Shown one piece after another: positions 1 to 32,000 of a stretch of 32,000 nt of DNA (positions within the stretch are counted from its first letter, which is position 1; the number at the start of each line of letters is the position of its first letter). The position numbers and the translations under genes were made by a program. Below the pieces are notes generated by a model. It had not been told where the DNA came from. It saw only the letters and a list, made by a program, of their open reading frames with translations, and searched no databases. Origin of the DNA: Acaryochloris marina MBIC11017 (lineage in GTDB: Bacteria > Cyanobacteriota > Cyanobacteriia > Thermosynechococcales > Thermosynechococcaceae); assembly GCF_000018105.1 (NCBI RefSeq), contig NC_009925.1, positions 3,060,001 to 3,092,000 on the forward strand, given 5' to 3'.

Positions 1-98
1 CAGGTTCACCTGAGAAAGCGGGGCCTGAGCTGGTCGAGAAAGCCATCGCACTGATGCAGCAGATGTCAAGCTTAGAATTTGCAAACCCCGTTCGCTGA
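1..98 (+). CDS. 3' end of an unidentified gene (partial)
   Basis: Frame is open from the window edge (phase from nt 3), reads ...EKAGPELVEKAIALMQQMSSLEFANPVR and ends at TGA 96-98. Too short to assign. Confidence 0.25.
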   Translation, partial: GSPEKAGPELVEKAIALMQQMSSLEFANPVR

Positions 99-144
99 TC
101 TGACGACAATCCCCTCTTCATCCACGTTATAGCTTCGTTAGTTT

Positions 145-555
145 ATGAGCTTCTTTAAAGACTTAGTTCAGTTTTGGAACGCCATGGGTTCGCTGCCCTG
201 GACAATCCGGGTATGGGCAATACTCTATCCACTGCCACAAGTGCTAGGTGGTCTGTATTTCATTGGCGAAACGCCAGGTTTGGTGATTTTGCTGGGTCGG
301 GTGTTGTCCTTTGTGATTGGGAGTCAAGTTCATCGTCGCCGACCGTTCTCAAAACTCATCGGCCCCATCGGGCACGCCCATTGGCTGTTGATACTCCCTT
401 ACCTACTGTATCTCCTGGCTACACAAACATTGGATGATGGCTTGTACTGGTTCATCGTGTATGTGTGTGTCATTGGTATGGTGAGTGCAGTCATCGATAT
501 CCGCGATACTATTGGGTATTGTCAACGCGGCGAGTCGTTCTATAAACGAGACTAG
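145..555 (+). CDS. small integral membrane protein, function unknown
   Basis: 136-aa ORF with about four hydrophobic segments (WAILYPLPQVLGGLYFIG, LVILLGRVLSFVIG, WLLILPYLLYLLA, WFIVYVCVIGMVSAVI). Confidence 0.5.
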   Translation: MSFFKDLVQFWNAMGSLPWTIRVWAILYPLPQVLGGLYFIGETPGLVILLGRVLSFVIGSQVHRRRPFSKLIGPIGHAHWLLILPYLLYLLATQTLDDGLYWFIVYVCVIGMVSAVIDIRDTIGYCQRGESFYKRD

Positions 556-873
556 ACAATGGTTATCCCAGACTGCATCAAACAATTCTGTTGAAGCGGG
601 TTATTGCCGGATGGCAATGCATACGAAGTCTACTGATAACCGCTCAACAGGAACGTTAGATTCCAAAGACACCGAAGCTCAACCAAAATACAGAGTGTGT
701 TGTTTGCAAGATTCTCTGCAAACCTGCAGACGGCTATAGGCAAACTAATCTAGGGCTGGTGAGAAATCCAGGTGGTGGGTTACCTTGCTCTGGGGGCGTA
801 GTCGCGATCGCCAACACTTTCCAATTAGAATCAGAGCATAGGCAACATTTGAGTCACACTGAGTAAGCTGTCT

Positions 874-1443
874 ATGGAAACGCTGACCATCAATGCTTCA
901 AAAGCAGCATTAACTGAAGCGCAGTTTTACGACATTTGTCGTCAAAATGAAGGATTACGCTTTGAAATGACCGCACAGGGAGATTTAATCGTTATGCCTC
1001 CAGTGGGCGGTCTAAGTGGAAGTCGTGAATCTGATTTGAATGCAGATGTGCAGATTTGGAATCGGCGTACTGGCTTAGGTCGGGTATTTAGTTCTTCAAC
1101 GGTGTTTCAATTGCCCAATGGTGCGAAGCGATCACCGGATGTTGCCTGGGTCGAACAAAGTCGCTGGGATACCCTCTCAAGAGAAGCGCAAGAACGATTC
1201 CCACCCCTAGCTCCCGATTTTGTGATTGAGTTACGGTCTCGGACCGATGACCTAGCTGCACTACAAGCGAAAATGCAGGAATATGCAGAAAACGGCGTGC
1301 GGCTCGGTTGGCTAATCAATCCACAGGATCAGCAAGTAGAAATTTATCAACCAGGGAAAGATACAGAAGTGCGATCGCTGCCAACTCAACTGTCAGGAGA
1401 AGAGATATTACCAGGTTTTACCCTGGATTTATCGCCGTTTTAG
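874..1443 (+). CDS. Uma2 (DUF820) family PD-(D/E)xK endonuclease
   Basis: 189 aa with family-typical blocks GDLIVMPPVGG, SPDVAWV, PDFVIELRS, GWLINPQDQQVEIY. This family is heavily expanded in cyanobacteria. A paralog lies at 7216-7806. Confidence 0.85.
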   Translation: METLTINASKAALTEAQFYDICRQNEGLRFEMTAQGDLIVMPPVGGLSGSRESDLNADVQIWNRRTGLGRVFSSSTVFQLPNGAKRSPDVAWVEQSRWDTLSREAQERFPPLAPDFVIELRSRTDDLAALQAKMQEYAENGVRLGWLINPQDQQVEIYQPGKDTEVRSLPTQLSGEEILPGFTLDLSPF

Positions 1444-1499
1444 GGGTTAAGAACCTTTAGCGTCTATGTTCTACTTGAGGCTTACCTAAATTCCTTTAT

Positions 1500-1895
1500 T
1501 TAGGCTAAAGCCCCCACTTCAGCGCAGTTCTGGCATAGGCCAAAGAATTCTAGGGTGTGGTAAAAGACTTGAAATTTCTGGGTTTGGGCAAGCTCTTGTT
1601 CTAACTCGTGGACTGGGCAGTTCAGCAATGGCATGGAAGTGCCACAGTTGACACAAGTCAGATGATGCCGATGAGCAGAAGCAATACTATAGACTGCTTC
1701 ACCATTCGTCAAAGTACGCGTTTGCACCTTGCCATGCTGTTGGAGAACCTTGAGGGCACGGTAAATGGTTGCCAACCCCACTCGTTGTTGCTGTTTTTTT
1801 AACTCTTGGTGCAGATCCTGAGCAGAGAACTCTTGGGGCGTGGAAAAGAGGACTTCCAACACGCGCCGCTGATGAGGGGTTAGTTTCTCTGGCAT
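1500..1895 (-). CDS. zur: Fur-family metalloregulator, probably Zur (FurB-type)
   Basis: Winged-helix part RVGLATIYRALKVLQQHG and C-terminal HRHHLTCVNCG...CQNC metal sites. I prefer the ATG at 1895 (MPEKLTPHQRR) because AAGGAG sits 7 nt upstream; the ORF track start is 1940. An operator-like site lies upstream. The Zur rather than Fur call rests on the regulon content elsewhere in the window. Confidence 0.8.
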   Translation of the reverse strand: MPEKLTPHQRRVLEVLFSTPQEFSAQDLHQELKKQQQRVGLATIYRALKVLQQHGKVQTRTLTNGEAVYSIASAHRHHLTCVNCGTSMPLLNCPVHELEQELAQTQKFQVFYHTLEFFGLCQNCAEVGALA

Positions 1896-1947
1896 GCTCA
1901 ACTCCTTACTGCACCTGGAATGAGAACAGTTTTTTGGCAAATCACAA

Positions 1948-1969
1948 GATTATCAAACATGATTATCAT
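1948..1969. promoter_or_regulatory. degenerate Fur/Zur-box upstream of the regulator (possible autoregulation)
   Basis: GATTATCA occurs twice (1948-1955, 1961-1968). ATGATTATCAT (1959-1969) equals the right 11 nt of the 17-mer found at 14569 and 18686. The left half is not conserved (12/17 overall). Confidence 0.5.
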
Positions 1970-2097
1970 TCTCATTTTATGATAGCAGCCGTTCTTAAAG
2001 AGTCCGTCAATATTACGATTTAGCCCTAAGTCTTTTTGGGTTAACGACCAGAGGAATGCAGCTACTTCAGGTAATTACAGAAGATTAATTGTGGCCC

Positions 2098-3558
2098 TCA
2101 CGGTAACCATTGTGGGTCAATGCCTGAGCCAACGGAAGCAGGCTGCTGATTACTACTGTCTAAGGGCAAAATCCACAGATTACTGGTGGTCACTGAACTG
2201 CCTTGATTCGTCTGAGAAATCTCTGGATTGTTGGGACTCGCTTCAATCGCTTGATCGAATAGCAACGCTGAACCATCTGGAGCGAGGGCCATAGTTGTAT
2301 CACGCTGATTAGGTAGATTTAAGAGCCGAGTTTCTTTTTGGGTGGCTAAGTCAATTGTGGCCAGATAAGGGATTTCTACATACTCTTCGCCAGCGCTGAC
2401 CTGAGTCAGCAAGCAGTAAAGGAACTGTTTTTTGGGGTCAAAGGTCGCTCTGAGAATTGAGCCACTTGTCTTGAGCAGTTCCGTTTGCTGGCCCTGAGTC
2501 GTGACTAAGAACAAAGACTTAGTGAAATCGGGGTTGAACTTAAGCATCGTAGCGGCTGATCCGTCTCTTGCGAAGCTTAAAACCATCCCAAATTTGGGCA
2601 GAAACTCCAAGGGCTGATCATTTTCACTGCCTTCTAGGGGTAAGATGGCCAGTCCTTGTCCTTGGGCAATCACGAGGGATCGGCTATCAGGGGCAATCAA
2701 GAAATTGCCTCCTTCGACCTTCTCCAACAGCTGGATCGATTTACCTGTAGGCAGTTGCCAAAGACTGACCTGGCCTAAGCCTGCCCCTTCTTTCAGTGCC
2801 CGCTGGACAACAATTCGGCTGCCGTCTGCAGCTAAGTCGAATTTGAGAATTTGATATCTCTGGTTATCCAAGACCTCTTCAATCTCACCTGGGGGTTTTT
2901 GAGAACTGTTATTTAGATCAGGGGGATTGGCCTGTAACCCTGTCGTTACTGTGTAGAGCTTTGGGTTAAACTCTCCTTCCGAGACAAGACGCTTGGCCGT
3001 AGCAGAGAATAAAATGCGATCGCCATAGGGATACGGCTTAAATTCTGTGACGACTAGGTCGTTAGGCGTTAGAATCGTTTTTTGGTCTTGGGTTAAATTC
3101 TGAAGAATTAACCGCCCAGATTCTTCCCCATTAACTCCGATGTAGACATAGGCGCGATCGCGACTCCGAAACGTCCCCGCAAACGGCTGCATCACCTTGG
3201 GCTGGACATTGGGACTCAGACCAACTTCTTCCACTTGGCTCAGCTGGACTTTGAATTCAGTCCCATAAGGCATGGGCTCAGTCAGCGTATAGGCCAGTCG
3301 TCGGCCAGACCAGCTCAATTTTCCCGGCAACTCAGGAGTTAAGGTCAGGTTTTCTTCCACCTTGGGCCAATCCATAGTTCGATTAAACGACAAGATAAAA
3401 GCGGTATCTTCCATGCCAACCCGTTTCTCTTGCCAACTAAAGTCTCGAACAATGGGTACCGCATGGTCACCCCCCATGATGATTAAGCCGATCAAGATGG
3501 TGAGAATAGCCATCACAGTAATGGCAATACGATCCAGGGGGTAAATCCGGTGCTTCAT
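2098..3558 (-). CDS. membrane-anchored protein with N-terminal Ig-like region and beta-propeller-like (TolB/PD40-like) repeats, function unknown
   Basis: 486 aa with an N-terminal TM segment (IAITVMAILTILIGLIIMGG). The rest is beta-rich with repeated DGS/PDG-x-LLF type blades. Its ATG overlaps the upstream stop as ATGA (3555-3558). Confidence 0.55.
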   Translation of the reverse strand: MKHRIYPLDRIAITVMAILTILIGLIIMGGDHAVPIVRDFSWQEKRVGMEDTAFILSFNRTMDWPKVEENLTLTPELPGKLSWSGRRLAYTLTEPMPYGTEFKVQLSQVEEVGLSPNVQPKVMQPFAGTFRSRDRAYVYIGVNGEESGRLILQNLTQDQKTILTPNDLVVTEFKPYPYGDRILFSATAKRLVSEGEFNPKLYTVTTGLQANPPDLNNSSQKPPGEIEEVLDNQRYQILKFDLAADGSRIVVQRALKEGAGLGQVSLWQLPTGKSIQLLEKVEGGNFLIAPDSRSLVIAQGQGLAILPLEGSENDQPLEFLPKFGMVLSFARDGSAATMLKFNPDFTKSLFLVTTQGQQTELLKTSGSILRATFDPKKQFLYCLLTQVSAGEEYVEIPYLATIDLATQKETRLLNLPNQRDTTMALAPDGSALLFDQAIEASPNNPEISQTNQGSSVTTSNLWILPLDSSNQQPASVGSGIDPQWLP

Positions 3559-5390
3559 AGAACTGCAACCCCTACTTCAATCAGTTTTGGCACAGACCCA
3601 AAAAGTCTAGGGCGTGGTAAAAAACTTGAAAATTCTGTATTTGCGTAAGTTTCCGTTCTAGCTCGTAGACCAGGCAGCTCAGTCATGGCATGAAACTGCC
3701 ACAGATCAGATGATGTTGATGAGGGGTGGCCCTCGTTGGCTAATGCACCTGAGCACCAGTACCCACCCCAAGCCAAGATCAAGGAGAAGCAAGTTGCCGC
3801 TATTGCCTGACGACCCATTAACGCTAGGGCAAATCGGAGAGACTGTTCTCGGGCAATCGTCAGGGCCGTGACCAAACAAGGCAACAAGACACCTGCCAGG
3901 TAGACTCCTGTGAGAATTTGCAGCGGTGTGAGAGCAGAGAGGGTTTCAGGTTCAGCAAAGAGCAGCAGACCATCTTTGCGAATAGAGGCCAGAATCATAG
4001 GCAAGGCTGCTTCTGGTGGGAGGCGAAAGATCTGCATTAGGGGATGAATAATAGATGCAGCAGCACTCAGAAGACTCAGCTGATCTAAAATCGATGCGAT
4101 CAAGGTAATGGCCACAAAAATGGGAATGGCATTGGTAAAAAACTGATACAGCGTACCTTGGGTTTCTCGCCAGATGGTGGCCCAGCGGGGTCTTTCCAAA
4201 AACGTGCGGTGTTCAATCATCAACTGGTTGTGACGCGAACGAGCCGACTTAGGAGCAATCAAGCGAGTGTAGACCAGCGTTGTCACAGTGAGATAACCCA
4301 GGTAAGGAATCACTAAGCCAGGCCGATGGGCTGCACTAAACACTGCTAGCGTGGCACCAAATTGGTAAGAACAGGCGGAACCAAAGGCAATCGCCGACAT
4401 ACAAGTTTTGCGAGCGCAACTCGAACAGGCACGGGTACTGATCACCGCTGGCACATTACAGCCAAATCCCATCACGACCCGCACCAGATCCCGTCCAGAT
4501 AACCCCAAGGGGTGCAACAGTGGATGGAGAGCAACCGTGATCCGCTCTACCAAGCCACTGGCCTTGTAAGTTCCCAGACATAACGCATAGAGAATAACGG
4601 TCGGCACAGCCCAAACCCATAGCAACGGTCCCATGGTCAGCAAGCCATAACGCCCAATCAGCATTTCCCTGGGCAAAGTCAGAGGTATATTAGCCAGAAC
4701 GTCTATCAGAGGCTGGATCAACGCTTGCATCAGAGGATCGGCAACTGCCGCAAAGCTATTGGCAAACCAAACCGCAAGTAGGGTCGGCAGAAGTAAGAGA
4801 ATGATCGCTACCAACCAGCCAAACTGTGGATGTTCTAATAATGTTGGTCGCGGTTCAATCCGCCAGCCAGCCAGAATAGGTTGCCGTGAGGAAAATATAG
4901 TCGGCTCTTGCAAGGCTGCCCGAATGTTGTGGTGCTGGGCTGGGGTTAGATGTCTTGCATCAACGGGGATAAACGCCAGATTCGAGGTTTGGTCCCAGCA
5001 TTGAACAATCTGCTGGGTAAACCCAGCTTGAGACGCTTTGTCCCAAAACGTGATCACGACAATGCCCCGCTTCCCCACTACCAAGGGCCATAAATCCGCT
5101 AGATCTTCATCCACATGGGTTGCTTTGATCACTAGCAACACGGTGTCATGGGCTTCTAATTGTGCCAGTGCAGCTTGAGTGGTGATCCGATCAGAACGGT
5201 ACAAAATACCGGGGGTATCTACAACTGTCAGTCCGCCGCCGACATAGGTGTCACAGGCAATCGTAGAGCCACGGAAGTTAATGCTATAAGGCAAACATCC
5301 CGTAAGGGAGGCAACCAGTTGAGATTTGCCCGTATTCTCTTTACCGATCACGACGATCGAGCGCTGGGCTGGTGAAGTAAGCAGGAGCAT
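3555..5390 (-). CDS. feoB: FeoB-like GTPase fused to a nucleoside-recognition-type permease domain
   Basis: N-terminal G domain (GKENTGKS G1, DTPG G3) is followed by a polytopic membrane domain. No feoA is adjacent. The last ~55 codons run through a fur-family gene remnant in another frame (see the pseudogene feature). Confidence 0.65.
   Translation of the reverse strand: MLLLTSPAQRSIVVIGKENTGKSQLVASLTGCLPYSINFRGSTIACDTYVGGGLTVVDTPGILYRSDRITTQAALAQLEAHDTVLLVIKATHVDEDLADLWPLVVGKRGIVVITFWDKASQAGFTQQIVQCWDQTSNLAFIPVDARHLTPAQHHNIRAALQEPTIFSSRQPILAGWRIEPRPTLLEHPQFGWLVAIILLLLPTLLAVWFANSFAAVADPLMQALIQPLIDVLANIPLTLPREMLIGRYGLLTMGPLLWVWAVPTVILYALCLGTYKASGLVERITVALHPLLHPLGLSGRDLVRVVMGFGCNVPAVISTRACSSCARKTCMSAIAFGSACSYQFGATLAVFSAAHRPGLVIPYLGYLTVTTLVYTRLIAPKSARSRHNQLMIEHRTFLERPRWATIWRETQGTLYQFFTNAIPIFVAITLIASILDQLSLLSAAASIIHPLMQIFRLPPEAALPMILASIRKDGLLLFAEPETLSALTPLQILTGVYLAGVLLPCLVTALTIAREQSLRFALALMGRQAIAATCFSLILAWGGYWCSGALANEGHPSSTSSDLWQFHAMTELPGLRARTETYANTEFSSFLPRPRLFGSVPKLIEVGVAVL
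3568..3723 (-). pseudogene. decayed C-terminal fragment of a second fur/zur-like gene
   Basis: DNA is clearly alignable by eye to the 3' end of zur (1511-1675). In the fur frame it reads HQHHLIC---GSFMP*LSCLVYELERKLTQIQNFQVFYHALDFLGLCQN*. Zur reads HRHHLTCVNCGTSMPLLNCPVHELEQELAQTQKFQVFYHTLEFFGLCQNC. The remnant has a 9-nt deletion and two in-frame TGA codons, and no N-terminal DNA-binding part. Confidence 0.75.
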
Positions 5391-5492
5391 GGCGGATCAT
5401 TAACAGAATCGGACAAGATCACGCTGCTCTCTCCCCAGTAGTAGAGCCACTGGCGAAATCAGCATTTGTTTACATAGCAAAGCCTTTTGCAG

Positions 5493-5642
5493 CCCCCTAA
5501 ATCCCCCATTCTGGGGGACTTTGAGCCTATAATTAAGCTGGATAATAGGACCGAAAATCTCAAGCATTGTTCTCTCAAATCTGATTTTGCATATCTGTGC
5601 GGAGAAATAGGTAAAGTCCCCCACTGGTGGGGGATTTAGGGG
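5493..5642. repeat. MITE-like inverted repeat with nested G5/C5 hairpins
   Basis: CCCCCTAAATCCCCCATTCTGGGGGACT (5493-5520) versus AGTCCCCCACTGGTGGGGGATTTAGGGG (5615-5642). The arms are near reverse complements and each contains its own CCCCC-N-GGGGG hairpin. A related GGGGGCGAGTGCAA copy lies at about 5731-5745. Confidence 0.6.
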
Positions 5643-5797
5643 ACGAGTGCAAGGGTAAAAGCCATCGATATAATCGCCCAACATAACTGGACGTAAATGT
5701 CGCCAGCAGTATCAGAATTGGGGGGCTGTAGGGGGCGAGTGCAATCCATAAAGGGTAAGAGCAGCTTCAGGTAGGATTCATACAAGAGGTCTAGTGG

Positions 5798-6919
5798 CTA
5801 GCAGATACAGTCGTTGTCGCAACAAGACAGGTCATCTAGAAACATGCCTTGCTGGCGGTAGATTTCTAAAGGTGCAGGGTCAAGGTCTAACCGACGTGCG
5901 ATCGCATCAGCCACTACCGCAAACCGCTGCCGAAATTTATAGATAAAGCAAAAAATAACATCGTGATGACGGACTGAAGGGCCAACCACAAATAGACCTG
6001 GCGTCAGCGTAGACTCATCTTCATCATTCAAAATGGCATGCCCCCCTGACCACAGAAACAGCGATGCAATCTGCTGCAAACTGGTCTCAAAACCAGTACA
6101 GAGAATCGGAGGATGAACCGTCAGCCATTTTTGGTATTCGCTGAAGACGGCATAGCCCTCTGACACTTTTTTGACTTCCTCAATAGAGACATTGCCGATC
6201 AATTCGAGACGACCCGTTTGATGGGCCAACATCACGCGCTGCAGCGTATAGGGTGACAAGGAAATACTCGGATCCGTCTCCTGGTTCCCCCACACCCCAG
6301 TCCGATCTAAAACCCTGACGCTCTTCCCTAAGGCGACTAAGTGGGTCGCGGCATCCATACCACTTTCATAGCCACCGATGATCGTAAATTCATCCCCTGG
6401 CAAATTTTTCCAAGAGCGAATCTGAGAATTGTGAATGCAATAGTCTGCCCCCAAAAATGGATTTAACTTTGGATATTGGAATTCTCCAGCAGCCCAGATC
6501 ACAAACTGGGTTTTGACGTCTCCGCCAGAAGTCTTGAGGATAAAGCCGCGACACTGAGAAAGGGGTTCAATTGCCAAAACATCCGTTCCTGTCTTCACAG
6601 GCAACTGGAAGTGATCGACCACCGTTTGCAAATAGAGCGCATACTGCTGGCCATTGATATGTTCTCGGCGAAAGGCGATCGCTGGCGATGTTTTCAAGGT
6701 AATGGCATTGAGATCGAGTAGGCCAAAACCATGACTCGGAAACGAGGGGGTGATCAAGTTCATCTCCGCTGGCCAGCGGCTAAAGGAGGCTCCGACCTGC
6801 TGCCGTTCCAACAAGATAAAGTTTTCCAGGCCCAGCTCCTGCAACACAACAGCACAACCTACTCCGGCTGGCCCTGCACCGACTATCACCACGTCATAGG
6901 AAGAAGTTGTCTGTTTCAT
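5798..6919 (-). CDS. FAD/NAD(P)-binding oxidoreductase (flavin monooxygenase / CzcO-like class) with a Cys-rich C-terminal tail
   Basis: N-terminal dinucleotide fold is YDVVIVGAGPAGVG and a second Rossmann motif is FTIIGGYESGMDAA. The C-terminus is DDLSCCDNDCIC. A 17-bp operator lies 33-49 nt upstream of the start. Confidence 0.7.
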   Translation of the reverse strand: MKQTTSSYDVVIVGAGPAGVGCAVVLQELGLENFILLERQQVGASFSRWPAEMNLITPSFPSHGFGLLDLNAITLKTSPAIAFRREHINGQQYALYLQTVVDHFQLPVKTGTDVLAIEPLSQCRGFILKTSGGDVKTQFVIWAAGEFQYPKLNPFLGADYCIHNSQIRSWKNLPGDEFTIIGGYESGMDAATHLVALGKSVRVLDRTGVWGNQETDPSISLSPYTLQRVMLAHQTGRLELIGNVSIEEVKKVSEGYAVFSEYQKWLTVHPPILCTGFETSLQQIASLFLWSGGHAILNDEDESTLTPGLFVVGPSVRHHDVIFCFIYKFRQRFAVVADAIARRLDLDPAPLEIYRQQGMFLDDLSCCDNDCIC

Positions 6920-6951
6920 CGATAGACTTGCTGCCAGCAGGGTTTTATATA

Positions 6952-6968
6952 ATGATAATCATTATCAT
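6952..6968. promoter_or_regulatory. Zur/Fur-type operator (8-1-8 palindrome)
   Basis: ATGATAATCATTATCAT is the exact reverse complement of the 17-mers at 14569 and 18686. It lies just upstream of the 5798-6919 CDS. Confidence 0.7.
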
Positions 6969-7215
6969 ATTTTTTGGGATTAGCTAACACTGCGTCAACG
7001 TCATCGAGATATGGCAACGATACGAAGGGAAATCAAGCTGGGATTTTGCTGTGTGGGCGTTGTGAAATCTACCTCGGCGGGCAGTCCAACACTAGCCAGT
7101 AGAATCAGATGATATTGGCCTATCGATTGTTCACCTCGAAAATACAAACGGATGTGGGGATTAAGTAGGGAGAATAGATAGGATAGGGAAGAAGGCAAGA
7201 GCGCAGGCCACAGCC

Positions 7216-7806
7216 ATGACTGCTATTACACTCAACCTGGAGTCGTTAATAACGTTGACCCATGACCAGTTCTACCAACTTTGTATGGACAACAAAGATG
7301 TGGCAATGGAGCGCAGTCGGTCAGGGGAGTTAATCATTATGCCTCCAGTGGGTGGTGAAAGTGGCGAAAAAGAAGCAGACTACATCATTGATTTAGGCAT
7401 TTGGAATCGCCGCACAGGATTGGGGAAGGTATTTAGTTCCTCTACGGTATTTAAGCTACCGGGTGGGGGAGATCGCTCTCCCGACGCGGCCTGGATCCGT
7501 CAAGATCGCTGGGATGCACTATCTGCTGATGAGAAGAAGCGGTTTCCACCCATCTGTCCTGACTTTGTGATTGAGCTGCGATGGTCTCCGACCGGCCTTC
7601 GGCCATCAGAAAGCGATAGATTGAAGCCGCTTCAAGAAAAAATGCAGGAGTATCTTGGAAGTGGTTTGAGGTTGGGATGGTTGATTAACCCCCAGGATCG
7701 AACAGTGGAGATTTATCGAACAGGGCAAGCCGTGGAAGTGGTTCAGCTTCCGGCTACCCTGTCAGGAGAAGATGTTCTCCCTGATTTTTTGCTAGAGATC
7801 GTCTAA
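7216..7806 (+). CDS. Uma2 (DUF820) family endonuclease, second paralog
   Basis: 196 aa with the same blocks as 874-1443 (GELIIMPPVGG, SPDAAWI, PDFVIELR, GWLINPQDRTVEIY). It carries an extra ~8-aa segment (WSPTGLRPSESD). Confidence 0.85.
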   Translation: MTAITLNLESLITLTHDQFYQLCMDNKDVAMERSRSGELIIMPPVGGESGEKEADYIIDLGIWNRRTGLGKVFSSSTVFKLPGGGDRSPDAAWIRQDRWDALSADEKKRFPPICPDFVIELRWSPTGLRPSESDRLKPLQEKMQEYLGSGLRLGWLINPQDRTVEIYRTGQAVEVVQLPATLSGEDVLPDFLLEIV

Positions 7807-7839
7807 TGTCTACTTTCTCGTTAGGGTTGGGGGAAAGCG

Positions 7840-9555
7840 TCAAAGGGCTTTAAGAACAGCTTTTAGTTCACTAGGCACAGGATGCTGATCTGCTAAATTC
7901 TGAAAGGTTTCGCGATCAAGAACATCTGAAACATCACACTCAAATTGCACCGGATAAACTGATGTGTATGCAGAAGACAACCACGTGATATCAGTATTCA
8001 CAGATCTACCTGTTGCATCAGTAATCTGGACCTGTGGCTTTTGCTCAAACTGTACGGATATTTTTTGACTCAGCACACCACATACCACCGAAACCCGCGT
8101 CTTTTTCCGCATAACGTCATGGTAGAGCGGCACCATCATTCTGCAGTCGGCCAGAAGGTCTGGCTCGTGTTTCCAATTGCTTAAAAACTTGCGAGCCTGC
8201 CCCCGAGACATGCATCCTACCGCATCCATCGGTGGCGTTGGGAACCCTAAGTCTTCCCGACAGAGCGCTGCTGCGCCAGAGAAGAGCGCTTGCATTTCAG
8301 TCAGAGAATCTAGGATGCACGTGGGTTGATCGTTGCGATTGCGAACCTCACGGGTCAATGCTGATTCACCCCATAGCTCCACTAAACCATCCAGTAACCA
8401 GCCATAGTTATGAGCCATGCGCTCGTAGTAACGTGGCACAGGTTCTAGCCGGAGATGAGGCATAATCGCCAAGTTCAGCATGGCACCGCCTGCGTAGGGG
8501 GATTCAAGCTGCTTGATGTGGGTTTCGCGCGCCAGGGACATGAGGCCCTTGAAGAGCTGCTCTAGCGTTTCACCATATTTAGGACCGACTCGAAGGCGAT
8601 CGCAACTCGGATTCAGCAGGGCTTCCAAAGCATAGAGTTCTCGCAAATACCAGCCATCGTCTTCTGCTGGACTCAGATCTAAGCGTCCCCCTTTGACCCG
8701 TACAATGACTTCATCGAGTAGGCAAAAGTCATCAGGAATGGGGACATTGCCATAGAGCTGCTTGATTAAATCGGTCTCCGGTGCCCTAGAAGGTGGGAAC
8801 AACGCATATTGATTTTCAGGAGATAACTCAGCCATTACGGACGGAACAGCAAATTGTCCTGTCAATTGTTCATTGGCTTGAAGGTGCCAGCGATATGCAT
8901 TCAACAGTTGAGCTTGTGTAATTGCATCTCTCAAAACTTGTGCAGCATTGCGATCAAGTGGCTGCTGCAACATGCGATCATGCTGAAAAAGGCGGCGCAA
9001 TGACTCTGATGCTGAATAAAACCCAATGGGACGGGACACCAGCGGTTTCGCCTCAAACTCTTTCAGTGCTTGTTTGACCCGTAGCCGGAGTTCGCCTGGG
9101 AGGTGAGAGAGGTCAGACCCACCACCCAAATATTCAGCCGCACAGAGCATAGCCTTGAGATCAACTCGATCTGCTGTATCGTCTAGGGCTACACGTAATT
9201 GGCTCACCAAAGCTTGCCGACCCAGGACAGGAGAATCACTAAGGAAGGCAGAACGATCTAAGGTGCCATAGAGCCAGTCGTTGAAGCGTTTTGCTTTATA
9301 CGCAAACGCCATTAAAGGGACAGTTTTTCCGCTGACCTCTTCAGCAATGGTAGGGGCAGGGCTAGGTTCAAAGGGTCCTGAGTGAAATGAAAATAGGGGG
9401 ATTGCTTCTCTATCATCGTTTGACCTGAATGCGAGGCGGTTGCAATCGCGAGGTCGCAGCCTTGTCTCTCGCTCATTAACCTCGACGGATAGAACCTGAG
9501 TCGAGCGATCCATGCGAACAAGGCAATCTTTGTGTTTGAAAGAGTACTCACTCAT
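7840..9555 (-). CDS. large hypothetical protein (weak resemblance to DUF3160-type proteins)
   Basis: 571-aa uninterrupted ORF with host-like codon usage. I recognise no catalytic motif. The DUF3160 idea rests only on the pattern SRPIGFYSASESLRRLF and is weak. Confidence 0.5.
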   Translation of the reverse strand: MSEYSFKHKDCLVRMDRSTQVLSVEVNERETRLRPRDCNRLAFRSNDDREAIPLFSFHSGPFEPSPAPTIAEEVSGKTVPLMAFAYKAKRFNDWLYGTLDRSAFLSDSPVLGRQALVSQLRVALDDTADRVDLKAMLCAAEYLGGGSDLSHLPGELRLRVKQALKEFEAKPLVSRPIGFYSASESLRRLFQHDRMLQQPLDRNAAQVLRDAITQAQLLNAYRWHLQANEQLTGQFAVPSVMAELSPENQYALFPPSRAPETDLIKQLYGNVPIPDDFCLLDEVIVRVKGGRLDLSPAEDDGWYLRELYALEALLNPSCDRLRVGPKYGETLEQLFKGLMSLARETHIKQLESPYAGGAMLNLAIMPHLRLEPVPRYYERMAHNYGWLLDGLVELWGESALTREVRNRNDQPTCILDSLTEMQALFSGAAALCREDLGFPTPPMDAVGCMSRGQARKFLSNWKHEPDLLADCRMMVPLYHDVMRKKTRVSVVCGVLSQKISVQFEQKPQVQITDATGRSVNTDITWLSSAYTSVYPVQFECDVSDVLDRETFQNLADQHPVPSELKAVLKAL

Positions 9556-10113
9556 TAGAGCCTAGAAGTCCTAGCTGCAAGTAGCATCAGTCTTGGGTTA
9601 CCCATAAAACTTAGCATCAGAGAGAGTTTTAGGTACCCATGAGCTACCTAGCTGAAGATAACGATTGAGTTGAACTGTCAGAGATCCTAAAACTGATCTC
9701 CTAATCTTAAAGAAAAGCAAGCAGATCACATCATGAAAGTACTGATATACAAGACTTTAAGAGCAGCATGACCTTTGTTTTGTATGAATCGTGATATTGT
9801 TGGCGAATTCCTGAATTGAGCCTCAAACTCAGTCAGTTCGCTCTCAGCTTCTAGGCTAAATCACCGAGATCTCATTGATTTAGAGCTGGACTTAAATTCG
9901 CCAACAGTATCGAGTCGTTGCCATACCCCTACTAGTGAGATGGTGCTCTACACGGCAATGGTCAGAAGGCCTGCCTAAATCTGTTCAAACACGTTCTAAG
10001 AGGGGAAAAATAATAGGGGGAATTCTGCTCATTAAGTAAGTTTGGCTTCTCATTCCTGACGGATTCAACTTAGATTGCATGTCTGGCGATGCTGGATGTG
10101 CCCATCTAACACA

Positions 10114-11346
10114 ATGTCAAAAGCAACCTCATCAACTCGCGTTTGGATAGGGTCGCAGTCAGTAAATTTATCTAGGCAATATTACCAGTGTTTGCAACGG
10201 AACGGAGCGATATCTAGATCTACATCTCAGAACCCAATGCCGTCCCCTGAAGCGCAAAACGTTATGTTACACACTGATGAAACATTTATTCGAAGAACTG
10301 CCCTAGCTACCCTAGCGATCGCTGTCATGTCGGCGGGATCAGCGACGCTTATCCATCATTATTTGGAACCTGACCCATATCTAATGGATCTGGTCCTCCC
10401 TCCCCTGATGTTTCTAGTCTTTTCATTTCTGTGGTGTTGGCTGTATCTACGCCCTGAAAGCCTGCAAAAAGTAATGAGGGTTAGCTTAATCACAATCTTT
10501 TTGGGAGGAGCTGCTTTTCCAGTCTGGACTTCTCTTGGGCAAGCCATTTACTTACCCGACGTCACGCTGGTCGATCGTTTGCCACCAATGAGCAGTTTTC
10601 CGATGGCCATCATCGTCATCATGTTTATATTTGCCACTCCGCAGACCGTTATCACCACTGCTGTTGTGGTTTGGCTTGTCGTCTCCTTACCTGTTCTGGT
10701 CTATCTGATAGCTCACCCGACCGAGCTCTGGAGTCCTCGCGGCATGGAAATGGCTTTGACACTCGGCCCGATCACGGGGGTTGTTTCAACCCTTGTTCCC
10801 TTTCATCGCGTATTACAACAGAGGCTCACATCCTTACAGGATGAACGAGCGCTCATGCAAATACTTTCAGAAAGAGATTCACTCACTCAACTTTACAATC
10901 GCCGTGTGGCCGAAGAGTTTCTCTCTACCTGTGTAGCGGATGCAGCTTCCAAGAGTGGGGTGATTTTATTTGATATCGATCATTTCAAACGCATCAACGA
11001 TACTTACGGACATCAGGCGGGCGATATTGTCTTGGTAGCCGTAGCAATGCGCTGTAGCCAAGTTTTGCGCAAGACTGATTGCCTTGCCCGTTGGGGAGGC
11101 GAAGAGTTTTTCGTCGTATTGCAGCATGTTGGGGCTGAAGCGATCGAACGGATTGCGGAGGAGTTACGACTAGCCATTGCCTCGGAAGAGATTGAACCCG
11201 CAGGCAGTGTCACAGCATCGTTCGGTGTGAGTTTGATAAAGTCCAATGACACCATTGGAAGCTTATTACAGCGGGTAGATAAAGCAATGTACGCGGCTAA
11301 AACAAGTGGGCGCAATCGCGTAATGACTGATAAGTCCTTGAGTTAA
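10114..11346 (+). CDS. membrane-bound diguanylate cyclase (GGDEF domain)
   Basis: C-terminal GGDEF domain: DIDHFKRINDTYGHQAGD, RWGGEEFFVV, KAMYAAKTSGRNR. The N-terminal half has about 6 hydrophobic helices. The start is uncertain: the track gives TTG at 10075, and ATGs occur at 10114, 10237 and 10264. Confidence 0.85.
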   Translation: MSKATSSTRVWIGSQSVNLSRQYYQCLQRNGAISRSTSQNPMPSPEAQNVMLHTDETFIRRTALATLAIAVMSAGSATLIHHYLEPDPYLMDLVLPPLMFLVFSFLWCWLYLRPESLQKVMRVSLITIFLGGAAFPVWTSLGQAIYLPDVTLVDRLPPMSSFPMAIIVIMFIFATPQTVITTAVVVWLVVSLPVLVYLIAHPTELWSPRGMEMALTLGPITGVVSTLVPFHRVLQQRLTSLQDERALMQILSERDSLTQLYNRRVAEEFLSTCVADAASKSGVILFDIDHFKRINDTYGHQAGDIVLVAVAMRCSQVLRKTDCLARWGGEEFFVVLQHVGAEAIERIAEELRLAIASEEIEPAGSVTASFGVSLIKSNDTIGSLLQRVDKAMYAAKTSGRNRVMTDKSLS

Positions 11347-11447
11347 CAGCAATCACAAGGGAATTAACAGACTGCTACAATCACTGCGATGTCTGCATTG
11401 AGTGATAAAGGGGTATGGCAACGATTCAATGCCCATCCCACCGACCC

Positions 11448-11975
11448 TTATGTTGACTTACCAAAACCCCCATCCCATCTGGTACAGAACGGGTAAGCAT
11501 AAGCTGGTGGGCCAAATTCTGTAGAGAACTCAAAATTAATCACCTGCCAGCGAGAATCAGCATCAATGACAGGGCTAAATTCTAAAGGCAGCCCATAGAG
11601 CCGGGGTTTCGCATAGTAAATTTGTCGCCACCAATCAGATTGGAATTCTAAATGGGGCTGGACTAGTGCTTCATATCGGCGAGCAAGGGTCAGTTTAACC
11701 GCCCGAAAACCCTGGTAATGCAGGTGATCAAGCACTTGGAAAACTTCTATCTTTAGCCCTTCTGGGTTGCGGTGCTGCTGATACCAATTGCCCTGCCAGG
11801 GATACCAACATCGCTCCGTATCGAGGTGAACGAGACTGCCCGTTACCGGATCGGCTTCAAAGACCCCATGACTCGGGCAAAGATACGCCTCGGTTAGCAT
11901 CAGGGCTGGACTCTGTCGGCGGCAAATCGGACAGCTAATATGGATACCAAAAATAGGCCAATCTAACAGGGTCAT
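11448..11975 (-). CDS. conserved hypothetical protein with N-terminal CxxC...CxxH zinc-ribbon-like motif
   Basis: The sequence MTLLDWPIFGIHISCPICRRQ...YLCPSHG supplies the motif. The ATG at 11975 lies 2 nt after the WD40 stop (11978), suggesting co-translation; an alternative start is 11993. Confidence 0.55.
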   Translation of the reverse strand: MTLLDWPIFGIHISCPICRRQSPALMLTEAYLCPSHGVFEADPVTGSLVHLDTERCWYPWQGNWYQQHRNPEGLKIEVFQVLDHLHYQGFRAVKLTLARRYEALVQPHLEFQSDWWRQIYYAKPRLYGLPLEFSPVIDADSRWQVINFEFSTEFGPPAYAYPFCTRWDGGFGKST

Positions 11976-11977
11976 GC

Positions 11978-13132
11978 TCAGTCCAGCCCCCATTCGTCGT
12001 TTTCATAACCCAAACCTTCATAACCCAAGTCAACGGACCAAACTAAAACTTCACCCCGTTGCCCCCCTGCGGCGAGACACTGTCCAGTGGGGTGCCAAGC
12101 CAAACATGAAAATCCGTCCATCGCTCCATCGAGCATCTGAGCAGCCTCAATCGCTGCTTTCCACAAAATGACCCAACCATCTTCAGATAGAGAGGCAAGC
12201 AGACCTGTTTGGGGCTGAAAGGCAATATCTAAGACGTTTGCAGTGTGGCTATCTAATATCCAACTTTGCCAGCCTTCGTCGGGTACCAGCATCGACATCG
12301 CTACCAGTTCACGGGTTGCAGCCGCTAAAATAGGGGAGCGATCTGCATCAGGTACATCAGCCCAAGCCAGTTGGCGGATTTTACCAGGGAAGCCCCGAAT
12401 GAGGGTTGGTAAATCATCTTCCGCAGTGGAAGCCTGATTGATAAAGGACACCTTGGCCCACGTTAGAATACTGACACTTAAGTCTTGATTTGCTGTTGCG
12501 AGATAAGCCCCTTCCGGCGACCAGGATAAAGACATTGCTGGAGCCATCAGTTCCCATTGATGGAGAGGGTGATCCCACTGTGGAATCCGCCAAATGTGGA
12601 CTAGGGTATTGGCTGCCACCGCAAGATGTTGTCCATCAGGCGACCAGCCAATGTCTTGAACTTGGGCAGCGAGTTCAAGAGTAGTCAGCATTTCAGCTCT
12701 ATCAGCATCCCAAATTTGCACCGTCTTCCCTCGATTGAAGGCGAGTAAGTTGTGGTGGGGATGCCACTGGAGCCGGTCAATCCAGGCAGAGTCTCCCGTT
12801 AGGGTCTTTGTGGCTGGGGCTTTCTCTGTCGCCATCTCTATCGTCATTGGCCAGAGGTTAATCTGCCCTGCTTGGCCACCGGCTGCTAACCACTGGCCAT
12901 CAGCGGAGAAGGCGATGTCATCGATGGATAGGCCATTGGCGTCTTGAAGCAATAGATCGCTATCGTTGTGCAGCAAAAGAACCTCTCCTGCCCCCGACGT
13001 CACCGCCAGGGTATTGCCAACGGGCGACCATGCGATCGCAGTAATGTAATCCGATAGCTGATGATGGTGACTCAGTTCTGCTAGGGGCTTAAGTAGGGGC
13101 ATCGACAATGGCGAAGGAGTGAGGGTGAACAT
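11978..13132 (-). CDS. WD40-repeat protein
   Basis: 384 aa with repeated blades (AWSPVGNTLAV, AFSADGQWLAAGG, WHPHHNLLAF, GWSPDGQHLAVA, SWSPEGAYLATA, AFQPQTGLLASLSEDGWVILW, AWHPTGQCLAAGG). Confidence 0.85.
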   Translation of the reverse strand: MFTLTPSPLSMPLLKPLAELSHHHQLSDYITAIAWSPVGNTLAVTSGAGEVLLLHNDSDLLLQDANGLSIDDIAFSADGQWLAAGGQAGQINLWPMTIEMATEKAPATKTLTGDSAWIDRLQWHPHHNLLAFNRGKTVQIWDADRAEMLTTLELAAQVQDIGWSPDGQHLAVAANTLVHIWRIPQWDHPLHQWELMAPAMSLSWSPEGAYLATANQDLSVSILTWAKVSFINQASTAEDDLPTLIRGFPGKIRQLAWADVPDADRSPILAAATRELVAMSMLVPDEGWQSWILDSHTANVLDIAFQPQTGLLASLSEDGWVILWKAAIEAAQMLDGAMDGFSCLAWHPTGQCLAAGGQRGEVLVWSVDLGYEGLGYENDEWGLD

Positions 13133-13167
13133 CTTGTCAAGCGGTTACTTCATCAATCATTCCGCCG

Positions 13168-13791
13168 TTAACGACGTCTGAAGGGATACTCGACAGGCTT
13201 TGGTTTAGGACCAGAATGATGACGCAAGACGCAGCCTTTTTTTGACCAAGACAGGGTATCTTCTCTCTCGAACTCCCCGATTAATCGCGTCACCGTAACT
13301 CGGCTGGAGCCAATGACTTCAGCAATATCTTGATGAGTGAGGGGAAGCGGGATAAAGCATTCGTCTTCAGACCGCTGGCCAAATCGGTCAGCTAACCAAT
13401 TGAGAAACCGACTAAAGCGCGTTTGAACTGACCCATGATGCATGGTGAGCAAGGCTTGACTTTGTTGAATGTGAAACCACATAGCCTCTTCCAGTGCTTG
13501 GTAGTCATCGATCAATAGTCGATGGACTCGAACAGTGCCCAGACATTCAGCTTGGTAAGGTTCAATGCCAGCGAACGGATGCCCAATAATATCTCCCGCG
13601 CCCCAGAGTCCCAGAGTGGTAATATCACCCTCTTCGTGAAGAGTAATGCTGCGAACCATACCCGTATCAATTTTCCAGAGAAGGTTCTGAATCATGGGTA
13701 AACATTCCCGCCGCTTAAACGTCCGAACGACAGGGCTAGTCTCTTGTTGGTGAGTCGTGGCGTATGTGGATGTGATCAGTGAGGACATCAT
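13168..13791 (-). CDS. Crp/Fnr-family transcriptional regulator
   Basis: cNMP-binding-like beta-roll (GLWGAGDIIG) and a C-terminal HTH (THQDIAEVIGSSRVTVTRLIGEFERE). I prefer the ATG-ATG at 13791/13788 over the TTG at 13830. Confidence 0.8.
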   Translation of the reverse strand: MMSSLITSTYATTHQQETSPVVRTFKRRECLPMIQNLLWKIDTGMVRSITLHEEGDITTLGLWGAGDIIGHPFAGIEPYQAECLGTVRVHRLLIDDYQALEEAMWFHIQQSQALLTMHHGSVQTRFSRFLNWLADRFGQRSEDECFIPLPLTHQDIAEVIGSSRVTVTRLIGEFEREDTLSWSKKGCVLRHHSGPKPKPVEYPFRRR

Positions 13792-14097
13792 GCATAAAGA
13801 CCTAGATTTAGGGATGTGCCGAAGACGCAACTTAGAGCCGAACGGATCTGGTGTCCTCAGCTAGCAATGCGCTATTTCCGGGGTATCAATCTCTAGATAG
13901 ATGCCTGGATTGGCTCTAAATATTTAGAAAATCGCCCGGAAACAGCGCTTGCTCAATGGCATTTCCAGAATGATTAGCTCAGATGAGTGATCTGAACAGA
14001 GCAAGTTGAATTGACAGATCTGCATAAAATAGTCTCCTGTGGGATGCAAGGTAGAGGGTCAACCCATTGAGTCATGGAACAGAGTTCGGATGCGCGA

Positions 14098-14490
14098 TTA
14101 CAGACTGGGGTAGGGAATCCTCGCTAGAATCCCTTTTTGCAGCGACTCTGGACGATGCTGACGGGGAACGATGCCATCTGAACTGGAATAATATTGGCGG
14201 GCCAGTTGCAAAACTGCTGCGGCACTGTCTAGGGGCAGTAGGTCACCAAACATTAGGGAGTTTTTCCCTGCTGCTGCTAGGGCAATGGTGCAGGGGCGAT
14301 TGCAGGCACTTAGGCAGTCCACCGCTTCGATCTTGAACTCAGGCGGTAGAGGTGATTGCTCCTGAAGCTGTCGTAAGCTGCTAAGTAGGTAATAACCACC
14401 GCGTTGTCCTCTGTAATCCCGTTGGGTCGGCGAGAAGGCACAGGACCGACAGACGAATAGAGCATGTTGAGTCATGATGGGCGATGCCAT
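14098..14490 (-). CDS. DUF1636-family metal-binding (thioredoxin-like) protein
   Basis: Contains LFVCRSCAFS ... VDCLSACNRPCTIA ... GILARIP, the pattern of the DUF1636 proteins that commonly accompany CobW/COG0523 genes. It has its own operator upstream. Confidence 0.7.
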   Translation of the reverse strand: MASPIMTQHALFVCRSCAFSPTQRDYRGQRGGYYLLSSLRQLQEQSPLPPEFKIEAVDCLSACNRPCTIALAAAGKNSLMFGDLLPLDSAAAVLQLARQYYSSSDGIVPRQHRPESLQKGILARIPYPSL

Positions 14491-14568
14491 ACTTAAACGT
14501 CATGGGTAGTCGCTAGCGAGATGAGCCACCCGGAATAGATTGAACCGCTTGCGTAAGATATTCTCAAA

Positions 14569-14597
14569 ATGATAATGATTATCATTCTTTTTTGCAA
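14569..14597 (-). promoter_or_regulatory. sigma70-type promoter with embedded Zur/Fur-type operator for the DUF1636 gene
   Basis: Read on the minus strand: TTGCAA (14597-14592), a 17-nt spacer, then TATCAT (14574-14569). The 17-bp palindrome ATGATAATGATTATCAT (14569-14585) covers the -10 element and the spacer. Confidence 0.65.
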
Positions 14598-14748
14598 CCC
14601 GACGTTCTGGCTCTTGCAACCTGGCGGTAAAGTGATGGGTCTCTGAGTTTGACAAGCGACGAGATTACCCAGCTTTTACCATCGTTAAGGATGCAATGGA
14701 CTGAGATCGGCTATTGCGCATAGCTTGGCTCTTCTCCTGAGAAATGCA

Positions 14749-15681
14749 CTAAGAAGGAATAGGCCTTTGCAAGAGCCACTCCATCACCCGTTGCTTATGG
14801 GAGTCGATGCTAAAGACTCGCACTGCGTTACCCTGATATTCCGTCATTCTGCGATTGAGACTATCCAGAACTTGCTGTGGATAGGTCCCTTCAAGGGGTG
14901 GACAACTTTGCCAAGATCCAACCTTAAAGTGTCTAGCATCGGCCTGTTCAATGCCAATTTGATTCCCCAACCGAAGTTGACCCAGAATCTGTTCCAGCAC
15001 TTCAGCGCTCAGCTGTTCTTGGAGCCTGTCAGTCTGGGGTCGAGCTGTCTCAGAGCGATGGCCATTGTTCAGCGGTGTAGTACAGGCAACATCGTCTGCA
15101 CATCGGTAGCCTGCCAGTAAGGCTCGATTGATCTCCACCACATGATGAGAAAAACGATGATCGGTGGTCTTGGCATCCGGTAGTCGGTCAGCCTCGCTTT
15201 GGTTGGTAATTACAACCCCTGATCCAACATATTTTCCCGGTGGAATTTCCACATCCTGGATCAGTGCATGCATCATCACAATACAGCGGTGCCCGACCTT
15301 TGCATTAAATACCGTTGATCGAAAGCCGATAAAGCAATCATCACCAATATAGGCAGGTCCGTGAATCAAAGCCATATGGGTAATGCAGGTATGTTCACCA
15401 ATCCAGACCGAGTAGGACTCACCATCATCTCCAGTGACTCGCCCTCGTTCTAAGCCATGGATGACCACACCATCCTGAATATTGGTGTTCCCACCGATGT
15501 AAAAGGGCATCCCTTCGTCTGCTCGAATGGACGTGCCGGGAGCAATTAAGACCTGATGCCCCAGACGAACATCTCCGATCAAACTCGTTGAGGGATGCAC
15601 ATAGGCTGATTCATGAATTTGAGGCTGATCTAACCCTCGATCCCAAGGAGTCGGAGGCGAAGGTTGCTGACGTAGAGGCAT
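14749..15681 (-). CDS. gamma-carbonic-anhydrase domain protein with one C-terminal RbcS-like SSUL module (short CcmM-like paralog)
   Basis: Left-handed beta-helix hexapeptide repeats with the three Cam-type His positions (VIHGLE; THMALIHGP). The C-terminus reads [19 protein letters not shown]...[22 protein letters not shown], typical of a CcmM SSUL repeat. Confidence 0.8.
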
Positions 15682-15718
15682 CTTTAATACTCCATTGGTT
15701 TAAAGTCGGCTGAACCCT

Positions 15719-16204
15719 TCAAAGCTGCGTCGGATTAGGGGCATCCCCATAGACCTGTTGAGGGTCAAAGGTTTTAGCAGCTTCAGTGAAAGTCAAAGCA
15801 ATGGGAGAGGAACTATCCACGGCTTCTGTCCCCACGGGAATTTGACGATAAAAACAGGATCGATAACCCACATGGCAACTGGCTCCAGAGCCCGCAACAG
15901 TCACCCGCATCCACAGACAGTCTTGATCATCATCAATCAGTAACTGCTGGACATACTGAACCAAGCCACTAGTCGCCCCTTTATGCCAGAGGGTCTGGCG
16001 ACTGCGGCTGTAGTAATGGGCCTCTCCCGTTTCAATCGTTTTCATCAGCGCAGTTTGATTCATATAGGCATGCATCAATAGTTCACCTGTCTGGGCATCA
16101 GTCGTCACCACAGGCATTAAACCGTCTGAATCAAATTTGGGGGAAAGCAGCGATCCTTCTTCAACTTCTTCGACAGAGGTACGCTGAGCAAAGGGGAGGG
16201 GCAT
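15719..16204 (-). CDS. hisI: phosphoribosyl-AMP cyclohydrolase (HisI) paralog
   Basis: Contains [38 protein letters not shown] and [12 protein letters not shown]. The usual D-C-D motif reads DDDQDC. Confidence 0.8.
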
Positions 16205-16249
16205 GGTAGTTCTCAGGGATTGGGCAAAACAGTTAAACAGTAGTTATTC

Positions 16250-16786
16250 TTAGGACATTTTTTCCGGCATGCCGGAGGAGTGGTGATCCACAATGAGCCA
16301 GCGATCGCCAATTTTGCGATAGACAAAGGTAAATCTTGCCATCAGATCGGAAGGTTGGCCTTCTTTGACCACTGCAAAGGCATAGAGACCCGAATTAACG
16401 GCCAGATCACAAAAAACCTGGATATTTTGCTCCACGATCCGCCCATCCGGCTTAAGGGCCAGAAAGCCTTTGAAGTAATCTTCAATTTCAGCAGGGGTAT
16501 GTCGAACTCGGTTGGAAACCGTAGGCACCAGAATGGCATCAGGGGCATAGGTTTTGACCACTTCACTCGGTCGACCGGTTTGCAGGGATTGATCCCACTG
16601 CTCAAACAAATCGGCAATCTCTCCTGGGGCCACGGTTGGGCAGGCAGTTTCAGCTAGAACGGGGGTATAAAAAAGACTTAATAGTAAGCAGCAGCCCAGC
16701 AGCATTCCGATCGCATTCTTGATTCTGAGAAATGTTCTCTGCTGGGGCTGATCTGAGCTGCAGGGCTGATAGGCAACGTTCATCAT
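16250..16786 (-). CDS. exported NTF2/SnoaL-fold protein (CaMKII-AD / SgcJ-EcaC-like), candidate iota-class carbonic anhydrase
   Basis: Signal peptide GMLLGCCLLLSLFYTPVLA-ET. The ~130-aa mature domain ends in WLIVDHHSSGMP, resembling the HHHSS signature of iota-CAs. The ATG-ATG at 16786/16783 avoids overlap with the thrS stop. Confidence 0.55.
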   Translation of the reverse strand: MMNVAYQPCSSDQPQQRTFLRIKNAIGMLLGCCLLLSLFYTPVLAETACPTVAPGEIADLFEQWDQSLQTGRPSEVVKTYAPDAILVPTVSNRVRHTPAEIEDYFKGFLALKPDGRIVEQNIQVFCDLAVNSGLYAFAVVKEGQPSDLMARFTFVYRKIGDRWLIVDHHSSGMPEKMS

Positions 16787-16796
16787 TTTTCCTACT

Positions 16797-18647
16797 CTAA
16801 ATGTGTTGTTTGGCATCAATGGCAGACTGCATTTTTTCGCACAGTTCGGGGAGCTTCAATAGCTCCTGCTCTTCTGAATGCCGAGTTCGAATATTGAGGG
16901 TCTGGGCTTCGACTTCTTTTTGACCCACCACGGCGACCACCGGAATTTTTTCCAGGGCGGACTGGCGAATTTGTTTTCCTAAACGCTCTCCCGTCTGATC
17001 GATTTCAGCCCGAAAACCCTTCTGCTGAAGCTGCTCTAAGACTTCAAGGGCATAGGGGCGTTGGGCATCACTGACAACGAGTAGCCGAATTTGTACGGGG
17101 GCTAGCCATAGGGGGAAATCCCCTGCATAATTCTCGATTAAAATGCCGAAGAATCGTTCTAAAGACCCGAAAATGGCCCGATGAATCATAATGGGACGTT
17201 GCCGCGTTCCATCTGCAGCGACATATTCCATCTTGAAGCGCTCGGGTAAGTTAAAGTCCACCTGAATTGTGGAGCATTGCCACAGCCGTCCGATCGCATC
17301 CCGTATCTTGAGATCGATCTTCGGTCCATAAAAGGCACCCCCGCCTTCATCCGTCAGGTACTCCCAGCCTTTACGGTCTAGGGCCGTGCGCAAGTCCTGG
17401 GTGGCCAAGTCCCAAATCTCATCGCTACCCACTGATTTATCAGGCCGGGTTGAGAGATTAACCTCATAATCCCGAAAGCCAAAGTCCGACAACACCGTTT
17501 CGGTTAGATCCAGAACCGCCAAAATCTCATCGGCCACCTGATCCGGTAGACAGAAAATATGGGCATCGTCTTGGGTAAAGCCCCGGACCCGCATCAGTCC
17601 ATGTAAGGTCCCGGAGCGTTCGTACCGATAGACCGTCCCTAACTCCGCCCACCGCAGGGGAAACTCTCGATAGGAGTGGAGGTCGTGCTGATAGGTGAGC
17701 ACATGAAAGGGACAGTTCATGGGTTTGATCTGATAGGCCTGGGTCTCCACTTCCATTTGATCAAACATGCTGTCCCGGTAGAAGTCGAAATGACCCGAGG
17801 TCTTCCACAGATCCAGGTTGGCCATATGAGGGGTATAGAGCAACTCATATCCCCCCTGTGTATGCGCTTGTCGCCAGTAGGTTTCAATGACCTGGCGAAT
17901 TCGAGCCCCTCGGGGATGCCAAAAGACCAGTCCTCCGCCAGCGTTGTCTTCAATACTAAAAAGCTTCAGATTTTTGCCCAACAGGCGATGGTCTCGACGC
18001 TGGGCTTCTTCTTTTTGGTGCAGGTAAGCTTTTAACTGCTTCGGTGTTTCCCAGGCGGTTCCATAAATCCGCTGTAGCTGCGCTTGGGTTTCATCGCCAC
18101 GCCAGTAGGCTCCGGCGACGCTTTCGAGCATAAAGGCCTTAGAGTGCAGTTCCCCCGTACTGTTGAGATGGGGACCCGAGCACAGATCCCACCAAAATTC
18201 ATTGGGGGCCACTGGTAGAGGCTCAATGAGTGAGGCTTCCGCCTCGGGATGTTGGGTCCGTCCCGTGTCAGGACTGCCAATAAAATAGCGGGTAATGGTT
18301 TCCCCCGCCGGAATCTGGGCCAATATTTCTAATTTGTAGGGTTCTTGCAACTGTTCCAGTTCGGCCTGCATCTGATCGCGATCCACTTGTTCGCGGATGA
18401 TGGGCAAATTGGCTTTGATAATCCGCCGCATCTGAGTTGATATGGCATCTAAATCTTCTGGCGTAAATGCCTGGTCCCGGTCAAAGTCATAGTAGAAACC
18501 GGTCTCTGTCGTTGGACCAATCGTCACCTTCGTCTCCGGAAACAGATTCTGCACCGCCATGGCCATCACATGGGCGCAGGTGTGGCGGAGTCGCTGCAAT
18601 TGTTCAGTGGAATTGGGCGCTGACAGGGTCGAAGAAGCAGTAGACAT
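16797..18647 (-). CDS. thrS: threonyl-tRNA synthetase (no TGS domain), operator-controlled copy
   Basis: Editing-domain HTCAHVMA, class II catalytic core (KPMNCPFHV, RVRGFTQDDAHIF, GGGAFYGPKID) and a C-terminal anticodon-binding domain. It starts directly at the N2 domain. Confidence 0.9.
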   Translation of the reverse strand: MSTASSTLSAPNSTEQLQRLRHTCAHVMAMAVQNLFPETKVTIGPTTETGFYYDFDRDQAFTPEDLDAISTQMRRIIKANLPIIREQVDRDQMQAELEQLQEPYKLEILAQIPAGETITRYFIGSPDTGRTQHPEAEASLIEPLPVAPNEFWWDLCSGPHLNSTGELHSKAFMLESVAGAYWRGDETQAQLQRIYGTAWETPKQLKAYLHQKEEAQRRDHRLLGKNLKLFSIEDNAGGGLVFWHPRGARIRQVIETYWRQAHTQGGYELLYTPHMANLDLWKTSGHFDFYRDSMFDQMEVETQAYQIKPMNCPFHVLTYQHDLHSYREFPLRWAELGTVYRYERSGTLHGLMRVRGFTQDDAHIFCLPDQVADEILAVLDLTETVLSDFGFRDYEVNLSTRPDKSVGSDEIWDLATQDLRTALDRKGWEYLTDEGGGAFYGPKIDLKIRDAIGRLWQCSTIQVDFNLPERFKMEYVAADGTRQRPIMIHRAIFGSLERFFGILIENYAGDFPLWLAPVQIRLLVVSDAQRPYALEVLEQLQQKGFRAEIDQTGERLGKQIRQSALEKIPVVAVVGQKEVEAQTLNIRTRHSEEQELLKLPELCEKMQSAIDAKQHI

Positions 18648-18685
18648 AGAGGCTTGAAGGGAAGGGTGAAGGGTTGCTTAAGCAT

Positions 18686-18702
18686 ATGATAATGATTATC
18701 AT
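18686..18702. promoter_or_regulatory. shared Zur/Fur-type operator in the thrS / folE divergent promoter region
   Basis: ATGATAATGATTATCAT is a perfect 8-1-8 palindrome. A TATAAT lies at 18711-18716 on the plus strand and another at 18706-18701 on the minus strand. Confidence 0.7.
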
Positions 18703-18789
18703 TATATCTGTATAATGTCAGTTTGCTTTTGGATTAAAGCCGACTGGATCTCGAAGTTCCTCTTATCCCTTTCCGCATTAGGAGTTTGT

Positions 18790-19425
18790 ATGACCGTGCC
18801 TTCCATCCCTTCATTTGTCCCTGAGACGCTTACCACTGAAGCTCAGCCCATCGTCTCGGAGGCCGAAATGGAGGCCGCCGTCCGCACGTTGTTGCTGGGT
18901 ATGGGTGAAGATCCCGATCGCGAAGGCCTGCGAGATACCCCTAAGCGAGTGGTTAAATCTTTAAAATTTCTGTCTTCGGGTTATCAGCAATCCCTGGATG
19001 AATTGCTAAATGGGGCCGTCTTCTCCGAAGATCTAGATGAAATGGTACTGGTGCGCGATATTGACCTCTTTAGTTCCTGCGAACATCACATCTTGCCCAT
19101 CATCGGCAAAGCCCATGTGGCCTATATCCCCAACGGCAAAGTGATTGGCCTGTCGAAAATCGCCCGCATCTGTGAAATGTATGCTCGGCGACTTCAGGTC
19201 CAAGAACGGTTAACCGCCCAAATTGCTGATGCCTTACAGGGTCTCCTGAAGCCCCAAGGGGTAGCTGTCGTGGTAGAAGCAAGCCATATGTGTATGGTGA
19301 TGCGTGGGGTACAAAAACCCGGATCGTGGACCTCCACCAGCGCGATGCGAGGCGTCTTTTCCAGTGATGCCCGCACCCGCCAAGAGTTCTTTAACTTGGT
19401 TGCCCACGCACCCGCCATTCGCTAG
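18790..19425 (+). CDS. folE: GTP cyclohydrolase I (FolE type IA)
   Basis: Contains [18 protein letters not shown] and [14 protein letters not shown] lies 7 nt upstream of the ATG at 18790; the track start at 18715 is probably too far upstream. Confidence 0.9.
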
Positions 19426-19449
19426 TTCCGGCTTCAGCCGATCAGCACT

Positions 19450-20424
19450 ATGCTTCCCGTCCCTGGACTCTTTGAATACCGTCTGCCCGTCACCCTGATC
19501 ACGGGCTTTTTGGGGAGTGGTAAAACCACTCTGCTGAACCATCTAATGCGCCATCTGAGGGATCGACGCGCGGCGGTGTTTGTCAATGAATTTGGAGCCA
19601 TTGACATTGATAGCCAAATTCTGGTGACCGTAGATGAAGATCTGGTGGCCTTGTCTAACGGCTGTATCTGCTGCCAGATCAGAGATGATTTTCTGATGGC
19701 CTTCCGACGGGTTTTGGCCTATAACCAAATGCAAACGTCTGCCGGAAAACGGGGGCTAGATGCCATTTTCTTGGAAACATCTGGGGTGGCCGATCCCTAT
19801 CCACTGATGCTCACCTTTAGAGCGACTGAACTCTGGAGCTTAACCCGGTTGGATGCAATCCTGACCGTTGTGGATGCTGAGACCTTTACAGCTGAGTATT
19901 TCCAAAGTCAGGCTGCTCTTGCCCAAATTCAACATGGCGACATCATCCTGCTGAATAAAACTGATCTAGTGGATGACGAACAGCTTAGGTCTGTAGAAAC
20001 AGAAATTCAGCGCTTCAAGCCCCAGGCCAGGATATTACCGATGACCTATGGTCAAGTTCCTCTTTCCAGCGTTTTGGATGTGGATCTCTATTCCGAGGAC
20101 ATGTCAACAGACTCCCCCTCAGGAGTCCAGCATCTGCAGAATGACGGGTTTGTCGCTGTCCCCTTTGAAAGCGATCGCCCCTTTAGCTTAAGAAAATTTC
20201 AGAAATTTTTGGACTATCAGCTCCCCTCAGAAGTCTTTCGAGCAAAAGGGGTTCTCTGGTTTGACGAAAGTCCCCACAGACATCTCTTTCAACTCAGTGG
20301 TAAGCGGAGCCAACTTCAGGATGAGGCTTGGCAAGATCCTCCCAGAAACCAACTGGTGTGCATTGGCCGTAACCTAGATGAAGAAGAATTACAACATCAG
20401 CTCCATCAGTGTCTTGCCCCATGA
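19450..20424 (+). CDS. COG0523 (CobW/ZigA/Zng1-type) metallochaperone GTPase
   Basis: Walker A GFLGSGKTTLLN, the metal motif GCICCQI, NKTDL, and a CobW_C-like C-terminal domain (RAKGVLWF). Confidence 0.85.
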   Translation: MLPVPGLFEYRLPVTLITGFLGSGKTTLLNHLMRHLRDRRAAVFVNEFGAIDIDSQILVTVDEDLVALSNGCICCQIRDDFLMAFRRVLAYNQMQTSAGKRGLDAIFLETSGVADPYPLMLTFRATELWSLTRLDAILTVVDAETFTAEYFQSQAALAQIQHGDIILLNKTDLVDDEQLRSVETEIQRFKPQARILPMTYGQVPLSSVLDVDLYSEDMSTDSPSGVQHLQNDGFVAVPFESDRPFSLRKFQKFLDYQLPSEVFRAKGVLWFDESPHRHLFQLSGKRSQLQDEAWQDPPRNQLVCIGRNLDEEELQHQLHQCLAP

Positions 20425-21179
20425 ATAGTCCTTCTGTTATAGCCGTCGCTGGCCCCTGTGGCAGTGGTAAAACCACCTGGATTAACCAGTTTTTAAAAAT
20501 TGAAACGGCTCCCTTCTTTTATTTCTATCCAGACCTAGACCGGAGCTCCGTTGACTTAATACGGATTGGCTATTCTTTCCCTAGGACCCAGGTGATGTCT
20601 GATCTGCAGGCTCCTCAGATGTTCTCCTCCCTGCCCGACGGAGCAATCATCTATCTAGAGCTAGATTTTCCTCAGCCCATAGAACCTCTCCTGCCGAAGG
20701 CGCTTCCTTGTCATCACGTGGCTTTACTGCCGCCTTATCTTCAAGATTCTGCCTGGCACGAATGGGCAGATGAGATTGTTCCAGGAAACAAAATTACGAT
20801 TCCAAATGTAACCCAGCCCTCTGAGCGATGGCACGCCCCCTTGCAGGGGCAAGTCTTTGATCCTGCAAGCTTAGAGGTCGTGCTGACGGAACTGATCGAG
20901 GGAGCCTATGGTGATGTTGATCGTTTGAAAGGTATCTTTGAGATGCCCGATGGCCAAGCCCTTTATATTGATTTTGTGGCCGGGCTAGAGGGGGTTGAAT
21001 ATACCGAACTCAATATTCCTCGTTGGCTAGAGGGACGACCCGACCGCTGGAGTGGGATTGAAGTCATAGGCAACAATCTACAGCCTAAAATCATCTCCGA
21101 AACCCTCTTGGATGGAGGCCTAACTGATCAAATCATTGCCTATTATCAACAGCAATACCAAGCCTTAAGCCCTGCATAA
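20421..21179 (+). CDS. degenerate COG0523-like P-loop protein lacking the CxCC motif
   Basis: Has Walker A GPCGSGKTTWINQF and a CobW_C-like RLKGIFEMPDG but no CxCC and no NKxD. The ATG at 20421 overlaps the upstream TGA (ATGA, 20421-20424). Confidence 0.6.
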   Translation: MNSPSVIAVAGPCGSGKTTWINQFLKIETAPFFYFYPDLDRSSVDLIRIGYSFPRTQVMSDLQAPQMFSSLPDGAIIYLELDFPQPIEPLLPKALPCHHVALLPPYLQDSAWHEWADEIVPGNKITIPNVTQPSERWHAPLQGQVFDPASLEVVLTELIEGAYGDVDRLKGIFEMPDGQALYIDFVAGLEGVEYTELNIPRWLEGRPDRWSGIEVIGNNLQPKIISETLLDGGLTDQIIAYYQQQYQALSPA

Positions 21180-21207
21180 CCTTAAGCCCTTTATAAAATC
21201 GTTCAGT

Positions 21208-22020
21208 ATGAAACTTGCGGTGATTTCCTGTATTCATGGCAATTATGAGGCCCTGAATACCGTGCTCTCTGATATTGATCAGCATCAAGCCGACCAAATT
21301 TACTGTCTGGGTGATTTAGTCGGTTATGGTCCCCACCCCAATGCTGTAGTGGAGATGATTCGTTCCCTCGATATTCCCACCTGTCAAGGCTGCTGGGACG
21401 AAGATGTGGTCGAAGGTCTCAATGCCTGTGAATGTAGCTATCCTTCCTTGATCGCAGAGAAGCGGGGAAGGCAGGCCCATGAATGGACGAACCAAGTCAT
21501 CCATCCAGAGGTGCGGGACTATCTAGCCCAACTCCCCATGACCCTGCAGGCTGAGAATATGGTCTTTGTCCACGGGAGTCCCAACAGTCAGCATGAATAT
21601 TTACTGCCTAGCATGGATGGATTTGCTGCCCTAGAGCGGGTAGTCTCCACCGACGCAGATGTCTTGTTCTGTGGCCATACCCATGTTCCCTATGTGCGGG
21701 AGCTAGAGGATGGCAAGCTCTCCGTGCGCGTTCACCAACCGGGACAAGACGACCAGCAGCACCAGTTCACGGCGTCCTTGAAGCGAATTATCAATGCCGG
21801 ATCCGTGGGAGAACCCCGCCATGGACGTCCCAATGCGACTTACGTTCTCTATGACACCGATACGGCCCAGGTCACCCTTCGGGAGGTGCCTTATGACTAC
21901 GAGAAGACCTGTGCAGCCATTGTTGACAAGGGCTTGCCGCCCATTTTTGCCTGGCGCTTGGCGCGAGGGATGGAGTTTGCAGAGCGAGCCGATGATCCTA
22001 GCCATGTATGTCAGCGGTAG
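21208..22020 (+). CDS. metallophosphoesterase-family protein with non-canonical metal-ligand motifs
   Basis: The calcineurin-like scaffold is kept in GDLVGYG, VHGSP and GHTH. Motif I reads SCIHGN (usually SDIHGN) and motif III reads GCWDE (usually GNHD/E). It carries a Cys cluster CQGC...CEC. Confidence 0.7.
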   Translation: MKLAVISCIHGNYEALNTVLSDIDQHQADQIYCLGDLVGYGPHPNAVVEMIRSLDIPTCQGCWDEDVVEGLNACECSYPSLIAEKRGRQAHEWTNQVIHPEVRDYLAQLPMTLQAENMVFVHGSPNSQHEYLLPSMDGFAALERVVSTDADVLFCGHTHVPYVRELEDGKLSVRVHQPGQDDQQHQFTASLKRIINAGSVGEPRHGRPNATYVLYDTDTAQVTLREVPYDYEKTCAAIVDKGLPPIFAWRLARGMEFAERADDPSHVCQR

Positions 22021-22045
22021 CTGGCCCCAATTCAGGAGGTAGAAA

Positions 22046-22798
22046 ATGGAACAGTGGGCAATTTTAAGCGGGATTGAGGGCAATCTCGGCGCCTATGAGG
22101 CGGTACTGGCCGATATTCGCCGACAGCGCGTGTCGGACCTGTATGTCTTAGGCGACTTTGTGGGCTTCCAGGGAGACAACGAGGCCGTGATCCAGCGACT
22201 CCAGTCTCCGGGTGTTGGCGAATTAGAACCTCAAATTTGTATCGGCTGGTGGGAGGAACAGTGCTTTAATTTGTACGGGTTGGGCGGCCTGCCCGATGCC
22301 CCAGAACTGGTAGAACAAGAGGGAGCCGATGCGGTTCAGCGTCTCTGGGAATCGGTCTCCCGGCAGTCTGTGCAGTGGATGAGATCACTTCACTTTGGGT
22401 TTCACGAATTAGACTGCCTGCTGATCCACGGCAGTACCGTGGGCTATGCGGATGAACTCACACCGGATACCCCGGCGATGCAATTGTGCGATCGCTTGAT
22501 TCGAGCCGATGCCAACCATCTCTTCTGTGGCCGTTCAGGCCGCACCTTTGAATGCTGGGTCACTCCCACTCAGCTAAACTCTACCGTCACCACCCTAGAT
22601 GGAACTCAACCTACCCAAGACCAAAGCAAATCGGCCCGGCGCGTCATCGGCGTCGGTTCAGTCGGATGCAATCCTGGGGAGGCTACCTACACCTTGTATA
22701 GCCCAGGCAGTAACCAGCTCTCTTTTAGAACTGTCAACTATGGGCAGGCCCAATACGGAAGAACAAAGAGAGAAAAAGTAAAAGGTTTCGGCTCCTGA
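22046..22798 (+). CDS. metallophosphoesterase-like paralog with degenerate active site
   Basis: Same layout as the upstream gene, but motif I is SGIEGN, motif III is GWWEE and motif V is GRSGRT. GDFVGF and IHGS are retained. Confidence 0.6.
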   Translation: MEQWAILSGIEGNLGAYEAVLADIRRQRVSDLYVLGDFVGFQGDNEAVIQRLQSPGVGELEPQICIGWWEEQCFNLYGLGGLPDAPELVEQEGADAVQRLWESVSRQSVQWMRSLHFGFHELDCLLIHGSTVGYADELTPDTPAMQLCDRLIRADANHLFCGRSGRTFECWVTPTQLNSTVTTLDGTQPTQDQSKSARRVIGVGSVGCNPGEATYTLYSPGSNQLSFRTVNYGQAQYGRTKREKVKGFGS

Positions 22799-22860
22799 TA
22801 GGTTTTTCGCTTAAATGCAATGTCAGATAGTCTCAATGAGGTGTAACGATGTATCCATTC

Positions 22861-25800
22861 TTACGGAGAATCGCTATCTTCAGATTCTTCCATGATTTCG
22901 AAATCACTAATGTATTCCCGGACAACACGCTCGAAAAATAGTGGTGCCGGTAAAGTCGTAGATTCTGAATAGTGCCCGACTACATATCTTAAAGACTCAA
23001 CAAGACAGGCTATTTGGTCAGGATCGTCTTCTTCCTGACATAAGGTCACGACAATCTCAATTGGATTGGGCGTTGGCCATTGCTTTATGAAAGGCATTTT
23101 TTCAGACAATTCTCGTACTTCGAGACCAGCGGCATTTTTTATAGTTTTTACCTTCTTTGTCAAACCCGAATTTTCTGAGGATCCATCATCATTCTGAATC
23201 TCTACAGCGGTGTGTGCTTGAGTAGTACGATAGCAGCTTTGACCTCTCCACTGTTGCTGAACAGCTCTACTGCCGATAGACAAGTATGTTTTGCATCCTG
23301 TTGAGTTAGATGTGGATAGCCTGAATAGCTTGCCGAGCGTACTAGAGGCAGATGGGATTTTGAGATCTGGGTCTGCTGTAGCTCTTTGTTTCAATTCATC
23401 TAAGGATCTCCCATCGTCCATGAACGTTTCCATAAGGTGGCGTACTTTCTCTTCAATGATTCCCGGCGTAAATCCTTGTCGTATACGAATCAATCTCGCA
23501 CCTGCCCATTCTTTATGCATCCAATTGGAAACTCCTTCAAGGCGAATATCGTTCGCATCTATACGAGAATCAGCCAGCCAGGGCCATAAATACGCACAGT
23601 TGGTAGAATCTACCATTATTAGTGGATGCATGTTTTTCTCAACAGAGTCAGAAACAACGCATCTGACAAACTGCATGAAGTTTTTCTTGCGCATTTCACG
23701 ATTATTTCCTATCTTGACGGGAGAAATCGCTGAAACTTTCGTGAGTGCATCAGAAAATCTTTCCCACTCAGTTATCTCAAGCTTATTCTCGTCTGCATAA
23801 GCGCAGCGCATATCGCATAGCCCCGTTTCAACCTGAATACGAATCGCGATAGGTAAAAAGGTACTTTCAATACGCCCTCTCACACGTCCCTTTTGTTTCC
23901 GAACGATAGTGATAGCGATAATTTCTTTAGGTTTAGATTCTGACGGTATCTTCAAGCACTCGTCAACTTTGGCTTTGATGCCCTCGACACGACCTGAATG
24001 CGCAGATAATAAATCTTTTAGCGCCTGCTGCGCTCGACGGGAATAGTCTACTAAATCAACTTTGCTCTCTTCCTTCGTCCTCTCCATCTGAGTGATAAAT
24101 TGTACACAAGCGCCACCGACGCTAGCTAATGCTCTTCGTGTAGATGGTTTATTAATTGGATCATCTCGTTTATCTATGCCATTGTCTGTGAAAAACTTTG
24201 GAGCCAGCACAAGGCAGAATGTGTGCTCCTCTCTTGCAGCAATTTGATTAGCGATTGACTCCCATGCTTTAAGACGTTGTTTAGAACGCTCTTTCCCTTT
24301 TTTATTAGGTTCTGGAAGATCGTGTTTTGATCCATGTGTGTCTGGTGGTAAAGTGTTTGTCAAAATCTCAACGGATTTACCCCAGAGTAATTGAGCCGTC
24401 GCTTCCAGGAAGCTTAGCTCTTTTTGAAAGCCGTCTTGATAAAAGATGAAAAGAGATAGCTTTTTCCCTGGATATATTCTCTCTAGGGCACTACTGTTGC
24501 GGTCTCTGATCACCTTAAGTGCTTCAAATTCTTCCCTCTTTAATTCTTTAGTCTGAAGTCGCTTTCTCCCAGCGATAATAGCTTCTAACGAAAGACAAAA
24601 TTTTTCTTTCATCTGTTTCTCAAGCTGATTATCGCTAAGTTTATTTACGTAGTCTGGTGTAAAATTAACTGACTCAGACTCTTGTGCTTCGAGCATAGCG
24701 CTTAATAGTGTTGGTAGCTTAATTTCTTTTTCTTTCTGTCGTCCGCTGCTTTTATTTTTGACAACCTCATAATCGGTAAAAGGTACTAAGCCAATAGAAC
24801 GCACTAATTTCTCTATATTTACGTAGGCTTCTAACTTATCAGTCTCTGGTACGCCTACATCAATGCCATGTTTTTCCAGTCCGTTTCGATGCGTGAGGGC
24901 AAGCTGTGAGCCACCATAATCGGCCTTCTTCAGGACAATGTCTTGTCCACTAAATGCTTGCATACCCAAATCTAGCTGATTGCGAATAGCACCAAAGTCT
25001 TTAGCTGTTTTCCAACTCCACTCTTTGTTTTCTTTGCAGCAGACGACTTTGAAGCTGAATGTACGGCCTGGCAAATCTGGAGAAAATGCATAACCAAAAA
25101 TATCGTTGCGATAGCGATCAGGTGCCTCAAGTGAATCCAGCCATCGACGCTTCGAGACATCTATCTCAATTACTGGCTGGTGGACTGAAGGAAAGGTGAC
25201 GAGCTGTAGCTTCACCACCAAACTAAATCGGCCTTTATTCGTTATTGAGATCGGGGTAGTTACTAGCTCAGCAGTACTGCTCATAAATTTCCCGTAGCTA
25301 GAGATGACCCGCCTCATGGGACCGCAGCCTTTAAATATTTCTTGGCCTGCAATTAAACGAGCAATGTAATCTACAACTAACGTGTAGGCACGGCCGTGAT
25401 CTGCTTTAGTCGTTCCAGTTTTCTGCTGCCATGGCCACGGCAGAAGAGTCATTTCAAAGGGACGACTGTGTATGAGATTGCCTTTCTCAGCCAGCTCTCG
25501 TATTTGTTCTAGTAATTTCTCAGGGATATCTTTCTTTTCGCAGAACGGTCTCAAGTCATTAGTAATCCAGTTATTCAAGACAAGTCGCAATCTCTTTGAA
25601 AGCTCTTCATCGTTATCGCTATCTATCAGACGTGCGAAGTCATAATTTTGCGGATTGCTACTGCGGATTTCTCTGATTAAAGTGCTTTTTAAGCACAAGT
25701 GATTCTCAATTCGATCAATTTCTTTTACTAGGACGTTCAGTAGTCCTCTTAACGATTGATAGGGAAGTTCTTTGTACTTTTCTTCTTCTCCATAGGCTGC

Positions 25801-25956
25801 CTTGTGAATGTCACTAAAGCTCTTTAGAGCTTGCCTTGTCCAGACAAGTGTTACGCCACTGGCGTGAATTGGCGGTAAGTCATCTGGAACTGTAAATGCC
25901 AAAGCAACATCACGCAGCTTTTTGATTTGACCAGGCTGAATGTAGTATTTTGTCAT
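22861..25956 (-). CDS. large Argonaute-like protein, best fit pPIWI-RE (MID plus RNase H-fold PIWI module)
   Basis: 1031 aa with no NTPase motif. KPSTRRALASVGGACVQFI resembles the MID/PIWI K..R..G..Q.I block. The C-terminal ~250 aa has LIMVD(783)STN, LIRIRQG, NPIE(967)IVV and LRYVVGHY...LPAPLFFERV. It is the last gene of the nuclease-helicase-PIWI trio. Confidence 0.55.
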   Translation of the reverse strand: MTKYYIQPGQIKKLRDVALAFTVPDDLPPIHASGVTLVWTRQALKSFSDIHKAAYGEEEKYKELPYQSLRGLLNVLVKEIDRIENHLCLKSTLIREIRSSNPQNYDFARLIDSDNDEELSKRLRLVLNNWITNDLRPFCEKKDIPEKLLEQIRELAEKGNLIHSRPFEMTLLPWPWQQKTGTTKADHGRAYTLVVDYIARLIAGQEIFKGCGPMRRVISSYGKFMSSTAELVTTPISITNKGRFSLVVKLQLVTFPSVHQPVIEIDVSKRRWLDSLEAPDRYRNDIFGYAFSPDLPGRTFSFKVVCCKENKEWSWKTAKDFGAIRNQLDLGMQAFSGQDIVLKKADYGGSQLALTHRNGLEKHGIDVGVPETDKLEAYVNIEKLVRSIGLVPFTDYEVVKNKSSGRQKEKEIKLPTLLSAMLEAQESESVNFTPDYVNKLSDNQLEKQMKEKFCLSLEAIIAGRKRLQTKELKREEFEALKVIRDRNSSALERIYPGKKLSLFIFYQDGFQKELSFLEATAQLLWGKSVEILTNTLPPDTHGSKHDLPEPNKKGKERSKQRLKAWESIANQIAAREEHTFCLVLAPKFFTDNGIDKRDDPINKPSTRRALASVGGACVQFITQMERTKEESKVDLVDYSRRAQQALKDLLSAHSGRVEGIKAKVDECLKIPSESKPKEIIAITIVRKQKGRVRGRIESTFLPIAIRIQVETGLCDMRCAYADENKLEITEWERFSDALTKVSAISPVKIGNNREMRKKNFMQFVRCVVSDSVEKNMHPLIMVDSTNCAYLWPWLADSRIDANDIRLEGVSNWMHKEWAGARLIRIRQGFTPGIIEEKVRHLMETFMDDGRSLDELKQRATADPDLKIPSASSTLGKLFRLSTSNSTGCKTYLSIGSRAVQQQWRGQSCYRTTQAHTAVEIQNDDGSSENSGLTKKVKTIKNAAGLEVRELSEKMPFIKQWPTPNPIEIVVTLCQEEDDPDQIACLVESLRYVVGHYSESTTLPAPLFFERVVREYISDFEIMEESEDSDSP

Positions 25957-25966
25957 GGATAGCTAA

Positions 25967-28900
25967 TCACTGTTCGTAGAAATGTGAGTATGAGTCGAAA
26001 TCGTCTGTTTCGGGTGTCTCATCTGAAAGGTGCTGTGGCTCTTTGGGATACTTAACGCCAGCGATTTCTCTCAAGGGTTCTAAAAAAGCACCGTAGAGTT
26101 CTTGGTAAATTGAACGGTCAGTTGGATCGGGATGATTGATACAGTCTTCTAAAATGCTGCGCATTTGAACTAACATGCTGTCTCTGCCTGAATCCGGTTT
26201 GCCTAAAGCAGAGTTCATAGCCCAAGCAGCATCTACAAAGTAAACTGCGACGGGGCAACCGTTTCGCATACCTCGGCCGATGGTTTGTAGAATGGCAACC
26301 ATTTGGTTCGCAGTGAAAGCCTTAAACAGCTCGGGACTCAGGCGACTGGCCATGATAGGCTCCCGCAGAAGTTGATTAGCCGTTCTCCACAGGTCTTTTC
26401 TGGCCTGTTGCCAAGAATTGGCGATCGCATCCACATCTTCTTCTCCAAACGTCCTGCTATCAAAATCCTGCGTTGCCTGCCCTGCCAAGCTATACAGCAA
26501 CTGCATATCGTCGCTAGTAGGATGCGGCCGAGTCAAAAAGTAAATAGAGCCAATCGCCGCATCTAGCATTCGCGGCCCTTTTGTGAAAACGATATTAACG
26601 CCGCGACCGATTGCTAGCATCGGGAAAACAATAATGTCGCAACTATCATCATCACCTAAAGACTCGCACTGTCCCGTTGTTACATAGTCGTCAGATTTTT
26701 CTCCTTCTTTAAGGAATCGAACAACCGCCTTAGTGCGACGTCCGGTCTCTGGATAGTATCTATTTAGAAATGTTTTAACCATTCTTGCTTGTTCATAGCT
26801 ATTCACAATGAGCGCTGCCTTCCGCTTTTGGCCACCGCGAACATCAAAATTATTGATAGATTTATAAATCTCAGACTGCCGGGCATCTTCGTTTCTCGTT
26901 CCACCCTTCACCAGTTCTTCAATCATTTTTTTGAGATTGCGTTCTCTAGATTCTCCGGCTCCGCTGTAACGTAGGGGTTGGCTTCTCCACTCTTTATCTG
27001 CCTGCCACTTAAACTCATACCGACTGGGTTCAGTTTTGTACAAAGGTTCAAGAGGTTTGAGAAGATAGTCCGGTTTGATGTTTACGTTGTAGGCAGGACT
27101 TGCCTCCAGGAATGAAGTTGCCGATGTTAATAGAGTCGCTGGGCCGCGATGATTATTGTCTGGAGATAGCAACTGATGAAATCGGTACATTAGCATTCGG
27201 GGGGCACCTACAAATGCTACGTACGATATTTCTACATTTCTAGCGTTTGTACGGGTTGTTTGTGCCTTAGAGAATGTGTATTTAACGCCAGAGAGCGAGC
27301 CAAGTAGACTGCTTGGGATCATCCGCCGTAGCGATCGCGAGGCTGTGGATTGAATAATTGGATCCCGAATCAAACCTTCTGCAACTAGAGCCCGAGTACC
27401 TGGAATGATACGCTGGTAGCCAAGAATAACGAACGTTACTACGATAAGTAGTTTGATAGCATCTGATTCCTTTCCGGTCGATGAATGATCAGGAAAGCAA
27501 ATTGATAGATAGAACTGGGATATTTCCTGAGAGATTTCATCTCTTCGCTGCGCTAAGCCTTCTGCAAGATAGCGCTGAAAATGTTGAATGAGCGTGTCTC
27601 GTTTCTCTTCTAGCTCTGTTTCTGAAATCCTTAGAGTAGCCGCATTAAAAGAAAGGTTTTTCCACTCATCTCTATTGCTACTAGTACGGTTGTAAAAAGC
27701 GTTGTAGGCTGCGGTCTCCCAGAAATCAGTCAGCGCCCGACTGCGGTTAACCTTAAGTCTTCTACCCTCATCTGTCGGGGGCTTCTTCTCTTCAGGATTC
27801 AATCGGTTCTGCCCGTTCTCGTTTACTATTTCGCTAACGATTTTAAGAACAGTCAGTAGCTGGTTCTCGTATTTTTCTCCAATGTAAGACTCATTGAGAT
27901 TTTGAACCGTTGTAACGAGCGCACTATTATGGTTTCCAAAGTCGGATAAGTGCCAGCTAAAAGTGGCAATATCGGGATCTGCTAGGCGATGATTGTCTTT
28001 GCCTGCAAAACGACTGTGAATTTGCTCTTGAATGGTTCTGTGAATAGATTTCTCTGAGCCAGAGATACTCAGTGTTGCCGCGCCGTAGGCATCTAGATTT
28101 GACTGCACCATATCCGCTTCATCGAACACGACTACATCAAAAGTCCGTGCAATCAGCTCAAAGTAGCGAATTCGCACTTGTACTGCATGAGACGAGACGG
28201 GTGTATCCATAGAGCGAATATGCCCGACCCATATGTTGGATGTAGTTAGCTCACGTACGGATTTGTTCCGTCCACACATGGTCCAAAGTGGACACAAGCA
28301 GGGTTTCAACTCTCCTTTGCTGTCACTTTGCAGAACAGCATTACAAGGCGCGTAGCCAAACCCCCACATTGATGTGTCCGCATTGGAAAAGGCAGGCAAT
28401 ACACAGTTGAGACTGAAAATATCTGCAACGCCTAGCGTATGGGAAAATCCTCTGTTCGGATATGCTGCCGCGATCGCCTCTGCTAAATTATCGGCATGGC
28501 GTCTGCGCGTTTCATCGCTTTGCCCTACCAACATACCGACTTTAACGGCATGAAACTGTAAAACGTCCATGTACTGCCTGGACACTTCAATAGAGGGAAA
28601 GACGAACATCGCTTTGTAGTTTTCTTGGGCTAGCCACATAGCAATGAGAATAAGGATTGTTGTTTTCCCTGATCCTGGTAATCCAATCAGATGCTTTATT
28701 CCCGCTAAAGTCAAAGTATCTGTTGGTTGTAGTCCATCTGCTGTGGGAACGGTCAGCATAAATCTCTCTAGCCGACTAGCCCATCGACCTGGACGCCGTT
28801 CAGGATAGTTTGCCTCCCGGTCGTCCATCTTGACAGCCAGTACTTTTAAGTCTTCGAGAGGAATTCGAATATTGTCTTGTAGCTGTCGATTCAGTGGATG

Positions 28901-29404
28901 GTAATGTCTTTGTGCGATTTTTGCTTCGATCGGCGGAATTGGAATTCTCGTCGATGTGGAGTCTGTGCCTAGCGCAACACTCATTGCCTGTCTTACCTCT
29001 GCAACCTTGGTCGTATTAGGTTGGTATGAAAGCGGCGCTCGCAAGATTTCCTTAGCTTGCGTAATCAAAGAATCTTCTAATGGATTTGTCCTTTCGAATG
29101 TCAGGTTTTGGGCATCGATTTGGTAGGAGCCTTGCGTTCCTTTCAGGTAGTGATGATTGTTGTAGATTGCGATCGCGTGATTAACAGAGCGCTGCGTGAC
29201 ATAGGCTAAAGACATCTGCCTCATATTGAAAATAGCTTGGCGAGCCTCGATCAGTGCAGAAGCATTCAGTATGCTGTGCATCCCGGACATTACCGCTGGT
29301 GCATGTTCTAAAGACTCACTGCCCACAAAAGACTCCATCAAAACGCAGAGCCAACAGATTTGGTTCGGACCGGTCCAAAAATTAGGTTTAACTCGCATAA
29401 GCAA
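25967..29404 (-). CDS. large SF2 (DinG/DEAD-like) helicase with long N-terminal and inter-lobe insertions
   Basis: Walker A GLPGSGKTT (nt 28658-28684), Walker B VVVFDEADMV, a second lobe with FPMLAIGRGVN, and a motif VI-like QTIGRGMRNG. There is a 17-nt overlap with the upstream gene and a 10-nt gap to the downstream gene. Confidence 0.75.
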   Translation of the reverse strand: MLMRVKPNFWTGPNQICWLCVLMESFVGSESLEHAPAVMSGMHSILNASALIEARQAIFNMRQMSLAYVTQRSVNHAIAIYNNHHYLKGTQGSYQIDAQNLTFERTNPLEDSLITQAKEILRAPLSYQPNTTKVAEVRQAMSVALGTDSTSTRIPIPPIEAKIAQRHYHPLNRQLQDNIRIPLEDLKVLAVKMDDREANYPERRPGRWASRLERFMLTVPTADGLQPTDTLTLAGIKHLIGLPGSGKTTILILIAMWLAQENYKAMFVFPSIEVSRQYMDVLQFHAVKVGMLVGQSDETRRRHADNLAEAIAAAYPNRGFSHTLGVADIFSLNCVLPAFSNADTSMWGFGYAPCNAVLQSDSKGELKPCLCPLWTMCGRNKSVRELTTSNIWVGHIRSMDTPVSSHAVQVRIRYFELIARTFDVVVFDEADMVQSNLDAYGAATLSISGSEKSIHRTIQEQIHSRFAGKDNHRLADPDIATFSWHLSDFGNHNSALVTTVQNLNESYIGEKYENQLLTVLKIVSEIVNENGQNRLNPEEKKPPTDEGRRLKVNRSRALTDFWETAAYNAFYNRTSSNRDEWKNLSFNAATLRISETELEEKRDTLIQHFQRYLAEGLAQRRDEISQEISQFYLSICFPDHSSTGKESDAIKLLIVVTFVILGYQRIIPGTRALVAEGLIRDPIIQSTASRSLRRMIPSSLLGSLSGVKYTFSKAQTTRTNARNVEISYVAFVGAPRMLMYRFHQLLSPDNNHRGPATLLTSATSFLEASPAYNVNIKPDYLLKPLEPLYKTEPSRYEFKWQADKEWRSQPLRYSGAGESRERNLKKMIEELVKGGTRNEDARQSEIYKSINNFDVRGGQKRKAALIVNSYEQARMVKTFLNRYYPETGRRTKAVVRFLKEGEKSDDYVTTGQCESLGDDDSCDIIVFPMLAIGRGVNIVFTKGPRMLDAAIGSIYFLTRPHPTSDDMQLLYSLAGQATQDFDSRTFGEEDVDAIANSWQQARKDLWRTANQLLREPIMASRLSPELFKAFTANQMVAILQTIGRGMRNGCPVAVYFVDAAWAMNSALGKPDSGRDSMLVQMRSILEDCINHPDPTDRSIYQELYGAFLEPLREIAGVKYPKEPQHLSDETPETDDFDSYSHFYEQ

Positions 29405-30893
29405 CCTCCTGTAAAAGCTTGATCACAGCAGATACAGGCAAAACTTCTACCGTTGCCGGATCGCCCTTTTTTGACAATGTAGATTGCAGAGTAGATAGAT
29501 AGCTCGGGTTATCTGCAATGAGCTGATCGCTAATAGCAATGATGCGACGCTGATAGTAAACCAAGCCACCAATACTTTGGTTGAGTCGCAGTGCTAGTGA
29601 AACTGGGCTGATGTATGATTTTGCATCAATTCCAATCTCGTAGTCATTGAGTGATACATCACACAAATCTGACTCGGGGTACAGCTCAGCTCTGAGACCT
29701 TGCTGTTTCGCAGTGTCGAAAATGGCAAGTTCGTCAATACCTGGGCCCGTCCAATAGGTCAGAATCTGAGGCTTCGCTACGAGTAGGCGATGCTGCTCCG
29801 GGTCCAACGCCTCACTTACTTTCGGCGTATAGCGACTATTACATTGCCGAATCGGACATCGTCCTTCCTTAAAGCGCTGGTCATTTGGATGTGGGTGCAT
29901 CAGGGTTCCGCAGTAAGCACATCGATTTGCTTTGCCTTTGATTAACCAACTCTCAGGGATTTGATCGAAGAACGTGTCGACAATCCTTTCTTGCAGTGGC
30001 AACAGTTGACGATCTTCGAGATAGTCCCAAAGTGCCTTTTCTCCGATGAGTGAGTGCCGAACTGCAAGTTCGCGGAGTGCTGTATACCCAAGGTGTTGTC
30101 TGCGGGTGCCCAGTTGTTCTGTATATGTTTTGAGTCGCTGATACAGGCGGTACTCAACAACATTATCTTCCCCCCAGCCTCCATTAGCTTGTGCGACTTC
30201 AGTGCAATCTGACGTGGGCACATATAGGTCTGGATCAATAAGAACGACATCCGAAAATCGAAAATCGTTCTGACTAAAAACCTTTAACCGCCAATCTTCG
30301 GAACGGAAACTGTGTCGGGCGCGATCTAGCACAGTATGGACACAGGCAGCTTTATCTGGTGTGCCCTCCTCTATGTATAAGCGGCCTAGCTTACACATCG
30401 CTCGATAGAGTTCGGACGGCATGCTGTCGTTTTGTCGGACAATTTCTTGATTAAGAACGCGCGTGTACTGCTTCAGAATGCCTTGAGCCAGCAAAACGAC
30501 AGCATCTTCTGCAGTGTCTATGATGTTGTGTAGACTAGCTGCAAAAGAATGACCTTGTGCGATCGCAGCCGACCAGTTGGGGTCTCTATTTTCCGACTCA
30601 GCTAAAATCTGCCTCTCCATATCAGCATCCGAAAAATTAGGCAGCACTTCTCCAATGGATGCTAATGTCCAGCCCCTTTTCAAGAGCAGCGCTGTTGCCA
30701 ATCCTTCTAAAATCTGGCGAAACCCAAACTTTTTACCTTTAGGTTGGGAGAGTAGTTTCTTCGATCGCCAAAGCCGAATTGTCCGCAGTGCAGGCGGTTC
30801 TATCAAGATATTCAATAAACCAGTCTGATGCTGAATTTCTTCAGTCAGATCTTTGGCAGACCCACTCCAACGGCGCACGCGGTCGAATTGCAT
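29388..30893 (-). CDS. HTH / zinc-ribbon / PD-(D/E)xK nuclease protein (first gene of the trio)
   Basis: MerR-like pattern RTIRLWRSKKLL...FGFRQILEGLATALLLKRGWTLASI. Zinc ribbon CAYCGTLMHPHPNDQRFKEGRCPIRQC. C-terminal D412...E419..D423-A-K425 (nt 29619-29660), typical of the restriction-endonuclease fold. Confidence 0.6.
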   Translation of the reverse strand: MQFDRVRRWSGSAKDLTEEIQHQTGLLNILIEPPALRTIRLWRSKKLLSQPKGKKFGFRQILEGLATALLLKRGWTLASIGEVLPNFSDADMERQILAESENRDPNWSAAIAQGHSFAASLHNIIDTAEDAVVLLAQGILKQYTRVLNQEIVRQNDSMPSELYRAMCKLGRLYIEEGTPDKAACVHTVLDRARHSFRSEDWRLKVFSQNDFRFSDVVLIDPDLYVPTSDCTEVAQANGGWGEDNVVEYRLYQRLKTYTEQLGTRRQHLGYTALRELAVRHSLIGEKALWDYLEDRQLLPLQERIVDTFFDQIPESWLIKGKANRCAYCGTLMHPHPNDQRFKEGRCPIRQCNSRYTPKVSEALDPEQHRLLVAKPQILTYWTGPGIDELAIFDTAKQQGLRAELYPESDLCDVSLNDYEIGIDAKSYISPVSLALRLNQSIGGLVYYQRRIIAISDQLIADNPSYLSTLQSTLSKKGDPATVEVLPVSAVIKLLQEVAYAS

Positions 30894-30998
30894 TTATCCA
30901 AGCGATAGATTACATTAATCAATGATTACACCATTTAGTGTAAAAATTGAATCTGTTTCACAAATGTATTAAGTTGACCCTCAATAAGGCACAAAGCT

Positions 30999-31334
30999 AT
31001 GGACACGTCTCCACAGGAAATTCGCCTATATCTGCGACCAGACGGTAGCTGTCCCTTTGCGCAGTGGCTAGAAGGTTTGCGAGATCGGCGTGCAAGAGCC
31101 AAAATCAGGCAGAGCTTAGATAGGATTGAGCTGGGCAATATGGGTGACTTCAAGCCTGTCGGCAAAGGCGTCTTGGAGGCTAGAATTAAGTACGGCCCAG
31201 GATATAGAGTTTATTTTGCTCGTGCAGGTCGGCAAGTTGTCTTGCTGTTGTGTGGCGGAGACAAAAAGACGCAGAATAAGGATATCCTCAGAGCACAGCA
31301 GTATTGGATGGACTTTCAAAAGTACAAAAAATAG
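30999..31334 (+). CDS. RelE/HigB-superfamily toxin (addiction module killer protein type)
   Basis: 111 aa with CPFAQWLEGLRD..ARAKI...LGNMGDFKPVGKGVLEARIKYGPGYRVYFARAGRQVVLLLCGGDKKTQNKDI, a near-textbook pattern for this family. Confidence 0.85.
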   Translation: MDTSPQEIRLYLRPDGSCPFAQWLEGLRDRRARAKIRQSLDRIELGNMGDFKPVGKGVLEARIKYGPGYRVYFARAGRQVVLLLCGGDKKTQNKDILRAQQYWMDFQKYKK

Positions 31335-31412
31335 AAAACATCTAAAAGCTACCACTCGTACCTAGTCGAATCGCTAAAGGATAAAGAAGAAGCAGCCGCT
31401 TATCTAGATGCC

Positions 31413-31637
31413 GTGTTTGAAGATGGAAGTCCAGAAGAAGTGGCGCTAGCACTCAAAAATGTTGCAGAAGCTCGTAGACAATCAGTCGATACCTCACAGA
31501 CAAGCAACGCTGACTGGGAAAAGTGCTACCACTTACTTGAGCAATCAAAAATGCCAGCTTTGCCTATGCTTTTGATGCTATTGAGTGAGTTGGGATTAAA
31601 ACTGACTGTCACTGTAAAGCAGGGGCAACCAACGTAA
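31413..31637 (+). CDS. cognate antitoxin (addiction module antidote, HTH type), start codon problematic
   Basis: The C-terminal LSELGLKLTV and the LALKNVAEAR blocks fit the family. Conserved N-terminal residues (SYHSYLVESLKDKEEAAAYLDA) are encoded at 31335-31412, upstream of the first usable start (GTG 31413). Confidence 0.6.
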   Translation: MFEDGSPEEVALALKNVAEARRQSVDTSQTSNADWEKCYHLLEQSKMPALPMLLMLLSELGLKLTVTVKQGQPT

Positions 31638-31967
31638 TTCATACTTATCTACTCAGATAACATCTACGAGTTGCAAGCATTTGATGTCAGAGTCAAAATC
31701 ATCGAGCCAGGTGGAATCAAAACGAACTTTATCCATAGCGATACGACATGGGCAAACTCTGTTGACAGTCCTTATCATGAACTCACGCAACAAGTGAAAT
31801 CCTTCAGAAAGCGGCTAAATGAATCATTGTCAGGGCCACAGAAAGTCGCTGAAGCGATTTATCAGGCAGCTAATGACCAGTCTGGTAAGCTACGCTATTC
31901 TCCACATGGACAGGCGTTTCTATTACTACACGCATGCTGCCTGATAGGCTATGGCGATCGCTCGTAG
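31638..31967 (+). pseudogene. 3' fragment of a short-chain dehydrogenase/reductase gene
   Basis: It encodes only the C-terminal third (ELQAFDVRVKIIEPGGIKTNF...). The Rossmann TGxxxGxG and the catalytic YxxxK portion are absent. The frame opens right after the antitoxin stop. Confidence 0.6.
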
Positions 31968-32000
31968 GCCGGATGATGCGAAGAAAGAACCTTGGGTCTA

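Follow-up and report, generated by a model that had tools for sequence, protein, structure and literature searches.

Carbonic anhydrase (CA), the standard example of a zinc enzyme, is a major consumer of zinc in phototrophic organisms. The protein considered here, the query, is the predicted product of a minus-strand gene at 16250–16786 of a 32-kb window, the whole stretch of Acaryochloris marina DNA that was analyzed, and its described relatives belong to the iota class of CAs. One of these is PDB 3H51 from X. campestris, a structural-genomics entry without biochemistry that the literature treats as XcaCA. It is a single NTF2-like domain, as is the query, and has PTVS, (D/N)YF and HHSS residues in common with it, except that 3H51 reads NHHSS where the query reads DHHSS. 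We know of no zinc-related genomic context for 3H51. The same structure was the template, at 51% identity, for the model of the characterized BteCA-iota (PMC8425729). This Burkholderia territorii protein is the only enzymatically characterized bacterial iota-CA of the COG4875 type and, like the query, is a single-domain bacterial protein with an SgcJ/EcaC annotation, an (H)HHSS motif and a predicted signal peptide. It is reported to be Zn-dependent and has no reported link to Zur, and its identity to the query is indirect, via 3H51.

The diatom proteins LCIP63 (Tp-iota-CA) and Pt-iota-CA also consist of COG4875 domains, with about 40% identity to the query and a common set of Thr, Tyr, His and Ser residues. 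Pt-iota-CA increases in abundance at low Zn/Co, which was interpreted as zinc sparing (Kellogg 2022, PMC9010474), and an editorial account of Avilan 2026 (PMC13579330) presents it as an enzyme that needs no metal and is induced when zinc is scarce. The diatom enzymes differ from the query in being eukaryotic, in containing two to four repeated domains and in being plastid-targeted. They are regulated without Zur, and LCIP63 was reported to be Mn-activated. A second branch, COG4337, includes all2909 of Anabaena (7C5V/W) and Bn86287 of Bigelowiella (7C5X/Y). These have the fold, HHSS motif and catalytic residues of the query, and signal peptides occur in the bacterial members, but they belong to another COG, in which the helix-loop region preceding the catalytic Tyr is longer.

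With respect to regulation, the Zur-regulated clusters of the gamma-class CA "Cam" (Haas et al. 2009, PMC2770081) follow the same logic and have the same neighborhood, with COG0523, folE2, pyrC2, dksA2, hisI and thrS paralogues under Zur boxes. Cam has an unrelated left-handed beta-helix fold and still uses a metal (Fe or Zn), whereas here an iota-CA candidate stands among such neighbors, and the cyanobacterial unit differs from Cam clusters in holding it together with a gamma-type CcmM paralogue. The thrS2 operon of Anabaena sp. PCC 7120 (all4725-all4721) resembles the query unit in being led by thrS2, preceded by a Zur box of the same 15-nt operator sequence and associated with folE and COG0523, and its thrS2 is experimentally Zur-repressed from a promoter directly upstream (PMC4787780). 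Neither an iota-CA nor a ccmM-like gene has been reported for that operon, and the COG4337-type all2909 lies elsewhere. The original prediction regarded a Zn-independent CA switched on by Zur as an undocumented zinc-sparing substitution. Zinc sparing by an iota-CA is already documented in diatoms (PMC9010474, and Avilan 2026 as relayed by the editorial), but a bacterial, Zur-based version seems to be undocumented so far, as no link between a bacterial iota-CA and Zur was found in the literature searched, with most subscription journals outside it.

Family placement and predicted export of the product

The open reading frame at 16250–16786 is confirmed as real. It runs from an ATG at 16786 to a stop at 16250–16252 (537 nt, 178 aa), with a weak AGGA directly 5' of two adjacent ATGs, and an alternative longer start (TTG at 16819) would run into the end of thrS2. 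The ORF together with its Pfam and PDB matches identifies it as a gene for an iota-CA-like pre-protein of the COG4875/PF08332 type. The domain ends in WLIVDHHSSGMP and the C-terminus is DRWLIVDHHSSGMPEKMS, which matches the C-terminal sequence previously described for the 178-aa product.

The product matched the Pfam family CaMKII_AD (PF08332), one of the profiles named in the original prediction, with an E-value of 9.2e-19 (68.3 bits against a cut-off of 22.1), with DUF4440 and SnoaL_3 as weaker matches. The match to 3H51 had an E-value of 2.7e-33 and 48% identity over 124 columns, and a family profile searched against the PDB found 3H51 at 5e-52, the iota-CA 7C5X at 3.4e-14 and other NTF2 families at 8e-5 or above. 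Domain 3 of LCIP63 aligned with the query at about 40% identity (E 3e-27), an approximate value since the LCIP63 sequence was taken from an OCR'd figure. The mature NTF2-like domain (residues 46–178; 16253–16651, minus strand) was modeled with AlphaFold2 as three helices and a curved sheet (mean pLDDT 93.8, pTM 0.87), and the top Foldseek match of this model was again 3H51 (E 2.7e-18, TM 0.89). Below it, the rest of the top 50 formed an undifferentiated series of NTF2, ketosteroid isomerase and CaMKII-hub folds, with no solved iota-CA among them. The fold alone therefore cannot assign a function, and motifs and profiles were used instead.

Sequence comparison also separates the two COGs named in the original prediction. 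Similarity to COG4337 was weak, with an E-value of only 0.28 against 7C5X in phmmer and a gapped BLASTP alignment (29% identity, E 3e-4) to the A. marina COG4337 protein WP_012163455, which has an insertion of about 40 residues relative to the query. In a published alignment, 3H51 and LCIP63 stand in a block apart from COG4337. By sequence comparison, then, the query groups with the COG4875 branch of 3H51, BteCA-iota and LCIP63 and lies outside COG4337, the branch first shown to be metal-free, and it is most likely a single-domain iota-class CA of the COG4875 branch.

Residues 1–45 (16652–16786, minus strand) form a predicted Sec signal peptide. By inspection and hydropathy, the leader has a basic n-region (RTFLRIKN), a hydrophobic core (IGMLLGCCLLLSLFY) and a c-region with a small-x-small site, VLA followed by ET, and these features are conserved in cyanobacterial orthologues. 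The best 11-residue Kyte-Doolittle mean was 2.7, obtained from the near-identical leader of the orthologue at locus L001, and orthologue leaders are of classic form and 22–24 aa long, for example MKKITLIIVGLFALLLVCSPAYA followed by DT. The 178-aa product is accordingly predicted to be exported, and the leader would be cleaved after VLA45. Cyanobacterial orthologues have the hydrophobic leader, whereas gammaproteobacterial orthologues lack it. Two cysteines co-occur in 13/13 cases, all of them leader-bearing copies, and are missing from all 52 leaderless copies, which supports an oxidizing compartment for the former. A lipoprotein reading of "LLGC" in the leader was rejected, as orthologues have no consistent lipobox and one is missing the Cys, and a Tat signal was rejected as there is no twin-arginine (RR) motif.

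NTF2-like folds carry many functions that are not predictable from sequence, and the product might instead be a non-CA protein of zinc starvation, such as a periplasmic zinc- or metallophore-binding accessory, an isomerase or an SgcJ/EcaC-type "oxidoreductase". The NCBI family name (NCBIfam TIGR02246) is indeed "SgcJ/EcaC oxidoreductase"; in the iota-CA literature a protein so annotated is a CA, so we treated the label as a generic family name and not as a function. Proteins that are exported under Zur control often serve zinc acquisition, as ZepA does in Anabaena, one orthologue of the same clade (L008) is encoded immediately behind a gene for a TonB-dependent receptor, and the iota-CA activities measured so far are modest. 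Against this, the closest characterized homologues are CAs, and the four catalytic residues proven by mutagenesis are invariant. SnoaL_2 (25.3 against a cut-off of 27) and SnoaL_4 (22.6 against 24) fell under the Pfam thresholds, and ketosteroid isomerase structures reached only E 0.02–0.1 with the family profile and 15–16% identity in Foldseek, so that the product is not placed in either of the subfamilies that the original prediction had named as competitors. Copies in gammaproteobacterial zinc clusters are leaderless and lie among PyrC2, FolE2, HisI and ThrRS paralogues, not transporters, Pseudomonas-type clusters hold a gamma-CA among like paralogues (PMC2770081), and the His-His pair is described as facing a buried cavity. 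Taken together, a function other than CA appears unlikely.

Catalytic residues and the metal question

All four catalytic residues of characterized iota-CAs have counterparts in the query. The Thr89 codon, in the PTVS motif (16520–16522, minus strand), corresponds to the catalytic residues Thr106 in all2909 and Thr62 in Tp-iota-CA, and the Tyr104 codon, in the DYF motif (16475–16477, minus strand), to Tyr124 and Tyr77, respectively. The spacing between the two is 15 residues, as in Tp-iota-CA. The HHSS motif is encoded by the codons for His168-His169-Ser170-Ser171 (16274–16285, minus strand; GGAGGAGTGGTG on the plus strand), of which H169 and S171 correspond to His197 and Ser199 of all2909. 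In pairwise and published alignments the set is in register with T62/Y77/H139/S141 of Tp-iota-CA and with the COG4337 residues, and it is invariant in alignments of 22 and 47 sequences. Roles for these residues were established by mutagenesis of all2909 (T106/Y124/H197/S199) and Tp-iota-CA (T62/Y77/H139/S141) (PMC8132391, PMC8395977), and the cavities of all2909 and 3H51 are made of almost identical residues (Hirakawa Fig. S5; PMC8132391). Together with the leader, the HHSS motif and the catalytic Thr and Tyr in register support the earlier view of the product as a putative exported NTF2-fold protein of the iota-CA family.

The HHHSS-type motif ascribed to the product was borne out for HHSS but not for the first His. 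The preceding residue is D in the query and, in each of the 75 relatives scored, E, D or T; the HHH triad proposed to bind metal is therefore absent from this clade. Likewise, the earlier statement that metal-free members had been reported is true of COG4337, for which metal independence has been shown (Hirakawa 2021, PMC8132391), but the query belongs by sequence to COG4875. Of the COG4875 members assayed, LCIP63 was reported as Mn-activated and BteCA-iota as Zn-requiring, a metal view that was later questioned (PMC8425729), and a diatom iota-CA is described as metal-free in the editorial on Avilan 2026. For the query, three features hint indirectly at a metal-free activity: the missing HHH triad, cavity residues like those of all2909 and the Zur-regulon context. 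The presence of the family in zinc-starvation clusters of unrelated marine bacteria also suggests a zinc-free function, although regulon membership is no proof of zinc independence, because some Zur-regulated paralogues keep their Zn sites (PMC2770081).

This last point leads to a second alternative, in which the iota-CA depends on metal (catalytic or structural Zn) and induction under zinc limitation provides more copies or better competition for zinc. BteCA-iota showed activity when Zn2+ was supplied, and Zn was suggested to have a structural role. Zur-regulated HisI, ThrRS, CysRS, QueD and AmiA keep Zn ligands and may act by copy number (PMC2770081), and thrS2 and hisI of the present unit belong to this class of paralogues. 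However, besides the lack of an HHH triad, the cavity residues are those of metal-free enzymes, the authors of the BteCA-iota model were unable to place Zn in it (PMC8425729), Zn2+ inhibits both LCIP63 and the B. natans iota-CA, and the diatom iota-CA induced by low zinc is the one that the editorial describes as metal-free (PMC13579330). A zinc-dependent enzyme is therefore, in our judgment, quite unlikely.

Zinc-limitation genes and Zur boxes in the window and across genomes

The gene lies in a unit headed by a Zur box, which bears out the zinc-limitation operon of the original prediction. A perfect box, TGATAATGATTATCA (18687–18701), is located in the 67-bp divergent intergenic region between thrS2 and folE, 40–54 nt upstream of the thrS2 ATG, and matches Zur-binding sites of Anabaena such as TGATAATCATTATCA of alr3242 (PMC10957091 Table S3). 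A consensus scan placed a promoter-like site (TATACA, 17-nt spacer, TATCAT; 18686–18714, minus strand) with its -10 hexamer inside this box. The first gene of the unit is the thrS paralogue thrS2, which has no TGS domain (16797–18647, minus strand) and whose stop is 10 nt ahead of the iota-CA ATG. It is followed by the iota-CA gene, a hisI (phosphoribosyl-AMP cyclohydrolase) paralogue (15719–16204, minus strand) 45 nt downstream, and, after 37 nt, a ccmM-like gene (14749–15681, minus strand). HisI paralogues are known Zur regulon members (PMC2770081). The CcmM-like protein has a gamma-CA domain and a single RbcS-like (SSUL) module, matches PDB 3KWC with an E-value of 2.4e-94 and keeps the Cys pair; it is the gamma-CA gene that had been noted two ORFs downstream, with hisI between. 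No terminator-like hairpins were found between thrS2 and the ccmM-like gene.

Other zinc-limitation genes surround this unit. A divergent plus-strand unit (18715–21179) contains folE (18715–19425), a COG0523 GTPase gene (19450–20424) and a gene for a COG0523-like protein with a CobW_C domain only (20409–21179). A second perfect Zur box (14570–14584) lies 80 nt upstream of a DUF1636 gene (14098–14490, minus strand) and overlaps a -10-like TATCAT, and a third, TGATAATCATTATCA (6953–6967), is upstream of a Pyr_redox_3 gene (5798–6919, minus strand). A Fur-family regulator gene (1500–1940, minus strand) has a Zur-like box with two mismatches just upstream (1960–1974). Its product matched no NCBIfam model at the cut-off, and the Fur and PerR models outscored Zur, so it is only a candidate zur. 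The window thus holds three perfect 15-nt Zur-type palindromes, and sites with up to three mismatches numbered eight against 1.8 expected, a count reached in 0/100 shuffles of the 32 kb. The zinc-limitation setting of the gene is real and not due to chance. No alpha- or beta-CA gene was found within the window.

In order to determine how far this setting is conserved, we surveyed gene context at 80 genomic loci, the best of 584. Zinc-limitation genes and Zur boxes lie near all seven of the closest cyanobacterial loci among these 80. In six of the seven, the gene is directly behind thrS2, and each of these thrS2 genes is preceded by a Zur box with one or two mismatches. In the seventh (L001), an insertion separates thrS2 from the gene, which has a new perfect Zur box about 220 bp upstream. 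About 17 further loci of the 80, 15 of them marine gammaproteobacterial, have a leaderless copy beside zur, COG0523, DUF1826, hisI, pyrC2, folE2, thrS2 or dksA2, and at three of these (L038, L064 and L073) operons ending in the iota-CA gene are preceded by gamma-type Zur boxes. The gammaproteobacterial zinc-linked loci examined contain no gamma-CA gene. In total, zinc-linked loci account for 24 of the best 80, from two phyla, and in a neighbor-joining tree the cyanobacterial and gammaproteobacterial groups form separate clades. This recurrence in two phyla could not have been known from the window, on which the original prediction was based.

The remaining 56 of the 80 loci, including 13 other cyanobacterial copies, have no link to zinc genes and no Zur box, which indicates that Zur control is specific to certain clades and is not a family trait. 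Neighbors of those 13 copies include chemotaxis genes, a TonB receptor gene, SdhA, GDT1 and LeuA, with no Zur boxes and no recurrent link to CO2-concentrating (CCM) or bicarbonate-transporter genes, and their context provides no independent support for CA function. With most family loci outside zinc clusters, and with internal promoters known in Anabaena zinc operons, the gene could be a zinc-unrelated passenger in an accidental, lineage-specific position behind thrS2, perhaps with its own unregulated promoter, but this is very improbable. The gene is linked to zinc genes in Acaryochloris, Microcoleus, Leptolyngbyaceae and Aphanocapsa and, independently and with different neighbors, in several gammaproteobacterial families, the displaced copy at L001 has its own perfect box, and only 10 nt and no detectable terminator-like site separate the gene from thrS2. 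In addition, COG0523 lies within 6.5 kb at about 19/80 loci, against roughly 1% expected by chance for a family with few gene copies in each genome (a rough estimate that was not computed).

Proposed role under zinc scarcity

The best explanation, to which we give a probability of about 0.6, is that the gene encodes a Zur-derepressed, zinc-independent, exported COG4875 iota-CA. The sequence features, the family placement, the Zur boxes and the conserved gene order are observed; from them we infer that the product is exported and catalytically active without zinc, that Zur binds the operator and what the enzyme does in the cell, as follows. When zinc is sufficient, Zn-loaded Zur would occupy TGATAATGATTATCA over the -10 of the thrS2 promoter and repress the thrS2, iota-CA, hisI and ccmM-like unit; when zinc is scarce, Zur would leave the site and the unit would be transcribed. 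The pre-protein would pass into the periplasm, or perhaps the thylakoid lumen, lose its leader after VLA45 and fold into an NTF2-like cone probably stapled by a Cys49-Cys126 disulfide. Hydration of CO2 would then proceed without zinc in a cavity lined by Thr89, Tyr104, His169 and Ser171, most likely in a metal-free manner, with a requirement for Mn as a possibility. In this way, extracytoplasmic interconversion of CO2 and HCO3- could continue when Zn-dependent CAs cannot be metallated, and the CcmM-like gamma-CA encoded in this unit may serve the carboxysome in a corresponding way. Two exported COG4337 iota-CAs are also present in A. marina, so that a further zinc-free external CA is less obviously needed.

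More tentatively, COG4875 iota-CAs may be a recurrent, unrecognized component of Zur regulons, with exported forms in one clade of cyanobacteria and cytoplasmic forms in marine gammaproteobacteria, and the whole branch may be zinc-independent in vivo, a generalization that we rate at somewhat less than even. In the gammaproteobacterial clusters, the iota-CA is the sole CA candidate, whereas clusters of the Pseudomonas type have a gamma-CA. If this generalization were true, it would settle the dispute over metal in COG4875. In A. marina, a single Zur operon would in that case adapt two CAs to zinc-poor water, the external iota-CA and, through the CcmM-like gamma paralogue, the carboxysomal CA.

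If the proposed role is correct, the Zur link would provide a genetic argument in the dispute over which metal, if any, COG4875 enzymes need, and iota-CAs would add a new class to the zinc-sparing paralogues FolE2, DksA2, PyrC2 and gamma-CA. Metal-free CAs are furthermore of interest for biocatalysis in CO2 capture. Carbon acquisition under zinc scarcity matters for the productivity of oceans and lakes, and a bacterial iota-CA wired to Zur would show that the low-zinc solution of diatoms has arisen in prokaryotes too.

Identity and active site of the iota-carbonic anhydrase homologue

We consider it reasonably probable (roughly 60%) that this gene encodes a Zur-derepressed, zinc-free, CO2-hydrating carbonic anhydrase (CA), exported in the cyanobacterium and cytoplasmic in gammaproteobacteria. 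Low zinc would release Zur so that the unit is transcribed, the iota-CA pre-protein would be exported and then processed, and its NTF2 cone would hydrate CO2 without using zinc, in a cavity lined by Thr, Tyr, His and Ser, and so keep up the external interconversion of CO2 and HCO3- while Zn-dependent CAs are starved. Gammaproteobacterial copies would do an equal job in the cytoplasm.

The predicted open reading frame is real and encodes 178 aa on the minus strand (ATG at 16786, stop at 16250-16252), with an AGGA preceding two adjacent ATGs. The gene upstream, for a threonyl-tRNA synthetase, has its stop codon only 10 nt before the first ATG. Its N-terminus is leader-like, as had been proposed, with a basic n-region, a hydrophobic core and a junction between VLA and ET, and is followed by a single NTF2-type domain ending in ...DRWLIVDHHSSGMPEKMS. 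Pfam assigned this domain to CaMKII_AD (PF08332, E 9.2e-19) and more weakly to DUF4440 and SnoaL_3, NCBIfam yielded nothing more specific than TIGR02246 ('SgcJ/EcaC family oxidoreductase', a generic name), and the nearest database protein (91% identity) is from Acaryochloris marina.

Among solved structures, the protein matched Xanthomonas campestris 3H51 (E 2.7e-33, 48% identity over 124 columns). With a profile of 22 homologues, E-values were 5e-52 for 3H51, 3.4e-14 for 7C5X, the iota-CA of Bigelowiella, and 8e-5 or worse for all other NTF2-type entries. The AlphaFold2 model of the mature domain was confident (pLDDT 93.8) and its top structural match was again 3H51 (TM 0.89); matches below it were generic NTF2, ketosteroid isomerase and CaMKII hub proteins, so the fold by itself says little. 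That it is a non-CA NTF2 protein with another role in zinc starvation is a reading we regard as unlikely. The profile results and the scores of SnoaL_2 and SnoaL_4, which were below Pfam cut-offs, do not favor a different NTF2 subfamily, and the HHSS motif and iota-CA active-site residues named in the original prediction are present. In all2909 of Anabaena, mutagenesis showed Thr106, Tyr124, His197 and Ser199 to be required for activity (Hirakawa 2021, PMC8132391), and their equivalents in the diatom enzyme Tp-iota-CA are Thr62, Tyr77, His139 and Ser141. Here the equivalents are Thr89 (PTVS), Tyr104 (DYF), His169 and Ser171, which are in register with known iota-CAs in pairwise and published alignments, are invariant in alignments of 22 and of 47 homologues, and retain the 15-residue Thr-Tyr spacing of Tp-iota-CA.

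Iota-CAs comprise two types: COG4875, which includes diatom LCIP63, Burkholderia territorii BteCA-iota and 3H51, and COG4337, which includes all2909 and Bigelowiella Bn86287, both demonstrated to be metal-free (Hirakawa 2021, PMC8132391). BteCA-iota is 51% identical to 3H51, on which its model was templated (PMC8425729), and the LCIP63 domains exceed 40% identity to 3H51. Because the protein is similar to 3H51 and to LCIP63 domain 3 (about 40% identity, E 3e-27, approximate values since the LCIP63 sequence came from an OCR'd figure), and shares no more than 29% identity (E 3e-4) with a COG4337 iota-CA that A. marina exports, its sequence places it as a COG4875-type homologue. The proposal of an iota-CA working without metal thus stands as to family, and by the same comparison the protein falls outside COG4337, the branch where metal independence was first demonstrated. 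A metal-dependent CA induced for dosage we judge slightly less likely still than a non-CA function. The residue preceding HHSS is Asp here and Glu, Asp or Thr in 64, 10 and 1 of 75 relatives, so this clade lacks the 'HHH' triad that had been put forward as a metal site, and the cavities of all2909 and 3H51 consist of almost identical residues (Hirakawa 2021 supplement, PMC8132391).

A predicted Zur-controlled transcription unit

On the minus strand, the gene comes second in a tightly spaced row of four (gaps of 10, 45 and 37 nt), between a thrS paralogue (thrS2, 16797-18647) and a hisI paralogue (15719-16204). The last encodes a 310-aa CcmM-like protein (14749-15681) that combines a gamma-CA domain with a single RbcS-like (SSUL) module, which bears out the expected gamma-CA gene two ORFs downstream in a zinc-limitation unit. 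folE and two COG0523-type genes (18715-21179) diverge from thrS2, and the 67-bp region between them contains the perfect palindrome TGATAATGATTATCA (18687-18701). Further perfect copies lie ahead of a DUF1636 gene (14570-14584) and at the head of a Pyr_redox_3 unit (6953-6967), and a copy with two mismatches (1960-1974) lies 20 nt upstream of a Fur-family gene. The 32-kb window has 8 sites with up to three mismatches, where 1.8 would be expected, and this count was not attained in any shuffle. The palindrome is that of Zur-binding sites tabulated for Anabaena, for example at alr3242, TGATAATCATTATCA (PMC10957091). Two promoter-like sites on the minus strand have -10-like hexamers that overlap the boxes at 18687 and 14570, and the stretch from thrS2 to the ccmM-like gene showed no terminator-like hairpin. 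In Anabaena, Zur represses thrS2 at a promoter immediately in front of the gene, and zinc limitation induces it about 200-fold (PMC4787780). Together these strongly suggest that the whole unit is Zur-controlled.

The gamma-CA domain of the CcmM-like protein matches catalytically active Thermosynechococcus elongatus CcmM209 (3KWC, E 2.4e-94) and has retained the Cys pair at the C-terminus (RCADDVAC), and a homologue in another of the relatives' loci (L003) has its own perfect Zur box (19557-19571). This paralogue may be a variant CA or scaffold of the carboxysome for zinc starvation; we found no paper on a short CcmM paralogue of this kind. Elsewhere in the island, the Fur-family gene is a candidate zur (1500-1974, minus strand, including its Zur-like box). 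Upstream of it, the unit under the perfect box (2098-6967, minus strand) encodes a Pyr_redox_3 flavoprotein, a FeoB-like GTPase/Gate protein and a 486-aa protein for which no family match was found. A three-gene pPIWI_RE island, a prokaryotic defense system (22861-30893, minus strand), directly flanks the zinc cluster and encodes a 1031-aa Argonaute-like pPIWI_RE protein, a 1145-aa domain-Z/DEAD helicase and a 501-aa REase/domain-Y protein. Scattered within the zinc island are two genes of the Uma2 family of putative restriction endonucleases, at 874-1443 and 7216-7806 (both plus strand).

Distribution of the zinc association

Scanning a single genome for each species gave 584 related loci, of which the best 80 were examined. 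In all seven of the closest cyanobacterial loci (Acaryochloris, Microcoleus, several Leptolyngbyaceae and Aphanocapsa), the gene is inside a zinc-limitation cluster with neighbors such as DUF1636, crp, COG0523, folE and hisI, and in six it is directly 3' of a thrS2 preceded by a Zur box with one or two mismatches. In the seventh, from another Acaryochloris (L001), a 5.8-kb mobile or toxin-antitoxin-like block (837-6630) separates the two genes, and a new perfect Zur box (6507-6521) lies about 220 bp upstream of the iota-CA gene. This fresh box, following an insertion that split the gene from thrS2, suggests that Zur control is being maintained. The insertion encodes a third Uma2 endonuclease, a 932-aa transposase-like protein and a nucleotidyltransferase, and about 90 bp of the thrS2 3' end is duplicated.

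About 17 further loci among these 80 have a zinc-gene link, 15 of them in marine gammaproteobacteria (Porticoccaceae, Cellvibrionales, Pseudomonadales, Oceanospirillaceae, Neiella and Maricurvus). These copies adjoin various of a Fur-family gene (best model Zur), COG0523, DUF1826, merC, hisI, pyrC2, folE2, thrS and dksA2, and in three loci gamma-type Zur boxes, TGTTATAATATAACA and TGTTATGTTATAACA, head operons that end with the gene. A gamma-CA gene is absent from these gammaproteobacterial loci; Pseudomonas-type clusters of like kind contain a Zur-regulated one (PMC2770081). The two zinc-linked groups form separate clades in a neighbor-joining tree. Since 56 of the 80 loci, 13 of them cyanobacterial, had neither a zinc-gene link nor a Zur box, the association is clade-specific and not universal. 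That the gene is an unregulated passenger would suit those 56 loci, and given the recurrence of the link in the closest relatives we consider it very improbable.

In Nostoc sp. CHAB 5715 (L008, 64-2892), a same-clade orthologue is immediately 3' of a TonB-dependent receptor gene and 5' of a DUF7676 gene, and the contig ends before any upstream operator region. In 'Cyanobacteria bacterium LVE1205-1' (L022, 7374-10415), a COG4875 gene whose N-terminus looks frameshifted is directly 3' of ccmM (three SSUL modules) and ccmN in a carboxysome operon, recalling the carboxysomal iota-CAs reported in sulfur oxidizers.

Probable export and zinc sparing

Predicted leaders are found in the cyanobacterial copies and a few others, and the zinc-cluster gammaproteobacterial copies (121-123 aa) have none. 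Cys49 (codon 16640-16642) and Cys126 (codon 16409-16411) are both present in 13 of 13 copies that have either, every one of which bears a leader; no copy has just one, and both are absent from 52 of 52 leaderless copies. The pair thus co-varies perfectly with the predicted signal peptide and is probably a disulfide peculiar to the cyanobacterial, exported type of the protein, which fits formation in an oxidizing compartment. In cyanobacteria, CA activity in the cytosol short-circuits the bicarbonate pool built up by the CO2-concentrating mechanism, so an extracytoplasmic site makes physiological sense. A. marina also has two exported COG4337 iota-CAs (WP_012162027.1 and WP_012163455.1; Hirakawa 2021 Table S1), which weakens the case for a further zinc-free external CA and runs counter to a published statement that both types seldom occur in one organism.

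Signal-peptide-bearing bacterial iota-CAs (Hirakawa 2021, PMC8132391; PMC8425729) and Zur-regulated replacement paralogues, gamma-class CAs included (PMC2770081), were already known. Zinc sparing by an iota-CA has been published for diatoms (PMC13579330; PMC9010474); for the Zur-based version, originally thought undocumented, a literature search of incomplete coverage found no link of bacterial or cyanobacterial iota-CAs, or their Pfam/COG names, to Zur or COG0523. What seems new is the cross-phylum Zur association, which is relevant to the disputed need of COG4875 enzymes for a metal.

Follow-up and report, generated by a model that had tools for sequence, protein, structure and literature searches.

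What does the three-gene unit on the minus strand of Acaryochloris marina MBIC11017 encode, and what does it do for the cell? The window, the whole 32,000-nucleotide stretch analysed here, carries three minus-strand open reading frames at 29388-30893 (501 aa), 25967-29404 (1145 aa from a TTG) and 22861-25956 (1031 aa). Exact-sequence matches of all three proteins identify them as AM1_3063, AM1_3062 and AM1_3061 of the 6,503,724-bp chromosome. We favour, at a probability of roughly 55%, a system in which an Argonaute-like sensor, an Fe-S DinG helicase and a REase cutter, under their own operator, eliminate invader DNA.

A pPIWI-RE system in Acaryochloris marina

The unit is a pPIWI-RE three-gene system of a nuclease, a DinG-type helicase and an Argonaute-like protein, as the preliminary description had proposed for each gene. 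Profile E-values run from 1e-13 down to 0 across Pfam and PADLOC, far beyond chance. PADLOC, which names these systems 'pAgo type III' or 'argonaute type III' with components PprRE-PprDinG-PprPIWI, matched all three proteins: gene 1 to PprRE (3.2e-144), gene 2 to PprDinG (E=0, 1161 bits) and gene 3 to PprPIWI (3e-120). The Pfam models suggested for checking the assignment were above cut-off for REase (4.9e-13, gene 1), Z (1e-42, gene 2), and X (4.7e-75), MID (1.5e-25) and RNaseH (4e-65, all gene 3), with Y below. Gene 1 is identical to WP_041659854.1, a 'restriction endonuclease-related protein'.

Structure comparison gave the same assignment. When the AF2 model of gene 3 (pLDDT 79, pTM 0.76) was searched against the PDB with Foldseek, the top 24 matches were Argonaute/PIWI structures (probability 1.00, target-normalised TM about 0.5), followed by Med13 and DdmE. 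The top eight matches of gene 2 were DinG or CasDinG, followed by XPD, from a model whose confidence is low (pLDDT 65), above all in its Cys-rich region. The quoted motifs of all three genes were located at the expected residues: CAYC325, CPIRQC346 and DAK423 in gene 1; GLPGSGKT241, DEAD428 and QTIGRG1040 (1145-aa numbering) in gene 2, which together with the DinG fold bear out its description as an SF2 helicase; and MVDS781, IRIR823, PIEIVV965, LPAPLFFERV1002 and VQFI618 in gene 3, the last lying in the MID-like block that the MID_pPIWI_RE match bears out.

The strict order REase, DinG, PIWI-RE is that of the family, and order and junctions are kept in about 70 cyanobacterial loci. The 10-nt gap between genes 2 and 3 (25957-25966) was correctly described, but the reported 17-nt overlap of genes 1 and 2 applies only from the TTG. 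An AGGAGG abuts this TTG directly and lies 6 nt ahead of an ATG at 29398, and RefSeq and GenBank both give 1143 aa; we therefore place the helicase start at the ATG, which leaves an 11-nt overlap (29388-29398). Searches for promoter or terminator signals within the operon returned none exceeding shuffled controls.

Table 1. Features of the pPIWI-RE locus and its neighbours (window positions)
Feature	Position	Strand	Remark
Palindrome TTACAC-N6-GTGTAA	30926..30943	.	33-50 nt upstream of gene-1 ATG, promoter region; putative operator
Third half-site	30910..30915	.	TTACAT on + strand, ATGTAA on gene strand; downstream of palindrome
Gene 1, AM1_3063, 501 aa, PprRE	29388..30893	-	HTH, Y domain, Zn ribbon, PD-(D/E)xK nuclease
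MerR-like HTH region, gene 1 aa 37-85	30639..30785	-	inside clade-conserved N-terminal ~100 aa
pPIWI_RE_Y helical domain, gene 1 aa 197-280	30054..30305	-	Pfam sub-threshold
Four-Cys zinc ribbon, C325/C328/C346/C351	29841..29921	-	Cys invariant, 69/69 homologues
PD-(D/E)xK nuclease domain, aa 385-497 (D412, D423, K425)	29403..29741	-	pPIWI_RE_REase above cut-off
Gene 2, AM1_3062, 1143 aa, PprDinG	25967..29398	-	DinG-type SF2 helicase, N-terminal Z domain
Cys-rich putative 4Fe-4S region, C332/C352/C369/C375 (1143-aa numbering)	28274..28405	-	C334/C354/C371/C377 in earlier numbering
Gene 3, AM1_3061, 1031 aa, PprPIWI	22861..25956	-	X aa 20-414, MID 506-659, RNase H/PIWI 679-1017
R824-I-R826, family-defining 'R'	23479..23487	-	both Arg invariant, 66/66 diverse family members
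E967, family-defining 'E'	23056..23058	-	E 61/66, D 4/66 family members
Q708, first catalytic Asp position, substituted	23833..23835	-	last residue of RNase H strand 1
D783 (end of strand 4) and D796, retained acidic active-site residues	23569..23610	-	D783 52/66, D796 65/66
H995, retained	22972-22974	-	51/66 family members
HigB/Gp49-like toxin gene, neighbour outside system	30999..31334	+	divergent from gene 1; Pfam Gp49 1.6e-07
Antitoxin ORF, HI1420-downstream type, neighbour	31335..31637	+	no ATG in window sequence

The A. marina triad is thus a textbook copy of a catalogued system and is not new. RefSeq and UniProt already label these loci pPIWI-RE island proteins, and the study that founded the family took its REase query from Acaryochloris (Burroughs, Iyer & Aravind, 2013; PMC3702460). 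Because the locus is already annotated and that study names its species, its novelty had been overstated. Nothing categorical separates the triad from the 2013 definition: domain architectures, the invariant R/E, gene order, overlapping termini and the lack of a methyltransferase all agree, and the 2013 paper explicitly lists the variant in which the REase carries a fused MerR-type HTH. What is new here is a promoter palindrome and a PIWI domain with probable cleavage impairment, the A. marina clade having Gln, Lys or Asn where the first catalytic Asp would be. Up to mid-2026, the searchable literature contains no experiments on the A. marina locus or any complete triad, nor any report of phage or plasmid protection by a PIWI-RE triad. 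The earlier statement that no guide type, target or phenotype had been shown for the family is outdated (Huang, 2022; PMC10991935).

The nuclease signature of gene 1 largely stands. Across 69 homologues, D387, D409, D412 and D423-A-K425 show no variation, nor do the four ribbon cysteines, whereas E419, originally counted in the signature, is not conserved (A/N). The Y-domain match (E=7.6e-4, 20.3 bits) falls below its 26.7-bit cut-off, and the full-length PprRE profile spans the region. In gene 2, four cysteines invariant in 73/73 homologues (a fifth is not conserved) lie between Walker A (K245) and the DEAD box (426-429), as in DinG/XPD, and form a putative 4Fe-4S cluster site.

The substituted active site of the Argonaute-like protein

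Gene 3 shares with TtAgo, PfAgo and MpAgo the N/PAZ-like, MID and PIWI folds and a conserved MID pocket for the guide 5' end (K603, Q619). It differs from classical long pAgos in sequence (8-12% identity), and Pfam Piwi and PAZ gave no matches on it; profile searches fail to reach the classical proteins. PIWI-RE proteins further differ in an additional helix following the first beta-meander (734-743 in gene 3, after W731), in the R/E signature, and in obligate helicase and nuclease partners.

The only characterised family member, by contrast in size, is the ~783-aa PsPIWI-RE of Pseudomonas stutzeri DSM 4166, examined without its helicase and nuclease partners (PMC10991935). It too lies downstream of dinG, with a 4-nt overlap, and gene 2 can be aligned with the C-terminal part of PsDinG, motif VI included (27% identity, E=2e-9). 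By spacing, D796, R826 and E967 of gene 3 correspond to D610, R639 and E718. The E718 alanine mutant cleaves like wild type, and the R/E equivalents are dispensable for cleavage (PMC10991935). R824/R826 and E967 are a structural signature, and E967 is not catalytic; from the RNase H-like set first proposed, D783 stands, while the first catalytic position is occupied by Gln708.

Residue 708 ends RNase H strand 1 (701-708 in the AF2 model) and matches the essential D525 of PsPIWI-RE by spacing (85/29/79/65). Asp fills this column in 36 of the 66 family members; the others have N, E, H, S, Q or K. Given Gln708, gene 3 is probably mainly a sensor, its PIWI domain probably being cleavage-impaired. 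Such an impaired PIWI would point to a division of labour among sensor, helicase and nuclease resembling DdmDE or CasDinG systems.

Could the PIWI-RE protein instead be the guide-directed nuclease itself, with DinG and REase generating or loading guides or processing cut targets? With RNA guides PsPIWI-RE cuts ssDNA, and with DNA guides it cuts RNA, in DNA/RNA hybrid configurations only (PMC10991935). Gene 3 keeps D783, D796 and H995, and E710, two residues past 708 on the same strand face, is commoner where 708 is non-acidic (66% versus 28%) and could replace the missing Asp; together these suggest that its PIWI domain may still cleave. Yet D525A abolishes PsPIWI-RE cleavage, and even the intact enzyme is weak, requiring a protein:guide:target ratio of 25:5:1 (PMC10991935). 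Residue 708 is K, N or Q in most of the cyanobacterial clade, whereas the catalytic residues of the REase are invariant. We consider cutting by gene 3 itself unlikely.

A promoter palindrome and a proposed division of labour

Across the cyanobacterial clade, a palindrome, TTACAY-N6-RTGTAA, is conserved ahead of gene 1. Searching TTACAY-N4-8-RTGTAA returned a single match in the 32-kb window, the promoter copy at 30926-30943. Of 67 unique related loci, 47 have the palindrome in the 200 nt ahead of gene 1, an enrichment of about 800-fold (47 matches in 13.4 kb versus 5 in the 1.16 Mb of the rest of those loci). The half-site 7-mer GATGTAA/TTACATC occurs in 64 of 66 upstream regions, and an additional RTGTAA some 10-12 nt past the palindrome recurs among the related loci displayed. 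Since the neighbours upstream of the triad vary between loci, the palindrome belongs to the triad. The literature searched holds no prior description of it.

The palindrome is compatible with autoregulation through the MerR-like N-terminal region of gene 1, which may bind it. REases of the family fused to a MerR HTH were listed by Burroughs et al. (PMC3702460). The N-terminus is kept in all cyanobacterial loci. Its Pfam MerR_1 match is sub-threshold, at E=0.032 in gene 1 and E=2.9e-4 in a homologue (21.3 bits; cut-off 21.6).

On the reading we favour, a single promoter ahead of gene 1 would drive the three tightly coupled genes, with the gene-1 HTH probably binding the palindrome and autoregulating the operon. 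The Argonaute-like protein would bind the 5' end of a short guide in the MID pocket and recognise invader nucleic acid complementary to that guide, probably as a DNA-RNA hybrid or R-loop, in line with the hybrid-only cleavage of PsPIWI-RE (PMC10991935); it would probably be a sequence sensor more than a cutter. Target binding would recruit or license the Fe-S DinG-type helicase, which would load on the displaced strand and unwind or translocate, in parallel with CasDinG at type IV-A R-loops and DdmE-recruited DdmD. The Zn-ribbon PD-(D/E)xK nuclease of gene 1 would then cut DNA, and plasmids or phage DNA would be eliminated. A defence model for PIWI-RE was first put forward in 2013 (PMC3702460), and in one such system plasmid-cost compensatory mutations fell in the helicase (PMC11637435).

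Two known systems share parts of this logic. In DdmDE of Vibrio cholerae (PDB 9ezy, 8u0j), an inactive Argonaute-like guide-binding sensor and an SF2 helicase/PD-(D/E)xK nuclease destroy the recognised replicon, and gene 3 has DdmE among its structural neighbours (E=5e-4). DdmD, however, is a single helicase-nuclease polypeptide, where the triad has two genes and a DinG/XPD-type helicase with an Fe-S region. PADLOC Ddm models gave no match to the triad proteins, so the gene-3 sensor comes from another Argonaute branch than DdmE. In type IV-A CRISPR-Cas (PDB 8rfj, 7xf0, 8e2w), a guide-bearing complex works with a DinG helicase thought to act from an R-loop, and among structures the closest match to gene 2 is CasDinG (E=2.2e-6). 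There the guide complex is a Cascade-like crRNA complex instead of an Argonaute, no dedicated nuclease is present, and gene 2 has an added Z domain and is nearly double the size of CasDinG.

A sensor that is probably inactive, paired with a separate effector nuclease in gene 1, would also suit abortive infection, in which guided recognition unleashes REase and helicase on all DNA, the host's included, much as long-B pAgo-nuclease systems do, and the cell is killed or arrested. Among characterised pAgo systems, the long-B, short and SiAgo-like ones work by abortive infection (PMC11333966), and a dedicated operator is consistent with a toxic product held in check. A processive helicase is nevertheless more typical of directed replicon degradation, as in DdmDE and type I/III restriction. 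For Pseudomonas sp. H2, the effect described for the helicase is a plasmid cost, and cell killing was not reported (PMC11637435). This makes abortive infection distinctly improbable here.

Genomic setting and distribution

The insertion that carries the triad is small, about 8.8 kb, and lower in GC (0.451 over 22861-31637 versus 0.498 over 1-22860; gene 3, 0.427). The lower GC had been read as part of a defence island beside a toxin-antitoxin pair; as the remainder of the window consists of housekeeping genes, the insertion stands alone and does not form a multi-system island. A. marina and an unrelated MAG share a block solely over 22880-31630, the triad plus toxin-antitoxin genes. The family has a patchy distribution and is rare, with 418 representatives in 1.84 billion proteins, and the triad was found on 15 plasmids. 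Sequence identity is 45% for the sensor protein, compared with 62-65% for the helicase and nuclease. Patchiness, plasmids, low GC and a fast-evolving sensor are hallmarks of mobile defence genes, not of housekeeping.

These features make it very improbable that the triad serves primarily in chromosome maintenance, resolving R-loops or finishing replication and decatenation under topoisomerase stress, even though R-loops are substrates of DinG helicases (PMC3702460), classical pAgos give the same ciprofloxacin phenotype (PMC11555693), and the sole in vivo phenotype of the family is ciprofloxacin tolerance rather than defence, the P. stutzeri piwi-re deletion showing ~15-fold lower survival and filamentation under the drug (PMC10991935).

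The toxin gene stands beside the triad only in the nearest relative, 1 of 79 loci. In two near-identical assemblies (L080 and L081) the antitoxin product is 101 aa with a weak PF21716 match; in the window an additional A at 31324 and at 31333 alters the toxin tail and changes the antitoxin ATG to ATAG.

Identity and annotation of the triad

The three minus-strand ORFs lie exactly where the preliminary description had placed them, the 10-nt gap that it reported between genes 2 and 3 is present (25957-25966), and every motif that it quoted was found at its residue. Its 17-nt overlap between genes 1 and 2 was shortened to 11 nt by moving the helicase start to an ATG at 29398. An AGGAGG box immediately adjoins the TTG start but lies 6 nt ahead of this ATG, and the public records of the gene-2 protein give 1143 aa; because both the spacing and the records favor the ATG, we adopted the shorter gene. 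The lower GC content claimed for the unit was also observed, at 0.451 for 22861-31637 versus 0.498 for 1-22860, with gene 3 at 0.427.

Genes of the triad in window coordinates
Gene	Coordinates	Strand	Length	Remark
Gene 1 (AM1_3063, REase)	29388-30893	minus	501 aa	ORF call
Gene 2 (AM1_3062, DinG helicase)	25967-29398	minus	1143 aa from ATG	25967-29404, 1145 aa if from TTG
Gene 3 (AM1_3061, PIWI-RE)	22861-25956	minus	1031 aa	ORF call

An exact-sequence look-up returned the Acaryochloris marina MBIC11017 proteins AM1_3063 as ABW28059.1 / WP_041659854.1 ('restriction endonuclease-related protein'), AM1_3062 as ABW28058.1 / WP_012163489.1 ('pPIWI_RE_Z domain-containing protein'), and AM1_3061 as ABW28057.1 / WP_012163488.1 ('pPIWI_RE module domain-containing protein'). 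The same locus occurs in a second A. marina assembly at 99.2% identity. In the founding paper of the family, the REase fold was detected with the query 'gi: 158336201 from Acaryochloris' (Burroughs et al., 2013, PMC3702460), which is probably the same gene as AM1_3063. The locus was already annotated and its host species is among the founders of the pPIWI-RE family; the triad is a known member of a family described in 2013 and not a new kind of system. What we add is a conserved operator, a Gln708 substitution with its clade-wide pattern, a corrected account of what individual residues do, and structural models that confirm the Argonaute and DinG folds.

Assignment of all three genes to pPIWI-RE was borne out by Pfam, PADLOC, fold comparison, and gene order. 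Gene 3 matched pPIWI_RE_X (4.7e-75), MID_pPIWI_RE (1.5e-25), and RNaseH_pPIWI_RE (4e-65), all past the curated cut-offs, and gene 2 matched pPIWI_RE_Z (1e-42). For gene 1, pPIWI_RE_REase scored above its cut-off (4.9e-13) but pPIWI_RE_Y fell below (7.6e-4). The PADLOC models gave PprPIWI 3e-120, PprDinG 1161 bits (E=0), and PprRE 3.2e-144 over residues 124-496; PADLOC lists the PIWI-RE class as 'pAgo type III' (PMC11333966). None of the three proteins had a meaningful NCBIfam match. PDB searches by single sequences and by family profile retrieved no solved structure of any triad protein and no Argonaute, DinG, or REase chains, which were reached by fold comparison only.

In Foldseek, the AlphaFold2 model of gene 3 (pLDDT 79, pTM 0.76) had Argonaute/PIWI proteins as all of its top 24 PDB matches, led by TtAgo (5gq9_B, E=6.8e-10) and continuing with PfAgo, Siwi, hAgo2, and MpAgo; Med13 and DdmE came afterwards. 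The weaker model of gene 2 (pLDDT 65), which contains long helices at 452-673, had DinG helicases as its top eight matches, among them CasDinG (8rfj_K, 2.2e-6), E. coli DinG (6fwr_A, 5.3e-6), and S. aureus DinG, followed by XPD. We regard the domain and fold identities as established.

The order REase, DinG, PIWI-RE is kept in ~70 of the 79 related loci, essentially all of those with enough upstream DNA, and the N-terminal extension of gene 1 is likewise kept in essentially every locus with enough upstream DNA. Here the strict order comes with close or overlapping termini, namely the 11-nt overlap and the 10-nt gap. No cognate methyltransferase domain was detected in the genes called up to 10 kb to each side or in the scanned window ORFs. 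With 418 representatives at E<=1e-3 among 1.84 billion proteins, the family is rare; this locus offers a clean, intact, well-conserved exemplar in a culturable cyanobacterium.

Structural and catalytic residues of the PIWI domain

Arg824 and Arg826 are invariant across 66 diverse family members, and position 967 is Glu in 61 and Asp in 4 of them. In the gene 3 model, the two arginines sit on predicted strand 821-827 and Glu967 on strand 966-972. These are the eponymous R and E of PIWI-RE, and they are structural residues. Asp796 (65/66), Asp783 (52/66), and His995 (51/66) are also widely conserved and all present in gene 3, and column 708 holds Asp in 36 of the 66 members, with N, E, H, S, Q, or K in the rest. 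The meander and the family-specific extra helix are present in the model as strands 701-708, 713-722, and 725-728, followed by Trp731 (47/66) and helix 734-743. Strand 701-708 opens the meander ahead of Trp731 and the extra helix and has position 708 as its final residue; Asp783 ends strand 779-783. In the predicted fold, 708 and Asp783 sit where the first and second catalytic acids of RNase H are classically found. Thr683, at the end of strand 678-685, was considered as the first catalytic position and rejected: no family member has an acidic residue there, and spacing and topology fit 708.

The earlier statement that nothing had been shown experimentally for the family is outdated, as guide binding and cleavage have been reported for PsPIWI-RE of Pseudomonas stutzeri DSM 4166 (WP_014597637.1), the one characterized homologue, which was studied alone (Huang, 2022, PMC10991935). 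That protein binds DNA and RNA guides with either 5'-P or 5'-OH ends, and its cleavage in vitro is weak and confined to DNA/RNA hybrid configurations (PMC10991935). Asp525 and Asp610 are essential for cleavage, while Arg639 and Glu718 are dispensable (PMC10991935). We mapped these residues by their spacing (85, 29, 79, then 65 up to the C-terminal end) in an alignment of 183 family members. One mapping alone fits: Asp525 to column 708, Asp610 to 796, Arg639 to 826, and Glu718 to 967. The distance from 796 to 826 is 29 in most of the 183 sequences, and that from 783 to the Arg is never below 34. Peptides derived from the qPCR primers of the PsPIWI-RE paper had no match among the family representatives.

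The analysis separates the structural Arg824/Arg826 and Glu967 from the catalytic position 708, Asp783, Asp796, and His995. It also changes the choice of mutants. E967A had been proposed as a catalytic mutant, but Glu967 belongs to the structural RE signature and the mutant would be uninformative, because the equivalent Glu718 of PsPIWI-RE is dispensable for cleavage.

Since the spacing places Asp525 at column 708, gene 3 retains Asp783, Asp796, Arg826, Glu967, and His995 but carries a Gln at the Asp525 position. By this mapping, the Asp that PsPIWI-RE requires is replaced by Gln708, and most of the cyanobacterial clade has Lys, Asn, or Gln there. The substitution suggests that the gene 3 PIWI domain is probably, though not certainly, cleavage-impaired. 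A model in which the PIWI domain is itself active is unlikely. One point in its favor is Glu710, two residues past 708 on the same strand face: this position is acidic in 66% of sequences without an acidic 708 versus 28% of those with one, a correlation that is confounded by phylogeny and that leaves room for a relocated carboxylate at Glu710.

Helicase, nuclease and operator

Conserved catalytic and metal-binding residues are found in both partner proteins. Across ~70 related loci, helicase motifs I, II, and VI of gene 2 are invariant, as are four Cys between motifs I and II; these Cys occupy the position of the DinG/XPD Fe-S domain and would ligate a putative cluster. In gene 1, the four zinc-ribbon Cys, Asp412, and Asp423-Ala-Lys425 are invariant in the same ~70 loci. 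Glu419, which had been counted in the PD-(D/E)xK signature of gene 1, is not conserved.

The triad is an operon with a conserved operator. A TTACAC-TAAATG-GTGTAA palindrome lies at 30926-30943, in the 105 bp that separate gene 1 from the divergent toxin gene, and a third half-site is at 30910-30915. Of 67 unique related loci, 47 have a TTACAY-N4-8-RTGTAA match in the 200 nt preceding gene 1, as opposed to only 5 matches in the other 1.16 Mb of sequence from these loci (~800-fold enrichment). A 7-mer half-site recurs in 64 of the 66 upstream regions, mostly just 3' of a TTGACA box. Because the genes upstream of the triad vary between loci, the palindrome is part of the triad's own promoter, and an 18-bp operator so defined probably controls triad expression. 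A scan of the operon for sigma-70 and terminator consensus sequences gave fewer promoter-like sites than shuffled sequence and no strong internal signals.

Gene 1 may itself supply the regulator. Its N-terminal ~100 residues are conserved and match MerR_1 weakly (E=0.032, 14.8 bits); one gene 1 homologue reaches E=2.9e-4 and 21.3 bits, just under the cut-off of 21.6, and four others have no match. MerR HTH fusions to REases were already noted in 2013 (PMC3702460), and the weak matches agree with this. Autoregulation by the gene 1 HTH at the palindrome is the simplest reading of these sequence patterns. Within the gene 1 coding region there is also a perfect 14-nt inverted repeat, 30421-30434 (ATGCTGTCGTTTTG) and 30492-30505 (CAAAACGACAGCAT), with arms 57 nt apart.

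Proposed mechanism and genomic context

We tentatively propose that the cyanobacterial PIWI-RE clade is a cleavage-dead, guide-loaded sensor that licenses DinG and a nuclease against plasmids or phage DNA, in a three-protein, DdmDE-like arrangement whose operon is switched by the MerR-like HTH at TTACAY-N6-RTGTAA. We put the probability of this reading at about 0.35. In our best model, a guide-loaded and probably non-cleaving PIWI-RE protein would recognize the nucleic acid of an invader and recruit or license the Fe-S DinG helicase; the DNA would then be cut by the Zn-ribbon PD-(D/E)xK nuclease of gene 1, and the whole operon would be autoregulated through the gene 1 HTH and the operator. The likely effector is the nuclease rather than the Argonaute. 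The original 2013 model was R-loop- or hybrid-directed restriction (PMC3702460). Gene 2 has a homologue in the DinG encoded in the PsPIWI-RE operon (27% identity, E=2e-9 over motif VI), and in Pseudomonas sp. H2 the helicase of such a system was hit by mutations that relieve plasmid cost (PMC11637435). A model of abortive infection appears rather improbable. A role in chromosome maintenance, which is based on a ciprofloxacin phenotype, is least probable.

DdmDE resembles the triad in its logic, in which an inactive Argonaute-like sensor works with a helicase-nuclease. The two differ in that only Ppr models match the triad in PADLOC and DdmE is a distant fold neighbor of gene 3 (E=5e-4). The other closest characterized analogue in logic is type IV-A CRISPR with CasDinG. 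If the sensor, helicase, and nuclease model is true, it ties PIWI-RE mechanistically to the DdmDE and CasDinG systems. We found no paper on a complete three-gene PIWI-RE system in the searchable literature up to mid-2026, and to our knowledge PIWI-RE is the one major prokaryotic Argonaute-like branch for which nobody has reconstituted the complete three-gene machine or demonstrated that it protects cells; sequence and profile searches gave no solved structure for any member. The sensor and operator reading, if true, would explain for the first time how the last uncharacterized branch of prokaryotic Argonautes works and how it is regulated.

Relatives of gene 3 were found on 15 plasmids, with Tolypothrix, Calothrix, Azospirillum, Cupriavidus, and Bradyrhizobium among the hosts; thus, in several lineages, plasmids themselves carry a system that is suspected of targeting plasmids. 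The carriers include a 46.8-kb plasmid of Tolypothrix/Microchaete, plasmid4 of Calothrix NIES-22, and megaplasmids of Azospirillum, Cupriavidus, and Bradyrhizobium; five PIWI-RE-bearing plasmids are predicted to be conjugative. The nuclease and helicase share ~62-65% identity with their Nostoc/Microcoleus homologues versus ~45% for the PIWI-RE protein, so that the putative sensor is the fastest-evolving component, as expected under arms-race pressure.

The preliminary description had called the setting a typical defense island. It based this on the toxin-antitoxin neighbor and the lower GC. The term is only weakly apt, because housekeeping genes make up the rest of the window, encoding a FeoB-like GTPase, an oxidoreductase, GGDEF, WD40, and CcmM-like proteins, ThrRS, GTP cyclohydrolase I, CobW, and metallophosphoesterases. 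In an unrelated cyanobacterial MAG (L001), nucleotide similarity to the window (75.6%) is limited to 22880-31630, which spans the triad, toxin, and antitoxin. This is the single locus of 79 with the HigB/Gp49-like toxin and its antitoxin beside the triad; the pair was accordingly rejected as a system component and is a lineage-specific neighbor. Target-site duplications or terminal repeats were sought at the island edges, and only short, chance-level pairs were found.

Two A bases in the toxin/antitoxin junction of the window (31321-31340), at 31324 and 31333, are absent from the near-identical assemblies L080 and L081. They give the toxin the C-terminus YKK* instead of SKNENI* and convert the antitoxin ATG to ATAG, so that its ORF has no canonical start codon before the GTG at 31413. 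Either the record contains a homopolymer sequencing error here or the TA module is decaying. At the island border, a 98-aa plus-strand ORF (31671-31967), which is not called in L080, corresponds to just the C-terminal portion of a short-chain dehydrogenase and is probably a gene remnant. The neighbors of the island site (16797-22798 and, beyond the window, L080 1-5563) include a ThrRS paralogue, GTP cyclohydrolase I, two CobW/COG0523 genes, and two metallophosphoesterase-like genes, together with ALAD, ZnuABC, and a cation-efflux gene, a cluster that looks to be of the zinc-starvation (Zur-regulon-like) kind.

Some related loci appear interrupted or degraded. In one Hormoscilla MAG (L046) the helicase match spans 2071-7893, with a ~2.4-kb insertion inside the gene; in another (L067) the PIWI match spans 8001-12025, with a ~1-kb insertion inside the PIWI-RE gene; and in L076 the triad matches are fragmentary only.

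Dozens of PIWI-RE representatives, among them P0108, P0111, P0114, P0119, and P0122, are giant proteins of ~2,900-3,500 aa. The X, MID, and RNaseH module makes up their first ~950 residues and is followed by ~2,200 more, in which PADLOC detected nothing and Pfam only an AAA_22/AAA_16 (STAND-like) ATPase near 2430-2910. This fused architecture is absent from the list in the 2013 paper (PMC3702460), and it may represent an undescribed type of system.
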